The notes under the pieces: generated by a model
What the model was told of the DNA's origin: nothing
Seen by the model: the letters and a program-made list of their open reading frames with translations, nothing else
Database searches by the model: none
Assembly (NCBI GenBank): GCA_044892525.1
Contig: CM097887.1
Location: 88,824,397-88,888,396, forward strand
From: Schmidtea polychroa
Lineage: Eukaryota
Length of the DNA: 64,000 nucleotides
Direction: 5' to 3'
Shown: positions 1 through 64,000 of the stretch, one piece after another
How positions within the stretch are numbered: the first letter of the stretch is position 1
Layout: each line of letters starts with the position of its first letter
Translations under genes and position numbers: made by a program

Positions 1-623
1 AAGTCGATGCCGATATTCTTGAAATGATGAAACAGCATGTATTCGTTCTTAGCAAAGAAATGTCTCACTATTTTCCTGATCTGCGAGAATTTGAAAAACA
101 CCATCGGTTTATCACTAACCCATTTGAAGTATCCATTAGTGACCTGCCCTCGGACGACAATTTAGTCCAGGAACAACTTATTGATTTAATAAACGATGAG
201 GGTGCAAAACATGTTTTCCGTGGAACTTGCTGTAGTGACTTTTGGATTGAAATGGCACTGTCCTATCCTGATGTTTCAAAGATGGCTCTAAAAGTCCTCA
301 TTCCATTTGCAACCACCTATGAGTGTGAGTCGGCTTTTTCTACACTACTTACAATTAAAACAAAAGCAAGAAATAGATTATGCGCGACAAATGATATGCG
401 AGTTGCACTGGCCAAGACAAAGCCAAACCTAGAAGCTCTAGTTCTGGAAAAACGCCTGCATCCGTCGCATTAAAATTGTTATTTAACTTTTACGATGTAA
501 TATTTTCTCAATATATAGGTTTTATTTGCTATACCTTTTTTTATTATTAGGGGTCCGCAAGCTATCTAACAATTTTTAAAGGGACCGCCTCGCAGAAAAT
601 TTCAAAGAATTTGAGAACCGCTG
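1..623 (+). mobile_element. 3' part of a hAT (Charlie/Buster-type) DNA transposon; transposase C-terminal dimerisation region at 24-473
   Basis: ORF ends ...FWIEMALSYPDVSKMALKVLIPFATTYECESAFSTLLTIKTKARNRL...HPSH*, the hATC signature. Right terminus TTGAGAACCGCTG (ends 623; reverse complement CAGCGGTTCTCAA) is followed by TTTTAAAA, which has the central TA typical of Buster-type targets. Confidence 0.85.
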
Positions 624-3600
624 TTTTAAAATGAGTGTTACCTTATAATTAAACTATTACTTGTTGTTTTCAATATATATTTTACGTTTACAAAAATTAA
701 TTTTCTGCAAGTTTTTAAATTTTCTGATAATCCTTAATACACAGTATTTGCAACAAATCCCTTTCAGTTTTCGTGATTTTTTTCTCTGATGAGACCAACC
801 TAAAGCTGATCACAAGCAAAAAGTGGTTTTTACTAAATAATACACGTTTTTTTAACATAAATATTGTTCTGATTGCAACAAAGGTCTTGAAATTAAATAT
901 TGCATGGTATTTATTGCAAGATATTTAAAACTAGATGACATATATTTCTCATTTGTAAAAACGAATTTTACTAATTCCTTATAAAAATTATTCATATGAT
1001 GAAAATTGCGTGATGATAAAAAGTCTTGTAACTAAATTCTGCATCCTACTCTACCTAAATATTTAAAATGAAATTATGACGGATTTTTTACAATAAAAGT
1101 AATAATTTTAATAGGTATGTAAAAAAAATTTCAGTTATTAAATATTTTGTTTATTTTCAAAACGAGGTTTTATTTATAATAATTTTGCTTAAAAAGCTTC
1201 TCTAAAATTACTTTTGAGCAAAAATGTATATAAAACAAATTAGCAAAAATCAAATTTTCAAAATTTTAAATATAAACTTAAAGGTTTTATGACTTTTTAT
1301 AAAGAAGAGTTAATTATGTGAAAACATCATAAATATCATCACAAATATTCATAATTTCCTTTTGAAATTTTAAATTAGGGTGCTTTTTATTATCAAAGGG
1401 TGCTATGCGTATTTTTTATTATAGAAATTTTATGAATTGTGTTTACATGCAATTATTTACTTTTCTTCTCACGTTAAATTTTTTCATTCTTCTATGTTCT
1501 AGGGTTTTATTTAATGTCAGAGGTCATTCAATTTTAATCATGGAAAAGACGCAGACTTTTATTATGTTAGTTTTTGATTTATTATTAAGTGTGCTATTTA
1601 AGATCAATTTTGGTACAATCAATTGCGCTTTACGTGCATGTAATGATTTTGTCAATAATGATTTTTGGAACAGAAATGTATTTGATAATTTCAAATGAAT
1701 AACATGAGTTTCTTTGTACTATATATCTAAAGTTAATTAAATTAATACAAATACAAAACGATTTTAAAATAAAAATGACTTATAAAACTAGAAAAAACCA
1801 TATAATTCCAAAACTAGAACAATCCCTAATTGCAATTTAAATAATTTTGAAAATTATTATTTAATTGAAACGGGAAAAATGATGATAATTGTTCATTATA
1901 AAGACAATTATTGGGGTTCAATGGCAAAATATTTAATTGACATCTACACAATCAGTGAAACTATACAAATACATGAATTATCAATTTATATCAAAATCAT
2001 AAATTATAAATTAAACCACTGAAAATTATAAATTTGCGAATGATTAAAAGTCCATATCAATGAATGGTGGTTTGTGAAATACTGAAACAATTAAGTAAGA
2101 CTAAATAATGAGAAAAGTTTATAAGAAATGTAGAAATTTGAGGGTCGTGAGAATATTATTAAAAAATTTAAATTCAACAATTAAAATATTATTTTAAAAT
2201 AAGATCGTAACTTTTACGAGTTTAAATGACAATATACGTTTTGGAACTAAATGAATTCATGAATTTTTGAAAAAATTCTTATAATTTCTAAATAAGGTTT
2301 TCAAAATAGTTTTCACCGAAAGGGTTAACTTTTGGTTAACTTTTTTATCAGGAAAATCCTTTCATTTTTTTTGTTTTGTTTTAACATTTCATTTATTTTC
2401 ATTGTGAATATGGATCAATTTTCTTTATCCATTGTAACACAAACGTTGAGGCACTTAAAAAAAGCTGTGTCAAAAAAATGTTGCATAAGAGAAAAAAATT
2501 GATCTGGATTCGTAATAAAGATAAATTAAATGTTAAAAGAAAATAACATATCAAAGATGAACAAAAACATCTTAGATAACTTAGTTCTATAACTAATATA
2601 AATTTCAAAAATATTATTTTTCCATTGAATTCTTTTTGATTTCTGTATACATAAATATTAATTAAAGTCGTCGTACAGTAAAAATTGCGCTATAGGAGTC
2701 TTGCGAGGATGTTAAATGAATAAAAATTAACAATGTAATTATTTATTTAGAATTGTTTCTGTAATAACTAAATATTTGATTAAAGTAACAATTTTTTAAG
2801 ATTTTAGGCACCATGAAACAAACATATTCTAATAGAAGGATTATTCATTAAAAATTCACAACAAATAGATAATTATTATATTTACTAATATTTTTTATCA
2901 TTACTACTAAAGAGAAACCTTCAAAAAAAAATTATAAATCTCAATAAATGTTTTGACAATTATAAGTCGTTTCATGAGCACTTATGATGAAAATATCAAA
3001 ATAAATATTTTCAGAGACTCATATTGACAAAACACGTCTAGACATTCCGCAACAAATTTTTCTATCCATGAATTTTTAAAATTGATTAGTCAAAAAAATT
3101 AAAATTAAAAATAAATAATAAATTTTGATTTAATTACAAATTGAAAATTTAGAAATATTTTATTAATTACACATTTAATTCTAAAATTTCCAAAACATAG
3201 TAATGATATATACATATATACCAGCAGTGGCCAACCTGCGGCCTGCCAAATGATCTGAATTTTACAAAAAAATGTATGTAAAACAAATAAGATATAAAAT
3301 ACTAAATCTGCTCATAAAATTTATATGCAATTTTAAAATTTAATTTTTTATTTTACATAAGAACTACTCGTATATATAAATGGACGCCCACAGAAAATTT
3401 TCTATGGGGGAGGGGCAAAATATTTTTAATAATGTTTTAATGTAGTTTTAATTTACTGTAGCATATTTGTATGGTGAACGAACGGACAGGACAGTAATGA
3501 AAGGCATACTGTAACAACAAATTTTTTATTAATTTTTTTTATTATTATTTTATTATTTGACTAGGGGGAAGTACCCCGTCCCTGCAAGCCTTAGAAACGC

Positions 3601-3674
3601 AAAGTGTTTTAAAGAAAAATGGTGCACGTCTTCAGCTTAAAGAAGAAACTATAGCGAGAAGGCAAATTCAAAGC

Positions 3675-3945
3675 TTTATCACTGGAAAAAGTTTTACTCT
3701 CATTGAAGTACTTGGTTTTCAGTCATCATTTTTGGAAACCGATCCAAGTACTTGGAAAACAAATGAAGTATTCCAAATTGTCAAGCCAAGAGCTCGATCT
3801 TTACAAGCGGTAAATGATGGAGTCATACAGGGTGTCCTTATGATAAAATCTTTCAACAACATCCTCTGTAAGGACGTGTAAGGACAAAGGACAAAAATAA
3901 TTTATTTTGCAAGTTATCGCTCATCACTGTCAACTGTATCCAACA
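3675..3945 (+). mobile_element. Degenerate hATm-like transposase C-terminal fragment
   Basis: Translates FITGKSFTLIEVLGFQSSFLETDPSTWKTNEVFQIVKPRARSLQAVNDGVIQGVLMIKSFNNILCKD. This parallels the C-terminus of the transposase at 45037-46206 ([10 protein letters not shown]...[25 protein letters not shown]). Interrupted by stops. Confidence 0.55.
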
Positions 3946-4499
3946 GTGAAAATTCTGTTCTTATGAATGCATTCCACAACCCTGGGCCATCATCTTCATA
4001 AACTTTGCATCTGCATTAATTATTTAATAACATTGATTTTACATTTAAACAATAAATAATCTCCATTTGGACTGATTGTAGTCATACATCTGTAGTAAAA
4101 GTAGTAACAGCCTTGCGCAACCACTAAATGAAGGATGTCTGTTCTAATATATTCCACACTTGTTTCCAACACTAGAATGTATAAAATTATAGGGTAGGAC
4201 TTTGAGAAAAACAACTTTCATTTTTCATTGGTACATTATAAATTCAATAAAATCCAAAAAAAAATTGTTCTCGCCTGTGTGCGCAATTTCAAAAAACAAC
4301 GCGCACACAAACGCGATAATTAACCTCAGAATTGACCATAGGGGGTGGGAATTATTTGAAGTATTATAAAAAATTAAATGAATTTAAGAAAATTTTTATT
4401 CATCCTCTATTTTAGAAAAATTGGACTCTGAAACATCAAACGTGGAAATTTTTTCTTAAAGTTAGTTGATTCCTCCTCATAAATCTATCTTTTTAATAA

Positions 4500-4896
4500 T
4501 CATTATTCTAGATACGCGCTTTCGTTCTAATCGTTCATCAATAACCCATGCGTATTACAAACTATCCAGATCCTCAAACTTCAACTTTCTTCCTCCTCCT
4601 TGAAGTCTAAACTTATTTGGATCTGATTGCTGAATTTCACTTTCTAGAGTGATCCATTCTCTCAATGTATGTCTATCAATACCAAATCTTGTAGCAACTT
4701 GCATTTAACTTATACTTGTTTTTATATTTTTTATTTGTCATAAAGGGATATTTAAATTTTAATAATATTAAAACAAAAACATAAAATGGTATAGTTCTGC
4801 AATTTAAGAAATATTTGAACTTTTTAATATTTATTCAAATAACGATAATTCCCGGTGTGGAATTATTTCGGGCGGGGGATTACTTCGAGTTTTAGA
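4500..4896 (-). mobile_element. Degenerate pogo/Tc2-type transposon 5' end with HTH DNA-binding remnant
   Basis: Minus strand reads QVATRFGIDRHTLREWI...FRLQGGGRK followed by frameshifted WVIDERLERKRVSR. Terminus CTCTAAACTCGAAGTAA sits next to a TA. Confidence 0.45.
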
Positions 4897-6051
4897 GTAT
4901 ATATACATGTTCTTTCGTAATTTATAAATATAATTTAAAAGAGCTTTTTATCATGTGACATTCCAAATCCAGATACAATTAATAGGAACTAGCCACTAGG
5001 TTTGTCATTTAATGATTCCTTAAAGGACTCTGTTGATTTTAGTAGATATTTCATTTCAGGGCCGTCTTAAGAAATTCGGCGCCTGTGGACTACTAAAAAT
5101 AATGCGCCTCTCTTTGTAAGAAAATTCAGAATGGCAAATGGGAACGGGTGAGTATAAATAGGTTGTCAGCTCACATTTAAGAAATCTATCGAAGTTTATG
5201 GCATCATAAATTATTGTAATATCGTTTGTCATTCCAGCTTATTTGAATATAAAAATCAGTTAAATATTTTAAGAAATTGTTTTAATTTAAAATACTTGGA
5301 AAATAATAAAATGAAAAATGAATTTTTATAAAACTAATAACTAAATGACTAATATTATAAGAACTTTATTCAATTTTCACCACTTATTTCTTTTCAATTG
5401 ATATAGTATTTATTAAAATACTTGACTATGATTCATAGTCAAGTTTTTAATAAATACAATGTTAAATGACTAATAACTAAATAACTATTATATATATAAA
5501 TCGCAAATAAAAATTGCCGCCCTAAAAGGCTTGTGTCCCATTTAGCCCTGTGCCAGTTGCTAGAAATAGACAAGTGTGAAAAAATATTTAAACGAATCAA
5601 ATTCTTGCTTTGCTAAATATTTCAGAGTCAGAAATAATTGAACGATTAGAAAAATGAGAGTGTTATTTCAATGAGGAAACTCCCAATAAATTCATGTTCA
5701 TAAAGTTAACATTGATAATAAAATCAGTAAAAACCAGTTTTCAAAAAACACTAAAATAGATATTCTTGTTTGATTTAATTTACATACTAAATTTTGATTA
5801 ATAATTAATAATTGGAGCAGAAATTGAAAAACATTTCCTTTATCTTCATTTAGCTTTTTAAGACTTAATTAATATTTTACTCAATATTTATCACGAATTT
5901 TGGGTAGTGATTTTTTTCAGATTTTTGAAAGAAGCAATGTCGATAATTCTTGTTAAATACAAAATAAAATATTGATTATTGATTTACAAAAAAAAATTAA
6001 TGAAATTAAAGGAAATTGATATATTTAATAAAAATATAAAATACTGTATAC

Positions 6052-6731
6052 CTCGTTTATGTTTTTGTAGGTTTTTATTAGGTCAACCGACAGTTTTATC
6101 AGTATGTGAGGATTGGAACATCGAGGATCTAATTTTATAACGCCTGTTTCCATTGGCAAAGAAGTGAGAGTTTTATCAATTGAAGAATCGGATTTTGGAA
6201 AATTTAAGTTACCAGTTAAATTTGATTGTTTTTCAGTTAATGTCTTTGAGGAAGTAAGTGATGTAGATATATTATGAGACCGAATAAGGTTTTGTTGAGC
6301 ATTTGAAACAAAGGTATTGACATATAGCTTATCTATACCTAGATTTCCTTGGCAATAACTGAAGTCTGGATAATGATAATAAGATCCACCAACATCATCT
6401 TCGGATTTCTTTTCAAATTTCGGACTAACATAAGTAGAAATTATTGATGATAGAGATCCAGAATGATGATTGGGAGAAGCCATTTGCACTTCAGAAGAAG
6501 AGATATTTGTAATATCCATCGGCTCATTTGTATTTGCAAGATTAGCATAGATGAAATTATCTGATGATATTTCGATTCCGGTGTTGATAGCGGAAAATAT
6601 TGTTTTTGAAGCCGAATCGGTTGAATGTAAGCCTAAGACACCCTTGCGTTTTTCAATTTGATTCAATTGATCAGCTGTGACTAAATGCCCGTAAACGGGC
6701 ACATTAGTTACACCCATGGTGTGTTGTTGAC
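6052..6731 (-). CDS. Probable internal coding exon of an unidentified gene (Ser/Asn-rich)
   Basis: 230-codon open frame with raised GC in about 20% GC surroundings, bounded by TTCAG acceptor (6732) and GAG|GTATAC donor (6051). No family recognised. Confidence 0.4.
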
Positions 6732-7555
6732 CTGAATCAATTTGAAAAAAATAGTTAAATTTTTATTTCTTTGAGAATTTGTTAAATTAATAATTCAAAA
6801 ATTATTCAATTTATCAACATGAAATTAAATGACATTCGGATGTATTTTTTCATGCTATTTATAAAACTTCGAATCGAACCAATAATTAGATTTATGATTA
6901 GATTTATATTTTGCATTTATTTCGCTAATGAAATTCCTAACAATTCGAAATATGTCATTATTGTTAATCTTGCACTTTATAAAAAATAATGAATACAATT
7001 TCTGATTGACAAATATTTTTGTTATAATTAAAAATTATTTCATTTTATTAAATATATAGTTCGCAGCAAAAGACTTAAATTATAAATTAATTGTTTAACA
7101 ATTACATAATTATAAATGTGAAATAAAATAAAATTTATTAATTCTAATAAAATTAAATAAACACTCAAAATACACGTCGTAAATGTGGTTATTTTTTATG
7201 TTGATTTTGGATTTAAATGATTTTATCATCAAAATTTTATCAGTAATACATTTTCAGTAGTTTTTGAAATCGTTAGTAAAAACTTTAAAATTGTAAATGT
7301 CTATTTTCAACATGCATGTTTTATTATGGTCAAAAATATGTGTTTTCACTCAATTGGGAATGCTATTGAACTTGTAGTAGCAAATTTCAGAAGCTTGCTA
7401 AAGCAATCATGTCAATAATATCATGAAGTAAGGTGTTGGATTTTTATTGCAAAAATATATTTTAAAAAATCATGTTCTTTTATTTTTATGAAAAAATACA
7501 ATTGATATTTAATAGATTTTTTAAATATTAATCCAATTACTAATTTTTATTTATA

Positions 7556-8322
7556 CACCTAATTCTGTTTTTACACGAATTGTTTTTACACGAATTGTTT
7601 TTACACGAATTTGATTTAACACGAATTAAAAAGAATTTATTTTCTCTTTTTACATGAATTGCTTTGTTTTAACACGATTTTCAATATTCTATGGATTTTT
7701 TTTTGTTATTAATTTTTTTTATTTTCATTTTTAACAAATTATGTATACATACATTTTAACTTCGCATTATATTCTTCAGAATTCGGTTAGATTATGTCAA
7801 TTGTATGGGTATGTTTTCTCTTTGGGTGGGATTCACCGAAATATACATAAAGTAAAAACGTAATGTACTTTGAATTATCAACACAGGAGACTAGTGATAA
7901 TAATTCAAAAATAATTTCCCAAGACGATGAACAAAATAATTCGAGTGATAGCAGTGATATTGCAGTCTTACGCAAACTTATACGTGTGTCAGAAAATGAC
8001 AGTGAATAAAAATTTGTTATGTTTATATTATTTTTACTTTTTTATATTAATGCATTTCTGATATTATTTTCTATTTTCCAAATCATAATTTATTTTTTAT
8101 ATAATATATTTAATGAATTAAAATGTGTAAGCATGAAAAATAAATTCTTTTGTGAACTCTAACAAGGATTTTTTTATATTATTATTATACTTTTGCTTGT
8201 TTATTGTACTTTTGTTGCTTTTTTAGGTATGGAATCAATCTACTATTTTTCCATTTAGCCAATATCTTTTTTTACACGAATTTTTTAGGAACGTATCTAT
8301 CGTGTAAAAACAGAATTAGGTG
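7556..8322. mobile_element. Non-autonomous Tigger/pogo-like element
   Basis: Perfect TIR CACCTAATTCTGTTTTTACACGA / TCGTGTAAAAACAGAATTAGGTG, TA on both sides, subterminal TTTTTACACGAATT repeats, and an acidic transposase-tail-like remnant (SQDDEQNNSSDSSD) inside. Confidence 0.8.
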
Positions 8323-8324
8323 TA

Positions 8325-8515
8325 CAGGCAACCTTCGAATTGCGCGGTTAAATTTTTCATTGTTATTCGAAACAGTGTTATACGAAACTTTTAATTGTAG
8401 AAAAAAATTAAATTCTTACAAGTTATAATCAAAATTATATTACCATTGTTATAAGAAAATCAAAATGAATTTTTAAAAACATAATTCAAGTGTCGCTTTA
8501 TTCGAGGATTGCCTG
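8325..8515. mobile_element. Tc1/mariner-pogo superfamily MITE abutting the previous element
   Basis: Imperfect TIR CAGGCAACCTTCGAAT / ATTCGAGGATTGCCTG with TA flanks; shares the TA at 8323-8324 with the upstream element. Confidence 0.7.
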
Positions 8516-9258
8516 TAAAACTAATTTGAATGTAACTGTTTTATAATATTTATTTGAAATTATATTGACCAAAAAATACAATACCAAATTTGCCTTGTTT
8601 TTTAAATCAGTAGTTGTAAGCAATTTTCTCTGTATTACACTTAAGAATTGGTTTCAGAAATATATGTTTTCTTTTATTATTAACCACTTCCGCTTTTAAG
8701 ATATACTATGTATATCCATTGTTATGTCTTAAATGTGGACAGAATATCATCCAATTTAAGTATTTAAAGTAAGTATGTGTTTAAGTCGTTATGAACAATT
8801 GTTAAACGTAGATTATAAGCAATATTGGATTTAATCTTTATTTACGTTTGTCAACAAATTATCAACAAACATGATTATGAAAATTATTGAATTAAAAAAA
8901 TCTAAGGTGAAAACAAAAGATAAATATAATAAAGATATTTGATATTTTAAATCTTTTTCTTTCGTTGATTAACTGAATGCCGTTAATCTGAGAGTTTGTC
9001 TGGGTCAACTATATTTTAATGCAATTAATGATATGTTTCTGTAGTATTATATTTTCAAATTTATATTTTACATTTAAACTCGCATCAAAAATGCCGATTC
9101 AAGTCTTGAATTTATATTTAATAATTTCATCTTATATATCTAATATCATAATACCACATGTTTGTGATTTAATTTAACTCCATTATTAAATTAATCAAAT
9201 TTAAATTAGTTTATACTAAATTATTTTCATATTGAAAATGAACTCTTGATAAATAAAT

Positions 9259-9261
<3 letters not shown>

Positions 9262-9330
<69 letters not shown>
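9262..9330. repeat. Compound (TA)n(TG)n microsatellite
   Basis: Read directly from sequence. Confidence 0.95.
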
Positions 9331-11347
9331 TATATCAAATATGTTTACAGCTCCTTTGCTTGATATATTATCTTCATTTTGTTCATCTATATCGTTGACA
9401 TCTATAAAATATTCCTTCTTTGCGGATTTATCTTCATACTGAATTTCTGTCAAAAACAATAATTTTTAAAATTATATCCTGATTTGATTTTGTAGCACCC
9501 AGCATCAAAATGACACTGATATAAATAAATTTCAGATAATCTTGCTGATGAAAAAATATTATTTAATTAAATTTTAATTACATAGCATTATTACTTAACC
9601 TTTAAAAGACTGATGGGTCAAAAATGACCCAAAGATTGAAATAATAAGTTTAAAACATTTTGGATTTTAAAATTTTCAGCTTATTTTTCATGTCAATATT
9701 TTTGTAAATATATAAATACTTTTGAATACTCACGAGTTTGTTTAAAAAGATCAGCCATTTTAAAATCAACCCAGAAGTGTCTTTTATGTTATAAATTATG
9801 TATAATGTTTTAATTAATCCATATTTCTTATTATATCAAACTTAAGGGTCATGTGTTTCACATTTCTTCAAGAAATTGGACAGCTACCAACCAATTAATA
9901 TTCCCTACATTTATTTTTTAAAAACATCTTATTAAATTCTTGAATAAAATAAGTAATATCTATTACCATATCTCCTATCTCTTTGTTAATATTATGTCGT
10001 TTAATACTTTTACAATTAGAATACTTATTTAAATACTTTATTATCTAAATGAAATTATACTATTCCTATCACTAGTATAATTTTGAAATTTGCTATATTT
10101 GTTATATATTTTGACTGAATAAACTAGTAATTTATAATTTATGACCATCAATGTCATCATTCCGAATAATACTGCATTTTTTAGAAAGAATTATTATTTT
10201 CCCGTTATTTTCTATCCTTTATATCATCCTTTTTGCCTTTAACATTAATTGTTCTACACTATTTGCATTTTTAAATCATTTTATATAATGGAAACTCTTT
10301 TAAAAACACTTTTTCACTTTTTGCAGTAGTACGATGGATTTAAGGAACGTGTAAGACATTTCAATATTGCACTAACATTTCCCATTGTCTGTCAACTATT
10401 CAAATCTTTATTAAAAAGATCCATGTTTTGAAACTTAACATTACGTCTTTTAAATATTTTTTTAATTGTTTCAACCTTTGCAGTAGTAATAAATAAAATA
10501 GTAATAATAATAATAATAATAAAAGGCCTAAATTATAATTTCATAAATTTAAATAATAAATGCTGCTATCAAGNNNNNNNNNNNNNNNNNNNNNNNNNNN
10601 NNNNNNNNNNNNNNNNNNNNNNNNNNNNNNNNNNNNNNNNNNNNNNNNNNNNNNNNNNNNNNNNNNNNNNNNNNNNNNNNNNNNNNNNNNNNNNNNNNNN
10701 NNNNNNNAACTTTAAGATCTATCAATTTCAACAATAAAAATAAATCTTTATAATTTTACGATAATAATTAAATGTTGCAATAATATTAATTTATTTTTAA
10801 ATTTTCTTTCACGTAATTACTCATAAAAAATTCTTTCAAGCCAACACTAATTTATATGATTATATCTTTCTTTTATTCGATTTTAAATTATTCAAAACTA
10901 TCCAAAATATCCAAAAATGTCAAAGAAAATACTTAAAATCTGTCAAAAGATTATTTGTTTATATTTATCTTTTGGTTTCAACTTGGATCTTGTTTTTAAT
11001 TCAATAATTTTTATGTAATAATATTTGTAAGACTATACACCGAAATAATATATAAGGTATTTGTTTAAATATTTGATTTTACGTTTAGTTTTTTAAATTA
11101 AAAAACTTTATGTGGCATAATACTTCTCAAAGACTATCATAGTATTTCTGACTTTAAAATAAGATAAAATTTCATGAGCTCTCACTACTCTTTCACCGAG
11201 TTAATAACGATATTTTTGCAGTTTTTATCAATTGTATCGTGTACCTTACATATATTGTTTTAATAATAATAATAAAAGGCCTAAATTATAATTTCATAAA
11301 TTTAAATAATAAATGCTGCTATCAAGAAATCATCACTTTATACTAAA

Positions 11348-11423
<76 letters not shown>
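11348..11423. repeat. (AAT)n microsatellite
   Basis: Read directly from sequence. Confidence 0.95.
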
Positions 11424-11426
<3 letters not shown>

Positions 11427-14400
11427 TAATAAAATAATTTGTTCAAGAATTAACTTTTAGATCTATCAATTTCAACAATAAAAATAAATCTTTATAATTT
11501 TACGATAATAATTAAATGTTGCAATAATATTAATTTATTTTTAAATTTTCTTTCACGTAATTACTCATAAAAAATTCTTTCAAGCCAACACTAATTTATA
11601 TGATTATATCTTTCTTTTATTCGATTTTAAATTATTCAAAACTATCCAAAATATCCAAAAATGTCAAAGAAAATACTTAAAATCTGTCAAAAGATTATTT
11701 GTTTATATTTATCTTTTGGTTTCAACTTGGATCTTGTTTTTAATTCAATAATTTTTATGTAATAATATTTGTAAGACTATACACCGAAATAATATATAAG
11801 GTATTTGTTTAAATATTTGATTTTACGTTTAGTTTTTTAAATTAAAAAACTTTATGTGGCATAATACTTCTCAAAGACTATCATAGTATTTCTGACTTTA
11901 AAATAAGATAAAATTTCATGAGCTCTCACTACTCTTTCACCGAGTTAATAACGATATTTTTGCAGTTTTTATCAATTGTATCGTGTACCTTACATATATT
12001 GTTTTGATCTATAGTCTTACAAACATTTATGAAAATTATTGAAATATCTATATAAAATATCTTTCTATAGGTTTCATTTCATATTTTGCGTGATTTTCAT
12101 TCAGTCAAACATTAAGAGTTCATATTGGAAAGATGTGATTTAAAAATATAGGTGTTGTAATTATGCAACACTGCAGTTGAATAATAAATAATTATTGTAA
12201 CAATTCGTTACAAAACTGGGATAAATAATGTAAAATGTTCGCGAAATATTCATGTTTCTTTAAAATATAATGCGCCATCTCATGCCACAAATTGGAATAT
12301 TCGAGGATATGTATTTGAGGAAACATCAGTTCAGCTACAAATATGAAACCAGTTTTGTCTCACCGTAGTGCTAAATTAGCTGAAAGTGTTATCTAAACAT
12401 CAATTTCCTATTGTTCATAGCAATCAGCTATTGCAAACGACCTTATGCAACGAATTTGGTGTATTTGAATAAAAATAAAACTTAACCTTGTAAAATTCAT
12501 TTAATATGTGATAAACCCTTAGTTATTGTGATTATATTTCAGTAATCAATTAAAAATTATAATAAACTGAAAAATAAATCGGCAAAAATGAAATCAGTGA
12601 AAATATCTGTTTAATCTTTTCTAACGCATTTTTATAATGCAAAATTGTATCAAATCCTTTTTAGATTTTTGTCTAGTGAACTATTTCTTTGTAAAAAATG
12701 AAATCATAGGTCATGAAATCGTACAATAAATATTTAAAGGAATGTTTACATGTATCAATTCGATGCATAATGAATTCTATAAATACTTTGATAATAAATT
12801 ATCTGCTCTGAAAAAAAAACAGTTGTCTTAAAAATTCCATTAAATTAACGAAGGATAGAAAATTAAATTGTGAAGGAAACTGGAAGGAAATTTTAAAAAT
12901 AGCCTACTATATTTAGCTATTTTTGCAAAATACTATAATTATATTCTTTCGTTTCCTGATACAATTATATTAATCTACAAGTTATTGTGTGATGTTAACA
13001 TTTTAAGATTTATTAGAAATTTTGTTTAACATGGAAAAAATTTAAAGAAATTGCGATAATTTCTGTGGTAGTTATTTTAAAAAGTTTTAACAATTATTCA
13101 AATGAGTAAATCAACATTTTTAATTTATTTATTTTAATATAAGAAAATTAAAGAAAATGAAAAGTACGAAATTTCATTTTCAAAAAAATAAAAAATGATG
13201 ACGATAGTTATTAGTTTTACTTCAAATATATTTACGCGTTGGACCTAGGTAAATTTTCTTCCGAAATTTAATTAGAAAAAACCTTTAAGTTTGTAGTAAA
13301 TTAGAGAAATTCTTTCTAGTAAACGATGGTAATCCTGGACGAAATTTTAAATTCCAATGTAAGCTGAAGTCGTATTTTTGGATGCCAAGAGCTGTATAAA
13401 GAATTAATCTAATTATTATTTCTACGTTTATTCAGGAATTTTCTTATCAAATAAAATTAAGAAATTATGAGGGGGTTTTAGTGAACTGAATTAGCCTTAA
13501 TTTAGCTCTTATTACCATGGAAAATCTGATGAACTGAGTGTTATTCTAATGATAACAGTGATTTTACATCAGTTACAAATAAAGGGATTACTGAAATTGT
13601 AAAATAAATTTCACTTGTTTCAATAATTTTTTTGTAAACTAATGCATATTTTTGACTTTTGGGAAATTTGGGAAGTGTAATAGAAAAGCATCTTGTTATG
13701 ACATGTCTACAGCATAACAAAGAAAAATGTATTCTGAAATATTTCTTTTAGCTGTTAATTTTGCAGCTATCTCAAAATTAAATAATATTTTTATCGAATT
13801 CATAATAAAAAAACATTTTAAATAATTTCTGAAATCGAATATCTTGATACTGGAAAATATTACATACTGGGAAAAAATTTTGTTACAAAAATATTTCTAT
13901 GGATTTAAAAAAAAATTTTATATGAAAATAGTTTCTTGTCATTCATTTCTTTACATTTACATATTGATTTTTCATTAAAAAATTGAGCATGCCATGGAAT
14001 TTCAAAATTTCCTGATTACACTCTGACCCGCTGAAAATAATTTGAAACTAAAATGGCCCTTCATCCAAAGTATTTGCCCACCTATGATCTTATATCTCAA
14101 CTTGAAAACTTTAAAACTCCATTGAAAATTGCAAGTAAAGAGTTAATTACGTTGATATAAATATCTTCCAAAACAGTTTATAGTAATATCTTGGTGCAAT
14201 TTGAGTTTTGAGTCGGAATTATTTCAAAGAACTCAATTCTATCGAAAAAATACTAATTAGGTGTGTGAATTCAAGCTTTACATACTTTAGGAAAAGTAAT
14301 CAAATAGTCTGTGAAAAGATCGGTGATATGTAATTCTAATAAGTATTATTTAAATATCACAGGCCCGGTGATTCCGGTCAAGAAATTATCAAACCACATG

Positions 14401-17400
14401 ACGAAACTATTCAGACGATTCTTTGTCGTGAACGAATTAAGCCAAGATTAAGTCGGTGAAACGATAAAGTTCATCGAGATAGATGTAATGAGTAAAAGAT
14501 CATTTTTGACTCTAGTGATTGAGAACTTTAATTAAAAGTTTCATGAGAAAATAAGAAAAATGTTGGTAGTTAGAGGCAAAACCCTATTTTTATACGAAAA
14601 GTGTGTGGCAATGTCTGTCGAATGCCAGCAAATCAGATCAACTTTGGTATGAATTTCTACTAACAATGACAGTGGATTTCATGGAAGCGTGATTGTAGAA
14701 TTGGTGAATTTATTATTATTTTACTGATAAAAACAGAGACTGTTTTGTAATGTATGAGACAAAGTTAAAAAGAAATTAACAATTCAATAATTAAAATTAT
14801 GTGGATGACAAAGTCTTTCATGCATGGTTTCATGGAAATACAAGAACCGCAAAGTGAAAATGAATCAAGGATTGTCAATTAATATTAAAAACTTGAAAAA
14901 ATTAAATAAAAACAATTTTTTCAAGCAATATATATTATAGTTTTAATCTTATATTTTCTGCTCAATCTAAGTTATCTGATACTCTGAATAACGCGTTTTA
15001 CAAAAAAACAGGGATAATCATTAACTGAATTCTGTTTCGTTTATAATAATAACAATTTGATAAACTAATTACAAATAGGATTTGCATTTTAGAAAATATG
15101 GAATTTTTATAAATATTTTAAAATTTTCTTTAAATAATGTTTATAGATTAAACACNNNNNNNNNNNNNNNNNNNNNNNNNNNNNNNNNNNNNNNNNNNNN
15201 NNNNNNNNNNNNNNNNNNNNNNNNNNNNNNNNNNNNNNNNNNNNNNNNNNNNNNNNNNNNNNNNNNNNNNNNNNNNNNNNNNNNNNNNNNNNNNNNNNNN
15301 NNNNNNTAGGATAGCTAAGAAAATATAGACACACCCTATTAGTCTGGAAAAGATCAATCAATATTAATCTATGCATACGAACTCTCCTTAGAAATAGGAA
15401 GAAAAGGCATGTTATCACATTATTGAATGTTACCAGGCAACGATTCGTTGTCATTAAATTTTATAGGATGATGACAAAATTATCGTCACCTCAATTTCTA
15501 TATTTATATTTAATATGCAATCATCATTCTGGTTTATGATTAAAAAAATTTAAATTTGATGATAAAAATTAAAAATATAAAATATAAGAAATTGTTAAGA
15601 AAACATTTTATAGATTTTTTAATTAAATCAACAAAATAATTATCATACAAATCACTTAAATTAATTATTTATCAATATTATTACATTATCAATATTAATT
15701 AAAAACATCTATAAATAAAATATATTAAACACATTGTGCCTAATATTCGCTGTAATACTGTACATGGAAAACACAATAGTAATACAGATTCTTACTTTCT
15801 TTGAATCTTATTGTGTCTTCACATTTAGTTTTCGATAAATCTGTATGTTGCATTTTAGATCCATCAACTTTATTTGAAATATTCAAATGACTCATTTTTA
15901 AAAATTAAAATAAACAATTTTTCATGGTTAGGCTTCTTCATTTTAGTAGAAAATTACAATTAAAAACAGTGTAATATTGAATCAAAAATCCTCATATCGC
16001 GTCAATTATTTCTCACTCTAAAATTTTAATTTACAATTTAAATACTACCAATATAAAAATTTATATTTAAAGAATTATAGAACGATAGATTAAAAAATTA
16101 TACTTTATTAATATTAATTAATTAAAAAATTTAATCAACGAAATAATTAACTTATTAAAAAGGTAAACATTTTATTCCGAAATATAGTATAAACAATTTA
16201 GTGCACGTTATAGTGTAAAACAAAACTAGGTCATTGAAGAAATATAAATAATTTCCTTAATATACTCTTATATTATTTGATATTTGATACCTAAAAATAT
16301 ATTTTTAGTAAAAACTGAAATTATTTTAAAATCATTGATAAAGGTTAATAACTTTAAATACAAAAATTACAATTTTAAAATTTTTACTTGGACAAATTGT
16401 TAAATTCAACTTTAACTTTAGATTATTATCTCCGAAATGATCATATGATAAAACTTGATACATGAGTAAGTATTATCTTAGTCTTTTATTTATTGTCTTT
16501 TAAAAACATTTTAAGAATTTTATAAAATAATCAAAAAAAAGATTTCATAGTTTATTTACCTATTATAATTTTTAAAAGTATAACAAAAATTGTATTTTGA
16601 AATTAAAAACGTTTGATGGGTAATATCTCAAGAAAATTTTGATTTGTTTAATTGCGTCGAAAAAATATACAAATGTAACCGCATAAAATTCAGTTTAAAT
16701 CAATGAATAGAATCAAATAAATTTAAGTGATAAAAACATGTTAAGAAAATTAATGGGCATAAAAGGTTGCAATCACTTATTAATGTTAAATAGGATTAAT
16801 TTAAAAATTTTTGTTTAGCAAAGTTCATATGCCATAACCATCAAAGGAAATGATGGTCAGCATTTATATATGAAAATTTTGTTTAGTTTTTTTCATTAGA
16901 ATTTACTTAAGAAAATATAAAAATGTTTGTGAAAAACAAATAAAAATCGAATGAAAATTAAATTTTCCTTAGACAATTAATTATATGATCAAGGTAATGC
17001 GTAAACTTGCTCAAATACTGATACATTTAATATAGATTCAATATTACTTTAGATGATGTAGAAAAATTGTATATACATCATGTATACATAATCCTTGTAA
17101 ATTTGGATAAGTACTTCTCTAATTGATTATACTTTTATGTATTCTGTTTATTTTGGTTTTTTTAAATGCTCATATGCCTCAGTCGACCGGTAATTTGGGG
17201 ATAGAATCAACAGGCCGAATTAATGAAGATAGCTTCTCGTGTCGAATGAATCTGGTAGTTTTAATTATCGATGAACTTTCGAATTTAAGAAATCCCAGTG
17301 GCCTCATCATAGAGAATAGAAGGCTTTCGTAAACGATATCCAAATTGTAAGACGAAATACGAACTTGGAAGAACGTCACCAACAAAAGTAGACAAATATA

Positions 17401-17801
17401 TTAGCTGTAAAGTAAGAAAGATAACGGTACATGACGAAAGGGATAAAGTTAAAGTGGTTCAGCTCTATTACATTGAATTACTTGAATAAAGACTTGTATA
17501 AAAACTTGTAAAAATCTGAGGATCTAAAGACTGAATTATACAGCGATAAAGTAAATGAAACTTTTCTAAGAGGATGGTAAAATAGGAAAATATTCAAGAG
17601 CCGGCTATCTAACAGCAAAAAAGGAAGGCACGGAGGTCCGCGGTCTGTATGATTTTTTACAAGAAGCCCCTATGGGAAAGATTATATTGTAAAATGAGTG
17701 AGGGATAATGTAATATTAAACAATTAATGTTGTTTTAATATTATGAAAATGTCGTAAAAATAGAATTTGAAAAACGTTTTGTCTTACAAGCTATCCGGGC
17801 A

Positions 17802-18510
17802 ATGGAAATCAACAAGATCATAATTGAAAATGTTGGAAAATTCGATGGCAAAAATACAGATGTGGAAGAATGGTTCGACAAACTCGAAATTACTTTGGAA
17901 GCCAAGAATGTGAAAAATGTCATGAACGTAATGCCATTTTTACTTGAAGGTCAATCTTATGCAGTTTTAAAACAGTTAAAGAAAAGCAGCACGACAATGG
18001 ATTTTTGTATGCTGAAGAAGGAATTATTGAAAACCTTCGGTATGAGCGAGCAAGAAGCTTTTACGAAACTTTTACAGAAAAAGTTATTAATGGGTGATAA
18101 CTTGGATGTCCATGTAAATGAATTAAGGTCACTGTTGGAATGTTCAGGTGATCTACTAATCCGATTTTTTGTAAATAGCTTACCAAGTGATTTGTCAAAT
18201 CAACTAAAGATGTCAACAGCGTCAACAATGAATGAGTTAGTCGCTCAAGCAAAGAAAATCGCAAGTCATCAAATTTATGACAATGAAACGGTTGCAGTAG
18301 TAGTACCAAGATCAGATAGTGGAAGACAAGCCAATCGAAAATGCTATATATGCAATAGTGCTAATCATGTGGTAAGATAGTGTCCAGAAAGACGCAATAT
18401 CAGATGTGCAAAATGCGGTATTATGGGACATATTTCAAGGTTTTACAAGTCGGGAAAAGATCATGGGGCTAGACACAATGTGGAGTCGGGTGTGGCCCCA
18501 AAAATTGTGA
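17802..18510 (+). pseudogene. gag: gag of small Gypsy (capsid plus two CCHC-like knuckles, nonsense codon at 18378)
   Basis: KFDGKNTDVEEWFDKLE capsid start; CYICNSANHVVR*C and CAKCGIMGHISR knuckles. G GGA AAA slippery heptamer at 18452-18458 shifts -1 into the protease frame. Confidence 0.75.
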
Positions 18511-18514
18511 ATAT

Positions 18515-21088
18515 GTGAGACTCCTAAAAGTAAATGGTGATGTAAAAGCATGTTTAGTTGATTCGGGCAGCACTACCACTATAGTAAAAGGAAATCCACG
18601 AAAATCTATGACTGCGGTAGCGATGCTTGATGGTTCAATCATATATGCTGAGCGAAGTAAAGTTGATATATGGGTTGGAGATAAGTTATTTAATATTGAT
18701 TGTTTAATACACCCGAAACTAGTATCCAATTATGATGTAATTTAATAAGTGAATGCTATTAATAGGTTTGGTGGAGTACGATTGAATAAAAAAGCCATAT
18801 TCGGTTGTGAAGAAGCATCTTGTCACGTAGCGTGCTCTAGTAGTGGTATGTCAGAAATATTGAAGGAAAATTTCTCTGCGAGATTTGAAAACGAGAAATG
18901 GATTGTCAAATGGGATTGGAAGTCAGAGCCGCCAAAATATCTACCTAATAGAAATTCAAACTTTTATGATAATTTTAGTAAGGATCAGGAGACAATGCGT
19001 ATATTGAATTCTTGGATATCTAACAGCTATCTAGTTGATTACGACGAGAAAACAATGGGCAAACCGATCGGATCAGTACCTATTTATGGTACAATTCAGT
19101 TAAATAGAGCGGAAGTGCGTCCAGTATTTGACTTTAGGGGTATCAATAAATATATTGATGTATATAGTGGAAATGTAGATATCTGTTCTGAAAAATTACG
19201 ATGATGGAGATGTTTAAGTAAAGAATTTGCAATGTTAGATTTATCTGATGCATATATGCAAATACACGTGGATAAAAGCATGTGGCGATATCAATCTTGT
19301 ATGGTTAATGGGAAGAAATATGCGCTTACGAGAATGGGATTTGGATTGAATATCGCACCAACGATAATGACAGAGATTGTGAATAAAGTATTGAACAACA
19401 ATGAATCAATCAAGAATAGTACAAGTTCATACATAGACGATATATTCGTAGATGAATCTAAAGTTAAAGCAAGTAAAGTAAGTGCAGAAATGCGTAAATT
19501 TGGTTTGATATGTAAAGAAGAAGAAAAGGTCAAGGATACTCTCAGTGTAAGAGTATTAGGTATTGATGTATTTCGAAAGAATAATGAACTGGTTTAGAAA
19601 CAATGGTTGCGGCCAGCTTGCTCATATATCAAGAGGCTATCCAGTGGAAATTGGGATGATTCAATAGAAAATCATATCGTTGACAAAGTAAAATGGTTAT
19701 TAGAAAAAGTGAATGAAAGAGATCCATCGTCAGGTATTTGGAGTGTTCCCAGCAATCAGACAGGCATAATTTGGTGCGATGCAAGTTCGATCGCCATTGG
19801 AATTGTATTAGAAATGGAAGGTTCAGTGGTTGAAGATGCGTGTTGGTTGCCGAAACCTGATGGTTCAAGACACATTAATTTGGTGGAAATAGAAGCGATT
19901 GTGAAGGGTATAAATTTATGTATTAAATGGAATCTAAAGTACATCAAAATTAAATCCGATAGTAAATCAGTTGTGTGTTGGGTTAACAGCATATTATCAA
20001 GCGACAGAAAAATACATACAAAAGCAAATTCAGAGTTGTTAATACGACGAAGGCTGGAGCTTTTAAAAGATCTAGCGATTGAGTATGAACTTAAAATGGA
20101 CATTGAGTTTGTATCTACAGAAAATAACAAGGCTGATGTATTAACGAGAGTACCAGCCAACTGGATGATTATTAAAAAAGAAGTCGCAGATCTAGGCAAT
20201 CAAAAAAGCTCGAAAGATGTGTTATTAGAGATTCACAAGACCTGCCATGTAAGGAAAAATCGTATGCGATTCTTAGTATCGGAAGCGGGGCTACTAAATG
20301 TGGATAATGAGATCTCAGAAATAATGGCAAGTTGTAATCAATGCCTATCAATTGACCCAGCGCCAGTAAAGTGGGAGAAAGGTGAACTAAGCTGTGATGA
20401 AAATTGGTGCCATTTAGCAATTGATGTAGCTAAATTTGCTAAAGATAAATATTTAACAATTATTGATTGTGGACCATCGAGATATGCAATTTGAAAGAAA
20501 ATTAAGAATGTAAATGTAGAAGAGATATGTAATGCTTTAAATGAAGTGATATATGAAAGAGGAGCTCAAAGTGAAATATTATTAGATAATTACTTATCTT
20601 TTAGATCTAGAAAATTTCAAGAATTAGCAGATAAATGGAATGTTGAGTTGGTATTTAGAACAGTGAACCGTCCAGGGGGAAACGGGATCATTGAACGCAG
20701 CCATCGGACAATCAAATCGCTAGCAGCTAGGTCCTCAGGAACAATCGCAGAAGCTGTGTACTGGTTCAACAATACGCCAAACAACAATAATATTTGTCCA
20801 TCTAGAGCCATATTTAGATATAATCCAAAGCTGAATCTGCCAAGCTACAATAAAAAAGAGATAATAATCGAAGCAAAATATTCTGCTGGTGACCCAGTAT
20901 GGATAAAACCGAATTTGAATCAAAAATGCACGGAAAGATGGAAAGATGGACATATCATTAAACCATTATCAAATACAAAATTTTTAGTCAGATGTAATGG
21001 ATACGATATGCTGCGACACGTGGGCGATATTAGAAAAAGAGTTGTTAAAGATTCAGATGAATCTGGTGGAGATGTAGGAATAATGTAA
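18515..21088 (+). pseudogene. pol: pol of small Gypsy (PR-RT-RH-IN), one frame broken by several stops
   Basis: ORF pieces 18515-18745, 18749-19204, 19232-19597, 19607-20494 and 20546-21088 are all in the same frame and carry the catalytic motifs in Gypsy order. Confidence 0.85.
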
Positions 21089-22573
21089 TATTAAACAATT
21101 AATGTTGTTTTAATATTATGAAAATGTCGTAAAAATAGAATTTGAAAAAGTTTTGTCTTACAGTGAAATTTGGAAAGGGATATTTATTTAAAATCGAACA
21201 TATATCTTCTAACAATAGTCCGTGAAACTGTAAGAATGTTAGCTAATTATAGTTCATTAGAGTGACCTCACTTCATACTAGCATTTAACCATTAGATACA
21301 GTATTAAAGTTGATAAAATAACCTAACATACAATGGTTAACCGTTTTTATTCTGGTTTATACTGAAATCACCACAAAGGATATGGTTAAAGTTTGCCTGT
21401 AACCCATCAAATTTATTATGATTTATTTTTTGTTATTGTAAAATTATAATTTTTTATTATTAGAAGTTTAAATCTTATCTAGTTTTTATTTTCAAAACTA
21501 AAAATCCCGAGAATACATGTTACTGATAATACTTGGCTTCAGTAAACCAATTAGAATTTAAATAATAAATTTTTAAATACAAACACAAATTACTAAAAAC
21601 AGTAATTTAATTTAGTGATAAATTCAAATAAAAGAATTTTACTAATTGTAATGAATTAAAAGCAAAATTTGTTTTAATAAATAAGAGGAAATAGAAAAAT
21701 TACAACTTTGAATTTTATTCGGTATTTCTTACTCATTAATCTAATTATAGTAATAGTAATTTTTAATTGCTTTAATTAGATTAATATCTAATTAGTTTAA
21801 ACAAATAATATATAATTAAATGTTTTAATTGCAAAGTTAGAAAATATGAAAAATTTTGCCAGACAAAATTTGAAATTTTTAATATAAATATTTTAAGTTT
21901 CTTGAAAAACTAAATTCCTTTTTTAATATGGAAACCTTTGAGAGGTTTGATAATTCAAAAGTAATAAAGTCCAATGGAGATCATTAAAATTTGTTCAACA
22001 ACACTGGTTCGCCTGAATATTAGGCAGTTCATATTAATTACTTTAATAAAATTATCAGTTCAAAAAATAAAAAATGATTTCAAATAAATCATATAGTTGT
22101 ATCGCTTGACAAATCCTATCTGATGTTTGATTTTACCCAAGAAACCCCTAACTTAATACTATTTAGTCATTTGGTATTATTTTCATCCATGATATGTAGT
22201 TATTAAGACCCACGCGAAGATTTAAAACGTCATGACCAGGTTACTTTTTAATTTGCCATACATTGTACAAATATAAAGACCTGAGTATTTTCAAAATTCT
22301 GAAATTATTTTTATACTTGAAAACGATAAAATTTAGATAAAAAGTTAATAAAATATCTGACAATCATATGGAAATAAAAGTATCTGTGATCTACAAAGAT
22401 CTAAATTGAACTTAGTGATGAAGATTCTTAATTGAGAATGAAAGTGTAATTGTTACATTATGACTGCTGTAATAAAAATAATTCAAAATATCATCTCGCA
22501 AATATAGTGTAATTTTCAAAAAATAATGGCCAATGCAAGAAAATGAACAACAAAAAATTTAACCTTAACATTT

Positions 22574-23576
22574 TGTTGAGGATGCCTAAATAATAATTCA
22601 TGAAGAAATAAATAAAATTACCTGGGGGAAGATCGCCATGACAAACGGGACGATCTATAGAGACTCAGAAAAGAAAACGGAAGTGAAAATAAATCAAAAA
22701 TGAGAAAGAGAAAGGAAATAAAAGTTATCAAACAGAAAAATAAAATCAAGGTCAGTACTAATTAATTAGTACAAAAAGGAAAAGGAATTTTGAAATCAGG
22801 GAAAAAGGAAAACAACAATATCCTTATCTCGACAGCTTGCTGATGATAATAGAATTGATGGGAGAAGGCGGCCAAACAAGAAAGGAAAAAGGGAAAAAAC
22901 AACCTGACAGCGGTCAGAGATAAAAATGGGATAGTCGGGGAAAGCAGGAGAAGGAAAGTGGGAAAACACTTGATTATCTGGAGTGCCACAAGAGAAGCGA
23001 ACTATATAAGGGAAAACTGGTGAACATGAAATTACAACAAAAGAGAGAGACAAGGTGACGCGAAATTGGAAACGCTCTGGAAGACGAATTGAGATACGAT
23101 TTGAGATACGATTTGAGAAAATAATTATTGAAGAAAATCAGACGTCGGACGAAACGTTGTTGGACAAACGATTGTCAAGATAATTGTAAAGGAAATAATA
23201 GAGGAAAATAATTGGAGAAAAGTTGAAGAGAAAAATTAGTTGAATAATAAAACGAAAAGAAGTTATTGATTATTTGAATAAAGTTTGAAAGAAAGTCAAA
23301 GAAAACAACCAGCTCAAAATCCCAGCTTAGAAACCAATCAGTAATTTGTGATCTTTTAATCCGGTGTTATACACAAGTGCTATTCCTCACCGAGTGTTGC
23401 AATAAGCACTGTATAGTCACCCAACAGAGTGTTGAATTTATCGTCAGTGTCAAGTGAAAGTTTATTTGTGATTATCAATAAAGATTTCTATTGTCAAGTG
23501 TTATTTGTGAATTATATAAAGACACGCTTGGAGTCAGAGTAACATTAAATTTTGTCACCAACTCAATAACCCAACA
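22574..23576 (+). repeat. 5' LTR of large Gypsy element
   Basis: Matches 36401-37403; one substitution seen by eye (G22912 vs T36739). TATA-like TATATAA at 23003-23009; AATAAA at 23477-23482. Confidence 0.95.
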
Positions 23577-23581
23577 TATTT

Positions 23582-23599
23582 TGGTGAGCCCGACGTGAT
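23582..23599 (+). promoter_or_regulatory. Primer binding site complementary to tRNA-Trp 3' end
   Basis: TGGTGAGCCCGACGTGAT, 17/18 identical to TGGTGACCCCGACGTGAT (complement of the vertebrate tRNA-Trp 3' end); 5 nt after the LTR. Confidence 0.85.
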
Positions 23600-23798
23600 C
23601 AAAAGTTGGTGAAGAGATTGTGAAAAAGAAAATTGGAAAAATAAAGTGTGTAAATTGAAATTATTAGAGTGATTTTGGAAAGGTAAATTGTTTATTGTAA
23701 TAATAATTTGAGATTTAGATTTTGTGAAATTTGAAAAGAAATAATTTATTAAAGTGAACCGATATTATTTACGAAGCCAGAGTAAAAAGGAAGCTACA

Positions 23799-26597
23799 AT
23801 GAGCAGTGAAGATTTACCAGTTTCAGTTATTAAAGAAAATAATGATTTTGCCAGTTGTCAAAGATTGCCAGTAGAGCAATATGGAGGAGATCCAATTATT
23901 TTTGTTGATTTTATGAGCGATTACTATATGTATGCAACGGCTTATGGATGGTCTCAAGCAATAATGATTCAAAGATTACCCTTATATCTTAAAGGAGCTG
24001 CTAGAGAGGTTTGGCAACAAATCGACAGGAAAACAATCGGCAATGATTGGGCCAAATTAAAAGATGCATTGGCTGCTAAACTTATTGGAGGAGATATAAA
24101 GAGGTTAATGCGTCAGAAATTTTATAATAGAGTTCAAAATCCAAATGAAACAGTGAGCGAATATGCATATCATTTATCGACCCTTGCCAGCAAATCCTTT
24201 GAAGAAGATTCGAAACAACCAGGATTAGCCCAACAGATGCAGGAACTGATTCAAGATCAATTTTTGTCCGGAGTAAATAAAGAAATAAAAACGGCATTAT
24301 GTTTTGTAGAGTATGACAATTTCGACGAACTAGTTAAAAAAGCAATGAAAATCGAATTGAATCTAAAGAGCTCTAAAAATAAATCTGAGGTATTTGCAAT
24401 AATTCCAGTACAAAGAGAGAGATCAGTAACCTCAACCCAAGACAATTGGGAATCAGGAAATAGATTTCAACGATTAAAGAGCCCATCACCAAAATGGAGA
24501 AACGATAATAATATGAACAGAGCAAGCCAAAATTCACCAGGCACTGAGAGAGCTCAAGTTATTCAGTGTGATATTTGTAAGAAAATTGGCCATTATACAA
24601 ATCAATGTTGGTTTAAAAATAATTCTGAAAGAGTACCCAGGAGATTGAGTCCAGATTGGCAAAGAGATAATGGAGGAACGAATTTTCGGAGAGCAATTCC
24701 TAATGTGAAGTCAAATTTTAATGAAGTACAATGTTATCGCTGTGGTAGAAAAGGACATGTTTCTAGAAATTGTTTTTCAAGATCAAGATCACCATCAATG
24801 TCACCATCACCACAAAGAGATAATGTGAATTTAAATGGACAAATTCAATGTCATTTATGCAGAAATTACGGACATATTGCAAGATCTTGTCCCAGGAATT
24901 CCGATAAATTTCAAAAACCGATTTTGAAACGAACAATTAGATTTCAGGATGAAAACCAATCAAAGAATAATGTTGCTTATGTTCAAAAAGATAAATTTAG
25001 AGAAAAAATTGAGAACGATGTCAAACAATTGAATCAAAAATTGAATAAATTGATGGCGAAATTTGAATCAGATGATGAAACAGATTCTCATATGATGACA
25101 AGACGAAAATTGAAGACGGATCAATCAAAACTTGATGATATTACAAGAAACAGAGTTAAAACGGATATGCAAAGTGAAAAGAGTACAATACTTATTGCTA
25201 AGGTCAGGAAATTAGTAACAGAACCTGATGCGAATTCTCAGAAATTGACAGAAGTATTGATGAAGCTAACGGAAATACCGTTGAGTTTAACCAAAATTAA
25301 AACTGTTATTAAACTTTGTACTGAATGTTTTGCAGCAAGTGTGGAAAAGCGAGATGTATTTGAAAAGTATATGAAAGAATTTGGCCAAACTTTACGAAAA
25401 TTCAAATGGTTAGACCCGATATTTATTAAAACAAATACATTAAACGACACCAAATCCGAGTATCAAGTTGAAGCATACGGAAAAATACGCGAGTTGAAAA
25501 GAGAAATAATGTACAAATGTGAAGTTTGGGCAGTAGAACTTGGATTTATGGGCCGAGTGTTGGAAGACGACGAATTTTTGATAGATTGTGGATTAATCCC
25601 CGGCGTTGAAAATGAGATACAAATAGTGAGCATGATTACCAATGAAAAACCAGTCAAATATGATGTCAATAAAATTAAATTTGAATTAAATGAAGCATTG
25701 ATCAAGGGAGATACAGGTGATATTATTGATAAATTGAATAATATTTTGAATTTAGAATTTGAAGTGGAAGATAAATTGAAAATTTTAGATTGTGTCAGAC
25801 CCTATGTAAATTATGATAATGAATATAGTGAAATGATAAAAAAGCTTATTCATAAATTTGGACAAGAATTTAGAGAAAAAGGAGTTTATAATGAGCCATT
25901 TGTGATAATGTTAAAAATAAATGACCAAGAAGTGGAATGTACCAGCGAGCATTGGTGTACGAAATTGAGTACAATACGACGGAGAGCAGCAGAAATTATG
26001 GGCAGTGATGGAATAATTGTATTGAAATACAAAGGTTTTGAGTTAGATGATGATGAGTACTTATTTGATTGTGGCTGTGTACCACGAAAATTTGATGAAA
26101 ATGGATCTTTGGCGAATCAGGAAACATTTATTAATGAGTTAGTTGCGATGAAACAATTTGAATTAAAGGAGGTAGAAGAAAGCTTTAAAATGGAATTACC
26201 AAACTGGAAAAATGAGATAATGAGTAATGATGATGAGATGCACGATGAACAAGAAATGAAAAGAGATGAAATAGAAAATGAAACTGTAGAGATTATTATT
26301 AAAAATGAGATGAAGACTGAAAAAGATGAAATAGAAAATGAAGCGGAACAGATTATTGTTGAAAATGAAATGAGAACTGAAGTTCAAAATGAGGCATATA
26401 TGACCAAAATGACGATTGATAATGATATTAAAGAAAAACAATGCAGAAATTTGTATGAAATAAGATGTAAAATAATACAGAAATTTCAAGAGGAAAAAGA
26501 TCAGAAAGACTCAAAGGAAACTGAGAAAATTGTACGTGCTCTAGTAAACGAATTAATAGAGAGAATTAATAGAGAGAATAGAGAGAATGCAAGTTGA
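23799..26597 (+). CDS. gag: Gag (capsid plus three CCHC zinc knuckles) with a long C-terminal extension holding two ubiquitin-like domains
   Basis: First ATG at 23799. Capsid motifs (LPLYLKGAAREVW, RVQNPNETVSEY); knuckles CDICKKIGHYTNQC, CYRCGRKGHVSRNC, CHLCRNYGHIARSC; Ubl-like segments at about 25419-25628 and 25899-26150. Confidence 0.85.
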   Translation: MSSEDLPVSVIKENNDFASCQRLPVEQYGGDPIIFVDFMSDYYMYATAYGWSQAIMIQRLPLYLKGAAREVWQQIDRKTIGNDWAKLKDALAAKLIGGDIKRLMRQKFYNRVQNPNETVSEYAYHLSTLASKSFEEDSKQPGLAQQMQELIQDQFLSGVNKEIKTALCFVEYDNFDELVKKAMKIELNLKSSKNKSEVFAIIPVQRERSVTSTQDNWESGNRFQRLKSPSPKWRNDNNMNRASQNSPGTERAQVIQCDICKKIGHYTNQCWFKNNSERVPRRLSPDWQRDNGGTNFRRAIPNVKSNFNEVQCYRCGRKGHVSRNCFSRSRSPSMSPSPQRDNVNLNGQIQCHLCRNYGHIARSCPRNSDKFQKPILKRTIRFQDENQSKNNVAYVQKDKFREKIENDVKQLNQKLNKLMAKFESDDETDSHMMTRRKLKTDQSKLDDITRNRVKTDMQSEKSTILIAKVRKLVTEPDANSQKLTEVLMKLTEIPLSLTKIKTVIKLCTECFAASVEKRDVFEKYMKEFGQTLRKFKWLDPIFIKTNTLNDTKSEYQVEAYGKIRELKREIMYKCEVWAVELGFMGRVLEDDEFLIDCGLIPGVENEIQIVSMITNEKPVKYDVNKIKFELNEALIKGDTGDIIDKLNNILNLEFEVEDKLKILDCVRPYVNYDNEYSEMIKKLIHKFGQEFREKGVYNEPFVIMLKINDQEVECTSEHWCTKLSTIRRRAAEIMGSDGIIVLKYKGFELDDDEYLFDCGCVPRKFDENGSLANQETFINELVAMKQFELKEVEESFKMELPNWKNEIMSNDDEMHDEQEMKRDEIENETVEIIIKNEMKTEKDEIENEAEQIIVENEMRTEVQNEAYMTKMTIDNDIKEKQCRNLYEIRCKIIQKFQEEKDQKDSKETEKIVRALVNELIERINRENRENAS

Positions 26598-29025
26598 GAA
26601 ATATGTGAGGAAAATTGCAAAGAAAATTAAAAAGAGATTTTGTGTAGTGTTAAAACAAGCAAAAGAAAGTATGGAATTTTGCGATGATAATGTGATAACT
26701 GAGATGAGGACAAGGAAAATAGATAGAGATATGGTATTAACAATTATGAGTTATATTTTGTTAGAAATCGGAACCTATGATTGCTCAGAAATGGAAAAAC
26801 ATGAGGAAATAATTAAAATGGCGAGTAAAGTTTTACATAAACATGTTGGCAAATGGATAAAAGAGAATGGAGGTTGGGAAAAGCTGATTAAACAAAAAAT
26901 AAAACCAGTTGTGGAATTGAGAGAAAATTATGAAGGGGTCTTGAAACGAAACACCATGAAATTTCCATTTTTAATGTTTATGATTATGATACTATGTGCA
27001 ATTATAACTCAAACGACGTCTTTAATCGCTTACGACTGTTCTCAAACAAAAATGGGAAAGGTATATTCGATGGTAGATATGACAGAATGTCCAGATGCAC
27101 ATCCACTGAGTCTAACAGTGGAAAAGGATGTAAAATACTATGTATATCAAGAGTCTGGATTTAGACATGCCACGGTAAGAGAGTGTATTGTGAAGAGAAC
27201 AAGTTTTGTATTCTATTGTGGCAAATGGAGTCACACATCATTAATTAAAATGTATGCAATACCAAGGCCAGTTGATGTAAATCCAGAAAATTGCATGGCT
27301 GCATTCCAGACCGGAGAATTGAAAATAAGTCCCGAAATTAAATTGAAGGCTAAATTAAATCATGCAATACGAGAAACGATTATTGAAAAAGGGGTGATAA
27401 AGGCCAATGGTGATTGTGAAGGCGAACCATATAAGATGAATGGGCAAATTATTGACAAAGTTGTTGTGATGGAGGAATATTTAACAGAATTGAGAGAATT
27501 TAAAGGAGCTTTTGACGATGATACAGGCAAATTACAAACCCATCCATTTTGTAATATGAAACAGACCAGTTGTCAAACAGGAGAATCGATTTTGGTATAT
27601 GAAGTAAAGAAAAATTTGTGTAACTTGATACATTTGAAATCAATGAGTTTCAGTGAAATGAGTGGCGAACAATTGAGAAATAGACCGGAAAGTCTGAATG
27701 TGGAAGCAAAGCCGGATATGACAGTTAAAATTACGCGATTGAGAAAGAGAAAAACTCCAGTAGTTCTGATGTCAACTTTATTGGACGATGGGATGAGATT
27801 CATACGAAAACGAGTAGTGGATAAGTGCGGCCAAACGGTGTATGAGACGAATTATAAAGGGATTTATGTGTCCAAGAAAAGAGTCGAGGAAGCTCAAATT
27901 AAAATACATAGTACAGATATTAAATTGACAAATTATTTCAATAACAAAATAGATTATCTATTCCACTACAGCCAAAGCATTGTGGAAAATATTTATCGAG
28001 AAATGATATTAAACGATTGTAAATTAAACAAAGAAATATTACGAAATAGAATAGCGATGGCGGTCACAAATCCGAATTTAGTAGCACCTATGTTAATATC
28101 GGAAAACGGTGTATTTGCAAGGATATTTGGTGAAGCGTTGTATAGCTACAAATGCAATGAAATTTCCGTACAAATTACAAAACACGAACAATGCACAAAT
28201 GAATTACAAGTGAGTGTCAATGGTAAACTCAGATTTATGGAACCAATAACTCGGATATTGTTAGAGGAAGACGTAAAACCAAAGGTTTTAAAATGCAACA
28301 GATTACTCGCACCATTATATTGATTAACGTCAGATTCATGGATATCGTTACCAGATCACAAAGGAGTAAAAACTCCAGAAAAGCTAGAATTAACAAAGCT
28401 TGAGTATTTAATAAATTTCACATCATTGGATAAATTAGCACAAACCGGATTGTATTCTCAAGAAGATGTTGAGGAAGCTAGAATGAATTTGTTATTTCCA
28501 TCGAAAAAGGAACGAGTAATAACTGAAATGATTGATACTATACTACCAGGAGGTGAAGGAAAAGTAAACTATGATTATCTATTAACACCAGATCATTATA
28601 AAAAGGCAACGTATAATACGATGAAAAAGATATGGGGAAAATTTATGTTTTTAGGACAAGCGTGTGCGGGATTGATTGGAATTTATGTTATGATAGTGAT
28701 GACAAAGGTAATAATATCTCAAATATTAACTACACACCAATTATATGTTATATCTGGTTGGTCATGGAAATTGATTATTGGATGCATACCGTTCTTGGCC
28801 AGATTTCTGATTACCAAGCATCAATACAAAGAAATGGGGAAAGTAAAATCACGACTAACTAAAAGAAATATTGATTCAAGTTCGAGCAATGGAAGTGGAT
28901 ATGGGGATGATGATAATGATAAACTAAGAGTACCCCCTATGTATTATTATAAAAATAATAAAACAAAAATAAATGATATAAAGGAAAAATCTAAATCTAT
29001 GAGTTTATTACATACAGTACCATAG
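26587..29025 (+). CDS. env: ORF2: N-terminal Bcl-2-like domain, then a signal sequence and chuvirus-like class III fusion glycoprotein; one in-frame TGA at 28321-28323
   Basis: BH2-like WIKENGGWEKL; hydrophobic MKFPFLMFMIMILCAIITQTTS; LIAYDC..YSMVD..ECP, YCGKWSH, CNRLLAPLY, LAQTGLYS, and C-terminal membrane region WGKFMFLGQACAGLIG...GWSWKLI. The frame stays open after the TGA. Confidence 0.8.
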
Positions 29026-29180
29026 GCAAGTGGAACAGACACTTTCAGTCGATTATGTATTCCAAAAACCTTTATTCCAACAGCACCAATATATCCAGTG
29101 GAAAAACTAAAGGAAATGAGGCCAATTGAGAATATTGAATTAACAAATGAGCAAATTATACCGACAAGTGCAGAAATTGA

Positions 29181-29760
29181 AAGGAGAAATATGCTGGGAT
29201 TACCAGGAAATTATGCGCTAATGACAGTCGGAAACAGAGCAGACAACCAAGAATATGGGTACAAGTAAATAAACATAGAGTTGAAGCATTATTAGACTCA
29301 GGTTCGAGTAATACGATATTATCAGACGAAGTGTTGAATTCAGATGAGAAAGCACAAATGAGAAGTACAGAAGAAGTGGTACGATCAATGACAAAATCCA
29401 AACTAAATATTATTGGGCAAATTAGAGTCAAGTTCAATATTGGAAATCAGGAAATTGCTCATGATGTTCTAATAATTCAAAATTGTCCAGTGGAATGCTT
29501 AGTGGGTATGGATGTTTTAGCACAGCTAGAAGGAGTTTGTCTTGATTTGAAAACGGGAAATTTGATTATGGGAGAAACGGGGAAAGCCATTCATGAAACA
29601 GGCGACGTGTTTCTAAACCAAACATTAAGAGTTCCACCTCAAAGTGAAGTTATTTGTTATGTGAATACAATGGGAGTTCCAGATGATGAATTTATATTTC
29701 AACCAAGTGAAACATTAATCAAAAAGTATGATATCCCCATGTACGACGAACTAGTAAGTC
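29181..29760 (+). CDS. pro: Retropepsin-type aspartic protease region (no ATG upstream of the active site)
   Basis: Frame opens at 29181; PRIWVQVNKHRVEALLDSGSSNTILS and CLVGMDVL motifs. The reading frame shifts to the pol frame near 29760. Confidence 0.85.
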
Positions 29761-32718
29761 CAAGACCAATTAATTCCTGTTTATATTACCAACAATAATG
29801 ATAAAGAAATAGCATTAAGACCAAAAACGAAATTGGGAAAGTTGACAAAAATCTTAAAAATGGACAATAAAAGATTACCAAAAAATATAAAAATATACAA
29901 AGAACCTCAAGTAAACAGTAAAGATTTGACCCAAGAGAAAATACAAAAATTTATGAAATTATTGAAAAAATATCAAGACGTCTTTGCAAAACATGAATAT
30001 GATCTAGGAGTTACTCATGTAATTGAGCACGAAATTCCATTAATGGATGAAACTCTAATCAAACTACGACCATACAGAATTCCTTATGCACATCAAGAGG
30101 AAAGTGATAGACAAATAAAGGCGATGAAGGATTTCAATATCATCAGAGACAGTTTTTCACCATTTTCTTCATCTATTGTTGTTGTTAAGAAAAAAGACGG
30201 TGAAATAAGATTTTGTATCGATTATCGAAAATTGAACCAAGTTACAAGAAAGGATACATATCCAATCCCAGTTCCTCAGGAAATGTTCGACAAAATGGGA
30301 GAAGCTCAATATTTTACTGTTATTGATTTAAATAAAGGGTATAATCAATTCAAAGTTAAAGAATCAGATAAAGGAAAAACAGCATTCTCAGATGGAAAAG
30401 GTTTGTATGAATTTAATGTTTTACCATTTGGTTTGAAAGGTGCACCAGCAACATTTCAAAGAGGAATGAATTTTGTACTGAGAGATATCCCACATGCTTT
30501 AGTGTACATAGATGATATTATAATATTTTCAAGTGATTTTGAGGAGCATATGAGAGATGTGGAGACAGTATTTAAACGGCTTAGAGAAGCAAGTCTCAAA
30601 ATCAAACCATCAAAATGTGAATGGGGTAAGTCAGAGGTAGTATATGTTGGACATATTATCTCACGGAGGGGTTTACAACCAAATCCAGATAATGTTAAGA
30701 AAATCCAAGAATATCCTATTCCAAAAAATGTTGATGACGTCAGACAGTTTCTCGGGTTAGCAAGTTATTATAGAAAATTTATTAGAAACTTTGCACATAT
30801 TGCTCAACCATTAACAATGTTATTAAAGAAAACTCTTAAATTTACGTGGAATAAAGCTCAACAAGATGCTTTCGAAATTCTCAAACAAAAACTTATAATT
30901 AATCCAATATTGCGATGCCCAGATTTTACAAAGATGTTCATATTAATGACAGATGCAAGTGGTTTTGCATTAGGGGCAGTGTTGGGGCAAAAGGTAGAAG
31001 GAGAAAAAGATCATGTCATTGCATATGCTAGCCGATCACTGAAGCCCCATGAGAAAAATTATTCAACAATTGAAAAAGAAACTTTAGCTTTGGTATATGG
31101 GATAACAACATTTCGACAATATCTAGTGGGTCCGAAATTTATTGTTTATACAGATCATAATCCGTTACAATGGTTAATGAAACATCGAGATGCAGCAAGC
31201 AAATTGATAAGGTGGTCTATAGCCTTACAAGAATATGATTTTGAAATAAAATACAGAACAGGAAAATCAAACGCTAACGCAGATGCATTGTCAAGGATCT
31301 CAAATGAGGAAATTAGTGTTGACCAGGAAGAAATAAGTTTGAGAGATACAGTATTCGCAGTAATCAAAGCAGTAAACAATATGTCAGAGCTGCAACGAGA
31401 TCAGGAAATGGATGATGAACTAAAACAAATAATCAAACATACAGTGATAATGAAAAAGGACAGTGAATTAAAACAATTAATTGAGGAAAAGCATAAATAT
31501 GTAATCCACAAAGGTATATTAAAGTATATTAAAGGTGATGAATTATTAATAGCTGTCCCAACTAAGCATCGAAATACGTTATTGTTACAATATCATGATG
31601 GAGCATTGGGTGGACATTTATCAGCAAGAAAAACAATGTCACGATTAAAACTAAAGTATTTTTGGAATACAATGGACCAACATGTAAAGTATTGGTGTAA
31701 TACGTGCAAAATTTGTCTAACTCGAAAGAATACAGGAAAGAAAATAAAAGTCCCACTAAAACCAATGCCAATACCAGCCGCGCCAATGGAATTTTCAGCA
31801 ATGGATATTATCGGGCCCTTACCCGAAACTACAAATGGAAATAAATATATTATAGTATTTTGTGATTATTTAACAAAATGGCCAGAGGCGTACGCAATAC
31901 CAAATCAAAAAGCGGAAACAGTTGCTCAAATATTTGTCGAAAAGATTATATTCAGATATGGTGCTCCAAAGAAATTGTTAACAGATCAAGGAACAAATTT
32001 TCAAAGTGATTTATTTAAATCCATTACCGAATTATTTGGTATTTATAAATTAAATACATCACCATATCACCCGCAAACAGACAGGCTAGTAGAAAGATTT
32101 AATGGTACTTTAATCAATATGATCTCATCGTATGTAAATCGGAAACAAAAAGATTGGGACTTATTTATCAAACCATGTCTGTTTGCTTATCGAAATGCAG
32201 TTAACGAGAGTACGGGTGAAACACCTTTTTATTTAATGTATTTGAGACGAAACAATATGCCAATTGACCTGAAATTTCAACCCCCAACGTCTCAATACAT
32301 GGACGTTCCAAATTATAAAGTAATAATGCAGGAACGATTACAATCTGCATGGACTCGTGCGGGGTTAAAAATTAAGTATCGTCAAGAACAATATAAAGAA
32401 AACTACGACAAAAAGGCGCATGAGCACGGAATAAAAATCGGAGATTCGGTATATTTAAACAGGCCGGAGCCAGTAAAGGGCCTATCAATAAAATTACAAA
32501 GACCATTCAAGGGTCCATACACAGTATGTGATGTTACAGCAACTAATTTGAAGTTACGTCCAATGAATAACAAAAGAGCAGAAACAATTATAGTTCATGC
32601 TAATCGATGTAAGAAAGTATCCGAAATAGAGTATCAATTACGATCAAAACAAAAGAAACTTAATGATGAAAAAATTATTCAAAAAAAATTTCAAAAAAAC
32701 CCTACGCCATTGGGATAT
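29761..32718 (+). CDS. pol: Pol: reverse transcriptase, RNase H, integrase
   Basis: RFCIDYRKLN, LPFGLKGAPATFQR, YIDD (30505-30516), TDASG, YSTIEKE, TDHNPL, HDGALGGH..CNTC, MDIIGP, TDQG, VERFN, GPY motif. The frame continues into the next feature. Confidence 0.95.
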
Positions 32719-33900
32719 ATGAACAGAGTTTTATTTATAACTACAGTCTTAATAAATGTCATAGCAAATGCAAGTGGAATAACAATGAATCTACCATATG
32801 CAGTAGAAAAAGTACCCTTATTGGATAAAATTTATATATATTCAACATTTACTAGTATTGTGTGGACATATCACTGTGAAATATCAGAACAAATAGAAGT
32901 TAGTAATTTATTGAACCCTTTCGAACCATTTGTTACGTTGAATTATGAGAAAAGCATATATGTAGCTCGTCGATTGACAGCAAATTACAAATATCCTTGG
33001 ACCATTAAACAATATACGCATCAAACAAATACTACTCAAAATATTTATAACCTTATACAAATTAACATTTGGACAAATGAATGGAGAAATTTAGCTGAAA
33101 TTGAACCGATGATAAATGAAATTCACGTATATTGAAAAGCGGAAGAGCAACAGAAAGTCAGAATTGTTTTTCAAAACATTACGATTGAAACATTAAATAA
33201 AAGAAAATCTTTTGTTAAATACAAAAATTTACAAGAAAATCTCACTTACAGTCTTTCAATACATTATTACGAGAAACTCATTCATGACAATGGGACGTAT
33301 ATGAATAATCAATGGATAGAAGTTCAGAGTCAATATGAAGCAGTACACTTGGTTAACGAAACTAATCGAGTTCAAATAAAAATTGAGAACAATGAAATAA
33401 TTGTGTTACGCCAACCAGGCCTCAGACAAAGGGTAAATATTTTTGTAAATAATAAAATTCAGGTGGTGTTAGACGAATACCAACAAAGAGCAAAATTGAG
33501 TACCTTGAACTCAGTATCTAATCCGAAACCAAGAAATTTCGTGATCAAAATTCAATATTGCAAGCGAAAAGCAAACTCAGATCAATGGCAAGTCACTTTC
33601 ATTGAAAATAGACATATTCATCTTCCTCATACTCAACCCATTGGAGAAATAATAAGTGATCATAATCTAACATTAACCGTAAAACCCTCATGGTCAAAAA
33701 ACGAAAGCTTTTCACTAAACTGTAAAGAAAAATCATCTCATAACAATTGTGTCGAATTGTTATTCATATGTATCATTGTGGCAATACCAAGCGGTATCCT
33801 ACTCATCTACCTTGTTCTAATCTTGAGAAGTAATGACAATGACAATTCTATCTGCGACTATCAATATTCTGAGTCGCAGCAGTTAGAGACATGGGTGTAG
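32719..33900 (+). CDS. Predicted type I membrane glycoprotein, in frame with integrase; in-frame TGA at 33133-33135
   Basis: Signal-like MNRVLFITTVLINVIANA; at least 7 N-x-S/T sequons; FN3-like stretch IHVY*K...KYKNLQENLTYSLSI; TM LLFICIIVAIPSGILLIYLVLIL; short tail. The frame is open on both sides of the TGA. Confidence 0.65.
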
Positions 33901-34068
33901 TAAGATATGATTTCATTGCATGCTATTGATATCGTAAAGTATTTCTTTCTTTCATACCTTTTATAATTACATAAAAATGACTAATAGTGATCTTGTATTG
34001 TGATTATTCGTGATCTAAAATTAAATTATCATTCCTGTAATTTGATTGGTTAAACGATTGCACTACTG

Positions 34069-35574
34069 ATGGGAGAGTTGGGATATAAGAGTATGGTTGT
34101 TAAAAAGAAGAAAACGAAGAAAAACAAAGAATATCAAATGGAGAAAATCAGCAGACCAGCGAAAATATATTCACAGTATCTCAGAGAAAAAAGAAGCCGA
34201 ATAGAGAAGACATATATAATCGAAGAAAATCTGAGAATCCCAAATTGGGCAAGAACAGGCAATGAGAAAATGAGGATATGTCTAATGGAGATCGAATGGA
34301 GATCAAGAATGAAAATAGCCGAATTATTAGTGAGGAAAAGTGATGAGAATTGGGAGATCCACGTATTTAAAGGAATAGTGGAAATCATTAACAATGAAGG
34401 AACCATAACCGGAACAATGCCAAACAATTCATCATGGAAAATTGATAAAGAAACATGGCATAAACATATGCGAGCGGCGAATGGAACCGCGTGGTTAGTA
34501 TTAGAATGCCGCAGTAAAATGCCCACAAGTAACGCGGTAGAAAGAATCATCTCGATGGAAGAAGAAAATACCTTGCTCCCGATTACTGAAGAAATGTTGA
34601 AACACCGAAAGTCATTCCTGAGAAAATATTTAACCACTGAAGAAATCCAAAAAAATATAATATTCATGGATGCCGAATATGGAGTAAGTGAGGACAATAG
34701 AATGATCCCACTAGCGGTATGCCTCATCGAATATACCGGGAAAATAATCTATAATGCTTTGATAACTCCGAGAGAAAAAATAAAAAACTATGTTACACAG
34801 GTTCACGGCATTACTGAGAAAATGTCTAGGAACCAAGAAGACCAATATGAGAGCCAAAGGAAAGTTCAGGAACTAACAGCACGAAAAATATTGGTAGGAC
34901 ATGATCTACAAAATGAATTAAGGTATAGTGGAGTTAACCCAAATGATTTATGGGAAATTCGGGATCTAGCAGCAGCCCAAGCTCTAACGAAAAGGAAAAT
35001 CACAAAGAATGGGCAATGGTACAAATTGTCGATAATTGCTCAAGAAATATGCCAAATATCAATGCAAAAGGGAACGCACTCGGCAAGAGAAGATACGGAT
35101 GCAGTGAGACGAGTTTATCTGGCATTGGAAAGCGATTGGGAAGATGATATAAAAGTGCCAACACGGATATCTCACTCCCTACAAGAGTATAGAACTCGCC
35201 AACTAATGATGAATCAAAAAAGGGAATATAGTAAACTCAAAATCCCGAAAAAACCACAAGAGGAAAAAGCTGTGGAAATGCAAGAGATGGAAATAAATCT
35301 TCATTCCATCGAATCAATGAAAACCATCAAGAGATATAAAGTAACGATAACAATGGAAGAGGAATTAAAAATGGCGGGGAAAATGGAGCTTCGTATAAAG
35401 AGAATGGCAAAACGAAGACTCAAAGATATGGAAACTCAAACGGTAACTACGGAAACTTCGGTGGGAAATACAATTATCATCAACGGAGAAGAATGGAAGC
35501 TCAAAAAAATCTTAGCCACTTATCAAAGAGAAGATGAAAAGATAAAAATTACAAAGTTACCCGACAGAAGATGA
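34069..35574 (+). CDS. DEDDh 3'-5' exonuclease (REX4/ISG20-like) with an unknown N-terminal domain
   Basis: Exo I IFMDAEY (D at 34669), VTQVHGIT, Exo II ILVGHDLQNEL, IRDLA, Exo III QKGTHSAREDTDAVRRVY; Lys-rich N-terminus KKKKTKKNK. Intact 501-codon ORF. Confidence 0.85.
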   Translation: MGELGYKSMVVKKKKTKKNKEYQMEKISRPAKIYSQYLREKRSRIEKTYIIEENLRIPNWARTGNEKMRICLMEIEWRSRMKIAELLVRKSDENWEIHVFKGIVEIINNEGTITGTMPNNSSWKIDKETWHKHMRAANGTAWLVLECRSKMPTSNAVERIISMEEENTLLPITEEMLKHRKSFLRKYLTTEEIQKNIIFMDAEYGVSEDNRMIPLAVCLIEYTGKIIYNALITPREKIKNYVTQVHGITEKMSRNQEDQYESQRKVQELTARKILVGHDLQNELRYSGVNPNDLWEIRDLAAAQALTKRKITKNGQWYKLSIIAQEICQISMQKGTHSAREDTDAVRRVYLALESDWEDDIKVPTRISHSLQEYRTRQLMMNQKREYSKLKIPKKPQEEKAVEMQEMEINLHSIESMKTIKRYKVTITMEEELKMAGKMELRIKRMAKRRLKDMETQTVTTETSVGNTIIINGEEWKLKKILATYQREDEKIKITKLPDRR

Positions 35575-36386
35575 ATAATTGTAATAAATAAATAAAATTT
35601 ATAATTCGTAATTACTTTATTTTTTTTGTACCATAAAAATCTTTTATCAAATAAATAATAGAATAATAAAATAGCAAAGGCAAAAAAAAAAAAATTAATT
35701 AAATCATAAATATAAGTTGAAAATTTAATAATATAATATAGTAGAGTGTAATAAAAATTTCAATACTAATACAATTGTAGTAAGAACCCTACGGGAGCTA
35801 CTCAAATAAATAAAAATGAATAAATAAATATATATAATTCGGAATTAATAAAAAGGCCTTGAAGTTTCCAGATCACGAACTTCGGGATCTGAAGACTTCA
35901 TGGCAAAATTACCTAGCCGCCTGCAGCATGGCGTAACCAGCGTGCAAGGTAATTTGGAAAAGACAAGATAAATAATAAACCCTATATAGAGAGGAAGAGG
36001 CATTATTACATAATTATTATTTCAATTAATTATTATTATTGTCATTATTGATTAATTATTATTGTTATCANNNNNNNNNNNNNNNNNNNNNNNNNNNNNN
36101 NNNNNNNNNNNNNNNNNNNNNNNNNNNNNNNNNNNNNNNNNNNNNNNNNNNNNNNNNNNNNNNNNNNNNNNNNNNNNNNNNNNNNNNNNNNNNNNNNNNN
36201 NNNNNNNNNNNNATAGAGGATATTGATATGTATTAAAGTAACAGGGGGATTAATGTAATGCGCAATAAAATCAAACAACTATGGGAAGGGATAATTATTC
36301 TATTTTGGGGATTTTAAAATGAAAGAGGTAGCTAACAAAATAAATAGATTTCAAATCTTAATTTATTTCGAGGACGAAATTTTTTT

Positions 36387-36398
36387 AAAGGGGGGAGA
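36387..36398 (+). promoter_or_regulatory. Polypurine tract
   Basis: AAAGGGGGGAGA, 2 nt before the 3' LTR. Confidence 0.85.
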
Positions 36399-36400
36399 TA

Positions 36401-37403
36401 TGTTGAGGATGCCTAAATAATAATTCATGAAGAAATAAATAAAATTACCTGGGGGAAGATCGCCATGACAAACGGGACGATCTATAGAGACTCAGAAAAG
36501 AAAACGGAAGTGAAAATAAATCAAAAATGAGAAAGAGAAAGGAAATAAAAGTTATCAAACAGAAAAATAAAATCAAGGTCAGTACTAATTAATTAGTACA
36601 AAAAGGAAAAGGAATTTTGAAATCAGGGAAAAAGGAAAACAACAATATCCTTATCTCGACAGCTTGCTGATGATAATAGAATTGATGGGAGAAGGCGGCC
36701 AAACAAGAAAGGAAAAAGGGAAAAAACAACCTGACAGCTGTCAGAGATAAAAATGGGATAGTCGGGGAAAGCAGGAGAAGGAAAGTGGGAAAACACTTGA
36801 TTATCTGGAGTGCCACAAGAGAAGCGAACTATATAAGGGAAAACTGGTGAACATGAAATTACAACAAAAGAGAGAGACAAGGTGACGCGAAATTGGAAAC
36901 GCTCTGGAAGACGAATTGAGATACGATTTGAGATACGATTTGAGAAAATAATTATTGAAGAAAATCAGACGTCGGACGAAACGTTGTTGGACAAACGATT
37001 GTCAAGATAATTGTAAAGGAAATAATAGAGGAAAATAATTGGAGAAAAGTTGAAGAGAAAAATTAGTTGAATAATAAAACGAAAAGAAGTTATTGATTAT
37101 TTGAATAAAGTTTGAAAGAAAGTCAAAGAAAACAACCAGCTCAAAATCCCAGCTTAGAAACCAATCAGTAATTTGTGATCTTTTAATCCGGTGTTATACA
37201 CAAGTGCTATTCCTCACCGAGTGTTGCAATAAGCACTGTATAGTCACCCAACAGAGTGTTGAATTTATCGTCAGTGTCAAGTGAAAGTTTATTTGTGATT
37301 ATCAATAAAGATTTCTATTGTCAAGTGTTATTTGTGAATTATATAAAGACACGCTTGGAGTCAGAGTAACATTAAATTTTGTCACCAACTCAATAACCCA
37401 ACA
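36401..37403 (+). repeat. 3' LTR of large Gypsy element
   Basis: Copy of 22574-23576, followed by the ATTT TSD. Confidence 0.95.
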
Positions 37404-38808
37404 ATTTTATTAAATTAATATAATTTTTAAGGTATTATTCTTGCCAATACTAATGGGATTTTTCTTTTTAGTTTAAAATAAATAAAAATATTTTTCTTCA
37501 AACTTTTGCCAATTCAAATAAAGTCTAGAAATTATTTATTCTCAATATTCAATTTCTATTGGATAACAGATAATTATGCTAAATTTGATTTGATTTCATT
37601 AAAAATTGAGTATTTGAAAAATGATGATAACATAAATCTCTACAACTATACAAACTTACATTCATTGTGTATAAATTGTGTTCCAGAACAATTGAAAATT
37701 CCGTAAATGTATATGCATCTGTCATAGTAAAAGACATCGTATTTTTGGTGAGTCTTGTAAAGATTAAACATTTTAATTCCAATTTTAAATTTTCATTTGT
37801 GCATATATGTTCAAAATACATCGAATTGATGACAAAATATCCATGAAAATATTTACTGTTTTAAATTTTTAAAATAAACTATGAAAAAAATCAATAAATG
37901 AATTTATACCTGATTGATTGAAACGTAATGCCAAATGTAACAATATAAATAAAATGAGATTAAATAAATTGTGCTGAAATTATTTTTTTTATTTTCCACA
38001 ATTAACTTGAGCACATTTAATTAATCACAAAATTGAATAAAATTTTGATTTTCAATATGTGGATTAATTTTTTATAATTTTTATTTTTTCTTAAAGTTTA
38101 TATCAATTAAATAAAACCATTAATGGCGAACAATTAAAATTAAAAGTGAAACAATCATATTTAAGCTGTTTTGTTGAGTTATTGAATAAATTCGTCGGGA
38201 AACCACTTGAATATGACTCCACATTGTCCTTTATATTAAAACAACAAGACCCAACAAAAATAAGTTTTATTTTCAATACTGAAATCGAAAAGATTATATA
38301 GGTTTGTCATATTAGTTTGGGTTAAAATCAGGTGTTCCCGAAGAAAACAACCTCAAACTATTTAATTCTACGAATCTTATCAACACGAATTTCGAATTCG
38401 AATTCTATAATTGTTTTGACAAAATTTAATAATGTTTGTCATTGTAAAATTTGCCTAACCCTATATAAGACCAAACTGACATTCATCAATCCGATTTCAA
38501 ACTATATATAGTGATCTATATTTTGTTTCATATTTTACTCTTGTTTTCCATTCGAAATTATTAATGTCGTCATTAAGACTTAAATTGATTAGTTTATATT
38601 TTTCTAATAATTCTGCTTTGGGACCCCGTCGATTCATAATAATCACATTCGTATTGAACTTTTTTTTAATTTTTATTTAATTTTACATATCTCTATCGAA
38701 TTTTAATTACAGCGTATAGGCCGAGTAATTTCGGATTAATTTTTAATTTTATGTTAAATTGTTATGGTTCTTAGTTAATTTCATAATTTGAAATAAATTA
38801 TATATTAC

Positions 38809-40154
38809 TGTTGAGGTTGTTAAATTAAAATTATTTTAAATTAAATTAGAATTATTTTGAATCAAAAGAATATTGAAGTGGGACGAAAGAGAATCGCAAT
38901 CAAGCAGAGAATTGAAGTCAAAGAAAGACATAAGGAAAACAGAACGAGAAAAAGGTGTAAGCAGATACGGAATGGAGAAAAAGTGCAAATCGGAGAAATT
39001 GGAATAAATTGAAAAGTTATCAAAATCGAAGCTGGAAAACGGAATAGGTGTAGATCAGGGATTGGCGAAGAAGATAGCGAGCAAGAAATTGTCAGAAAAT
39101 GTCTTGAAAGGGTTGAAAATAGGTAAAAAGGTTAAAACAGAAATCATTAATTAATTAATTAATTGGCTAATGGAAAACCCGGGCTAATGGGAAGTCCGAG
39201 CCAATGGAGAACCCGAGAGATGAAGAAACCTCGAGCACGGTTATTAGGGAAAATAAACAAACTGAACGTTGGAGAACGATTATCAAAACAAACAAAACGA
39301 CTTTCGGAGAGACATTATCTTAACAACCGAGCGCGGCAATCGAGAAAAATAAACAGTTTAACTTTTAGAGAACTATTATGGAATCAACAGGATAAGTAAG
39401 GGTAAATAAAAAAAAAGATCGGAAATAACATGAAGGAACGGTAGAAGCGAATAATTACAGTTATTTCATCATAATATCAAAGGAAGCCGCTGGTAATCAA
39501 AATGATTATTGGAGTATATAAGGAGACTCCAAATTCAGAAAATTTGGCGTTAGCCTTAGGTAGGGAAGAAGAAATTGACAATAGGTTTTGGAGATTGTTA
39601 GAAGAGGTGAAATTGAAGAGACGTGGAAAATCAAGGAATCAAAGAAATCAGATCAAGGAAATTAAAGGGTATCAAAAGTGAATCAAAGAGTTGAGTGAAT
39701 TAAATTCAAAATAGTCAAACAAATCGAATCAAAGGCAAGCAGTCGAATAAAGGAATTAAAAGGTGATAGTTACTTTCAAGATCGCACAGGGTCGAGACTT
39801 CCGAGGTGAGGCTTGATCGAATAGATAAAAAGTTTGATTATTAAATTATTGTTGTGAAATTTGTTGTGATTGAGAATTGTAAAGTGTAATAACAAATATA
39901 CGTTGGGAAATCGGAGTTTATTGATTTGTCTGAACACGAGGAGTCAGGGTAACCAACGATCAATCTTTTGTTATTATAAAACCCAACATTACCTAAAATA
40001 TCATTTTTAATAGGTCGGCTTATACGCTGGTCATCTATTTTTGAGATTTTAATCAACCAAATTTGGGGGGTCAGCTGATATGCGAGTATATACGGGAAAA
40101 TTTTCATGTTATTTATTCTTATTTACTTGGCCATAAGTGTTTCGTTTAACAACA
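38809..40154 (+). mobile_element. Probable solo LTR of a related Gypsy family
   Basis: Starts TGTTGAGG like the large LTR and ends CAACA; flanks TTAC / TTCC (3/4 TSD); same purine-rich 5' part, TATATAAG near 39514 and T/G-rich 3' part. Confidence 0.5.
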
Positions 40155-40645
40155 TTCCGGATTTAATTATATTTAACGTCAATTATGTAATTTTAAAATA
40201 TCAATTTGTGAGATTTTATTTACCTCTACCAGTTTTGGATCAAGATTACAAAAATAATTTGGGTTTCATCCAAGATTAACAGACATCCAAATGTAAACAA
40301 GGAATTTCAATTCCATCAAAATTCTCAATTATAAATCGTTTGACGGTTACGATAAAAATGATATATAAAATATTGAAATTCGACTTAACTTTTCTTTAAT
40401 TTTCTAAAAATTTTCAATCAGCATTTTTTTCTAAACAAATGCGGCCTCCTTCCTTACCGGCTGATGTAAACGTGGCATCTAATGGTAAAAAGTGTCCCTT
40501 TTCTCTCAATAAATGCAATGTCTATTTCGTATTTAAACAAATTTCAGTTCAAGAAATCAATCTGATTAAAAAAATAGCACTAATAAAAAAACAATTTTAA
40601 TATATTTTATTAAAATAAACCAAATAATAAACATAGAAGTTATGT

Positions 40646-43306
40646 TTAAACAATTTCATATTTTTCTGTAATAAACGACGTTTCAGAACCGAATTGAATT
40701 GTATTTCTTGAGGCATCCAATACTTCTATAATCTATAACTCACCATAAATCCAATTCATTAATTTATTCATTATCATACTTTAAGACCAGTAAATGTTTC
40801 CATCGAATTAAAACTAACAATAATTGGAAAGAAATCCTCAACCTGACCATTTTTGGTTTCGAATTCCATACTTCCAGTGCAATTCTCTTCATCAACATTT
40901 GGTAAGACCCATTGAACATGTGTCTTGCGAGCATCTAGAGAATACTCGCCATCATACTCTTTCACAATGGGTGCTCCCGAATTTGAACTGAAAATTTGTA
41001 TTTAAAAATTATTTTAAAAGATCGAATTTAATACGGAAGCGGAATAGATATAACAACTTCTTCAAGTTTCAATGATTTTTTTTGCAATTCATATTCAATA
41101 TTTACAGTGCAACCGCCATTGGTTTTATTGGGCCAACAATTAACTAAACAAAAAGAAAATTATAATGACATCTAAATGAAACTTCTTCATATACTAATAA
41201 GAGGCATTTGATCTTCCTCTTGAGTTTGAAGTCGCCATTTTAAAAGACCGATATCTTGACCGACTGGGAAAGCTTTTTCTGCAGACTTAGGTTGCAAAAT
41301 ACTTGAAGTCTGTTAAAAGAAATCAATAAAAATCAAGAATGATCGTGTAATAAACTATTTAACTTTTTGGAAATTCATATCCATGGTAAAATATTACTAT
41401 ATTTAATACAAATTCGGTTAAAAAGAAATCATTTACATAACACTACTGATCAAGTCAAATTCATTTAATATATTAGGCCAAATTTTTATTTCTTTTAAAC
41501 AATACGAATCTTGTCGGAATGTCCATTCGTTGGGATGACAAAATGATTGATATTGGTAAATGAATTCATTAGTTATTTCCCATAGCCACTGTTCAGGTAG
41601 AACTAAGCCTATTGGTGTTTCAGCATACAAATTCATATTGAATAGATCGCAATAATTACAACAAGATGCAATTTCATCGGTCGGTGGAATAGATTTTGAA
41701 ACATGTGCGTATAAATGTCTATATATATATTTCTAAATATCTAAATATATTTCTTGGCGTGGAACCAACGATCCATGATCCTTGAAGATTTAAATTCTGC
41801 TTCCAGTTTTTCAATTTAATTTTTCACCCCAGTTTTTATATTTTTCGATTCTTGTTAGTATCGACAATCTCAATGTTTTTTTTGATAAATTTTCTGCATT
41901 TATTTGATAAATAAGTCATCTATTTTGTGTCGATGCGTTTGTCATGTATTTTTCAATGAATTATTTGATTCACCGTGGCGATATTCGAATAAACACATCC
42001 AACCGAATTTTGATTGGATTTAAGATTTTACAATTAATAAACGACAACTTTCTTTCTTAAATTTGTGCAACTAAAATATTTGAAGAATCGCAATCAACAA
42101 TTATTTTTAGTTTCACAACTTTATTATAGTGATTCTCCCCTCCGAAAATCGAAGTAATGATCTGATAAACATATAATGTGTTACATCAACAATGAAAGGA
42201 CGTACATCAACAACCGCAAAATCCTAAGAGATCAGTGGTTATCAGTTAATTTTGCTTTTATTTAAAACCAATATTTTATTACTAGAATAAAAACTCATCG
42301 TTAACCAGTTGAGTTAAGGCCTGGAAAAATACTTGTAGTTATAATAATAAATTAAATAAGTACTTTATGTCTTTTATTATTTCAGATGTCTTACCTTTAT
42401 TCCTAGTTGAATCTTAACTAATTAAACTCCATGTACATAGTTACTGTTACCATGAATATCAGGAATAACTTCAGATTATATTGAAATAAAAATGTCGTTG
42501 TCAAATAATTATGTAATAATAATGTAATTCTCAAACAATAATACGTTGATTTTTATTTATTAACTCTCTTCCAAAAGTAATCGGAATGAATTATAATGGA
42601 ACTCAGAAAAACATTTTTGAATCATTCCTATAATTCTCCTTGAAAAATACAATGATTAGCATGTTCAACAGATACATCAAATGAGTGATCTAAGTCATTG
42701 AATGGGATTTTTGGAAGAATGGTGGTAGTCCAAAATCGGATATCTTAAATAGATGCAAAATAACCTCCAAATGAAGTTTTGGGGAAAGAAAATAAACACA
42801 TGAAACGAAATCCCATGGATGTGGTGAATGATGCAGCTAAAACTCTGCTTCTTTTTGAAGTCAGTACCAATCGATAAGCTGTTGTAGTGTCCATGTTTGG
42901 AATGAATTATCGTTTTCGGTACTTATAATTCAATTTTTATAAATATTATTGGAGATGTCTTTTATGTATTTTTCATTTAGTTTTTCAATATGTTCTTCTG
43001 TAACAAGTTTTGGATGAACCGGACGTCCATCATTATTAAAATCTTCACGACCTTCCTTAAATCGTTTAAGCTACTCAATTGTTTATTAATGACAAATTTT
43101 TATCACCATAGGCATTTTGCAAAATTTCAAGTTTTGTGGTGATTTTGATATTTTTCACTGTTCACTAGTTGTTCTTTATTCAATTTGCAATAGTTGTTTA
43201 CAAAGTACTGTTTCTTAATACCTCATAATTTAGCTTCTAATTATCTAAATGTCCTGAATTTTTGAAAATGTCACTAAAAACTAAATATTTTCGAAAGCAT
43301 CTCAGG

Positions 43307-43354
<48 letters not shown>

Positions 43355-46300
43355 GGTGGCCCAAAAAATTGAAAGTTAAAAACTAACAACTCTCACCCTT
43401 CCAAGTTGTTCCAATTGCTATAAAAATAATTAGTGCAAAATATTTCTGCAATTTGACAATATTTAAAGGTGGCCCACTGGTGATGAAGTTTTGACATGGT
43501 GTTTCTTTTGCCGGTAATTCAGGGCGAGTTATTGGTTTGTTATATAGCAGTGACTGAGAGAGTATGGATGATTAACCTATTTAAGTGTTACTTATTTATT
43601 GGTATTTTATTGAATTTATTAGACATTCTTTGCTAATTCTCTTCTGTTTATGTTTATATTTGTTTTTCATTTTTGAGACAAAAAGTCAGCTATTACTCAC
43701 CAGTCGAGATGTAATTATGCAATCTTTGTTCTCTTCATGTATTAATAGTCAGTATTTTACTTTGCTGAATTACATGCAAAAACACATCGTTGTTGAATGC
43801 ATTTTACAATGTTACATGTACTCTTGTACTATACAGCAAATTTAAAATTTTTCAGTTGTTCATTCAATTATGCCTAGTGTTTTGCTTAACCTAATCGTCT
43901 CCACTCTCCATGTTATTGTGTTTCAGATTTAACAGAATGGAAACAAGATCTAATGATAATGTTTACTTGATTAAATCATATGTTCCTGAAATTCTTGGTG
44001 CAAAGCTGCCATCGTATTATCAGACATTTGGGTACTTTCTACACCTACATAAAGTAGAAAAAATGACTCTTCGCGAAGCCAGTAAACTGACAATCAACGT
44101 GATAATGGAGTTCTGGAAAAAAGCAAGCATTCCAACAAGAGCAGAACAGCACTGCATTCAGAAGCTTGAATCAGTCTTTTATGAATGGAAGGGTCTCCAA
44201 AAACACAAGTCGAGGTCTGGTGAAACTCACAAAAAACAGGAGCATGAATTTGTTTCTCATCTTGAAGATTTGTTCGACATAGCCCATCAGGATGCACTAA
44301 CTATCATTAGCAACCCAGAAGACAGGGCATTCCTGTTACGCCAGAGAGAAAAAGGGCGTCCAGGATCCATTGGTGTCCGGGATAAAGTTACTGAACGTAA
44401 AGCTAGAGCAGCTGGTGAACGCAAACAAGCTGAAGCAAGGCGGCGGCAAAGGTCAGTAGATGAAATGAATATCAGTGCTTGTTTGACAACTCTCGAATCA
44501 TCATCTGGTGAAGACAGTGACCATGACCAAGAGCAGATTGTCTTGTGTGATGATGAATATAAACCTGTTGCATCCTCATCAACAGATCCTGCTGACTGTA
44601 TCACAAAGCCAGTGCCAAAGAAAGCTAAGACTGATGTATTGACTCCTGGGGTAATGACAGCTCTGGACAGAACACAGACATCCTCCAGAAATGCTGTTTA
44701 TGTGTTGTGTGAAACAGCATCCAGCCTTGGTCACAATGTTGATTCCCTCAACATCAGCAGGAACTCAATCCACCGAGCCAGGTGTAAAGCTAGAACAATT
44801 GCAGCATCACAGCTGAAATCAGAATTTCTATCTGTAAACCATCTGACTGTCCACTGGGATGGAAAGTTATTGGAAGATTTGACAACTAGAGAACACGTCG
44901 ACAGGTTACCAATTCTCATCTCAAGTGTTGGTTGTGAACAGCTGCTTGCAGTTCCAAAACTGTCATCTGGAACTGGTGAATCCCAAGCTACTGCCGTGGT
45001 CAACGAGATAAAGCAACGGGCATCGAAAAGCAGGTTGTGACTTTGTGTTTTGACACAACAAGTTCAAACACTGGTGATAAGCAAGGTGCTTGTGTCTTAA
45101 TTCAACAGATGTTGGCCAAAGATCTCCTATACTTGGCCTGTCGTCATCACATCATGGAACTTATTGTCGGTGCAGCATTTGACCAAATGCTACGAGGTTC
45201 ATCAAGCCCTGACATATCAATATTCAAAAGATTCAAGGAGCACTGGAAATTCATAGATCGTGACAACTACCAGCCGGCAGAAACGGATCCATTCATCGAC
45301 AATCTCATTGCTAATAGTCGAAATGAATTATTGGAATTTGCTCGCATGCAACTTGAAGTGCAGCAGCCACGAGATGATTACCGGGAGTTCCTGGAACTGT
45401 CTATGATTTACCTTGGCCAGGCTCCTTCCAGGGGGATTCACTTTCAGTCTCCAGGTGCAATGCATCGATCAAGGTGGTTGGCTAAAGTGCTGTACAGTAT
45501 CAAGATGTGGCTTTTCAGAGCACAATTCAAGATGACACAGAGTGAGCTGAAGGGAATCACTGCTGTTGCTGCATTTGGTGTGCTTGTCTATCTCAGAGTA
45601 TGGATAACAGCACCTCTGGCAATAAATGCACCATTGAATGATTTCCTGTTGATGAGACAGCTCCTTGAATACCCCGATGTAAACATTTCATCTGTAACCA
45701 GCAAAAAGCTGGGACTGCATCTGTGGTATATTTTAGAAGAGCTGGTAACACTCGCTCTGTTTGACTCCAGAGTTCCAGCTGAAACCAAGAAGCTGATGCT
45801 TGCAGCCATGGAGAATGCTGCACCTGAGCATCCACCTAAACGTCCCAGAGTGGAAACATCAGCCTTCACAAACAGCAAGGGTCTCGAACAGTTCTGCACA
45901 GCCAATTCAATGACCATGTTTCGTCTTCTGCAGTTACAGACGTCATTTATGTCAAAAGATCCATCAGAATGGGATGAGGATGAAACATACCCATGTGCAC
46001 TGAGAACTGTTAAAGGATTGGCTGTTGTGAATGACAGAGCTGAGAGAGGGGTAGCCCTCATTCAGGACTACAATAAAAAGCTAACCAAGGATGAGGAACA
46101 GCTTCAATTCATGTTGCATGTCGTTAGCGAACATCGCCGGCTGTTTCCAGACTGCAGCAAATTCGGTCTCATGATGGCCATGTCATCTAAGCCAACGACA
46201 CCTTAACTATCAAACTCGGACTGATCTTAATTAGTAGTTACGACTAAAAACTGTGTTCAATCACCATGTTTTCAATTTCCATGTTCCATGCACTGTTGTT

Positions 46301-46975
46301 ATTTTACCCTAATGTGTACTGACTGTGTGACTGATAGTAATGTTCGACTTTTGAGTTTGTCGACTTTGACTGGCGAGTGACTATAGGCCCAGTGATAAAC
46401 TAAACTAGTAAACTGCTTCGGTTGTTAGGTGTGTTTATTGTCAAATATGTCTCTGTTTTCACTACAGTTAATGTTGTAATAAAAATGAGATAATTTTGCT
46501 GCTCATAATTTCGATAAACACAGTACAAGTAGCAAAAACGTATAAAAACCACTTTAAAATATTTGTACTTCAAAATTCTAGATTGTTGGGCCACCTCTAA
46601 ATGTCGAGAAATTTCAGAAAATATTTCACAGAAAATTTTCTTTTCAACATTGGAACAAGTTGGAAGGGTGAGAAGGTGAAGTTTAAAACTTTTATTTTTT
46701 TGCTATACTGCATGGGCCACCCTAATATATATATATATATACCGTATATTTCGGCGTATAAGGCGTATAAGGCGACCGTCAGATAAGACGAGGTACAAAA
46801 TTAGAGCAAAATTTTATGATTTATCATATATCGGTTGTAGAGGTATAAATACAACTAGTATAAATACAACTACCTGTACTGTAATACTTTCTTTTATATC
46901 GGTTGTATAAGACGACCCACAATTTTCAAGGGTGATTTTTTGACTTTAAGGGTCATCTTATACGCCGAAATATAC

Positions 46976-47055
<80 letters not shown>

Positions 47056-50000
47056 TTATTAAGTTCACTTTAATAATTTATATAAATATCGATTCTTTTA
47101 AGAAAAAAACATTAACATTCAAAATACCTGGAACATTTTCTTATCAATATTTGGGTGTGTTTGCAATTGAGCAGCTTCTCCGAGATTCACCTTTAAAGAT
47201 AACATGCTGCTTTCTTTATTTGCAACACGCAACATGAGAATACCCATAAGCTCCATATTTGATAATCCAGCATTATGACTATATTCAATTTTCAATTTTT
47301 CATCAATACGCACAAATACACTAAAATAATCATTAACTAAAAATTAGGATAATTCTATTGCTACTCTTCATTTGAAGAAGCCTGGGCAGATTTCATTGTT
47401 TGACTGGAAGAACCAGATATTCCTCTTGTACGTTTTTCATCTTTCTGTTCAACAGTAACTCCTTCTGCTTTTAACTGGTCAACAAAATTATCAACAACAT
47501 GTGTTTTTCCACCAAGTCGCATTGCATTTCCAACCGATGGCTTAGGCTTACTAGTTTTAACGTTCAACAAACTCTTACTTGGCAAATCTGTGAATATTAC
47601 ATGTTATAAATTTTTATTTAAAAATTAATATTCGCATTGAATTTATTTATAATTTCAATCTTTAGTATAATTCATGTATGGATTTGTTGTTACGTCAATT
47701 TTCAAAATTAGTTTAATGAACAGTATCTGAAATTTGAACGCACCCAACAATTTTATAAGCTTATGCATCGTTTAACGCAGTTTCATTTATGCGATTTATC
47801 CTAAAACGGATTTCCTTAACTTCCGCCTCATTATTTCCCGTAAATCTGCATCTGAAATTCATTATCCTAAAACAATTCTTCAATAGTAAGATTTTTAAAA
47901 TCATTGAAATAGAAGTGCAATATTTATGATATTGGTAGATACATTTTCGATGTACGAAACTTTGCTTCTTTTGACAACTTCTTTCAATTTAATATTGTAA
48001 AATATTTCAAGCAAAGTAAAACCCCTTCATTTAATTTATTTGTAACACTTGCAAATAATTGTCTAATTTAATTCTAAAAAATCTGAAATTTAAAAATCAT
48101 GCTAATCGAGTTTAGTCCATAAAGAAATTACAGTTTAAGTAAGAACTCATGATGTTGTTATTTTTTATTCATATAAATATGCTGATACAGATCGTAATTA
48201 GTTCTTTGTGAATAAATGATCCATCAGACCGTTTAAGTTGTCAGAATAGAAGTGCAATTCGTTAACAAAATATTAACAAAACAATAATATATTATAACTC
48301 AATTTCAATACACTAGTTTTCACTGAAAAACGAACTTCAATTAGGAAAAGTATTAAAAAAGTCCCATTGTTTATTTCAATTTTACTACATAAATTTTTTA
48401 AACAAATAGAAATTTAACTTTTACGACAATGAAATATTTAAGGAACCACGTACATCGTATGTGATACTCTGATGATTTAATTGAGACCTTATATTGATTC
48501 AAATACATATGATACATTCAGAGCCGATTCAAAGGTCGAAACTTCGGGGATTTTTCTCAAGGCCCCGCGCTTTCATATATAGCATTGAAAATTATGCTAA
48601 CAACTAACAACGCCTGTTTCAGTACCTTCCACCAAACGCAGTTTTCCAAATTAAAATTAATTAAAAATTATCTAAGATCAACCATGCAACAAGATTGTTA
48701 TGTTGTCAATAGAGCAGGAGGTAACAAAACCGATAAAATTTGATGACATTATTGAGAAATCAGCAGTAAAAAAAGCTTTTACGCAATAAGAATAAAAAAA
48801 TATTAAATTCACTTGAAAAAGGCAGTGCTGAAAATTCGTGAATATCAAAAAACATAGTCAAAACATATCAAAATTCATAGTCAAGCCTTTCAATAAATAC
48901 AAAAAATATTATGTTTATGTATGTATATTATTGAATATATTGAAGAAATAAATATTTCATTAAATAAATTGATAAAATTATATTCATGTATTATTTCTTT
49001 CTTTTTGGGAAAGGGCTCCGCATATAATATTTTCCCGAGTCCCACAAAACCCACAGCCGGCTGTGGATATATTGCATTTTTGTTATACTTGAATAATAAC
49101 AGAGATTTATATAGTGACAATATTTTAAAATATTATGGGCATTTAATGTTTTTAAAAAATTATAATAAAAAGCCAATATGGAAATAAAATGGCTTTCAAT
49201 CTGTGGAAACTGGAATAAGATAACCATTACCTATATCCACTGAAGCTACTGGTGAAGTATAGGAATTTGATGAGACATTAGAACTTCCGAATCCGGTATT
49301 ACCATAACCTTGTCGATAATTACCTCCTTTATTTTCATGTTTAGCTTGAATTTCTTTAGCTTTAAGTTTCATTTTTTCTTTGGCTTCTTTTTCTTGATTC
49401 TAATAATAAAATAGATTAATTATCATACAAAATTTTATTTTATTTATCTTTTGGATTCATGTTCCATTCAATAATTTTCATTTTAATATCTGTAAAACTA
49501 TAGATCAGGGGTCGGAAACCTACGATCTGCAAAGAATTTTTACAAGTTTATGAAGATATTTGACTGACCAGTGACCACATTTTAAATAACGATTATAAAT
49601 TTAATAAATAAAAATTGCTTTAATATTCATTAAAATTCAATATTTAAATTAACTCATGAATTCAAAGATCGGGAAAGTAGATGGCGAGTGACGAATTTTT
49701 CAAGATACTTGGACGTTAGATTATTTTTTATCGAGCAAAATGGAAAGCCAATATGTATTATTTACCTTGAAAAGGTTGCTGTGAATAAAGATTTTTAAAA
49801 TACATTGTTTTTTGTCAACTTACTTATATGTAGAACTAAAATATTTTTAAGAATCTTCAATATTTGATTGATTTTAATTAAATTGAAAAAATGCTTTTTG
49901 ATAAACTTTTTCATATATTTTTAAGAACCCCTCCGGGCCGACACTCTCAAAAAACGCAATCCGCCCAACATAGCCAAAATGTTGCCGACTCCTGCTATGG

Positions 50001-53000
50001 ATCAAAACAATATATATTTCGGCACAGCCTTTATGAAGTGTTGTTCCGTCCAGTTATGAAAATAATAATTTAAATTAAATTAAGATTAAAAATTAATTAT
50101 TTGGGGATAAAAATGTCAAAGAATTTTGTTGTTTTAAATTATGAAAGACACATTTTAAACAGTTTTGGACAACACTGGTATATAGAATAGTAGAATTGTT
50201 TCGAATGCAAAAACAAAAAAATATTCTACAATTGGTTTAATAACATATTTCTTGATAAAAACCATTAAAATAAAGTCCATAAAAACATCAATAATTTCAT
50301 GTAATAAAGTGTAAAATAAATTTTACTTCTCTAACAGCCAAGAAAACCTTCTCCTCATGCGAATCCATATCAGTAAACGTACGAATTTGTGCTAAATTCA
50401 CATTTTCACGATATCCCAAAGCCACGATTTCGTCAAAAGCAAAAATGATGTCAAAAATATTTTCTTTAATGTCATATTCATCTAAGCTTCTAGAGTAATC
50501 AGGAATCTATGAAATCATATATAGATATTTTTCAAATACTATCTATTGGAACTCACGACTTTAGCAAACAATCTTAATGTTTCCAAATCTTCCAATATAT
50601 TACTTGCTTTTGTAGTTAATAAAAGAACGTATAGTTTTTCAAGTGGTTGATAAACATATCTTACGGATTCAGTTTCCACAAAAGTGTGTTGTTTCCCTAA
50701 ATTTGTTTATATAACAAAAAATAAAAAGCAGTTCTAGGAAATTTTAACTATATTAACAATTTGAAAAATAAAGTTATTTAATTCATTAATACCGGAATAC
50801 ATTACTTCCAGACTCAAGTTAGATTAGTTTTAAAGATGGAAATTCGCAAAAAAATTCGCATATGAATTTAATTCCAGCAGCAACAATAAATTCAATATTT
50901 ATTTAATCAAAGCAATTATCAATATTAATTTATGATTTCAACTTTTGTCATTAACTACTGATTCATTATAATCATACTATAACCAACAAACAAATATTAT
51001 CCTTGATTACTAACTATTATTTATTTATAATTTAAAAAAACACAATTAGAACACTTCAAACCTCATGTACAGGTTTTAAAAATACATAATTAATTCAATT
51101 TACTTACGATATTTTATTTTATTTGAGTGAGGCATCACAACTAGGTTGACCATTCGTGTTTTTAAAACATCCTTTTTAATTAATTTTCTTCATGTACACT
51201 ACTATTTGTACACTACTTTTTACGTCAATAAAACACCGTTGTGCATGCAGCAATCTTAACACAAAAAAACGAATATTGATAAAGAACTCGAAGTACATGT
51301 TGGCAATCAGAAGTAAGCACTAAATAGGACTGTGTAACTATTTATTCTTTAATTAATAAAAAATTTTAAAATTATATTTCCTTATTTTTATTAACTTTTC
51401 CAGGAATTTATTTCTTTCTCGCGTTCCATTCTCAGAAAAATTCCCAGACTAAGTTAAACAGTTCTATTCGACATTGAAGCCATATTATAAAAATATTCTA
51501 CTCTTTATTCGAAAATTTACTTTAATAAATAGACATTTGAAAATAACTCAAAATTTGGAAACATTTATATTTTGGAAATATGAAATTCGAATATATATTT
51601 ATTTATATTTATATACTGATTTTTAGTCTTCAAGCTTTTTAATATTACAATTTTAGTTATTGTACATGGTGTCACGAACTAGTTTAGACCTTTCAAAATT
51701 AATTTTCAAGGATTCAAATTTTATCATTGCGCAAAATGTTGACAAATTTGTAAAATATATGAAAAATTACGTAGAACCTTTCAACATTCCAGAACCGCTT
51801 CAAGAACAGTTTTTATTGATAAGATAAAATAAAAATTTGTACCAGAAAGCGATTACAGAGAAGATATCAGTTTGATTTTAGATAAGCTTCAAGAAAATTA
51901 TGAAGTGAAGTCGGATTTATCGCCATATATATGGAATTATTTCGACTATCCCAAGACAAAAGATTGATCTTGTGCAGTAAAATAAGTAGTGTCAAAATCT
52001 GAAATCGTTGATAAAATTTCAATTTCGACAGGATATGGATTTGAACTAGATATACCTCTAGCGATCTCTTTAGTAAAATTAAAAGTACATATTGAAAAAC
52101 ATAATGTCAGAATCTGATTTGCGTTTTCAACATCTAAATAAGACTGAAATTTCTCATGATATTGTTCAAAACCTCAAAACCTCAAAACAGAAATCAATAG
52201 GGTAATAATTTCTTTGAAAAATAATAATACTAATCGTAATTATAGTAATTATAAAAATAATTTTTAATAAAATTTATCAAAATAATAGTCAACTTGATTT
52301 AATATATCATAATTAAAGAAATAGGGCATATTGCTCGATTTTGTAAATATTCCTAAAATGCGGAAATTTTCCTACAACGCGGTATTTTTTAGGAACCTAA
52401 CTACCGCGTTGTAAGGGATTACCTGTATTGGAATAAATTGCTTTCGTATCGAACACAAACATTTAATCGTTAAATTAATTTAATTTGGCTTCGCGGGTCC
52501 AAGTACGACTGATGTCATGACAGAGATAAAGGAAATTCAAAATTCTGATTTAGAAAATACTAAATTTTTAGGAGCCATAAACTTGGAAGAACAAAATGTC
52601 AAATTAGATAAAATCATCAAAATTTTAATATAGAAGTTGGATATAGATTTGATACAAAAATGGACTACTTCCAGAGTATATAGATAAAGATATTCAGTAC
52701 AGGCCAACAGATTTAGGCAAATGTGAATTTCTGAAACACTACAAAAAAACATTAAAACAAAAGAAGCTCACCAAAAGCAGTGAAACCAAAACTGTGTCAG
52801 TGGGATTGAAGATGTAAAAAATATGATTGAAGGACTTTTGAAAGCTAGGGTAATAAGTCCAAGCAATTCGTTCTAGATTTGTCCTATAGTTATTGTACGA
52901 AAGAAAAACGGTGCAATTAGAATGTGTGTTGATTATAGGAATTTAAATGCAATAACAACTCGTCCTCATGAGCAATTTGAGTTTAACTGCACGTCGTTTG

Positions 53001-55669
53001 GACTGCATTCGGCACCAGCTGCATTTCAGAAATTAATGAATATTGCTTTTAAATGTGAAAATTGGACAGACTGCGTTATTTATCTTGACAATATTCTAAT
53101 ATTTCGCAGAACTAAAAAAAGAGTATAAGGAGCAATTATAAAAAAAATATTAATGGAAGATAGATTAAAAATACTGATAAGTGTCAATTTTTAAGGAAGA
53201 ATGTTAAATATTTAGAATATATAATAGATGGTAACAGAATTCGAACTGACGACGAAAAAATATGTGCACGAAAAAATGGAAATGATCATCATGTGATAAA
53301 GAATTACAGGTGTTTTTGGGACTGTGGATATTATAGACATTTTATAAATAATTATGCAGATATTTCTCAACCGTTATACAATATGTCAAAGATAATATTC
53401 TTGAATGGAATGAAAGAACAATTACGGCTTTCAAGAATTAAAAATGTGTTTTGATGCCAGCTAAACTTTTAATGATTCGAAATAAAAATTATTCATTTAT
53501 TTTATATACAGGCTGTTCCTTTGGAGTTGTGAGGGCTATGTTATCTCAAATTCAGAATGGTGTTGTTATCTATTTGTAAAGAAATTTAAATAGATGGAAA
53601 ACATTTTACAGTGAGAATAAACTAAATTGGTATGTGGAAAACAGAAATTTGTGGAAAGCAGAAATAGACATATTGATTATAGTAATTGATAAAGTTCATT
53701 TAGAAGTCATAGAAACCTTGAGAAAAAATCACGTAAAAATTTTTGATAAAGTAAAAGAACATTGTGCAGTAGCACAAGAAAGGCAGGCAAAATATTTCAT
53801 AAGGGGTAATTGCTGTAATAAATACAGTCGTAGGCACTGTAGTGGTCGACAATATATTTCTATAGGCCTTTTATTAGTAAAATGTTTACAATAAATTTTT
53901 TAGATTAATAGACATACTTGATACATAGTATTCTGAGTAAAAACACAAAGAAATTGGGAAATGCTAAAATATCACATAATTTACCAAATGCTTCAAAAAG
54001 ACCATATCGCGCTAACTAAAACATTAACCCTTGACCGAAACATATTCCTTAATTAACAATGGGGATGTGATATAATTTGATAATAATTTAGTTGTTATAA
54101 TGAGACTAACCGTGTCATATTTTATATATATATATATTATTACAATCTTAGTAATTTTATAATAGTAATTTTGATTGATATTTAATTAGAAAACCCTACT
54201 GGATTCGACAGGTTAGAATTTGAAATCTTATCTATCTCGTCACAATTCGGGTAAATGTTTGGTCAATTCTCTTATGTAATAAAATTAAAATAGCATTTGG
54301 AAAATTAAATAATTTTGTCCAAAAGAGATTGGTTCTATGAAGACTGTGATCAACTCATATAAATTAACATGTACGTGTAATTCTAAATATTTAAATGATA
54401 CTTTCCGTAACCAATAATAAATATATAATTCAGTATGAATTTTGAATTTTTATTATGATCAATCTTTAACTAGATCTTCCAGAATAGACTCTAATAAAAC
54501 ACGTCAAATTCTTCGAGGAATGCACCTGATATTTCTTGAAAAATGCGTTTCTAGAACTCCTACACCACTAGCAGAAATGTATGGAGTAGCAGAGGTTATT
54601 CATATAAAGGTAATGTCTAACTATGTTGATATTCGTGTGTTTAAAAAAATGCCACTGTCTTTATTTCCGCCCTAGGCCAGGGAAACGCACCACGTATATT
54701 CCGTAATTAAGTATTCAAAAAAAAAAGTCGACAATTTTAATTTTATGTATGGCATTCATGATAAATTAAGTCTGTAACCATTTAATTTAAATTTATTTGG
54801 AAAACGTTGAATTCGACAATAATATAGTTTTAGGAGTTTTGAATATTTAATTTAAGTAATAGTGAGATAATATAACAATATAAAACTATTTTTTTTTAAT
54901 TTTATATAGTTTTTAAAATAAACTAACTGATACACGATAATAAAGTTTAATGTTAAATTTTTATTCATTAGTCAATCAATTTGAGGATTTATTCATATTT
55001 TGATAATTTTTGTCACTACAGCAGAAAACAAATTATTAAGGACCAAGTTAAATGAAATAGTTAATACGAAGAAAGCACAGTTAATATAAACTTTCAGTAT
55101 TATTTAATTAAAATTTGGAAATAAAATAAAATTTTGTACTTTTTAGAGCAATTAAAAATTGTTTAACAAATAATGAAATGATAATAAATATATATAAACA
55201 TTTATTTAAGTTCCATATTCGTAATATGAGAATATTTCAATGACTATTTTCAAATAAAGGACATGACATTTCAATAATGTAATAGAAAAAAACATAATTC
55301 TAGTAAATTTGTATGAAAACTCAAATAAAATTAGTGCTACATCATATAAACATGCTAATGTTATAAGACTTACAATTTTGAATATTTTTATTTTTCTCTG
55401 ATAACTTATCATCTGCGCAATGTTTAATTATTTAATAATAATTAGAAATTACCAGTTCCAATTAACTTAGGAAAAGCAGTGAGTAGTCCTTCTATTCTAG
55501 TTCGTGTCATCTCCACAAATTGTCTTGATAGCAAGGCTAAAATTACATATAGTTTATTATAAGAAAATAATGATTACCTTTTCCATCTTTAGAAAATATA
55601 GCAGCTGCTAGTAATACCTAAAAATTTAACATCAGTAGATAATAAAAATAATTATAAATTTTATACCAT
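40646..55669 (-). CDS. ARCN1: Coatomer subunit delta (archain 1), 12 coding exons, 516 aa
   Basis: Exons 55669-55667 (ATG), 55617-55578, 55536-55453, 50696-50557, 50506-50327, 49399-49231, 47587-47365, 47320-47128, 41309-41195, 41143-41035, 40987-40780, 40732-40646. All introns GT-AG with consistent phases. [67 protein letters not shown]. Confidence 0.95.
41433..41723 (-). pseudogene. Diverged fragment of eIF3 subunit L inside an ARCN1 intron
   Basis: YRHLYAHV...[41 protein letters not shown] matches the eIF3L motif YRHIYA..NYCNLFN..L.LPNQWLWDIIDEFIYQFQSF. Flanks are degenerate and no other exons were found. Confidence 0.7.
43352..46724 (+). mobile_element. hATm-like DNA transposon (3373 bp) inserted in a (TA)n tract within an ARCN1 intron
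   Basis: Termini TAGGGTGGCCCA / TGGGCCACCCTA with imperfect inverted similarity over about 130 bp; ATATATAT on both sides. Confidence 0.85.
43937..46206 (+). pseudogene. hATm-type DDE transposase with a single frameshift near 45017-45021
   Basis: [46 protein letters not shown]. Restoring one base gives ..[16 protein letters not shown]... Confidence 0.85.
46742..46977. mobile_element. Tc2-like MITE (236 bp)
   Basis: Perfect 21-bp TIR CCGTATATTTCGGCGTATAAG with TA flanks. Confidence 0.9.
46978..47049. repeat. Compound (TA)n(TG)n microsatellite
   Basis: Read directly from sequence. Confidence 0.95.
49506..49994 (+). mobile_element. Internally deleted hAT element (Buster/GTF2IRD2-like)
   Basis: TIR CAGGGGTCGGAAAC / GTTGCCGACTCCTG; 8-bp TSD CTATAGAT / CTATGGAT; remnant [26 protein letters not shown]. 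Confidence 0.75.
52790..53790 (+). mobile_element. Highly degenerate Gypsy pol relic in an ARCN1 intron (antisense to the host gene)
   Basis: [50 protein letters not shown], with many stops and frameshifts. Confidence 0.75.
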
Positions 55670-56859
55670 TTTTATTTTAGAAAATATTCCAACAAGTCAA
55701 ATTTTAAAATGTTTTATTTTGACAGTTGAATAACAAATTGCTGAGATAAATTAAAACAAAAAATGAATCTAATAATTCTTATAAATTTCTTTATTCGGAA
55801 TTTCTTAGAGTATCATTTCACTGAAATTTGGGAATTTATATTTAATTATTGAGCACATATAAAAATATTTTAAAAAATAAAATGATTTTTAAAAAATAGA
55901 TTCTTTTGACTTTATTTCCACTTAGATTTGTCATACTCAGTTTATGATAAATTGTTAACTCTTTCGCTAATAGATGTGGTAAATGATCCGGGTAAATTTT
56001 TAGGACTAGTAATACTTTAATTGTACTTATTTCGTGAGTAACTGAGTTCCTATCGTGATCACATCCTAAAATTACTTCGACGATTTGTAATTTGTGATGT
56101 AGTAACGTTGATACTGCACCACAAGTCGGTTGCCGTCAATAATAGGTAATCTTTGTTCTCAGAACTGCTAATACCCAAAAATTTCATGTATTCACAGACT
56201 ACAGATATGTTTTTCTGTCTTTTTTTAACGGTCTTCCTTCTCCATTTATTGTAGCTCACAACTAGTCGATATCTAGCCTATATCAACTAGACCATACGAT
56301 CATCACGGGATTATTCAAATCTTAGATATTAAAATACAAAATCAAATTAAATAATAAATTAACGACACAGAATTTAGTTTTCACAGCAGTTGTTATTGTG
56401 TCCATCTTCACTTGCCTCGACATCCAGGTTACACTTAGTTTTGTTTGCGTATGTGTTCGACTTTTTTGAATTTATACCTATAGTTATAACTGAAAATAGG
56501 GCGATGCAGGCGATGCAAATCATTAGGGCCCGCGATATAATCATAATTGGCTTTAAAATTTCAATTTCAGATAAATACTTTTTAAAAAAATTTTAAACTC
56601 ATGTTTATTTTCATCTTTTAAGTTTTACTAAAATATCTTACCATGTATTTACAAGTTACCGTTTCTGAAAACGGTTTTCAATAAAACAAAGTTAACGGTT
56701 TTATAATTTTTACACTTTTTAATGATGCGAACACCCGTCAAAAGGACCCTTGTAATGCCCCTTGTATTTTTCTTGACCTACTAACTAGGTTTTTTTTGAA
56801 AATTCTGCAAACAAAAATCTAGAAATTGCTTGCATGAATTTAAGCGTTTACTATAATGC

Positions 56860-57770
56860 TTAAACCCAGATTAAATGACTTGGCTATTCTTAATATGGAA
56901 TCAAAAATAGCAAGACAGATCAACTTTTCAGATGTTATTAATAAATTTGCAAGTAACAAAGCATGTAAGAGTTGATAAAAATTGATAGTTAACGGAAAAC
57001 CTATTAAGACAAACAGAAAATAAATTGACAAAATCAAAGAAGTATTACAGAAGATTCGATTCATTAAAGATTATGCCAAAATCGCAGAACCGTTATATGC
57101 TGCAACATCTGGATGGATTTTGGATTAAAGAATTCAGTGAAAGTTTTCAAGCACTAAAGGAAAGATTGTGCGATGCGCTTATTCTCGATTATCCAAGGTA
57201 GGATATATTTATCTTGGAAATACACCAGCTTTGGAGCTATTGAACCAGTGTTTGATTCTAATTTAAGAAACCACAAACAAATCTGTTAAAGTTTATGGTT
57301 CAAAATATATGACAGCGCAATCAAAGGATTACTGTGTAACCAGAAAAGAAGTTATAGCCGTACATGAATATTTTATACATTTTAGAGAACACCTTTATGG
57401 ACAAAAGTTCATAATTCGCACAAACCACAAAATATTGATGTATATTGTTGGAGGTTTTGTGTACTGCAATCTTATTATAGTAAATTATCGCTATATAGTC
57501 TTCAAACATTTTATTTCCCAGACACTGCGGGAATGAAAAAGATCGTAATAAAAAACCTAATTGAGGTTTTGTTGTAAACCAAAAAATCAATAAAAATATA
57601 ACAATCTACTACATATATGAATACTTCAAAAACACTAAATAGCCAACTATTTCAAATTGATTAGCTAATCTTGCTGAATATTATTTTAAAATGAAAATTC
57701 GAAAAGAAAAACACATGAATTCAGATGGACTATCAAGATTGACATGTATGAAGTCCCACCAGTGTCAAAA
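56860..57770 (+). mobile_element. Degenerate Gypsy RT-connection/RNase H relic
   Basis: KDYAKIAEPLYA, FQALKERLCDA, KDYCVTRKEVIAV..FREHLYGQKFIIRTNHK, NSDGLSRL. Confidence 0.7.
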
Positions 57771-57800
57771 AGACTAGGAAAGAAAGTCAAGAATCAGATA

Positions 57801-58697
57801 CACTAAAACCTCGATTTGCCTCGTTAATTGGGCCCCAATAAAGACGACGCAAATCGAAATTAATTTTTCCATATAAAAATGTATTTTGTTAATTAGTACT
57901 AAAACAAAAGATACCTTGGATTAAAAACTATTTTTATTTCAATCATTATGCATATATGTAATACATAAACCAACATTAAATATAATACATAAATTCATTA
58001 AAATATTAAATAAAATATAAAACATAAATTCATTAAATAACAAATAAAATAACATAAAAATTAATTAAATAAACAAAATATAAAATTCATTGAACAGAAA
58101 CAGTTTGTAACTTTCTTTTTTTAATTCTAATTCGATTACCGTTTCTGTAGACTGGTTCTGGTTTGGTTCTCGTAATGTTACAGTTAAAACTTGACTAAAG
58201 TTTGCTGAACTTGTGCAGCTATTTTTCTATATAAATTTCGTTATAGCAATTGATAGCGTTATTAATAATTCGCGTAACCATTAAGCATCGATTTTCGTCA
58301 AGGTCATTATCTACAATAACATCCATTGCTCGTGAAATGAGTTGCATTGCTTTCGAAATACAACGAGTTGTTAACTGTTTTTCTTTCGGAACTATATCAG
58401 GTGTATCATTATCGTCCACCAAAGAACGTTCAACATTTATAGAAATTAAATCTTCATTATTAAGTTCTTCATCATGTGATATCAATATCTCATTAATATC
58501 AGCTTATTCCATGCCTTCAAAGTTTGCTCTCTAGCTAATTCAGAAATTTCTCTACAAACAGTTGTTACAACGTCAACTTCTGCATTATTTAAGCTTAATT
58601 TAATCAATGCAAATCGAAATTTTAACGACGCAACTCTGAAATAACAAAATTTCAAAAACATCGCAACTTCGGAAACGACGCAAATCGAGTTTTAGTG
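57801..58697 (-). mobile_element. Tigger-derived non-autonomous element about 320 bp upstream of the PPP4C start codon
   Basis: TIR CACTAAAACCTCGATTTGCCTCGTT / AACGACGCAAATCGAGTTTTAGTG with TA flanks; minus-strand remnant SHDEELNNEDL...CYNEIYIEK resembles the Tigger transposase C-terminus. Confidence 0.75.
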
Positions 58698-59014
58698 TAT
58701 ATATTTATAAAATTCAAATGACAGAGTCTATTGAAAAAATATTGGATCAACAGCAGAATGATATTAAATTTCTAGAGGTATTAAAGAATTTGAAAAATGG
58801 ATGTGTGCAGAGAAAAAATTCTTTTCAATTTAATGTAAAAATTGTAACTTTACATATAAATAAATTAAAATCAGTTGAAAAATATTTCTTACTTATTATT
58901 TATAAGATTAATAATTTAAAAAATTTAAATTAATCAATTATAGCTTTGTTTATAAATATTTGTTTTTTTAATTCACTATTTGTTACTAATTTGACTATTG
59001 AAATATCACGAAAT

Positions 59015-60445
59015 ATGTCCGTTGATCATAGCGATTTAGATCGACAAATTGAACAGCTGAAGCAATGTAAATTAATTTCAGAAATGGAGGTTAAGGTGTT
59101 ATGTTCTAAAGCTAAAGAAATTTTAATGGAAGAAAGTAATGTTCAAATCGTCGAATCTCCAGTAACTGTAAGAAGTTTTTATTGTCTAAATTGATTTCAT
59201 AAAATTAGGTATGTGGAGATATTCACGGACAATTTTATGATTTGTTGGAACTTTTCAAGAATGGCGGTGATATTCCGAACACAAATTATTTGTTTCTCGG
59301 TGATTTTGTCGATCGTGGATTCTATTCCGTTGAAACATTTTTATTGTTGCTTGCCTACAAAGTCAGATATCCAGATAGGATTACTTTAATTAGAGGTAAT
59401 CATGAAAGTCGCCAAATCACTCAAGTATATGGATTTTATGATGAATGCATGAGGAAATATGGATCAGCTGTAGTATGGAGATATTGCACTGAAATATTCG
59501 ATCATCTTAGTTTATCAGCCGTAATTGATGGACAAGTAATTAGCCCCTTAAAGCCATAAATTATTTATTCAATTGTTAGATATTTTGCGTCCACGGAGGT
59601 CTTTCTCCATCAATTTCTACTTTAGATCAGATCAGAGCTTTAGATAGAAAGCAAGAAGTCCCTCACGATGGACCAATGTGTGATTTATTGTGGTCGGATC
59701 CTGAAGATACTCAAGGATGGGGCGTGAGTCCTAGGGGCGCTGGATTTCTTTTCGGATCAGATGTAGTTGAAAAATTCAACCATGTAATTTTTTATTAACT
59801 GAATATTTAAATTTTTTTGATATAGCATTTTAAAATAAATTAGGAATATTTAATTGAAATTTCTAGAGCTATAAATAACGGTTTTTCTAGTTTTCAATTT
59901 ATTAAAATAACTTTCCATTCGCTAATAAATACTGTTTTTACTATTTAATTTATTTGCATATTTTAAAAACTGAAATTGAATAACATAACATTTTTAAAGT
60001 ATCCAATCTAAATATTCAATAGATTTATTTACGAATGAAATTTCAAATAGAATAAAAAAATATTTGAAAACTGAAACTAAATAATTAGTTATTTTTAACA
60101 AGAAATAGTTTATTATCTTTAAATTTAAAGTTGAACGATTTTTTTTTACGGTTTATTTATTCAATTTTTTATTAAAACTACAAACCAGAAATTAAACGTA
60201 ACAAAACAAATTATTAAACACGTGCCATATGATTTTATAATAACGAATAAATTCTAAAAAATTAATTAAAAAAACTTTTAAATTTCGAAAATAATTTTAT
60301 TTAATCATATTTTGAAAATCTGAAAACCTTACTGAGCGAAACCGTACTATGCGAGGTATTCCTGTACATAAAATTTTAAAATATTTAAAATTATTTAATA
60401 TAACAATTATAATACCGTCTTTTCGCGCGCAAACACACACACACA

Positions 60446-60517
<72 letters not shown>

Positions 60518-62096
60518 CAGCAGTATATATACAGTACACCTAACCCCCGATTTACGCGGAAGATACGTTCCTGAAAAAACCATGTAAATCGAGTTTTAAA
60601 TTTTGCCATGTAAATCAGCGCAAATTGAAAAACACCTTAAAATGCTCACAATTCAACGTATAATATTTTTATATTTAAAAAATAACAATAATTCATAAAG
60701 TACATTAACAAACATAAATATAAATTCATTTTACATATTTTTAATTACGCTTAAATAAACTCATTTACTGTCATCATAAACTACTATTAATTCGTTTTTT
60801 TGTTGATGCGATGTCATTTTCGTCATTGGATGCGATTCTGGTTCAAGTTAAACATATAAATCGATTCTAGGCATGTAATGTGTCAATCCAACACACTACA
60901 AAAATGTTATGGTGCATAAATTTTCATTGTACCTTAGTGAGAATATAATTACAATTAATCAAGATTTTCAGTAATTTTAATATATAAAATTCATTATTTT
61001 ATTATAATAAATCACAGGTAATATATAATAAGTATATCGATAAATACCGATATTGGTGATTTATAAGTCTCTGTCTCTGTTTGTAAAGCAATAAAACACT
61101 TTAAATTGAAGAAAAGAGCATCTATTTATTTATACAAGTAATCGGAATACTTCAAGTACATGTACCACATAAAGTAACATTACACAGGATGTTCAATATA
61201 GCGTCCTTCTTGTAAATTAACGATAACAATATTGAAGTTGGGATGTTTGCCAACGAATTTTTAGTTGAATCTCTCATTTCTTGGAGTGTCGCTGGCCTGT
61301 TTCGATAGACGTTATCTTTGCAGGAAGACCATAGCCATAAATTGCAAATAGTTAGATTAGGGAATCTTAGCGGCCCTTCCTGAAAGCCACATCACCCAAT
61401 ACCACGTCACTTAAGGTGTTCATCTAGCAAGGCTCTTGCAATGCAACTGAAGTGCGCTGGTGCACCCTCCTGTTGATAAATTTCGTTTTATCTAAATACT
61501 TTTGTTTCAAGATTTTCAACGTATCTTTCAGAATTCATTGTTTGATTCAATATTAACGAAGGTTATGCCATGGTTGTAAGATACAACTGCCCACATACTG
61601 CTAGTTTCCGCTTTAAAAGGCCGGATGACGGTTACATGTTGATTTCCCCTTGAATAATAGACCATATAATGTGCGCCAGGCTTGATTTATGGATTTTGTC
61701 ATACGCCACGAATAACATTTATCGAAGCAGAACATTAACAATGACAAAGACGGAGACTTAGGAATCACACTTCAATTTTGAAGTGAAAAGGCTGTTTGGA
61801 AAATTCGTGAATATAAAAAAAACATCGGCTAATCTATAATTTGAATTCAGGATAATAATCTAGAAATGATTTGTCGAGCACATCAGTTGGTTATGGAAGG
61901 TTACAAGTGGCATTTCAACGAAACTGTCTTGACAGTTTGGTCGGCACCAAACTATTGCTACCGCTGTGGCAATGTTGCCGCCATCATGCAACTTCACGAA
62001 GGACAAAGAAAGCCAGAGTTTATTATTTTCGAAGCAGCTCCTCAGGACGTGAGAAATATACCGGCAAAACAAGCTGTGCCAGATTACTTTTTGTAA
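59015..62096 (+). CDS. PPP4C: Serine/threonine protein phosphatase 4 catalytic subunit, 4 exons, 309 aa
   Basis: Exons 59015-59167, 59209-59535, 59580-59783, 61851-62096; three phase-0 GT-AG introns (41, 44, 2067 bp). [30 protein letters not shown] and C-terminal DYFL; PP4-type residues [29 protein letters not shown]. Confidence 0.95.
60433..60510. repeat. Compound (CA)n(TA)n microsatellite between two MITE ends in PPP4C intron 3
   Basis: Read directly from sequence; flanked by ..GCGAGGTATTCCTGTA upstream and TACACCTAACCCCCGATTTACGCG downstream. Confidence 0.85.
61185..61760 (-). mobile_element. Degenerate Tc1/mariner transposase remnant in PPP4C intron 3
   Basis: Minus strand [10 protein letters not shown]...[33 protein letters not shown] resembles the QQDGAPAH..WPPRSPDL..LWG.LK..VY signature. 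Confidence 0.65.
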
Positions 62097-64000
62097 TAAA
62101 TATTAGCTCTTGAGTTTGTACAATAAAATTTTGTTTCTATGTCATATTTTCGAATAAAACAACGTATTGTATTTTTGGTTTCTATGTTAATCTGTTTAGT
62201 TGTATTTTAAAATGTTGATTTTATAAAGAAATTTGATAAGATTATTACTCTAAATTTCAATGAAACTAATAATTCCGGTTATTACTAAATTCTTATTGAG
62301 GCACTAGGTGAACAATAACATTATTCATAATAAAGAATCAAGTTTCATCGCTGCCTTTGATTTATTAATGGAAAAATACTATGTTTTCGTGTTCTACTTT
62401 GGTAATTACTCGATTGACTTTCTTCATTTCTTACTAAATAATTTGATACATCTAATTTAAACATTTTTTAATTTTTGATTCACGTTGCACAATTATTCTC
62501 CGATATAGTAGATAGAAGTGAACTGTCTAACTTAGACTCAACCCCCAATCCCCACCATTTTGAATTTTTCAAAAATTTGGCTGTCTACATGATAAATAAC
62601 GAGTCATAATTTTATTGAAGTATTTTTTAACAGAATTATTTTTCAAACTCATTCTTTTATCCATTTTGAGTTTTTCGAAATACGTCTGTCCATTTAACAA
62701 AGATCTTTATAATTTTTTCTAGTTAAAAGGTTTCATTGTATATTATGGTCTAGATTTTTTCGATGTAAATAGAGTTTTATATTCTATATTCGATGGTCTT
62801 CGACTTTCTCTGGTTTTAATTATGGTGTCAAACCTTCATAGGGGTTCTAAATTTTTGAATTTCCTACAAACCCAACATTTTATCTTCACAATTTTTAGCG
62901 TTTAAGATAGTCGTGCATGCTCTACATTATTGCGCTAATTTGACCTTCAAGGGTTCATCCATGATGAGTCAAAATTTTCAAAAGGTAAAAAAAAATTATT
63001 TAACATAAATCATTCTTATGTACTGAAAATTAATTACTAATTCAATTTACTGAACTCATTCACATACCAATTTTTGGTTTTCGAACACATTAATTCGAAC
63101 GCATGCAATAAGATTCACGTGAAGGACTTGGGATTTTGAGTAAAACCTAGTAATAATAATAATAATTATAATAAAAATAATAATAATAAATTAATCCAAA
63201 GTCAATTGAATATATTTTATTAATCTAATATAAATCAAATAAAAATAAAAATTTAGATTTTAATCCATATCTAAAGTAAACTAGACATTTGTAAATCCAG
63301 CTCCATAATTTAGTTGATCTATATAATCTCTTTTCTTTTTCAGTCGCCTTGATTTCAGAAAATCATCCAATAATTTTTGAGTCTCGAGTAATTTATTAAA
63401 TATAACCGTTTCTTTATTTAAATAATTCCCATTGATCTCGNNNNNNNNNNNNNNNNNNNNNNNNNNNNNNNNNNNNNNNNNNNNNNNNNNNNNNNNNNNN
63501 NNNNNNNNNNNNNNNNNNNNNNNNNNNNNNNNNNNNNNNNNNNNNNNNNNNNNNNNNNNNNNNNNNNNNNNNNNNNNNNNNNNNNNNNNNNNNNNNNNNN
63601 NNNNNNNNNNNNNNNNNNNNNNNNNNNNNNNNNNNNNNNNNNNNNNNNNNNNNNNNNNNNNNNTCATTCAATTTTCTTTACTCATTTCTATTGAACTTGG
63701 CCAACATCCCTGCGCAGATATTTTACTCACATTTCGCTCTATTATTAAATTACCAAAATCCAATTTTAATATAAATTCTCGTAAAGCTAATGTCATGAAT
63801 TTAAAAATTTACATGAAGAATTAATTATAAAATTTGAAATTAAAAATTACCTGAGGATACCTAAATAATAAAATGAAATACTTATTTAAACGAGTAAAAT
63901 GATTGGAGGAAACGAATGAGTTTGTAAAAGGAGGCTGCAACAAACCTCCGGAAAGTAGGACGAAGAGAAAATTCGGGAAATGAGAATAACTAAACAAAAT

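Follow-up and report, generated by a model that had tools for sequence, protein, structure and literature searches.

Among the closest described relatives of the element reported here are the Burro elements, whose polyprotein of 4,873 residues comprises Gag, CCHC, a Ubi2/SUMO-like domain, BCL2, an in-frame env, protease (PR), and reverse transcriptase (RT), and which have been proposed to be proviruses meddling with apoptosis and ubiquitination (PMC6431247). Flatworm Ty3/gypsy elements of the HSV/gB-type GAG-ENV-POL kind, including Smed_errantivirus_1 and Smed_errantivirus_2, have been catalogued by Chary and Hayashi (PMC13524379). In bdelloid rotifers, the LTR elements Juno and Vesta carry a DEDDy ORF3, while TM ORF3s are carried by other lineages (PMC5408684). 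A host protein of relevance is Drosophila Sas, which possesses three FN3 repeats and one TM segment and targets Gag-derived dArc1 capsids in vesicles (10.1101/2022.09.06.506798).

The window, that is, the whole stretch of 64,000 nucleotides analyzed here, comes from Schmidtea polychroa (GCA_044892525.1, contig CM097887.1, positions 88,824,397 to 88,888,396 of the forward strand) and contains one element of 14.8 kb (Table 1). The same domain order is found in four further families of this genome, namely, B, C, D, and the distant E. Their RT-RH identities to the window element, which represents family A, are 87%, 84%, 85%, and 52-53%, respectively, where the RT comparison consists of identities within this genome only. 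An earlier note on this DNA knew of no described family with this combination of genes; this is not supported, since the core order of Burro (PMC6431247) and the gB-type GAG-ENV-POL clade (PMC13524379) are in print, as seen from the consulted parts of both sources. The core architecture gag-Ubl-Bcl-2-env-PR-RT is already published, and the element is a compact, Burro-like member of the gB-type GAG-ENV-POL clade.

With Burro/GYPSM1, the element shares one polyprotein of the order Gag-CCHC-Ubl-BCL2-env (between gag and pol)-PR-RT-RH-IN (PMC6431247). It is considerably smaller, with 14.8 kb and about 3,370 codons in contrast to over 30 kb and 4,873 codons, and it possesses both a predicted FN3 membrane protein and an exonuclease ORF, neither of which is part of the Burro description in the portion consulted (PMC6431247). 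Pfam hits to the Burro-type MATH, BIR, ankyrin, and dUTPase domains were not obtained in the window element, where there is no room for most of them. Burro itself was not found in the genome, the top Bcl-2 matches being family E, probable host genes, and Polinton-like elements. Smed_errantivirus_1 and Smed_errantivirus_2 belong to the same clade and have the same gene order as the window element (PMC13524379). By hand count, the window gB is identical to that of Smed_errantivirus_1 at 119 of 156 residues (76%) and to that of Smed_errantivirus_2 at 113 of 156 (72%), while family D, compared by eye, is about 98% identical to the latter. Judged by sequence, the window family is a sister of, and not one among, the six listed Smed errantiviruses. 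In the consulted main text of that catalogue, exonuclease, Bcl, ubiquitin, Burro, fibronectin, and accessory are not mentioned (the figures lay outside this search), and neither a primer tRNA nor an LTR is listed there for Smed_errantivirus_1 and _2, whereas the window element has both (PMC13524379).

Table 1. Features of the element, in coordinates of the window.
Feature	Position	Strand	Basis	Remarks
Left target-site duplication, ATTT	22570..22573	+	direct sequence comparison	
5' LTR, 1003 bp, TG...CA	22574..23576	+	LTR pair comparison	
Primer-binding site, 18 nt	23582..23599	+	complementary to tRNA-Trp(CCA) 3' end plus CCA	
Gag capsid and CCHC zinc knuckles	23799..24920	+	Pfam PF03732 (Retrotrans_gag) 2e-8, PF00098 (zf-CCHC) 9e-8	polyprotein start
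Tandem unit x2, small helical domain then integral Ubl	25230..26165	+	sister-copy model	Ubl1 about 25413-25640, Ubl2 about 25899-26165
Bcl-2-fold domain	26490..26900	+	Pfam 1e-3 in window, 8e-6 in family C	frameshift near 26597 in window copy
Class III (gB/chuvirus-type) fusion glycoprotein	26971..28950	+	PF24664 viral fusion glycoprotein, 4e-54 and 7e-28	stop 28321-28323 in window copy
Aspartic protease	29181..29560	+	Pfam PF00077 8e-9	stop 29023-29025 upstream, frameshifts near 29268 and 29798
Reverse transcriptase, RNase H, integrase	30100..32650	+	PF00078 3e-33, PF17917 5e-39, PF17921 1e-17, PF00665 7e-11	
Post-integrase surface protein, predicted	32728..33900	+	folding, hydropathy	stop 33133-33135 in window copy
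Three predicted FN3 domains	about 32816-33085, 33089-33352, 33353-33628	+	structure model	
ORF2, 506 codons stop to stop	34054..35574	+	Pfam RNase_T 3e-5, alignment	open in window copy
ISG20/REX4-like exonuclease within ORF2, D-E-E-H-D	about 34654-35160	+		N-terminal domain before, variable tail after
Polypurine tract	36387..36398	+		just 5' of 3' LTR
3' LTR, 1003 bp	36401..37403	+	LTR pair comparison	
Right target-site duplication, ATTT	37404..37407	+	direct sequence comparison	

The boundaries given in the earlier note, LTRs of 1003 bp and an ATTT target-site duplication (TSD), were borne out by direct comparison of LTRs and flanks. The two LTRs, both with TG...CA ends, show one mismatch between them, and a 4-bp TSD was present in all four other copies for which both ends were located (11 copies inspected). 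The primer site matches a tRNA-Trp(CCA) gene in the same genome, and families A-D use the same site; tRNA-Trp genes were located with a second search pattern, after a first primer-site pattern had yielded eight loci that were no tRNA. The TG...CA LTRs, 4-bp TSD, tRNA primer site, polypurine tract, and Pol order PR-RT-RH-IN are those of a Ty3/Gypsy element.

An origin of the interior by misassembly or by nesting of separate insertions is extremely improbable. It would be suggested by a stretch of Ns near the 3' end and by six reading-frame breaks that are present although the LTRs are nearly identical. Against it stand colinear copies on several chromosomes, one of which, on another chromosome, is 96.7% identical to the window element over 13.5 kb, the recurrence of the same order in four other families, and two DNA-type runs whose contigs cover 30 of 30 bins. 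As regards the layout, an artefact is refuted by the colinear copies, the other families, and the long open frames described below. The earlier view of a single coherent element is upheld, and the element is multi-copy; its other copies are colinear and point to neither nest nor misassembly. The LTR has at least 42 matches in the genome (best 40 of 3608 candidates scored), the cargo stretch 41, and the 3' stretch 50. The N stretch (36071-36212) corresponds to noncoding TAT-repeat DNA in the sister copy, which is about 16.4 kb long, and the junction of left flank and LTR is without differences in an independent sequencing run.

In place of the separate ORFs described previously, the family-level design is one polyprotein of about 3,370 codons plus a separate ORF2. 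The order is Gag-(helical+Ubl)x2-Bcl-2-gB-PR-RT-RH-IN-FN3x3-TM, followed by ORF2. In the window copy, the polyprotein is interrupted six times from gag to the close of the post-integrase part, by frameshifts in three places and by stops in three others (Table 1). The design follows from the open frames across these breaks in other copies, from long frames elsewhere, and from the identical order in families B-E: at each of the six breaks, at least six of the eight other family-A copies examined read through in an open frame, and a single frame of at least 3,400 codons occurs in 18 of 122 genome match rows, further long frames having 3,334 and about 3,050 codons. A fully unbroken polyprotein was present in none of those eight copies; intact gag, env, and pol frames are lacking in the window copy, and unbroken frames are present in the sister families. 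Individual frame breaks of the window copy could be assembly errors, by which the layout would be unaffected either way. Since one LTR mismatch contrasts with six coding breaks, synthesis in trans from an already broken template is the probable origin of the window copy.

The domain order itself, gag, two Ubls, Bcl-2-like domain, class III glycoprotein, protease, RT-RH-IN, and exonuclease, was predicted correctly, as judged by Pfam and, for the weak domains, by fold. Pfam hits above the cut-off comprise gag, CCHC knuckles, PF24664, protease, RT, RNase H, integrase, and RNase_T, and those below it ubiquitin (5e-4) and Bcl-2 (1e-3). For the two weak domains, the cargo between Gag and env was modelled on a sister copy (pLDDT 67, six-row alignment). 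In this model, Ubl1 resembles the ubiquitin fold with Z 12.0 and rmsd 1.2, and Ubl2 with Z 10.4 and rmsd 1.7. A Gly-Gly end is missing from both Ubls, which, as integral domains without this end, would not be conjugated. The Bcl-2 fold (model residues 430-564) matches Bfl-1 with Z 11.1 and rmsd 3.5 (132 aligned residues), and A179L and Hydra Bcl-2-4 with Z 10.5 each; over four Bcl-2 structures, the helical fold is matched with Z 10.4-11.1 across 120-132 residues. For a helical fold, Z values below about 13 count as modest, but the BH2 sequence match is concordant, and a BH2-like W-x5-GGW is retained. NWGR is the BH1 motif of the BH3-binding groove in anti-apoptotic Bcl-2 proteins, and it is absent in six of six aligned rows. 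An anti-apoptotic role is not established, because the BH2-like motif is retained but NWGR is missing; of the earlier description, the folds were confirmed on the sister-copy model, whereas the terms anti-apoptotic and ubiquitin mimic are not established. No homologue of the Ubl-Bcl-2 region turned up among 7997 scored database candidates.

The class III glycoprotein is confirmed by the two PF24664 matches. According to Pfam and hydropathy, env is located between gag and pol and is flanked by signal and TM, which is the gB-type GAG-ENV-POL layout; it consists of an internal signal (26971-27027), an ectodomain, and a membrane helix (28660-28716). gB retains 70-75% identity between families, at saturated synonymous sites, and few parts of the element are as well conserved.

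The portion of the polyprotein that follows the integrase contains an internal signal (32728-32784), seven N-glycosylation sequons, and a strong membrane helix (33766-33822). What had been described as a second membrane glycoprotein is retained as a predicted membrane protein with sequons, but it is not a gene of its own; it constitutes the polyprotein end and has predicted FN3 folds. The model of the FN3 part (pLDDT 72, 11-row alignment) comprises three beta-sandwiches and agrees with the FN3 pattern of seven-stranded sandwiches of about 90 residues in tandem. In Foldseek, fibronectin Fn7-8 and Fn10-12 were matched with 1.6e-9, followed by PTPRD, CD45, and Tie2; in the VIA fold comparison, Z was 9.9 over two FN3 domains and 8.8, with rmsd 3.0 over 83 residues, for one. 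Identity to solved FN3 domains is 8-21%. The FN3 assignment rests on folding, since the post-integrase part had no Pfam hit (fn3 included) and the PDB sequence search returned nothing under E 0.4. The look-alikes proposed by a language model were all fn3 proteins, each under 0.9 and taken as a lead only, and generic FN3 proteins only were found in a viral fold library. FN3 is a very common fold that by itself shows no function.

A profile search of 1.84 billion representatives returned four homologues of the post-integrase part with 21-25% identity, one with its own signal peptide and one beginning in an integrase-like tail. Longer fused homologues numbered zero among 4457 candidates of 701-2000 residues, which is weak evidence. 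The polyprotein C termini are ETWV in families A and C, ETFV in B, ETRL in D, and STLV or SSLV in E; the distant homologues end in TQV, TLV, and SVM, the fourth being a fragment. An end of the form S/T-x-V/L is the class I PDZ-binding pattern. It is present in five of five families and in two of the three distant homologues possessing the tail, as against 33 of the 590 long frames of a control set in which these tails are counted. Even at about 21-25% identity, the FN3 part still has its signal, anchor, and tail motif. A literature search (Repbase, Dfam, and paper figures lay outside it) turned up no FN3 membrane protein in any retroelement, and as far as this search shows, the predicted FN3 surface protein with its conserved PDZ-type tail is new. 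Drosophila Sas is similar in having three FN3 domains, one TM helix, a short tail, and a Gag-derived capsid partner, the likeness being a functional analogy only; Sas is a host gene with a tyrosine-motif tail, in contrast to the element-encoded window protein with its PDZ-type end (10.1101/2022.09.06.506798, part consulted).

ORF2 is closest to ISG20L2 (8e-15), followed by ISG20 and REX4. ExoI D-x-E, the acidic residue of ExoII, which is Glu, and ExoIII H-x4-D are retained in six of six aligned ORF2s. The DEDDh exonuclease of the earlier note holds as to type, in view of the RNase_T match and the proximity to ISG20L2, except that E replaces D at ExoII; ORF2 would be a DEDDh-type exonuclease of the ISG20/REX4 group with DEEDh residues, likely RNA-trimming. 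The rotifer elements Juno and Vesta also have an extra exonuclease ORF after pol, a DEED motif, and gain or loss between lineages, while their exonuclease is RNase D-like, DEDDy, and in the place of env, and the DEDDh-type exonuclease of the window, with ISG20L2, ISG20, and REX4 as closest relatives, is situated beside env (PMC5408684, part consulted). ORF2 has been swapped between subfamilies A and A', with a synonymous divergence of 0.64-0.81 versus about 0.07 for the polyprotein. The predicted exonuclease is optional, as ORF2 is absent in family D and has lost its catalytic residues in family E. Regarding the extra ORFs in other copies, the polyprotein cargo is common to families B-E, but ORF2 not to all of them. 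As far as found, a swappable DEEDh exonuclease has not been described for such retroelements.

Loss in family D and degeneration in both family E and a lone relative could also mean that ORF2, together with the FN3 part, is a captured host fragment and a functionless passenger, as might the shortened FN3-2 of the derivative described below. This is improbable. Pairwise dN/dS of the window versus one sister copy, with small substitution counts, is 0.35 for the Ubl region, 0.19 for Bcl-2, 0.13 for gB, 0.36 for the FN3 part, and 0.16 and 0.15 for two ORF2 parts. The values of 0.15-0.36 largely refute a lack of function; between families, synonymous sites are saturated, yet the frames remain open, and the five intact catalytic positions of the aligned ORF2s as well as the conserved signal, anchor, and tail of the FN3 part speak against it, too. 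By these sequence comparisons, all cargo is under purifying selection.

Known retroviral and errantiviral entry relies on one env gene. The window element is a defective copy of a Burro-like Ty3/Gypsy element of the GAG-ENV(gB)-POL kind that, on balance, probably spreads as an enveloped particle with separate predicted proteins for fusion (gB) and for likely attachment or targeting (FN3), as suggested by sequence and structure models. Hydropathy reveals four hydrophobic segments, a signal and an anchor followed by a second signal and a second anchor, the second signal scoring only 1.8-1.9 and not being called in family C. From this order we infer a four-pass topology, in which Gag-Ubl-Bcl-2 and PR-RT-RH-IN would be cytosolic, gB and FN3 luminal, and the PDZ-type tail cytosolic. 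The polyprotein would be cut by signal peptidase and the element's own protease. Until cleavage, Pol would be tethered to the gB anchor, so that the enzymes would be co-sorted with the envelope. The FN3 tail might be bound by host PDZ scaffolds and, in this way, steer budding or uptake, while the Bcl-2 fold, the Ubls, and the exonuclease may serve in dampening host responses or in trimming RNA ends. Eventually, budding particles would carry the gB fusogen and the FN3 surface protein, which would select the target cell, a role with a precedent in Drosophila Sas and its dArc1 capsids. The most far-reaching version of this scenario is rather doubtful; it would be a two-protein entry machine, in which a class III fusogen would act alongside a distinct FN3 attachment protein whose tail binds PDZ domains, the two being released from one four-pass polyprotein, which, with a swappable immune-evasion exonuclease and cargo-keeping satellites, would make the element an infectious flatworm retrovirus with a herpes- or paramyxovirus-like surface. 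If true, a retroelement would have a new mode of target-cell choice in a second surface protein that it encodes itself, with a host-receptor fold and placed at the end of Pol, and retroelement spread would be tied to vesicle targeting of the Sas/Arc type. The long-standing guess of Burro as a provirus meddling with apoptosis and ubiquitin (PMC6431247, part consulted) would become testable part by part, in a family that is compact, multi-copy, and at home in a stem-cell model animal.

A derivative of the element bears on this question. Of the 41 cargo-stretch match rows, 23 end about 20 codons into mature gB; among the 14 of these loci inspected, 13 join the gB start to the FN3-TM part, 11 of them in frame. 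The derivative is devoid of the gB ectodomain, PR, RT, and IN, and retains gag-Ubl-Bcl-2 and part of the FN3 protein. The element might live by intracellular retrotransposition, gB being retained without infectivity. The exonuclease, Bcl-2 fold, and Ubls, together with the FN3 protein in the role of a decoy receptor or of an adhesion mimic, would then serve survival or immune evasion of the expressing cell and not entry. Such a life has an appreciable chance of being the actual one, if short of probable, and in that case the present data would usefully annotate a clade that is in the catalogue already. It would agree with the abundance of a derivative that has kept its cargo after loss of fusogen and Pol, with a contig depth over gag-Bcl-2 that is 3-5x higher than over gB-pol in two DNA-type runs (not a copy number), and with FN3 matches that include cytokine and phosphatase receptors. 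The strong conservation of gB between families and its retained signal and anchor, however, fit a working fusogen, which the derivatives can borrow in trans.

The enveloped reading with two surface proteins is also compatible with the structure of the derivative, where the gB signal can head the FN3 part, which fits both ectodomains being on the same side. An abundant pol-less and fusogen-less derivative, in which the gB signal peptide is fused to the FN3 part, is new as far as found. Judged by sequence, it is an old lineage or a recombinant and not a fresh deletion, because its FN3 part is only 41-53% identical to that of the window and FN3-2 is shortened. Its tails read YCMLLT, without the PDZ-type motif, at five loci and ETWA at two.

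The copy of the provirus in the window (22574-37403) carries six breaks in its coding region, while its two LTRs show a single mismatch over 1003 bp. This is more than would be expected from decay after insertion, so that either a broken template was mobilized in trans or the breaks are assembly errors. Elsewhere in the window, an N stretch is surrounded by a roughly 750-bp unit present in duplicate (10484-11751), and a 2-kb stretch (44001-46000) has 44% GC against a background of 27%. The primer tRNA of these elements is tRNA-Trp(CCA), whose pattern gave 821 matches across the genome; its genes form a tandem array with a 284-bp period at the locus L072 (G000:C4 near 55.02 Mb).

A non-autonomous derivative family of about 8-9 kb was found at 13 loci (L057-L069) and is about 94% identical to the window across gag-Ubl-Bcl-2. 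After Bcl-2, a shortened and diverged FN3-TM part (41-53% amino-acid identity) is joined onto the gB signal peptide (window 27078 to about 33017-33036); the gB ectodomain, PR, RT and IN are missing from these loci, and ORF2 is whole, partial or absent, depending on the locus. The same type of derivative also occurs at L044.

ORF2, the exonuclease ORF, has been swapped as a module in subfamily A' (L003/L004, L006 and L007, compared with window 34054-35574), where its synonymous divergence from the window is 0.64-0.81, as against about 0.07 for the polyprotein; the LTR middle differs as well. The ORF2 relatives in family E (L047 and L052) and in one lone copy (L042) lack some catalytic residues and would be pseudo-exonucleases. 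In a deleted family-C copy, the exonuclease domain is fused in frame to gB (L034, minus strand, frame 3537-5996). Family E is 52-53% identical to the window in RT-RH and has one Ubl-like unit; its polyprotein is predicted to end in a single FN3-like motif followed by a stalk rich in Thr, then a TM helix and the tail STLV/SSLV.

Polyprotein ends of family E and ORF2 relatives without some catalytic residues
Feature	Locus and coordinates	Strand	Assignment
Family E polyprotein end	L047:1153-2298		
Family E polyprotein end	L052:1358-2497		
ORF2 relative	L047:2156-4489		family E
ORF2 relative	L052:2355-3959		family E
ORF2 relative	L042:6410-8185	(-)	lone copy

Bcl-2 is apparently carried by a Polinton-like element as well. 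At L053:5261-5716 with L054:1-2814, a Bcl-2 ORF of 152 codons (Pfam 1e-7, above cut-off) lies next to a DNA polymerase B of the protein-primed type and an endonuclease VII, and this arrangement recurs at several places.

Follow-up and report, generated by a model that had tools for sequence, protein, structure and literature searches.

The Bcl-2-like stretch found in the window (the whole 64,000-nucleotide stretch of Schmidtea polychroa DNA analysed) is an internal domain of a retroelement polyprotein, with no separate gene of its own. It shares homology and fold with Bcl-2 proteins, has a fixed position in the polyprotein, is fused in frame in sister copies, is conserved in four element families and has a hydrophobic segment behind it. 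Our best explanation, held with moderate confidence, is that it is a divergent Bcl-2-fold polyprotein domain of host origin that, in unbroken copies, would likely be placed at the cytosolic side of the ER through the env signal sequence and likely damps host cell death; the window copy is frameshifted within the domain.

The domain is carried by a Ty3/gypsy retroelement of 14.8 kb (22,574-37,403) with the 4-bp target duplication ATTT at both flanks and the polyprotein order gag - ubiquitin-like - Bcl-2 - env - pol (Table 1). With its LTRs, its PR-RT-RH-IN order and a gB-type env between gag and pol, it is a GAG-ENV-POL errantivirus. The gag frame comprises a retrotransposon gag, three CCHC knuckles, the ubiquitin-like domain, an acidic linker and helix 1 of the Bcl-2-like domain; the ubiquitin-like match is under the Pfam cut-off here and likewise in a sister copy (E 4e-5). 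Env in the window copy is broken by a stop at 28,321-28,323. Pfam scans of seven frames of the window element gave no MATH, BIR or ankyrin match. A dUTPase-like domain between PR and RT, which the Burro review discussed below detected by HHpred, gave no Pfam match at E 0.05. No RNA run is listed as containing the element; contigs of four sequencing runs, of unknown or guessed type, cover it and are uninformative on expression or splicing.

Table 1. Features of the window copy of the element (all coordinates are window positions).
Feature	Coordinates	Strand	Basis or remark
5' LTR	22574..23576	+	1003 bp, TG...CA; 1 mismatch in 1003 against 3' LTR
Gag frame	23745..26597	+	gag PF03732 E 2e-8; PF00098 E 9e-8
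Ubiquitin-like domain	25419..25598	+	PF00240 E 5e-4, under cut-off; frame residues 559-618
Helix 1 (BH4 position) of Bcl-2-like domain, gag frame	26517..26555 (about)	+	sister frames; helix 2-19 of sister-copy model
Frameshifted stretch splitting Bcl-2-like domain	26555..26590 (about)	+	shift absent in 19 of 19 sister loci
Helices 2-8 of Bcl-2-like domain	26587..26886	+	Pfam, PDB sequence matches, alignments, fold matches
BH1 position DRDM	26722..26733	+	in helices 2-8 part
BH2 WIKENGGW	26854..26877	+	in helices 2-8 part
Hydrophobic internal env signal sequence, predicted membrane tail of Bcl-2-like domain	26956..27021	+	hydropathy
Env, class III fusion glycoprotein (chuvirus / herpes gB type)	27022..28875	+	PF24664 E 4e-54, 7e-28
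Aspartic protease frame	29181..29798	+	PF00077 E 8e-9
RT, RNase H, integrase, C-terminal extension	29758..33135	+	Pfam scan
Accessory frame with DEDDh-type exonuclease domain	34054..35574	+	PF00929 E 3e-5, over cut-off
3' LTR	36401..37403	+	purine tract before it

The original prediction placed the whole domain at 26,587-26,886. The peptides it quoted all lie in the forward frame of that interval, which does hold helices 2-8, but the domain starts further 5', with helix 1 (ETEKIVRALVNEL) in the gag frame. The frame runs unshifted from helix 1 into helix 2 in all 19 sister loci, and the frameshift is peculiar to the window copy. Because that copy is frameshifted inside the domain, the ATG at 26,587 results from the break and is no true start; as the start of a separate Bcl-2-env gene it is ruled out by the unshifted frame of the sister loci. 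The internal status of the domain and the broken copy were absent from the prediction, as were the env signal sequence as a tail and the published Burro arrangement.

PF00452 was the best of three Pfam matches to the Bcl-2-like stretch of the window (E 1.3e-4), at 22.8 bits, under the curated cut-off of 31.4 bits. Scores were 23.2 for a sister copy, 18.0 for family B, and 29.7 and 32.4 for family C, and family D gave no PF00452 match at E 0.05; the cut-off was passed by one of the six copies scanned (one of two from family C) and not by the window's family. In a sequence search of the PDB, the best 60 of 99 matches were all Bcl-2-family chains (best E 1.5e-3). The predicted likeness of the helix 6-BH2 segment to Bcl-xL amounts by manual count to 10 identical residues out of 26 and, with the Pfam and PDB matches, goes beyond chance. 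The BH2 pattern W-x-x-x-x-G-G-W is present, with W, I, G, G and W invariant in 30 of 30 rows; in family D, Y replaces the first W.

NWGR is the BH1 signature of canonical pro-survival Bcl-2 proteins, and L-x-x-x-G-D is the BH3 motif of the pro-apoptotic Bax and Bak. The element domain was noted to lack both, and does. DRDM aligns with NWGR of Bcl-xL and of the host paralogues, which bears out the proposed BH1 placement; this position reads DRDV in family B, NRDK in family C and DQNR in family D, so that the NWGR arginine is replaced by M (A), V (B) or K (C) and matched by R in family D, and the glycine is gone in all four families. The BH3 position holds VRKIAKKI, compared with LASIAD in the Bak-like gene of the host. 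Families A and B have 39 residues, and family C 34-37, between the BH3-position leucine and BH1, against 42-51 in six host or Polinton proteins, and with so short a stretch a groove wall may be missing.

That WIKENGGW resembles BH2 by chance is barely credible and is disfavoured by the family C Pfam score and by the VIA-align fold matches given below. The window fragment, which lacks helix 1, does fold poorly by itself (pLDDT 55, pTM 0.34), its match to Bcl-xL reaches only E 1.0, and a search of 1.84 billion representatives gave no true relative, the lone match being an unrelated coiled-coil protein. Yet profile, structure and family evidence spans helices 1-8, and even the poor fragment model puts Bcl-xL first. 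The domain profile, used to look for longer proteins, found none among 7,987 candidates, which is weak evidence.

AlphaFold modelled the domain, from 30 element-only rows, as a six-helix bundle (pLDDT 66, pTM 0.54) with helices 2 and 3 fused and weak at residues 51-53; in this model of moderate quality, the predicted helices pack in a bundle about a hydrophobic helix 5 at the centre. All 43 PDB matches listed by Foldseek are of the Bcl-2 family (best TM 0.58-0.60, probability 1.0, E 0.016), neither of two Foldseek searches of the element-only model reaching E < 0.001. With VIA-align, the best 34 of 48,161 chains are cellular or viral Bcl-2-fold proteins, the top match having Z 9.0 (rmsd 3.9, 118 residues aligned), only middling for a helical bundle, and the first unrelated row Z 5.6; over all fold comparisons the best Z is 9.0-9.3, at an rmsd of about 4 and with 114-118 residues aligned. 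The Pfam, Foldseek, VIA-align and tree evidence together supports the prediction's claim of a divergent host-derived Bcl-2-fold domain in a retroelement.

Poxviral A52, N1, B14 and A46 are among the VIA-align matches (Z 5.7-6.6). The domain could likewise be a groove-less Bcl-2-fold scaffold outside apoptosis, binding innate-immunity adaptors or ER partners as these vaccinia proteins do, along with the ubiquitin-like cargo of the element and, in family D, its TRAF-type cargo. Such non-groove functions are listed in a review (PMC7022251), and the loss of NWGR and GD and a helix 3-4 region with 3-17 residues fewer than its host and Polinton counterparts are in keeping with them. BH3-binding homologues, however, outrank the non-groove poxviral proteins in the fold search, BH2 is invariant and the tail-like hydrophobic segment is kept, and we consider a scaffold possible but unlikely. 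Binding of BH3 ligands persists even in viral Bcl-2 proteins that have no detectable identity (PMC7022251). For the family A domain paired with a 34-residue BH3 segment of the host Bak-like gene, complex prediction scored 0.02, with the alignment unused and the partner fold uncertain, and speaks neither for nor against binding.

The domain stands immediately in front of the env signal sequence in four element families of this genome (family A, to which the window element belongs, and families B, C and D, the last of Burro type). Family D also has MATH/TRAF and IAP genes. The domain tree is unrooted and without non-flatworm named Bcl-2 proteins, since the last outgroup search gave only three proteins; in it the domains of the four families form one side of a starred branch (95/96), and A pairs with B, as in the RT tree. 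Between these two families identity is 38% in the domain, 70% in env and 82% in RT, the domain thus diverging faster.

The best host match to the four-family profile is Schmidtea bcl2-like (UniRef C9WPR4, P0002) with its counterpart L032, scoring 26.1 and 24.4 bits against at most 10.4 for other paralogues; hhalign gave a probability of 91.6 for the element domain and Schmidtea bcl2-like, which itself has RWSR in place of NWGR. The proposed phylogeny likewise placed this protein closest, but the grouping has a support of only 88/86, and AU tests did not reject three other donors (Bak, bcl2-2 and L028; p-AU 0.13-0.21). By sequence the closest host gene is Schmidtea bcl2-like, a candidate donor. 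The host gene has an intron after BH2, whereas the element domain has none, and its protein has a longer helix 3-4 region. Free-standing Bcl-2-like genes occur in Polintons of this genome, the closest host bcl2-like gene among them.

A further reading is a single capture, by a retroelement lineage, of the planarian's own pro-survival bcl2-like gene, whose tail was then dropped, the Env signal sequence becoming the new anchor; the same cut would send Env into the ER and plant a death blocker on that membrane. With Polintons of the same host also having taken that gene, unrelated mobile elements would have it as a target in common. We regard this fuller account as doubtful; if true, a bcl2-like gene would be a common target in a stem-cell-dependent animal.

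The hydrophobic segment behind the domain has a best 15-mer hydropathy of 2.83, and only one such segment occurs in the 1091 residues of a sister frame. It begins 28 residues past GGW in family A, 22 in B and 50 in C; the corresponding distance is 25 for Schmidtea bcl2-like and 14-22 for the Polinton copies. The signal sequence is internal, with no methionine before it in 9 of the 21 copies of family A and in all 7 copies of family B; the ATG at 26,956, missing in these numbers of copies, is ruled out as a conserved env start. Judged from hydropathy, on which the predicted cleavage and topology at the junction rest, the env signal sequence would likely give the Bcl-2-like domain its membrane tail. 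In unbroken copies it would likely hold the domain on the cytosolic ER face, and a signal peptidase cut after the hydrophobic segment would leave that segment to anchor the upstream protein by its C terminus, in the manner of host Bcl-2 proteins. The anchored domain would then likely damp a host cell-death pathway during particle making.

Within families A, B and C, dN/dS of the domain was 0.27 (16 copies), 0.38 (6) and 0.19 (8), values biased down because copies were chosen as best-scoring and stop-free. Neutral simulations gave medians of 0.61-0.67 and 2.5% bounds of 0.36-0.41, so that A and C fall under the neutral bound and B sits at it. The linker upstream had a similar dN/dS (0.21-0.47); env values of A and B were set aside (dN 0.2-0.3, probably from frame-shifting copies). 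A neutral relic, open after capture only through being in frame between gag and pol, would account for the eroded signature residues and the family B value, and position by itself forces an open frame. We judge it very improbable, given the dN/dS of A and C, where second codon positions are the least variable, and the persistence of BH2 among families that share only about 50% identity in RT-RH.

Constraint not above that of the linker, rapid divergence beyond the core and BH2, and a site that all four families keep constant, after Gag and ahead of the env signal sequence, could also reflect structural reuse, as a membrane-proximal spacer or a matrix-like tether from the Gag precursor to the Env membrane with no role in host death. 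This seems improbable to us: adjacent cargo in related elements targets death and ubiquitin pathways, and the free-standing Bcl-2-like genes of Polintons suggest a benefit from a host-directed function.

To our knowledge, retroelements seldom carry death regulators. Bcl-2-like cargo in planarian retroelements is already known, and the presence of the motif has been published for Burro elements. These giant gypsy-like elements of Schmidtea mediterranea (Burro / GYPSM1) carry the Ubl-BCL2-env order (PMC6431247, citing Grohme 2018 and Jurka 2007). As described there, they share with the window element a Gag with three CCHC knuckles and ubiquitin/SUMO-like, BCL2-like and mononegavirus-like env parts in frame before the protease. 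They differ in exceeding 30 kb, against 14.8 kb here, and in their MATH/TRAF, BIR and ankyrin cargo, of which Pfam finds none in the window element, which has a DEDDh exonuclease frame instead. Their review confines mechanism to 'meddling' with apoptosis and ubiquitination (PMC6431247). Fold, anchor, donor and function of the domain are unaddressed in the literature examined.

Planarian bcl2-1 RNAi leads to systemic cell death (PMC6970515, citing Pellettieri 2010). Should the domain be functional, producer cells could be kept alive by their integrated element in an animal for which loss of bcl2-1 is lethal; as a natural domain of 130 residues, it makes the question directly testable.

Viral Bcl-2 proteins (KSHV KsBcl-2, grouper iridovirus GIV66, poxvirus F1L/M11L and adintovirus Bcl2) likewise keep the Bcl-2 fold at 5-20% identity with eroded BH motifs. 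They are, however, free-standing genes of DNA viruses with tails of their own, whereas here a retroelement polyprotein domain has the env signal sequence as its putative tail. Adintovirus Bcl2, already on record (PMC8502044), was match 9 in a BFVD fold search. Among errantiviruses, Smed_errantivirus_1 and _2 (PMC13524379), of the GAG-ENV-POL HSV/gB type, have the order, env type and length (about 14.8 kb) of the window element. The main text of that paper contains no occurrence of Bcl, apopto-, ubiquitin or Burro and does not discuss the domain. By eye, 73 of the first 94 listed residues of the Smed_errantivirus_1 env match the window Env.

The window contains an LTR element whose two 1003-bp LTRs differ by a single mismatch and which is flanked by a 4-bp target duplication. 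Its Pfam order is gag, CCHC knuckles, a ubiquitin-like domain, the Bcl-2-like domain, a class III fusion env (an env gene between gag and pol), protease, RT, RNase H, integrase and a DEDDh exonuclease frame. The peptides quoted in the original prediction were all found in the window sequence, and its naming of the domain as Bcl-2-like was correct, with the Pfam Bcl-2 profile (PF00452), PDB sequence matches and fold comparison in agreement. The PF00452 match of the window fragment had an E-value of 1.3e-4 but scored under the cut-off; all 60 PDB sequence matches listed (the best 60 of 99) were Bcl-2-family chains. A search of the same genome with the domain gave 150 scored matches among 1130 candidates, falling into one set of ~55-93% identity and a second of ~40%. 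The start at the ATG at 26,587, however, did not hold. In 19/19 sister loci the Gag linker reads on in frame through a helix lying before that position; one of these loci has a stop in BH2 and one a stop upstream. The domain is therefore ~130 residues long, internal to the polyprotein and split in the window copy.

Coordinates of the elements and genes described
Feature	Location	Strand	Evidence
LTR element with Bcl-2-like domain	window 22,574-37,403	+	LTRs, target duplication, Pfam
Accessory frame with DEDDh-type exonuclease domain	window 34054-35574	+	Pfam
Small decayed LTR-type element	window 17701-21154		79-bp direct repeats; gag-, protease-, RT-, RNase H- and integrase-like frames
Polinton Bcl-2-like gene	L071:4858-5202	minus	genome scan
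Polinton Bcl-2-like gene	L074:4706-5161	plus	genome scan

For structure prediction, 30 of 36 element domains were aligned, leaving out three duplicates, one domain with a stop and two whose start motif was missed by the script; host sequences were excluded to avoid circularity. The resulting AlphaFold model has six helices (pLDDT 66, pTM 0.54); the window fragment without helix 1 folded poorly. All 43 matches listed by Foldseek against the PDB belonged to the Bcl-2 family, none reaching E 0.001, and named Bcl-2 homologues occupied most top ranks in a viral library, again with E above 0.001. In VIA-align (48,161 chains) the predicted model had Bcl-2-fold proteins as its first 34 matches (best Z 9.0, rmsd 3.9, 118 aligned), the first unrelated chain appearing at Z 5.6, and a second structural comparison gave Z 9.3 for Bfl-1/A1 and Mcl-1. 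Taken alone, a Z of 9 is moderate for a bundle of helices; the fold call draws its strength from sequence profile and structure pointing to the same family.

A genome-wide Pfam scan (150 scored of 909 candidates), with follow-up retrieval of loci, located the domain directly before env in four element families, A (the window element), B, C and D. Family D resembles the published Burro in its cargo: its polyprotein includes MATH, ankyrin follows integrase, and it has genes for TRAF and IAP. In the domain tree the eight element domains tested fell on one side of a starred branch (95/96), with long branches flagged. Families A and B pair with each other in the domain tree and again in the RT tree, which fits a single capture followed by vertical descent. 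Between families the domain has diverged faster than env and RT. Within families dN/dS was 0.27, 0.38 and 0.19, compared with medians of 0.61-0.67 under neutrality, from non-independent pairs of copies chosen as best matches; family B lies at the neutral 2.5% bound, and the linker upstream has a dN/dS similar to that of the domain.

Besides host Bcl-2-family genes, the same genome holds two free-standing Bcl-2-like genes, each present in multiple copies and Polinton-borne as judged by their neighbours (integrase-chromodomain, packaging ATPase, protein-primed polymerase B and TBP). The closest host gene for both Polinton families is the bcl2-like L032; their genes score 37-83 bits against it and its S. 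mediterranea counterpart P0002 (UniRef C9WPR4), and no more than 16 against the other paralogues. Scored with a profile built from the four LTR families, the values were 26.1 and 24.4 bits for L032/P0002, 18-22 for the Polinton genes and 10.4 or less for other paralogues. The tree grouped the element domains with L032/P0002 and the Polinton genes at 88/86 only and AU tests did not reject three other donors, so that this host gene is a lead to the donor. Loci L071-L077 represent two Polinton/Maverick families, each with a free-standing Bcl-2-like gene that has its own hydrophobic tail and lies near a TBP-like gene. The host is a planarian, two of its genes matching named proteins of Schmidtea mediterranea (87% and 99%), and seven near-identical host bcl2-2 copies lie in one region (L021-L027; G000 C4, ~89.95-90.83 Mb).

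BH2 (WIKENGGW in the window copy) is invariant in the 30 element rows. BH3 binding depends centrally on the Gly-Arg pair of BH1; the glycine is gone in all four families (DRDM in the window copy) and three of them have also lost the arginine. Compared with host and Polinton proteins, the element domains have a shorter helix 3-4 region. A groove-less scaffold role is an unlikely reading of the domain, and a role in particle assembly is less probable still. After BH2, at the distance of the host protein's tail, comes a strongly hydrophobic segment; a sister frame of 1091 residues has no other of this kind. Its place before the env ectodomain and the frequent absence of a methionine before it point to an internal signal sequence of env. 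Cleavage after this sequence would leave the upstream protein with the segment as its tail, which would hold the domain on the cytosolic face; that a domain so anchored binds BH3 helices we rate at about even chances.

The Bcl-2-like domain in the element is real and already published in kind; its function is predicted. Burro elements are reported to carry a BCL2-like motif, preceded by a ubiquitin/SUMO-like domain and followed by env, whose link to apoptosis was called worth testing (PMC6431247); Bcl2 is described in adintoviruses (PMC8502044); and 14.8-kb Schmidtea GAG-ENV-POL elements close to the window element are listed in PMC13524379, whose main text does not mention Bcl-2. A literature search of incomplete coverage found neither a functional study of the domain nor an anchor proposal.

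Three frameshifts (near 26,560-26,597, 29,180-29,270 and 29,760-29,800) interrupt the window copy, and stops occur in frame at three further places (28,321, 29,023 and 33,133). These six breaks in the internal frame exceed the load expected of an insertion as young as its LTRs indicate; the element may therefore be a defective copy mobilised in trans, or its LTRs may have been homogenised. After the 5' LTR, a primer-binding-site-like stretch (23578-23600) is a candidate that we take to resemble the tRNA-Trp 3' end. At ~25890-26100 there is a second ubiquitin-like-looking repeat, without a Pfam match at E 0.05, in which LKYKGFELDDDEYLFDCG echoes FMGRVLEDDEFLIDCG of the first ubiquitin-like domain. 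The post-integrase frame (~32800-33900) has a second hydrophobic segment, ~350 residues with no match in the Pfam scan and a final transmembrane-like stretch, and is possibly a second surface protein; the family B frame likewise terminates in a hydrophobic stretch.

The small LTR-type element upstream is separate from the one carrying the domain. Two overlapping GC-richer frames of 381 and 408 aa at 43895-46206, without a clear match in the Pfam scan, look by eye like a broken DNA-transposon transposase. Of the 150 scored BIR matches in the genome, 149 look like one repeated family (L090-L099, L102, L107-L112); in the copies examined, which belong to Burro-type elements, a BIR-RING (IAP) gene follows a TRAF gene on the 3' side of pol.

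Follow-up and report, generated by a model that had tools for sequence, protein, structure and literature searches.

The ubiquitin-like (Ubl) domain of Burro elements, hitherto a one-line annotation, makes up one half of a conserved module of two domains that is repeated one to three times among relatives, is maintained by selection, and is without the usual hydrophobic surface patch. In the 64,000-nucleotide stretch of Schmidtea polychroa DNA analysed here (the window), positions 25173–26153 encode two such units of about 155 amino acids, each a helical block followed by a Ubl domain. The module is located between the nucleocapsid and the Bcl-2-like domain of a Burro-related gypsy element.

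All features described here are on the forward strand, and both units are within the ORF at 23799–26597. The helical block of unit 1 (25173–25412, amino acids 459–538 of that ORF) is predicted by AlphaFold2 (AF2) to have four helices. The Ubl domain that follows it (25413–25634) is a predicted beta-grasp without GG, supported by Foldseek, by VIA and by a match to the Pfam ubiquitin family (PF00240) that is under the curated cut-off (E 1e-4). The helical block of unit 2 (25656–25892) also has four predicted helices and is HEAT-pair/TND-like according to AF2, Foldseek and VIA. The Ubl domain of unit 2 (25893–26153) is the more conserved copy. It has a loop insertion ahead of its last strand, and unit 2 alone has no Pfam match. 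The first-pass annotation, made from the sequence, had placed a tandem duplication of a helical domain and a Ubl domain in this region, and the motifs that it named are present there (amino acids 461–784). FGQxxR and LxDDE(F/Y)LxDCG are retained across 18 close copies of the element. A further shared motif, ND, did not hold up, as it occurs in unit 1 of only one of the 18 copies and is attributable to chance.

The duplication itself is borne out by pairwise and profile comparisons. The local alignment of unit 1 with unit 2 scores 94 over 90 columns, and none of 2,000 shuffles reached this value (maximum 70). Most of the pairwise signal is supplied by the Ubl parts, which score 74 when aligned alone (shuffle maximum 52). 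The helical parts alone score 33, which is not significant and was matched by 98 of the 2,000 shuffles. When a profile of four unit-1 rows was compared with one of four unit-2 rows, homology was found for the helical block (E 5e-5), the Ubl domain (E 5e-11) and the whole unit (E 5e-13). The real comparisons scored 28–81, against a maximum of 15.6 for reversed and 15 column-shuffled controls. At the profile level, therefore, helical block 1 is homologous to block 2, and it is also homologous to the helical blocks of single-unit relatives.

Unit 1 was folded with AF2 from an 18-row unit alignment. The model consists of four helices (residues 2–16, 22–33, 39–55 and 57–75) and a beta-grasp, with pLDDT 92.4 and pTM 0.86, and the high pTM suggests that the helical block and the Ubl domain would be held in a fixed orientation. 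The beta-grasp of unit 1 can be superposed on ubiquitin (ubiquitin family in VIA, Z 12.4, rmsd 1.3; BAG6 Ubl in Foldseek, E 1e-5), in agreement with the fold that had been proposed for it, and profile homology predicts a beta-grasp for the Ubl of unit 2 as well. Because the unit 1 domain resembles BAG6, ubiquilin, ISG15, ubiquitin and SUMO about equally, no donor of the Ubl can be named. In the structural superposition, residue 83 of the unit corresponds to Met1 of ubiquitin. The alignment to ubiquitin in the first-pass annotation had found the right domain, but its register, which equated IFIKT with IFVKT, is two residues off this superposition. Among the structure matches listed by Foldseek (query TM ≤0.45) and VIA there is no solved or viral structure that spans both the helical block and the Ubl.

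No GG follows either Ubl; the ORF has GG only at amino acids 29, 97 and 292. Both Ubl domains are thus predicted to be integral parts of the protein that are not conjugatable, as the first-pass annotation had supposed. A hydrophobic patch of the Leu8/Ile44/Val70 type is the mark of proteasome-shuttle Ubl proteins such as Rad23, Dsk2 and ubiquilin, and this patch is absent from the window Ubls as judged from the 18 close copies. In structural register, unit 1 has G, K or R at the position equivalent to Ile44 and unit 2 has K, T, V or A; nor does unit 2 conserve the Leu8-equivalent. A Pfam scan of the ORF at E≤1 gave neither a UBA nor a UBX domain. Since most single-unit relatives are hydrophobic at the Ile44-equivalent (V, I, L or M), the ancestral unit may have worked through the canonical patch. 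The invariant positions of the unit lie elsewhere: Gly71 in helix 4, and Glu134 and Gly140 in the DDEYLxDCG loop. Arg75, also in helix 4, is present in 17 of 18 rows.

With the helical block alone as query, the top-ranked Foldseek match is the LW domain of TFIIS (prob 0.92), and the TND of LEDGF matches with prob 0.96, TM 0.71 and rmsd 2.2 over 75 of 79 residues. The top-ranked VIA match is a yeast LW domain (Z 9.7, 77 aligned residues, rmsd 2.6), and TNDs make up nine of the 50 VIA rows listed, as end-to-end matches with Z 8–9.7. The E-values of the TND matches in Foldseek are 0.4–1.6, and the TND Z-scores in VIA are tied with those of HEAT/ARM pairs (PI3K-gamma p84/p101, Z 9.5–9.7). The VIA Z-scores of the block also fall below the level at which that tool advises caution for helical bundles. 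Four helices are predicted in both models of the block, including that of the unit 2 block folded alone (pLDDT 86), whereas TNDs have five (PMC9987994); the third helix of the block may represent two TND helices in one. Comparison of the module profile with seven host TND sequences by hhalign gave a probability of 1–2%. PF08711 and PF11467 are not among the listed Pfam matches of the module, genome scans with these two families gave no locus recognized as a module copy, and an HMM search with the profile of the helical block returned no PDB sequence under E 0.02 and no TND. A LEDGF match was not found with one database member (P0005) alone, and searching the ESM Atlas with helical block 1 gave only low-recognition matches. 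The unit profile can be aligned in register to one LEDGF-like locus of the host (L094), but at E 0.09. Retroviral matrix proteins, death folds and the Ddi1 helical domain are absent among the fold matches listed by Foldseek and VIA, an absence that does not in itself exclude them. In view of the E-values, the tied Z-scores, the helix count and the profile probability, the block is described here as a predicted HEAT-pair/TND-like bundle and is not classed as a TND.

The element that carries the module is 14,830 bp from LTR to LTR. Its 5′ LTR (22574–23576, 1,003 bp) has ATTT directly 5′ and is followed by a primer-binding site that begins with TGG at 23582; its 3′ LTR (36401–37403) has a polypurine tract 5′ and ATTT 3′. 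The LTRs differ by one mismatch in 1,003 bp and the target-site duplication is the 4-bp ATTT, which marks the insertion as young. LTRs, primer-binding site, polypurine tract, gag and the PR-RT-RH-IN order are all present, and the element is an envelope-bearing, Burro-related gypsy type with the order GAG-ENV-POL. Contigs of four sequencing runs, which may be of RNA or of DNA, span the element.

Gag (23799–24890) has a capsid-like region and three CCHC zinc knuckles (PF03732, E 2e-8; PF00098, E 8e-8), the knuckles having been identified by reading the sequence. It begins with the capsid-like region, and no N-terminal matrix domain was found by Pfam. The two units are followed by an acidic low-complexity linker (26154–26438; 31 D/E versus 12 K/R) with a 60-nt tandem repeat inside it, and then by the Bcl-2-like domain, whose Pfam-matched part is at 26692–26877 (PF00452, E 8e-5, under cut-off). 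Between this domain and env there is a hydrophobic segment (26971–27027, 19-aa hydropathy 2.1), which is found in families A–E and is under threshold in the Burro1-type frame. Env (27028–28878) is a class III (Monjiviricetes-type) fusion glycoprotein (PF24664, E 4e-54 and 5e-16). A motif scan revealed PTAP and YPxxxL late-domain-like motifs in the interval between env and protease (29077–29109). Both motifs are also in families B and E, family C has YPxxxL, and the scan found neither near the protease in family D or the Burro1 type. Protease (LDSG), RT, RNase H and integrase (29181–33135) are in separate frames in the window copy. They are followed by an accessory frame with a hydrophobic C-terminal stretch (33136–33900; no Pfam match at E≤1) and by an accessory ORF with a DEDD-type exonuclease domain (34069–35574; PF00929, E 3e-5, above cut-off).

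The window copy is split into several frames. Its Bcl-2-like domain is in another frame than the units, its env is broken by a stop codon at 28321–28323, and the ORF that encodes the units ends at 26597 because the frame changes there. In sibling copies, the gag, module, Bcl-2, env, protease and RT regions form one continuous frame, so that the Bcl-2-like domain shares its frame with the units and the class III env is in frame between gag and pol. Open frames of up to about 3,440 aa are present in a related family. Since the siblings read in one frame from gag to RT, what the first-pass annotation had called a Gag extension, in ORF1, is an internal part of a polyprotein.

When 1.84 billion representatives were searched with a profile, 25 proteins were recovered: 12 are module-type, 12 are polyubiquitin-like, and one is an LRR protein. 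Four of the 12 module-type proteins are gag-type with one unit, and the tandem form is found in two (P0001 and P0002); ten database members of the module family are singletons. Two units are present in families A (to which the window copy belongs), B, C and E of the source genome, and a single unit in family D. The unit is matched three times in a Burro1-type polyprotein (about amino acids 342–445, 523–614 and 986–1094), with best scores of 30, 32 and 44 compared with at most 17 elsewhere in that protein and in all 40 reversed windows. A MATH domain is located between units in this frame, and a BIR-RING ORF is downstream. The helical block and the Ubl are always retained together and travel as a block. 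Word-based homologue searches with the tandem, the unit alignment and a host TND returned nothing, which is weak evidence given the length limits of these searches.

Phylogenetic reconstruction from 17 of the 18 unit rows, with the fragment P0011 left out, gives two well supported clusters. Unit 1 of families A, B, C and E forms a clade with the fragment P0006 (support 100/99), and unit 2 of the same four families forms another (support 97/94); deeper branches are weak. The two-unit form thus arose by one old duplication that took place before families A, B, C and E split. Unit 1 is on a longer branch than unit 2.

Comparison of the module between families gave pN of 0.26–0.49 versus pS of 0.61–0.97, with synonymous sites near saturation, and pN/pS among the 18 close copies is 0.38–0.54. 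Between-family identity is 53–55% for Ubl 2, which is like that of the protease, 39–46% for Ubl 1 and 23–41% for the helical blocks. The corresponding values are 67–76% for capsid, 73–76% for env and 85–92% for RT. The module is thus under purifying selection and functional, yet less constrained than the core genes. Divergence above that of env and RT is what an accessory domain that faces the host would show, and it also fits a loosely constrained structural spacer.

We tentatively favor the reading, at somewhat less than even confidence, that the module is a non-enzymatic adaptor or decoy for host proteins that act in ubiquitin-dependent signalling in cell death or antiviral defence. This role is proposed because the lineage has gathered Bcl-2, TRAF-type MATH, TRAF zinc-finger and IAP domains. 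The neighbouring cargo includes a Bcl-2-like domain, a TRAF-type MATH domain, a TRAF zinc finger with MATH, and BIR-RING, and the suggested link of the module to cell-death signalling is one of guilt by neighbourhood. The four helices and the beta-grasp are predicted to pack as one rigid unit, in which Gly71 and Arg75 of helix 4, together with Glu134 and Gly140 of the DDEYLxDCG loop, would hold helix 4 against the Ubl. If the invariant residues join the two domains in this way, host proteins would be bound through the variable outer surfaces of the module, which are non-canonical. A decoy or adaptor role through a surface other than the Ile44 patch is the best reading of the Ubl domains. The hydrophobic segment may act as both signal peptide and membrane anchor of env, in which case the Gag-module-Bcl2 part would be cytosolic and tethered to the ER through the env signal segment until the protease of the element cuts. 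As the module is made one-to-one with Gag, it would be abundant enough to titrate a partner. The duplication may have raised avidity or allowed a second partner to bind, and unit 1 would then have diverged faster.

Several other functions can be considered for the module. It could be a structural, matrix-like spacer that bridges capsid and nucleocapsid to the membrane-anchored Bcl-2 and env parts during assembly and involves no host factor. Its location between nucleocapsid and putative membrane anchor in every family examined, its one-to-one expression with Gag, and a Gag without an N-terminal matrix domain in Pfam would all suit a spacer. The number of units varies from one to three, however, a MATH domain intervenes between units in the Burro1 type, the module diverges much faster than capsid, and no retroviral matrix protein is among the fold matches listed, so that we regard a spacer as unlikely. 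A folding or processing aid, in which the Ubl works as a solubility tag does or sets a boundary at which the very long polyprotein is cleaved, is the most improbable of the functions considered. Ubiquitin insertions do occur in viral polyproteins (the BVDV rows of the structure search), and an unrelated Bel/Pao-type element in the source genome fuses a GG-ending ubiquitin to gag. The module is without GG, so it offers no host deubiquitinase site, and the helical block, which would be needless for a mere tag, is always co-retained.

Two further possibilities take either half of the module as acting like its closest structural relatives. The first-pass annotation had suggested proteasome or p97 adaptors, or an aid to particle budding. 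The closest solved Ubls do include the shuttle factors BAG6, ubiquilin/Dsk2 and Rad23, but the Ubl folds all score within about 1 Z, and this ranking is therefore uninformative. Ubiquitin without GG can drive budding when fused to Gag and might replace late domains, but this activity depends on Leu8 and Ile44 (PMC2958808), and the polyprotein already has PTAP and YPxxxL motifs after env. The hydrophobic Ile44-equivalent of single-unit relatives favors a canonical Ubl; its replacement in the 18 close copies, the Leu8-equivalent that is not kept in unit 2 and the lack of a UBA or UBX domain oppose it. Loss of the Ile44 patch and the separate late-domain-like motifs weaken both the proteasome and the budding suggestions, and a canonical role is now very doubtful. 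The helical half could alternatively be a captured TFIIS-N/LEDGF-like block that binds host TND-interacting motifs or integrase and so steers transcription or integration. This likeness was noticed in the sequence before any folding, and TND/LW domains then headed both structure searches. Against it are the Foldseek E-values, the tie with HEAT/ARM pairs, the missing fifth helix, the low profile probability, the genome scans with PF08711 and PF11467, and a precursor that would be cytosolic by its putative topology. A TND-type adaptor is accordingly quite unlikely. It is similarly improbable that these elements own a TND-Ubl adaptor in one to three copies for elongation factors or integrase tethering, where lentiviruses borrow LEDGF; if the helical half were a TND, these retroelements would encode their own equivalent of the host protein by which HIV integration is directed. 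For the adaptor or decoy reading, the loss of the Ile44 patch moves the search for partners away from proteasome receptors, and the module is a small expressible construct suited to structural and pull-down work.

Among known systems, the giant Burro/GYPSM1 gypsy elements of planarians are the closest in layout. Like the window element, they combine in one polyprotein a three-CCHC Gag, a Ubl and a Bcl-2-like domain with a mononegavirus-like env that lies in frame before pol, but they exceed 30 kb compared with 14.8 kb here (PMC6431247). In Burro, a Ubi2/SUMO-like motif is located between MATH and BCL-2, and env is in frame; the accessible part of this review names that one motif and mentions neither a helical partner nor a repeat (PMC6431247). 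Burro1 proper has MATH, BIR and ankyrin cargo, none of which was found by Pfam in the window element. Burro1 and Burro4 are derepressed on smedwi-2 RNAi (PMC8532177). The IAP of Burro1 reportedly has a protective effect on stem cells (as cited in PMC13465017), which places Burro-type elements among the few transposons with cargo reported as beneficial to the host. Schmidtea also has GAG-ENV-POL errantiviruses of 14.8 kb (PMC13524379). Two of these, Smed_errantivirus_1 and Smed_errantivirus_2 (HSV/gB-type), share gene order and a length of about 14.8 kb with the window element, and their env rows resemble the window env as judged by eye only (PMC13524379). The word ubiquitin is absent from the accessible main text and seven supplements of that study.

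Outside this lineage, the Ubls of BAG6, ubiquilin/Dsk2, Rad23 and ISG15 superpose on unit 1 with rmsd 1.3–1.8 over 72–76 residues at 19–28% identity. The window family differs from these in having no Ile44 patch and no UBA or UBX domain and in the fusion of its Ubl to a four-helix block. The TND/LW domains, including the integrase-binding domain of LEDGF, are the best-ranked stand-alone fold for that block in two structure searches, but the block has four predicted helices, no significant sequence match to them, and scores tied with HEAT pairs. BVDV insertions and the Bel/Pao-type element share with the window element a ubiquitin fold inside a polyprotein; the Bel/Pao-type ubiquitin is near-canonical with a GG end (first copy, 8 of 8 loci), whereas the window Ubls are divergent and without GG. 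Neither a repeated helix-Ubl unit nor a TND-like fold in such elements was found in the literature, of which Grohme 2018 and Lee 2026 may annotate more. The gag-env-pol layout and the presence of a Ubl in Burro have been published before, and the repeated helix-Ubl unit is apparently new.

The window element carries the primer-binding site TGGTGAGCCCGACGTGAT at window 23582-23599, which we take to be similar to the 3' end of tRNA-Trp. Between gag and protease, a Bcl-2-like domain precedes a hydrophobic segment (window 26692-27027), which could have a double role as the tail anchor of the Bcl-2-like domain and the signal peptide of env. PTAP and YPxxxL motifs resembling late domains are present at window 29077-29109. 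In families A (that of the window element), B and E these motifs are located 3' of the env membrane segment, 66-71 aa ahead of the protease motif, and family C has YPxxxL; all are positioned after env and not in Gag. The pol frame ends in a hydrophobic segment and approximately 100 aa without a Pfam match. Two accessory frames are placed 3' of integrase, one (window 33136-33900) possessing a C-terminal hydrophobic stretch and no Pfam match, the other (window 34069-35574) a DEDD-type exonuclease domain.

Accessory ORFs are also present in a Burro1-type element at locus L066 (3752-5188, 5332-6507 and 6585-7667, forward strand), where they encode TRAF zinc fingers with MATH, BIR with RING, and a stretch that weakly matches a KH-like domain of N4BP1. 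A relative, the database protein P0016, is a single frame of 2,296 aa in which one helix-Ubl unit is joined by env and by several aspartyl-protease domains in tandem.

Elsewhere in the window, pieces of another retroelement (17802-20494) show an RNase H-like match and, weakly, a gag-like one to DUF7041; they are accompanied by a direct repeat of 79 nt, with copies at 17701 and 21076. Two ORFs of 376 and 365 aa (43910-46206) lie inside a GC-richer block (44%) and have no good match in Pfam. Among host genes with a TND (TFIIS N-terminal domain), IWS1-like members are locally expanded (loci L075-L088 and L093; contigs G000:C2, 164-172 Mb, and C31), accounting for roughly 15 of the 26 matches to PF08711.

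In a multi-copy Bel/Pao-type element, separate from the window element, gag is preceded by two copies of near-canonical ubiquitin (L039:2464-6513, reverse strand; L040:3674-7861 and L041:4046-7582, forward strand; further copies at L042-L046). The first ubiquitin ends in LRLRGG at all eight loci and the second in GG at seven of the eight. Captured host sequence lies upstream in some copies of the element, that of L040 being presumably phosphatase-like. The ubiquitin of this Bel/Pao-type element is an independent capture, and host deubiquitinases could cleave it.

Follow-up and report, generated by a model that had tools for sequence, protein, structure and literature searches.

The window analysed here is a stretch of 64,000 nucleotides from Schmidtea polychroa (assembly GCA_044892525.1, contig CM097887.1, positions 88,824,397 to 88,888,396, forward strand). 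It carries an LTR element whose parts run in the order Gag, ubiquitin-like, Bcl-2-like, Env, PR (protease), RT (reverse transcriptase), RNase H, IN (integrase) and second membrane protein, with a separate exonuclease ORF. The features, in window positions, are as follows.

22570-22573 (left) and 37404-37407 (right), + strand: target-site duplication ATTT, 4 bp, read from the sequence
22574-37403, + strand: whole LTR element, 14,830 bp
22574-23576, + strand: 5' LTR, 1003 bp, TG...CA, one mismatch to the 3' LTR
23582-23599, + strand: primer-binding site of 18 nt, the complement of the tRNA-Trp(CCA) 3' end, from a pattern search of the host genome
23745-26597, + strand: Gag, with Retrotrans_gag (PF03732, E 2.3e-8), three CCHC knuckles (PF00098, E 8.5e-8), a ubiquitin-like stretch and an acidic linker
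26640-26890, + strand: Bcl-2-like stretch, in frame, directly 5' of the Env leader (PF00452, E 0.0012, below the cut-off)
26956-27021, + strand: Env leader, an internal hydrophobic, predicted signal sequence (hydropathy peak in all four families; cleavage inferred)
27022-28623, + strand: Env ectodomain, Monjiviricetes_fusion family (PF24664, predicted gB-type), with an in-frame stop at 28321-28323
28660-28812, + strand: Env membrane region by hydropathy, a strong segment (about 28660-28716) followed by a weaker one
28813-29240, + strand: Env tail and linker to the protease, with PTAP and YPx3L motifs, broken at 29023-29025 and near 29240
29238-29534, + strand: aspartic protease (PF00077, E 7.7e-9)
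30184-32073, + strand: reverse transcriptase, RNase H and integrase in Ty3/gypsy order (PF00078, PF17917, PF17921, PF00665)
32719-33900, + strand: second membrane protein, with a leader, tandem domains predicted to be FN3-like, a transmembrane segment and a tail, and a stop at 33133-33135
34054-35574, + strand: separate ORF with a DEDDh 3'-5' exonuclease domain (PF00929, E 3.2e-5)
36387-36397, + strand: polypurine tract, read from the sequence; the same motif occurs in relatives
36401-37403, + strand: 3' LTR, 1003 bp, paired with the 5' LTR

Elsewhere in the window, a decayed, unrelated 3.5-kb LTR-type element at 17701-21162 has 87-bp terminal repeats (98% identical), a gag-like ORF, an RT (E 1e-10), and RNase H-like and integrase pieces. 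At 43895-46206, two overlapping ORFs of 381 and 408 aa lie in a GC-rich island (44-45%) between the arms of a loose inverted repeat (43335-43476 and 46587-46741, 74%), and neither ORF had a Pfam match at E 0.01. The stretch 10508-12008 holds a near-identical 557-bp direct repeat (10708-11264 and 11452-12008) beside a run of N.

The terminal and internal characters of a Ty3/gypsy element were all found: TG..CA LTRs, target duplication, tRNA primer site and polypurine tract, together with, in Pfam, the PR-RT-RNase H-IN order, a gypsy-type RNase H and an H2C2 integrase. No Pao-type family appeared among the Pfam matches of the window, a gypsy-type profile being found instead. Judged by these sequence characters, the host element of Env is Ty3/gypsy (Metaviridae), not BEL/Pao. 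The tRNA-Trp(cca) genes behind the primer-site match were called by ARAGORN. The same genome contains a tandem array of tRNA-Trp(CCA), the family's primer tRNA, with a 284-bp period on C4 from about 55,022,400; the pattern had 821 matches genome-wide, and 99 among the 100 matches listed belong to this array. Within the Gag part, which in the window copy stops at a frame change, the ubiquitin-like stretch matched PF00240 with E 5e-4, below the cut-off. Self-comparison (E 1e-15) revealed no internal LTR or second target duplication inside the element, only the two terminal LTRs repeating, and beyond these a repeat finder showed, in the 20 largest of its 44 families, only a 60-nt tandem repeat (26260-26379) along with loose A/T-rich matches.

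An earlier note, made from the letters alone, had described a chuvirus-like class III fusogen between gag and pol. The motifs that it named, a leader from 26956, LIAYDC, a Cys-rich ectodomain, LAQTGLYS and WGKF..AGLIG..GWSW, are all in place, together with an in-frame stop at 28321-28323, and Env does lie upstream of the protease, which begins at about 29238. Homology to the chuvirus/mononegavirus glycoprotein family was likewise borne out: the Env pieces on either side of the stop matched PF24664 with E 4.3e-54 and 6.6e-28, and Env with an X at the break reached E 4.6e-89 and 299.6 bits, the cut-off being 27. The Env of a relative covers profile positions 5-632 of 653. As a match between sequences, this similarity to Monjiviricetes_fusion is far beyond chance. 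Further, 14 cysteine columns are common to six genomic copies and to P0002, a 41% identical homologue taken from a separate protein collection (one family D segment, out of frame, was left out of the linker and cysteine comparison). Homologue searches of protein collections returned only 2 and 4 proteins. With a 19-residue hydropathy window, the two segments of the membrane region scored about 2.2 and about 1.35, respectively, and no furin-type site was present in the ectodomain of the two copies scanned. Because searches of Env against PDB sequences matched no fusogen, its class III status rests on the models of others; the ESM Atlas gave no usable match. Env is thus predicted to be gB-type (class III), indirectly, through published models of close relatives and of a chuvirus glycoprotein, that of a ctenophore chuvirus, which models as class III (10.64898/2026.08.30.748148).

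The gene ends assigned earlier, 26956 and 29025, did not hold. The window frame is open from 26560, so that the Bcl-2-like stretch stands in it ahead of the Env leader, and the frame of relatives continues beyond the position matching the stop at 29023-29025. We searched the organism's own genome and scored 93 of 2,888 candidates. By hand count, 21 of the 93 scored relatives have a frame of at least 3,400 aa; in 20 it is unbroken, and the remaining one carries a stop flag. In the relative L001, gag, Bcl-2-like, Env and PR parts are all in a single frame; keeping the genomic frame of L001, the adjoining L002 holds RT, IN and the last membrane protein. Three scored siblings from the same group as the window copy, with 97-98% identical Env, are open across Env for 2,327-2,828 aa, and in a third family a frame of 3,334 aa was found at 8 of 68 scored places, one of these flagged with a stop. 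The family search added this third family and a fourth, and all four have the same domain order. Cumulatively, these findings make it very probable that Env is part of a single giant Gag-Env-Pol frame in a Ty3/gypsy GAG-ENV-POL element, predicted to be gB-type, of which the window holds a broken copy.

The damage of the window copy comprises three frame changes (26560-26597, near 29240 and 29758-29798) and three in-frame stops (28321-28323, 29023-29025 and 33133-33135). Env had been proposed to separate pol from gag translation. In relatives, however, the frame runs without interruption from gag through Env to beyond integrase, and the apparent uncoupling arises because the window copy is damaged. 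Contigs from three of the four public runs have other letters or lengths at two of the stops and at two later frame changes; the contigs of the fourth run lack coverage of these places. Between LTRs with a single mismatch, the coding part of the window copy is about 3% different from its nearest siblings; all four of the close siblings that were examined are broken as well. We consider it likely that other copies supplied, in trans, the proteins by which this broken copy was made; assembly errors remain the alternative source of six lesions beside near-identical LTRs. G-to-A hypermutation was rejected as the source of the lesions, since the 6,739 bases of the window copy aligned with one close sibling show 40 G>A and 39 C>T changes, beside 30 T>C and 27 A>G.

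The Bcl-2-like stretch of a relative aligned with PF00452 profile positions 1-100 (E 0.0075, below the cut-off), nearly all PDB matches of the Bcl-2-like part were Bcl-2-family chains, though weak (best E 0.18), and P0002 also has, by eye, a Bcl-2-like stretch before its leader. In the linker ahead of the protease, PTAP lies at 29077-29088 and YPx3L at 29092-29109 in the window, YPx3L being present in all four families and PTAP in two. The pair was absent from all 2,000 shuffles of each frame, a test of a motif chosen after looking. We take both to be late-domain-like motifs. The second membrane protein follows integrase in frame in all four families and has an all-beta ectodomain and a short tail. 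A single-sequence model was useless (pLDDT 41.5), and a model of the protein of a relative built from 10 sequences reached pLDDT 66. In Foldseek the best matches of this model were fibronectin FN3 arrays (E 1e-8), while VIA-align gave fibronectin at Z 9.1 (rmsd 9.5 over 242 residues) and single domains at Z 8.6-8.7 (rmsd 2.5-2.7 over 75-78 residues); its top row, within Z 9.1-9.3, was a bacterial Ig-like domain tied with fibronectin. ESM features agreed weakly with the FN3-like fold. Pfam fn3 matched none of the 10 sequences, the PDB profile search was blank, and no match was found among 2,961 candidates of 160-562 aa in a large protein collection. The polyprotein ends in ETWV, ETFV, ETRL and ETWV in the four families (33886-33897 in the window), and ends of this ETxV/L type are kept although the post-integrase domain is only 38-58% identical between families. 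Such ends follow a class I PDZ-binding pattern. The separate exonuclease ORF of a relative resembles ISG20L2 (E 1.1e-7) and ISG20 (E 6.2e-7); downstream of the two family C copies examined no such ORF was seen.

Comparison of the families used one copy of each of the four, with the gag rows of family D left out as out of register, and yielded distances, not a tree. Env identities between families are 69-83%; pN is 0.10-0.17, and pS, at 0.73-0.81, is saturated. The smallest distances are those between families B and D, with identities of 83% in Env, 90% in RT, 88% in IN, 58% in the post-integrase protein and 51% in the Bcl-2-like stretch. Among 12 elements examined, the LTR pairs of 10 are at least 99.6% identical, three of these being only partly in range; of the remaining two, one is 96.8% identical and one out of range. 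Since a selected Env occurs together with near-identical LTRs, Env is an old, selected part of a recently moved lineage. The family is young, abundant and retrovirus-like, and its copy in the window is broken.

An in-frame env between gag and pol of flatworm elements is a real and already published layout. Arkhipova and Yushenova (2019, PMC6431247) call the polyprotein of planarian Burro the first with env in frame between gag and pol. Like the element described here, Burro/GYPSM1 encodes a CCHC Gag, a Ubi/SUMO-like part, a BCL2-like part, Env and PR-RT-RNase H-IN in one polyprotein; the same single Gag-Ubl-BCL2-Env-Pol arrangement was found in our element, its Ubl and Bcl-2 matches being below the Pfam cut-offs. 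In contrast, Burro/GYPSM1 exceeds 30 kb and encodes 4,873-5,140 aa, compared with 14.8 kb and about 3,400 aa here. Its cargo of MATH, BIR, ankyrin and dUTPase had no Pfam match in the window element or a relative, and section 7 of PMC6431247, which deals with Burro, names neither an FN3-like protein nor an exonuclease. Chary and Hayashi (eLife 2026, PMC13524379) describe GAG-ENV-POL elements of the gB type from Platyhelminthes, Nematoda and Bryozoa; S. mediterranea contributes six. The position and homology of our Env, and the multiple copies with near-identical LTRs, are those of such gB-type errantiviruses. Smed_errantivirus_1 and _2 likewise have a Ty3/gypsy pol, the GAG-ENV-POL order, multiple copies and spans of about 14.8 kb; they are listed there without a primer-binding site, whereas our element has the 18-nt tRNA-Trp site. 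By hand count, the window Env is identical to Smed_errantivirus_1 at 172 of 251 positions and to _2 at 169 of 251 (67-69%), so the window family is a sister family and not the same one. The Env of family C (L021:7048-8649, L023:7219-8820) is identical to that of Smed_errantivirus_2 at 247 of 251 positions, also by hand count. A word search of the main text of PMC13524379 gave no match for polyprotein, Bcl, fibronectin, exonuclease or late domain. We did not find the FN3-like protein with its PDZ-type tail, the late-domain-like linker or the ISG20-like exonuclease in the papers searched, and Grohme 2018, its extended data or Repbase entries may hold them. The two accounts disagree on the affinity of env: in PMC6431247 the Burro env region is matched by HHpred to gypsy Env, which is linked there to baculovirus and paramyxovirus fusion proteins, whereas PMC13524379 places such Envs with the gB type. 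An LTR element with a chuvirus-like glycoprotein is also known in mosquitoes, as Anakin (Dezordi 2020, PMC7642597), the insect case to which the earlier note alluded; its host element is BEL/Pao and ours Ty3/gypsy. The window Env shares PF24664 with the viral glycoproteins (Chuviridae glycoprotein/herpesvirus gB) and differs from them in being embedded in a retroelement polyprotein.

For the topology, processing, budding and fusion of this polyprotein we infer the following course. One RNA would yield one polyprotein, of which Gag and the ubiquitin-like and Bcl-2-like parts would remain in the cytosol. Threaded into the ER by the internal leader, the Env ectodomain would be freed there by signal peptidase. 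After a single membrane pass the chain would again be cytosolic, so that linker, protease, RT and integrase would lie on that side. The element's own protease would separate the cytosolic parts, and the FN3-like protein would be inserted by the second leader. Neither frameshift nor splicing would be needed, and Gag, Env and Pol would arise in equal amounts. The late-domain-like linker and PDZ-type tail may promote budding at chosen membranes and the spread from cell to cell inside the animal. The second hydrophobic stretch of the Env membrane region (1.35), if it crosses the membrane, would reverse this topology.

The layout may stand as described and Env still not be infectious, acting within the animal as an assembly anchor, a receptor blocker or a cell-fusion protein. 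The infectivity of such Envs is termed unclear in PMC13524379, and the lack of a furin-type site in the two ectodomains scanned is in keeping with this. Nevertheless, we hold such a role to be rather unlikely, as 14 cysteines and 69-83% identity have been retained across saturated families, the YPx3L motif and the second surface protein fit budding and entry, and this genome contains an env 98% identical to that of errantivirus_2 of S. mediterranea. Much less probable still is that Env is a separate ORF, independently captured from a chuvirus, which uncouples pol from gag translation, as the earlier note had it. The window Env is indeed bounded by the frame change at 26560-26597 and the stop at 29023-29025, and its Pfam family is named after mononegavirus-like viruses, but every boundary is read through in relatives and contigs of three of the four public runs differ at two of the stops and two of the frame changes. 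According to PMC13524379, the GAG-ENV-POL elements are not one clade, so that the position may have arisen repeatedly among animals; here, the same layout in four families with congruent distances, and a Bcl-2-like/Env junction kept even in the 41% identical P0002, speak against a separate capture, and the position, being published, is no new event. A nested origin, with Env carried by a second element inside an ordinary gag-pol one, had also been discounted in the earlier note. We regard it as close to untenable, since no internal LTR or second target duplication was found, the in-frame joins conserved at both ends of Env across the four families refute it, and Env is under purifying selection at the depth of RT.

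Returning to Env as part of one giant Gag-Env-Pol frame, the Env feature flagged at this locus adds one family to a published group and by itself matters little. The interest of the group lies in how a membrane-threaded Gag-Env-Pol polyprotein is processed and whether gB-type retroelement Envs bring about fusion. Were the second surface protein to serve in attachment, a retroelement would show a division of labour like that of herpesviruses or paramyxoviruses, and planarians, whose bodies are stem-cell-based, would offer a tractable setting in which to watch cell-to-cell spread. We propose, tentatively and as a possibility that is open to considerable doubt, that these elements are infectious retrovirus-like agents which make a gB-type fusogen and an FN3-repeat attachment protein from one polyprotein, steer budding to junctions by a PDZ-type tail, carry an HIV-p6-like linker and captured Bcl-2-like and ISG20-like modulators, and spread between hosts. 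If this is true, near-identical Env across planarian genomes would reflect between-host spread. Provided that the host is a different species, the near-identity of the family C Env to Smed_errantivirus_2 suggests that elements of this kind were passed from one planarian to another.

Follow-up and report, generated by a model that had tools for sequence, protein, structure and literature searches.

Gypsy elements with an env are regarded as having a single surface protein. An LTR element of the planarian Schmidtea polychroa raises the question of what a second one is doing behind the integrase. Its pol frame (29758-33135) stays open past the GPY module and into a hydrophobic stretch that starts at 32719, and the membrane protein that follows, here called GP2, is the last module of a Gag-Ubl-Bcl2-Env-Pol polyprotein. 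The element measures 14,830 bp (14.8 kb) and occupies 22574-37403 of the window, the stretch of 64,000 nucleotides that was analysed. Its features are collected in Table 1.

Table 1. Features of the element in the window, with the basis of each assignment.
Feature	Position	Strand	Basis or remark
5' LTR	22574..23576	+	1003 bp, TG...CA; 4-bp target-site duplication ATTT just before
Gag with CCHC zinc knuckles and weak ubiquitin-like domain	23745..26597	+	PF03732 2e-8, PF00098 9e-8, PF00240 5e-4 (below cut-off)
Bcl-2-like segment, first internal signal, fusion glycoprotein and TM	26560..29025	+	PF00452 1e-3 (below cut-off)
First internal signal sequence	~26957	+	within 26560..29025
Env TM	~28640-28720	+	within 26560..29025
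Protease, RT, RNase H, integrase	29181..32718	+	Pfam; frame breaks before and after protease in window copy
GPY module of integrase	32512-32520	+	
Y-x-L-R-S-K motif	32632-32649	+	end of integrase
GP2 second internal signal sequence (predicted)	32719..32775	+	hydropathy; in frame with integrase; hydrophobic segment in each of the four families, starting with M/I/I/T
GP2 domain 1, FN3-like by motif	32803..33081	+	hhalign vs host FN3 score 16.2 (0/60 shuffles reach); pLDDT <50, poorly modelled
GP2 domain 2, predicted FN3/Ig-like sandwich	33082..33360	+	hhalign score 17.6 (1/60 shuffles reach); contains stop 33133-33135
GP2 domain 3, predicted Ig-like sandwich	33361..33630	+	pLDDT ~70-89; best Z 9.1, rmsd 2.4, 77 aa
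GP2 Ser/Thr/Asn-rich stalk	33631..33756	+	secondary structure: none predicted
GP2 transmembrane helix, 23 aa (aa 347-369)	33757..33825	+	hydropathy peak 2.91; helix 342-371 in model
GP2 ETWV and stop, class I PDZ-binding motif, polyprotein end	33886..33900	+	tail comparison among copies
Separate ORF with DEDD exonuclease domain	34054..35574	+	PF00929 3e-5; downstream of GP2
3' LTR	36401..37403	+	polypurine tract before, ATTT after

The element is a Burro-like (GAG-ENV-POL, gB-type) gypsy element. Paired LTRs with a target-site duplication and the order PR-RT-RH-IN with a GPY/F module place it in Ty3/gypsy (Metaviridae), and a gB/mononegavirus-type env sits between gag and pol. The Env fusogen is class III (gB/chuvirus-type) and Monjiviricetes-type by Pfam (PF24664, 4e-54 and 7e-28). 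Pfam domains follow the order Gag with zinc knuckles, ubiquitin-like, Bcl-2-like, Env, protease, RT, RNase H, integrase, GP2 region, and exonuclease ORF. A single gag-env-pol frame with ubiquitin-like and BCL2-like segments is present in sister copies (e.g. L031), the ubiquitin and Bcl-2 Pfam scores lying below cut-off. Burro in the strict sense (giant, >25 kb, with BIR/MATH/ankyrin) was ruled out, as the element has 14,830 bp and none of these domains occurs in the ORFs of the window.

Burro/GYPSM1 are giant gypsy-like LTR elements of planarians that encode one polyprotein, with a mononegavirus-like env in frame between gag and pol (PMC6431247). The window element shares with them the Gag zinc knuckles, the ubiquitin-like and BCL2-like segments, and an env followed by PR-RT-RH-IN (PMC6431247), but it is 14.8 kb long, its frame spans 3.3-3.4k aa, ankyrin/BIR/MATH are missing, and a DEDD exonuclease ORF is present. 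Knock-down of smedwi-2 by RNAi is reported to derepress BURRO1 (PMC8532177). A Burro/GYPSM1-like relative of 4,773-4,812 aa with ankyrin, BIR, and TRAF/MATH cargo also exists in the S. polychroa genome. The HSV/gB-type GAG-ENV-POL errantiviruses of Platyhelminthes have, in the available part of their description, the same gene order and a gB-type env (Chary and Hayashi, PMC13524379). Among them, Smed_errantivirus_1 and _2 are 14.8 kb long, and the env rows given in that part resemble the window's by eye. Behind the integrase only chromodomains are treated in this portion of the paper, and the words 'fibronectin', 'accessory', 'attachment', and 'polyprotein' have no occurrence in the main text as far as it was available (PMC13524379). 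The accessible part of the Burro/GYPSM1 account likewise makes no mention of a membrane protein or PDZ motif behind the integrase (PMC6431247). The element class and env position are already published; a membrane protein behind the integrase, with its fold and its PDZ motif, was not found in the published literature searched and is apparently new.

The window copy is broken though young by its LTRs, which show one mismatch in 1003 bp. Stops stand at 28321 (28321-28323, in Env), 29023, and 33133, and the frame is also interrupted near 26560-26597, 29181-29268, and 29758-29798, that of Gag close to its 3' end. These roughly six internal frame lesions are above the expectation for post-insertion decay given such LTRs and may reflect the copying of an already broken template, LTR conversion, or an assembly error. 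Another gypsy-like remnant lies at ~17700-21150, with RNase H/integrase-like frames at 19598-21088 and terminal repeats at 17701 and 21076. Its integrase frame ends without a membrane module.

Other copies in the same genome show the frame intact. A DNA search returned 46 matches (40 scored of 387 candidates) and a protein search 107 (105 scored of 1,347 candidates). The window's family, A, has three sister families, B, C, and D, and GP2 lies in frame behind the integrase in all of them. The frame runs open from Gag through GP2, reaching 3,437 aa in family B (7 rows) and 3,334-3,361 aa in family C, and in copy L003 the integrase and GP2 share an open frame of 1,503 aa. The stop at codon 33133 occurs in 2 of 30 alignment rows, those of the window copy and the decayed L027. 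Two single copies (L033, L056) have internal deletions from the protease to the integrase C-terminus and still hold Env and GP2 in one frame, open over 2,557 aa in L033. The DEDD exonuclease ORF occurs in families A, B, and D and is absent from 12 examined family C stretches; the available part of one source already describes DEDDy exonuclease ORFs in LTR elements (PMC5408684). In all four families the integrase closes on Y-x-L-R-S-(K/Q), a motif that also opens the Gag frame (start 23745). We take it to resemble the nucleosome-binding motif of foamy virus Gag.

Read with X at its single stop (33133-33135), GP2 is 393 aa long. The preliminary description had reported an in-frame signal-like peptide, an ectodomain, a TM, and a short tail behind the GPY module; frame and hydropathy confirm this arrangement, which is common to the four families. 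The signal has its Kyte-Doolittle peak (19-aa window) of 1.81 at aa 4-22, and the cytoplasmic tail of 24 aa ends in ETWV, a motif which had been overlooked. All seven sequons that had been named are present (aa 104, 153, 174, 191, 213, 316, and 328), with an extra NAS at aa 17 inside the signal, and only the positions aa 104 and aa 191 recur in all four families. By hydropathy and conservation, GP2 is predicted to be a type I membrane glycoprotein with a signal, lumenal sequons, one TM, and a short tail. The region has no assigned Pfam family, only TM-type or weak Pfam matches, and the ectodomain is nearly without conserved cysteines.

GP2 is under purifying selection. Among natural copies within families, its dN/dS is 0.22-0.29 in B (4 pairs), 0.12-0.14 in C (2 pairs), and 0.16 in D (1 pair), and neutral simulation with the observed transition bias gives a pN/pS of 0.73 (0.49-1.13). 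Between families dN/dS is 0.20-0.35 in 4 of 6 pairs, the other pairs being saturated, and it reaches 0.47-0.59 between two young subfamilies of family A. The integrase has values of 0.06-0.16, and in the B1-B2 pair Env stands at 0.06 against 0.195 for GP2. GP2 is therefore a selected protein, one that is changing faster than Env and Pol. Identity between the four families is 34-50% for GP2 and 76-77% for the integrase, and in the same copies 36-45% for the GP2 ectodomain versus 69-76% for that of Env, a faster divergence as expected for a host-facing protein. Domain 3 changes fastest and is the most variable, with 22-30% identity in 7 of 9 between-family pairs. The earlier proposal of a second membrane glycoprotein, unrelated to the upstream fusogen, is therefore upheld in its conservation among copies and its purifying selection. 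Within family A, near-identical ectodomains are followed by one of two versions of stalk, TM, and tail, which are 59% identical to each other and end in ETWV or ETFV (L012, L017 vs. L003, L013-L018), pointing to recombination at the stalk.

What the ectodomain looks like was approached by structure prediction. A first model of full-length family A protein had a pLDDT of 40 and gave no significant structural match. A model of the ectodomain, built on 15 aligned sequences from the four families with family C rather than the window's family in the lead, reached a mean pLDDT of 58, with domain 3 at ~70-89, domain 2 at ~50-70, and domain 1 below 50. Foldseek with this family C-led model returned 149 PDB matches at E <=0.001 in which FN3 arrays dominate, led by the CD45 ectodomain (7e-7), fibronectin FN10-12 (2e-6), and the adhesin SiiE (4e-6), with cytokine receptors, contactins, and interferon receptors also present; whole-ectodomain TM-scores are low, at 0.2-0.3. 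VIA-align matched domain 3 to an Ig-like domain (Z 9.1, next best 8.6) and domain 2 to sDscam FNIII3 (Z 6.4, rmsd 2.8, 74 aa). Alignment with hhalign against 28 host FN3 domains is weak (probability 3-5%); in domains 1 and 2 it covers only the L-x5-Y region, an FN3 hallmark, and domain 3 has no match. No Pfam fn3 match was obtained for 17 members at E up to 5. With moderate confidence, the ectodomain is thus modelled as three tandem Ig/FN3-like sandwiches on a stalk, without a specific donor, and the model leaves FN3 and other Ig-like topologies undistinguished for domains 2 and 3. The preliminary description had suggested one FN3-like segment around the interrupted codon; an FN3/Ig-like fold is indeed predicted there, but as one of three domains. 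Such a tandem β-sandwich ectodomain with a stalk and a single TM would resemble animal FN3-array receptors (CD45/RPTPs, cytokine receptors, contactins, Dscam), from which GP2 differs in having no Pfam fn3 match and no phosphatase or other cytoplasmic domain.

No source of this protein emerged from the searches. The GP2 profile, compared with 30 of the 90 host fn3 loci, gave a best E of 0.038 and no donor. In a set of 5.8 billion proteins, none of 998 candidates was retained with one natural copy as query, none of 4,517 with alignment A2 among longer proteins, and none of 2,540 with the GP2 ectodomain alignment. Negative results also came from metagenome contigs (none of 240 pattern matches retained), viral contigs (none of 98), and a PDB sequence search with GP2 (no matches). 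Two septin matches of the GP2 profile in the PDB (E 0.0045 and 0.39) were rejected as a local chance match inside the GTPase fold.

The conserved part of the tail is its end. The tail set holds 50 true GP2 rows from 48 distinct copies, two loci being counted twice and 10 spurious microsatellite or other-frame rows having been dropped. ETWV, ETFV, or ETRL followed by a stop (E-T-x-V/L) ends 43 of the 48 tails; two end in ETWA and three are broken. The chance of an S/T-x-V/L/I end is ~0.035 per tail. ETRL, the end of family C, is also the motif of an attenuated rabies G. Outside the motif the tail shows no conservation between families, and each family writes the motif with different synonymous codons; its retention under these circumstances argues for constraint on the peptide. 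S/T-x-hydrophobic-COOH is given as the class I PDZ motif in the accessible part of the source (PMC4810129), a definition that the end of the GP2 tail meets, making it a candidate PDZ ligand.

A distant giant family carries a similar ending. It has BIR, TRAF/MATH, and ankyrin cargo, an RT ~46% identical, and frames of 4,773-4,812 aa. Its polyprotein closes on a signal-like stretch, a Cys-rich repeat-like ectodomain, a TM, and ATLV (L071:4400-7456; L072:3322-4347), and this ectodomain gives no match to the GP2 profile. The slot and the PDZ-type tail are conserved between the GP2 families and the giant family, and the ectodomain has been exchanged. The giant family further has a separate downstream ORF of 341 aa with a signal and a TM.

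Surface glycoproteins with a terminal PDZ motif are known from HTLV-1 Env and rabies virus G, as described in the available parts of two sources (PMC4810129, PMC3395148); the class I motif of HTLV-1 Env is there reported to bind DLG1 at virological synapses (PMC4810129). In both viruses the motif is on the fusogen, whereas the element bears it on a second protein without sequence relation to either. The pairing of a class III fusogen with a separate surface glycoprotein of Ig-like fold would also resemble two-part entry systems. These include herpesvirus gB with gD/gH-gL/gC and paramyxovirus F with H/HN/G. The element differs from them in that a single polyprotein yields Env and GP2 together with Gag and Pol. 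The viral fold matches include alphaherpesvirus gC models (E 3e-5), but this match is to a generic tandem sandwich, with a TM-score of 0.29, and gives no sign of descent from gC.

We tentatively read GP2 as a junction-anchored adhesion or attachment partner of the fusogen, which would favour transfer to neighbouring cells. The observed basis of this reading is the position, the conservation, the topology pattern, and the E-T-x-V/L motif. GP2 would be excised as a type I membrane protein, its tail would dock on PDZ scaffolds at cell contacts, polarised membrane, or junctions, and its predicted sandwich ectodomain may bind a surface molecule of the neighbouring cell, such that binding would focus budding and fusion at cell-cell contacts. 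The top fold matches, FN3/Ig arrays of surface and adhesion proteins, speak for attachment, but an Ig/FN3 fold would equally fit a decoy or signalling mimic. Also against it are the dN/dS of 0.47-0.59 between the family A subfamilies and a moderate-confidence fold that comes from family C. Co-folding of the Env and GP2 ectodomains scored 0.00, in a run without alignments and with Env monomeric, a result that counts neither for nor against the reading.

The main rival, which we hold to be somewhat unlikely, is that GP2 is a receptor mimic or decoy that would damp host signalling or defence at the surface of the cell that makes it; the PDZ motif would keep it in junctional signalling complexes, and it would have no direct role in entry. 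CD45 and the cytokine and interferon receptors among the fold matches agree with this, as does the fast divergence of GP2, but the matches single out no receptor class. The other cargo of the polyprotein also points to host modulation: Bcl-2-like and ubiquitin-like segments here, which would supply anti-apoptotic and ubiquitin-pathway functions (cf. PMC6431247), and BIR, TRAF, and ankyrin in the giant family. On the other side, the tail is short and has no recognisable signalling domain, and no host donor was found among the 30 of 90 fn3 loci compared. Cytokine receptors carry conserved cysteines, of which the GP2 ectodomain is nearly free.

A non-autonomous derivative bears on the choice between attachment and mimicry. 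It numbers at least 40 copies (of 219 candidates, 40 were scored; L035-L039 and L115-L126, e.g. L039:3031-5922, minus strand), in which Gag-Ubl-Bcl2 and the Env signal peptide continue in frame into GP2 domains 2-3, TM, and tail, with Env and Pol deleted. Retention of this part of GP2 without Env or Pol may count against attachment and for a mimic. The GP2 part is open over at least 270 aa in 5 of 10 examined copies, three of which reach the motif, and its pN/pS is 0.47-0.58, with 15 of 200 neutral simulations reaching <=0.52. DNA identity to the window's family is 64-77% in the GP2 ectodomain and 85-91% in the TM and tail, a gap which suggests a mosaic.

The same derivative copies could be interfering elements, if GP2 were to block superinfection by occupying or masking the receptor for the Env of related elements. 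The single frame, which forces co-expression with Env, and the family-specific ectodomains would suit such a role. We nevertheless consider it improbable, as a link of GP2 to Env or its receptor is hypothetical and a conserved PDZ anchor would be unneeded. Superinfection exclusion is, moreover, usually a by-product of Env itself.

Two further readings concern how GP2 is made. The preliminary description had proposed looking for a spliced subgenomic mRNA starting near 32719, by which GP2 would be expressed as a separate gene in the canonical env position, its fusion to the frame being incidental. Besides that position, the Met at the start of the signal is in favour, being present in 21 of 45 junction rows, all of family A. 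However, the other 24 rows have Ile (22, families B and C) or Thr (2, family D). The junction K-N-P-x-P-(L/V)-(G/S)-Y before the signal and the reading frame are kept across families, with no stop between integrase and GP2 even in families whose synonymous sites are saturated, and 32400-32760 holds only two AG sites with 10 of 17 pyrimidines. Since the families keep the frame fusion but not the Met, GP2 forms the polyprotein's last part, behind an internal signal, rather than a separate env-like gene, and an mRNA of its own is very unlikely. Least probable of all is that GP2 stays fused to the integrase and tethers it or a Pol precursor to the membrane for packaging or targeting, for which the strict in-frame fusion and conserved junction could be cited, since the segment has the anatomy of a signal sequence with small residues after the hydrophobic core, a selected ectodomain of 300 aa and a second TM would be needless, and the integrase must reach chromatin.

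Taken as the last module of the polyprotein, GP2 fits the hydropathy of a natural copy (L031), which alternates signal (950), TM (1519), signal (2875), and TM (3230), with a fifth, weaker hydrophobic segment at 867 in the Bcl-2-like domain. From this alternation, Gag and PR-RT-RH-IN are expected to be cytosolic and both ectodomains, of Env and GP2, lumenal. Signal peptidase would free the GP2 ectodomain, as in viral polyproteins, and the element's protease may trim the integrase at the conserved junction; GP2 would be made one-to-one with Env. As the Env tail is buried inside the polyprotein, no encoded C-terminus other than that of GP2 is free, and GP2 would provide the PDZ anchor which in HTLV-1 sits on Env itself. 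Four membrane crossings by one polyprotein are, to our knowledge, a layout of RNA viruses rather than retroelements. The element shows it in a retroelement.

Cell attachment by gB-type elements is not addressed in the available parts of the literature consulted. If the attachment reading is extended to the whole group, planarian Burro-like elements may be endogenous viruses that enter cells by means of two glycoproteins, both cut from a single Gag-Env-Pol-GP2 polyprotein. The class III fusogen would act with an exchangeable subunit resembling an adhesion receptor, the PDZ tail of which would build a virological synapse at cell junctions, and the element would move between somatic and stem cells; we regard this as a possible but doubtful extension. 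GP2 in any case offers a tangible starting point for asking whether these very abundant elements pass from cell to cell, and by what route, in a host animal that is rich in stem cells and in which RNAi works.

Follow-up and report, generated by a model that had tools for sequence, protein, structure and literature searches.

A selected DEDDh-type exonuclease gene with a predicted cupin-like domain at the 3' end of an env-carrying Ty3/gypsy element of Schmidtea polychroa

A DEDD nuclease encoded by a 3' ORF of an LTR element is already known from bdelloid rotifers, in which the Juno and Vesta LTR retrotransposons and the Terminons carry a DEDDy-type ORF3 (PMC5408684, available text). The giant Burro/GYPSM1 gypsy elements of planarians (PMC6431247) and the flatworm GAG-ENV-POL errantiviruses with a gB-type env (PMC13524379) have, in the accessible parts of both sources, the same gene order as the element described here. 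The accessible Burro description names no exonuclease, and neither 'DEDD' nor 'RNase T' is mentioned in the accessible text on errantiviruses. Burro RNA is repressed by PIWI in a planarian (PMC8532177, in excerpt). As for viral nucleases, the consulted sections report that coronavirus nsp14 is an active DEEDh enzyme, in which a change of Glu to Asp is tolerated (PMC7654266), and that arenavirus ExoN suppresses innate signalling (PMC7968707).

The window analysed here, a stretch of 64,000 nucleotides of the S. polychroa genome, contains a Ty3/gypsy LTR retrotransposon (22574-37403, 14.8 kb) with a compact Burro-like GAG-ENV-POL layout and the following parts:

22574..23576, + strand: 5' LTR, TG...CA, 1003 nt, with a CCAAT box at 23334
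23582..23599, + strand: primer-binding site starting with TGG, which we take to be a match to tRNA-Trp
23745..26597, + strand: gag frame with Retrotrans_gag, CCHC knuckles and a weak ubiquitin-like domain (Pfam)
26560..29025, + strand: weak Bcl-2-like domain together with a gB-like env of the chuvirus type (PF24664), with interruptions in this copy
29181..33135, + strand: Ty3/gypsy-type protease, RT and RNase H plus integrase (Pfam), interrupted in this copy
33136..33900, + strand: C-terminal membrane-anchored segment of the polyprotein, without a Pfam family
36387..36400, + strand: polypurine tract
36401..37403, + strand: 3' LTR, followed by the ATTT target-site duplication

The two LTRs differ by 1 mismatch in 1003 nt and the ATTT target duplication is present, so the insertion is young. 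Gag, the ubiquitin-like and Bcl-2-like domains and env lie in frame ahead of protease-RT-RNase H-integrase, and a single polyprotein of more than 3100 aa is open at two other loci (L054 and L060); in this copy the polyprotein region has 5 breaks over about 10 kb. Burro likewise has gag-ubiquitin-Bcl-2-env-pol in a single polyprotein. However, it exceeds 30 kb and has MATH, BIR and ankyrin cargo, whereas the window element is half that size and gave no Pfam match to MATH, BIR, ankyrin or dUTPase. In the intervals 17739-21088 and 43895-46206 we also noted the decayed gag/RNase H/integrase remains of another element, and a pair of overlapping GC-rich long ORFs for which no convincing Pfam family was found.

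Between the polyprotein and the 3' LTR lies an accessory ORF of 501 codons (34069-35574, + strand). As the original prediction stated, it is open throughout, stands apart from the polyprotein, precedes the 3' LTR and contains MDAEY, GHDLQNE and THSARED. It is divided as follows:

34069..34137, + strand: 23-codon in-frame extension with a Lys-rich stretch, likely an untranslated leader
34138..35574, + strand: accessory gene from the conserved start, 478 aa
34138..34527, + strand: predicted cupin-type double-stranded beta-helix, without conserved metal ligands
34528..34647, + strand: conserved linker ending in an SF-x-R motif
34648..35151, + strand: DEDDh (DEEDh) exonuclease domain, with D201 (34669), E203 (34675), E283 (34915), H337 (35077) and D342 (35092)
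35152..35571, + strand: variable tail of low confidence, in which lie a basic patch (35398-35424) and, at the end, a short beta hairpin

The assignment of the C-terminal half to DEDDh nucleases of the REX4/ISG20 kind held in profile, sequence and structure comparisons alike. Pfam RNase_T (PF00929) was matched at 25 bits, its cut-off being 24 (E 3e-5), and by 16 of 20 and 32 of 51 alignment members. Among PDB sequences, the single sequence matched ISG20L2 (3e-7), ISG20 (4e-6) and also SDN1, and a 20-row profile brought the first two to 1.7e-19 and 2e-16 and added PAN2. Foldseek superposed 173 columns of the domain on ISG20 with an rmsd of 3.0 A (TM 0.83, taken for the target), i.e. an RNase H-like DnaQ fold. 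Exo I (D-x-E) corresponds to D201 and E203, and Exo III (H-x4-D) to H337 and D342. The Exo II acidic residue is Glu (E283) in place of the canonical Asp. Among the best 150 of 1204 proteins, Exo II is Glu in 25, Asp in 17 and another residue in 10 of the 52 rows of the element-type clade, and the Exo III His is present in 42 of these 52; outside the clade, Exo II is Asp in 90 of 93 rows. As clade members carry both Glu and Asp, and nsp14 is active as a DEEDh enzyme, two-metal 3'-5' nuclease activity with Glu at Exo II is plausible.

With rotifer ORF3 the accessory gene shares its position as a separate 3' ORF of a Ty3/gypsy element, a DEDD exonuclease domain and a motif changed to DEED. However, ORF3 is RNase D-like, of the DEDDy type, and replaces env, whereas the accessory gene is of the DEDDh ISG20/REX4 type, is fused to a predicted cupin and coexists with env; in place of the Tyr general base of RNase D-like DEDDy enzymes, it has His at Exo III. 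The available text of PMC5408684 reports no departure from neutrality for ORF3, in contrast to the clear selection described below, and the capture of the cupin-DEDDh gene was likely independent of the rotifer one. ISG20, ISG20L2 and REXO4 have the same domain fold and motif spacing, but the accessory gene differs from them in its Exo II Glu, N-terminal cupin, lack of introns and placement in another clade. It also resembles the viral ExoN proteins as a DEDDh nuclease of a mobile element, with motif II Glu as in nsp14. In contrast to nsp14 and arenavirus NP, no zinc fingers were seen in it, and neither protein was among the matches listed in sequence or fold searches; the analogy is functional only. 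What would be new is the DEDDh type with its predicted cupin fusion: neither this fusion nor paired active and dead forms were found in the main text of the open-access literature.

The region ahead of the nuclease had been described as an unrecognised domain of about 190 aa. A separate N-terminal domain is indeed predicted, but its size has to be revised to a folded part of about 130 aa and a 40-aa linker. In an AlphaFold2 model of the whole protein this domain and the nuclease are confident and the tail is of low confidence; modelled alone, the domain reached pLDDT 89.8 and pTM 0.82. Its best fold match was the cupin 2i45 (Z 9.7, rmsd 3.0, 93 aligned), ALKBH6 tied with small cupins (Z 9.2, rmsd 6.0, 133 aligned), and among the Foldseek matches listed all were cupin-type or vaccinia C16. 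These Z values are modest and indicate a fold, not a function; they point to a jelly-roll barrel of the cupin/double-stranded beta-helix kind. By sequence, Pfam gave no family and no cupin match for this part in 51 rows, and the ESM Atlas gave no usable match. Over 50 rows (numbered from 34138) the conserved residues are H75 (45/50), E123 (40/50), P35, N36 and Y11; H75 is the sole conserved His, and ligands of the H-x-H/D...H pattern are not conserved, and we rejected an active AlkB/2OG-Fe(II) enzyme or a metal cupin. The orchid Ty3/gypsy elements that captured AlkB also have an extra ORF with a double-stranded beta-helix fold (PMC9289625, in part); the iron-binding His-x-Asp...His is, in contrast, not conserved in the accessory protein. 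The cupin part would have a non-catalytic role in binding or as a scaffold.

A search of the genome, which is AT-rich and has four chromosomes, returned at least 95 matches to the accessory gene (86 scored, of 1452 candidates). They fall into four sequence families: A, which includes the window copy, B (61-63% identical to A over the whole protein), and C and D (33-37%). In six copies for which upstream DNA was obtained, the gene stands behind the membrane segment, in elements of the same kind; element genes also lie upstream at 13 of another 14 places, and the fetched stretch at L094 has none. The gene has been kept open across all four families, so that neither of the two refuting outcomes named in the original prediction (no RNase T/DEDDh profile match, or an ORF absent or decayed in other copies) came about.

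In the window copy, the original prediction had pointed out that the ORF shows no stop or frameshift, unlike env, pro-pol and the second glycoprotein. This contrast carries no weight alone: a 1.4-kb gene escapes 5 breaks over about 10 kb with a chance of 0.49, so its intactness here proves nothing, and function has to be argued from other copies. The dN/dS values over cupin, linker and nuclease are 0.07-0.29 in 9 of 10 pairs, the tenth being saturated, and pooled values are 0.12 for family C (11 copies) and 0.22 for family D (7 copies); these are simple Nei-Gojobori estimates from non-independent pairs of copies picked for being open. They indicate purifying selection, and no positive selection was seen. 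In a count over 73 loci, which includes broken copies and some overlapping loci, the five catalytic residues are kept in 68/71, 69/71, 71/72, 68/69 and 69/69 aligned copies, i.e. 96-100% against a median column conservation of 70%. The accessory gene is thus intact and selected, and belongs to a Ty3/gypsy element that carries env. If a host gene had recently been copied into the element as a neutral passenger, this would account for the many broken copies in the genome and for the openness of the window copy, which is expected by chance. However, dN/dS lies far below 1 at saturated synonymous distance, the promoter motif described below is conserved, and the proteins form a deep element clade apart from the host gene. 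This explanation appears largely refuted by dN/dS and the tree, and we consider it very improbable. Three other candidates were set aside: a 204-aa antisense frame (34134-34748), and the env-exo (L087) and pol-exo (L144) fusions, which resemble deletion products; longer fused forms of 980-2795 aa were found in 0 of 5140 candidates, which is weak evidence.

The start of the protein was placed at Met24 (34138), which all 24 of the open copies examined have in common. In-frame ATGs upstream of it occur, among these 24, just in the two from family A, 3 of 11 family-A copies have a stop inside the N-terminal extension, and in an alignment of eight outside homologues similarity is lost across it. 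The 23-codon extension is therefore likely a leader rather than coding, somewhat less surely so in family A. The Lys-rich stretch at residues 12-20, proposed earlier as a nuclear localization signal, lies upstream of the conserved start and abuts a 21-nt deletion; we rejected it as such a signal and take it for probable leader, since all open copies start at Met24 and the upstream ATGs are confined to two family-A copies. A better candidate for such a signal may be the basic patch at residues 444-452, aligned with RKRK in the other families.

In the DNA around the gene four features stand out:

33916..33922, + strand: conserved TTGCATG intergenic motif, within 500 nt in 23/24 copies
34043..34051, + strand: inverted CCAAT box, presumably an NF-Y consensus, in 24/24 open copies of the four families
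34084..34089, + strand: TATA-like box, TATAAG here and TATAAAAG in L017 and L029
35856..35955, + strand: twin RNA hairpin in the 3' untranslated region, GC-rich, z -4.65

The CCAAT box lies 93-271 nt ahead of the ATG in all 24 copies, with synonymous sites saturated between the four families. Its chance per family is 0.02-0.04, for copies that share descent and a motif picked by eye; strict consensus sites number three in the 12.8-kb interior and one in the LTR. In families A and B a TATA box is followed 30 nt downstream by TTGAC. In the window copy alone, of 11 in family A, the start predicted 30 nt past the TATA falls in the 21-nt deletion. On these sequence signals, an internal CCAAT/TATA promoter is the probable source of an accessory transcript, though with only moderate confidence. 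NF-YB is reported to act in the germ stem cells of planarians (PMC4909293). Just before the ATG, families C and D, like several other lineages, have an acceptor-like AG after a T-rich run, which fits 5' UTR introns or splicing from the LTR leader. We regard leader splicing as a less likely source, and trans-splicing as an improbable one. Loci with AG before the ATG (L032, L039, L079, L099, L101, L143 and L139) also show donor-like sites, with a possible micro-exon upstream.

The accessory gene has a history of its own within the element. Between families the accessory proteins are 41-43% identical, against 83-86% for RT. Compared with the element at L011, the window element has a dS of 0.08 in RT and 0.025 in env, and of 1.9 in the accessory gene; DNA identity is 96-100% before 33500, 50-77% across the gene and 91-95% at 35725-35920. 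The breakpoints, in this comparison with family B, lie near 33500-33800, inside the membrane segment, and near 35400-35700, and family C contains mosaics within the gene. The accessory gene has thus been swapped by recombination between near-identical backbones. The membrane-anchored segment after the integrase (33136-33900 and the end of 29758-33135) diverges at the same rate as the exonuclease gene.

The gene is also retained where the replication enzymes are missing: it is open in four copies without protease, RT and integrase (L079, L083, L095 and L096). All four are non-autonomous copies with pol deleted; in L083 and L095, gag, env and the membrane segment form one 2263-aa frame. On the other hand, catalysis has been lost repeatedly. 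The genome has 87 matches to a catalytically dead form, which stands directly after pol in three RT lineages whose RT is 51-53% identical to that of the window element; three more dead types have no pol in the fetched stretch. The abundance of dead versions indicates that the wider clade does not need catalysis.

These observations bear on the proposal that the enzyme trims or proofreads reverse-transcription intermediates, as nsp14 does for large RNA genomes. The DEEDh signature is the same as in nsp14, the element is large (14.8 kb), and ISG20 cuts single-stranded DNA too. However, the gene lies outside the polyprotein, is kept by pol-deleted copies, is swapped independently of RT and is dead in sister lineages of similar size. 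In addition, it was not seen in a longer, related MATH/RING gypsy family, in 3/3 copies scanned from env onward. The trimming role raised by the original prediction is therefore disfavoured, and we hold it to be quite improbable. The MATH/RING family (L149-L160 and L058; 91 matches) has a RING-MATH (TRAF-like) ORF and 3-4 ORFs of unknown nature 3' of pol.

A representative protein search found 1204 proteins at E 0.001. In a tree of the domains of sufficient length from the best 150 of these, 52 of 145 separate from the REX4-like proteins, and many of the 52 carry the cupin part. A second tree, of 76 chosen rows (39 intact-looking, 16 dead, 20 REX4-like and 1 host exon), separated, at an SH-aLRT of 100, the 55 element-type rows from the 21 REX4-like rows including the host exon, and required at least two changes of the dead label; it was a quick search with long branches among the dead rows and without REXO1 and PAN2. 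The comparison with host REXO4 that had been called for thus sets the element proteins apart as one clade, and we rejected orthology. In the host, a REXO4-like gene of two exons lies at a locus of its own.

Metagenomes yielded seven loci (L099-L105). L099 and L100 are one element, our only genomic context outside the S. polychroa genome, in which pol is followed by two cupin-exonuclease genes in tandem, one catalytically dead (L099, 7268-8740) and one with intact D-E-D-H-D (9043-10371). Its RT is 55% identical, a second protease and ankyrins follow the integrase, and a third ORF has a weak ubiquitin match. L101-L103 are short contigs with the accessory gene alone, L104 resembles cellular REX4, and a scan of IMG/VR gave 16 pattern matches with 0 relatives.

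The relationship to cellular enzymes raises another explanation, in which the protein would manipulate host RNA, namely rRNA processing or mRNA turnover, inside the nucleus or the nucleolus, mimicking or competing with REXO4/ISG20L2, beside the Bcl-2-like and ubiquitin-like cargo. The top sequence and structure matches are ISG20L2 and ISG20, the basic patch of the tail is common to the families, and a decoy role suits the dead forms. However, the element proteins share only 25-31% identity with a REX4 query, of which the exons of the host gene share 51-55%, and form a separate clade; we rate this explanation as unlikely.

We favour the suggestion, to which we give slightly less than an even chance, that the accessory protein is a separately expressed, RNA-end-binding nuclease directed against the host's RNA defence. 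Made from its own transcript, it would grip and trim RNA 3' ends with the cupin barrel and the ISG20/REX4-type DEDDh domain. Such trimming might weaken RNA-based defence, its targets being small RNAs or further RNA of that defence. Since sister lineages have kept dead forms, binding of RNA or of a partner would probably be the core function, to which cutting was added and then retained in the lineage of the window element. Retention without pol, fast divergence under purifying selection, swapping and repeated loss of catalysis with the fold kept make the gene resemble a viral accessory factor in conflict with its host more than an enzyme of replication, and the structural relatives SDN1 and ISG20 are further points for our suggestion; on the other hand, fast divergence and recombination would equally fit any dispensable 3' gene. 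Two more points against it are the abundance of dead versions and the related MATH/RING family, which is abundant and in 3/3 copies scanned from env onward showed no such gene. Counter-silencing is the leading reading by analogy to arenavirus ExoN, SDN1 and the PIWI control of Burro. The 3' ends of piRNAs are 2'-O-methylated, which hinders such nucleases. We are doubtful of the broader version, in which a widespread cupin-DEEDh family of animal gypsy retroviruses, whose working and dead forms can pair, serves as a piRNA/siRNA silencing suppressor and interchangeable counter-defence cassette.

To our knowledge, few counter-defence proteins have been described from animal retrotransposons. If our suggestion is true, LTR elements would have captured a DEDD nuclease a second time, independently of the rotifer DEDDy case, and an animal retrotransposon would be seen to be built as complex retroviruses are, with an accessory transcript of its own. 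The protein is compact and foldable and offers a clear catalytic knock-out, active and dead variants of it occur in nature, and a planarian-type host is routinely open to RNAi and small-RNA sequencing.

An activity against host defence has to be weighed against a role on the element's own RNA, namely processing of its 3' end, poly(A) length or hairpin region, or control of export or packaging. Among the nearest folds are those of PAN2 and ISG20L2, enzymes that trim RNA at defined ends, and 3'-end processing was proposed for the rotifer DEDDy ORFs by Rodriguez et al. (PMC5408684, available text). Moreover, the twin hairpin lies 280 nt downstream of the gene and is 87-100% conserved in the copies of families A and B. 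However, these two families share it despite genes that are 63% identical, families C and D yielded no such hairpin, and the dead lineages would be unable to trim. We consider this role rather unlikely, if slightly less so than the manipulation of host RNA.

The twin hairpin had no match in Rfam. In the corresponding 3' region, family C has a long hairpin of another kind. A mir-753-like hairpin, which fits a planarian host, was noted at L068:3360-3420 (59 bits, below the gathering score of 62), and similar hairpins occur in L133 and L082.
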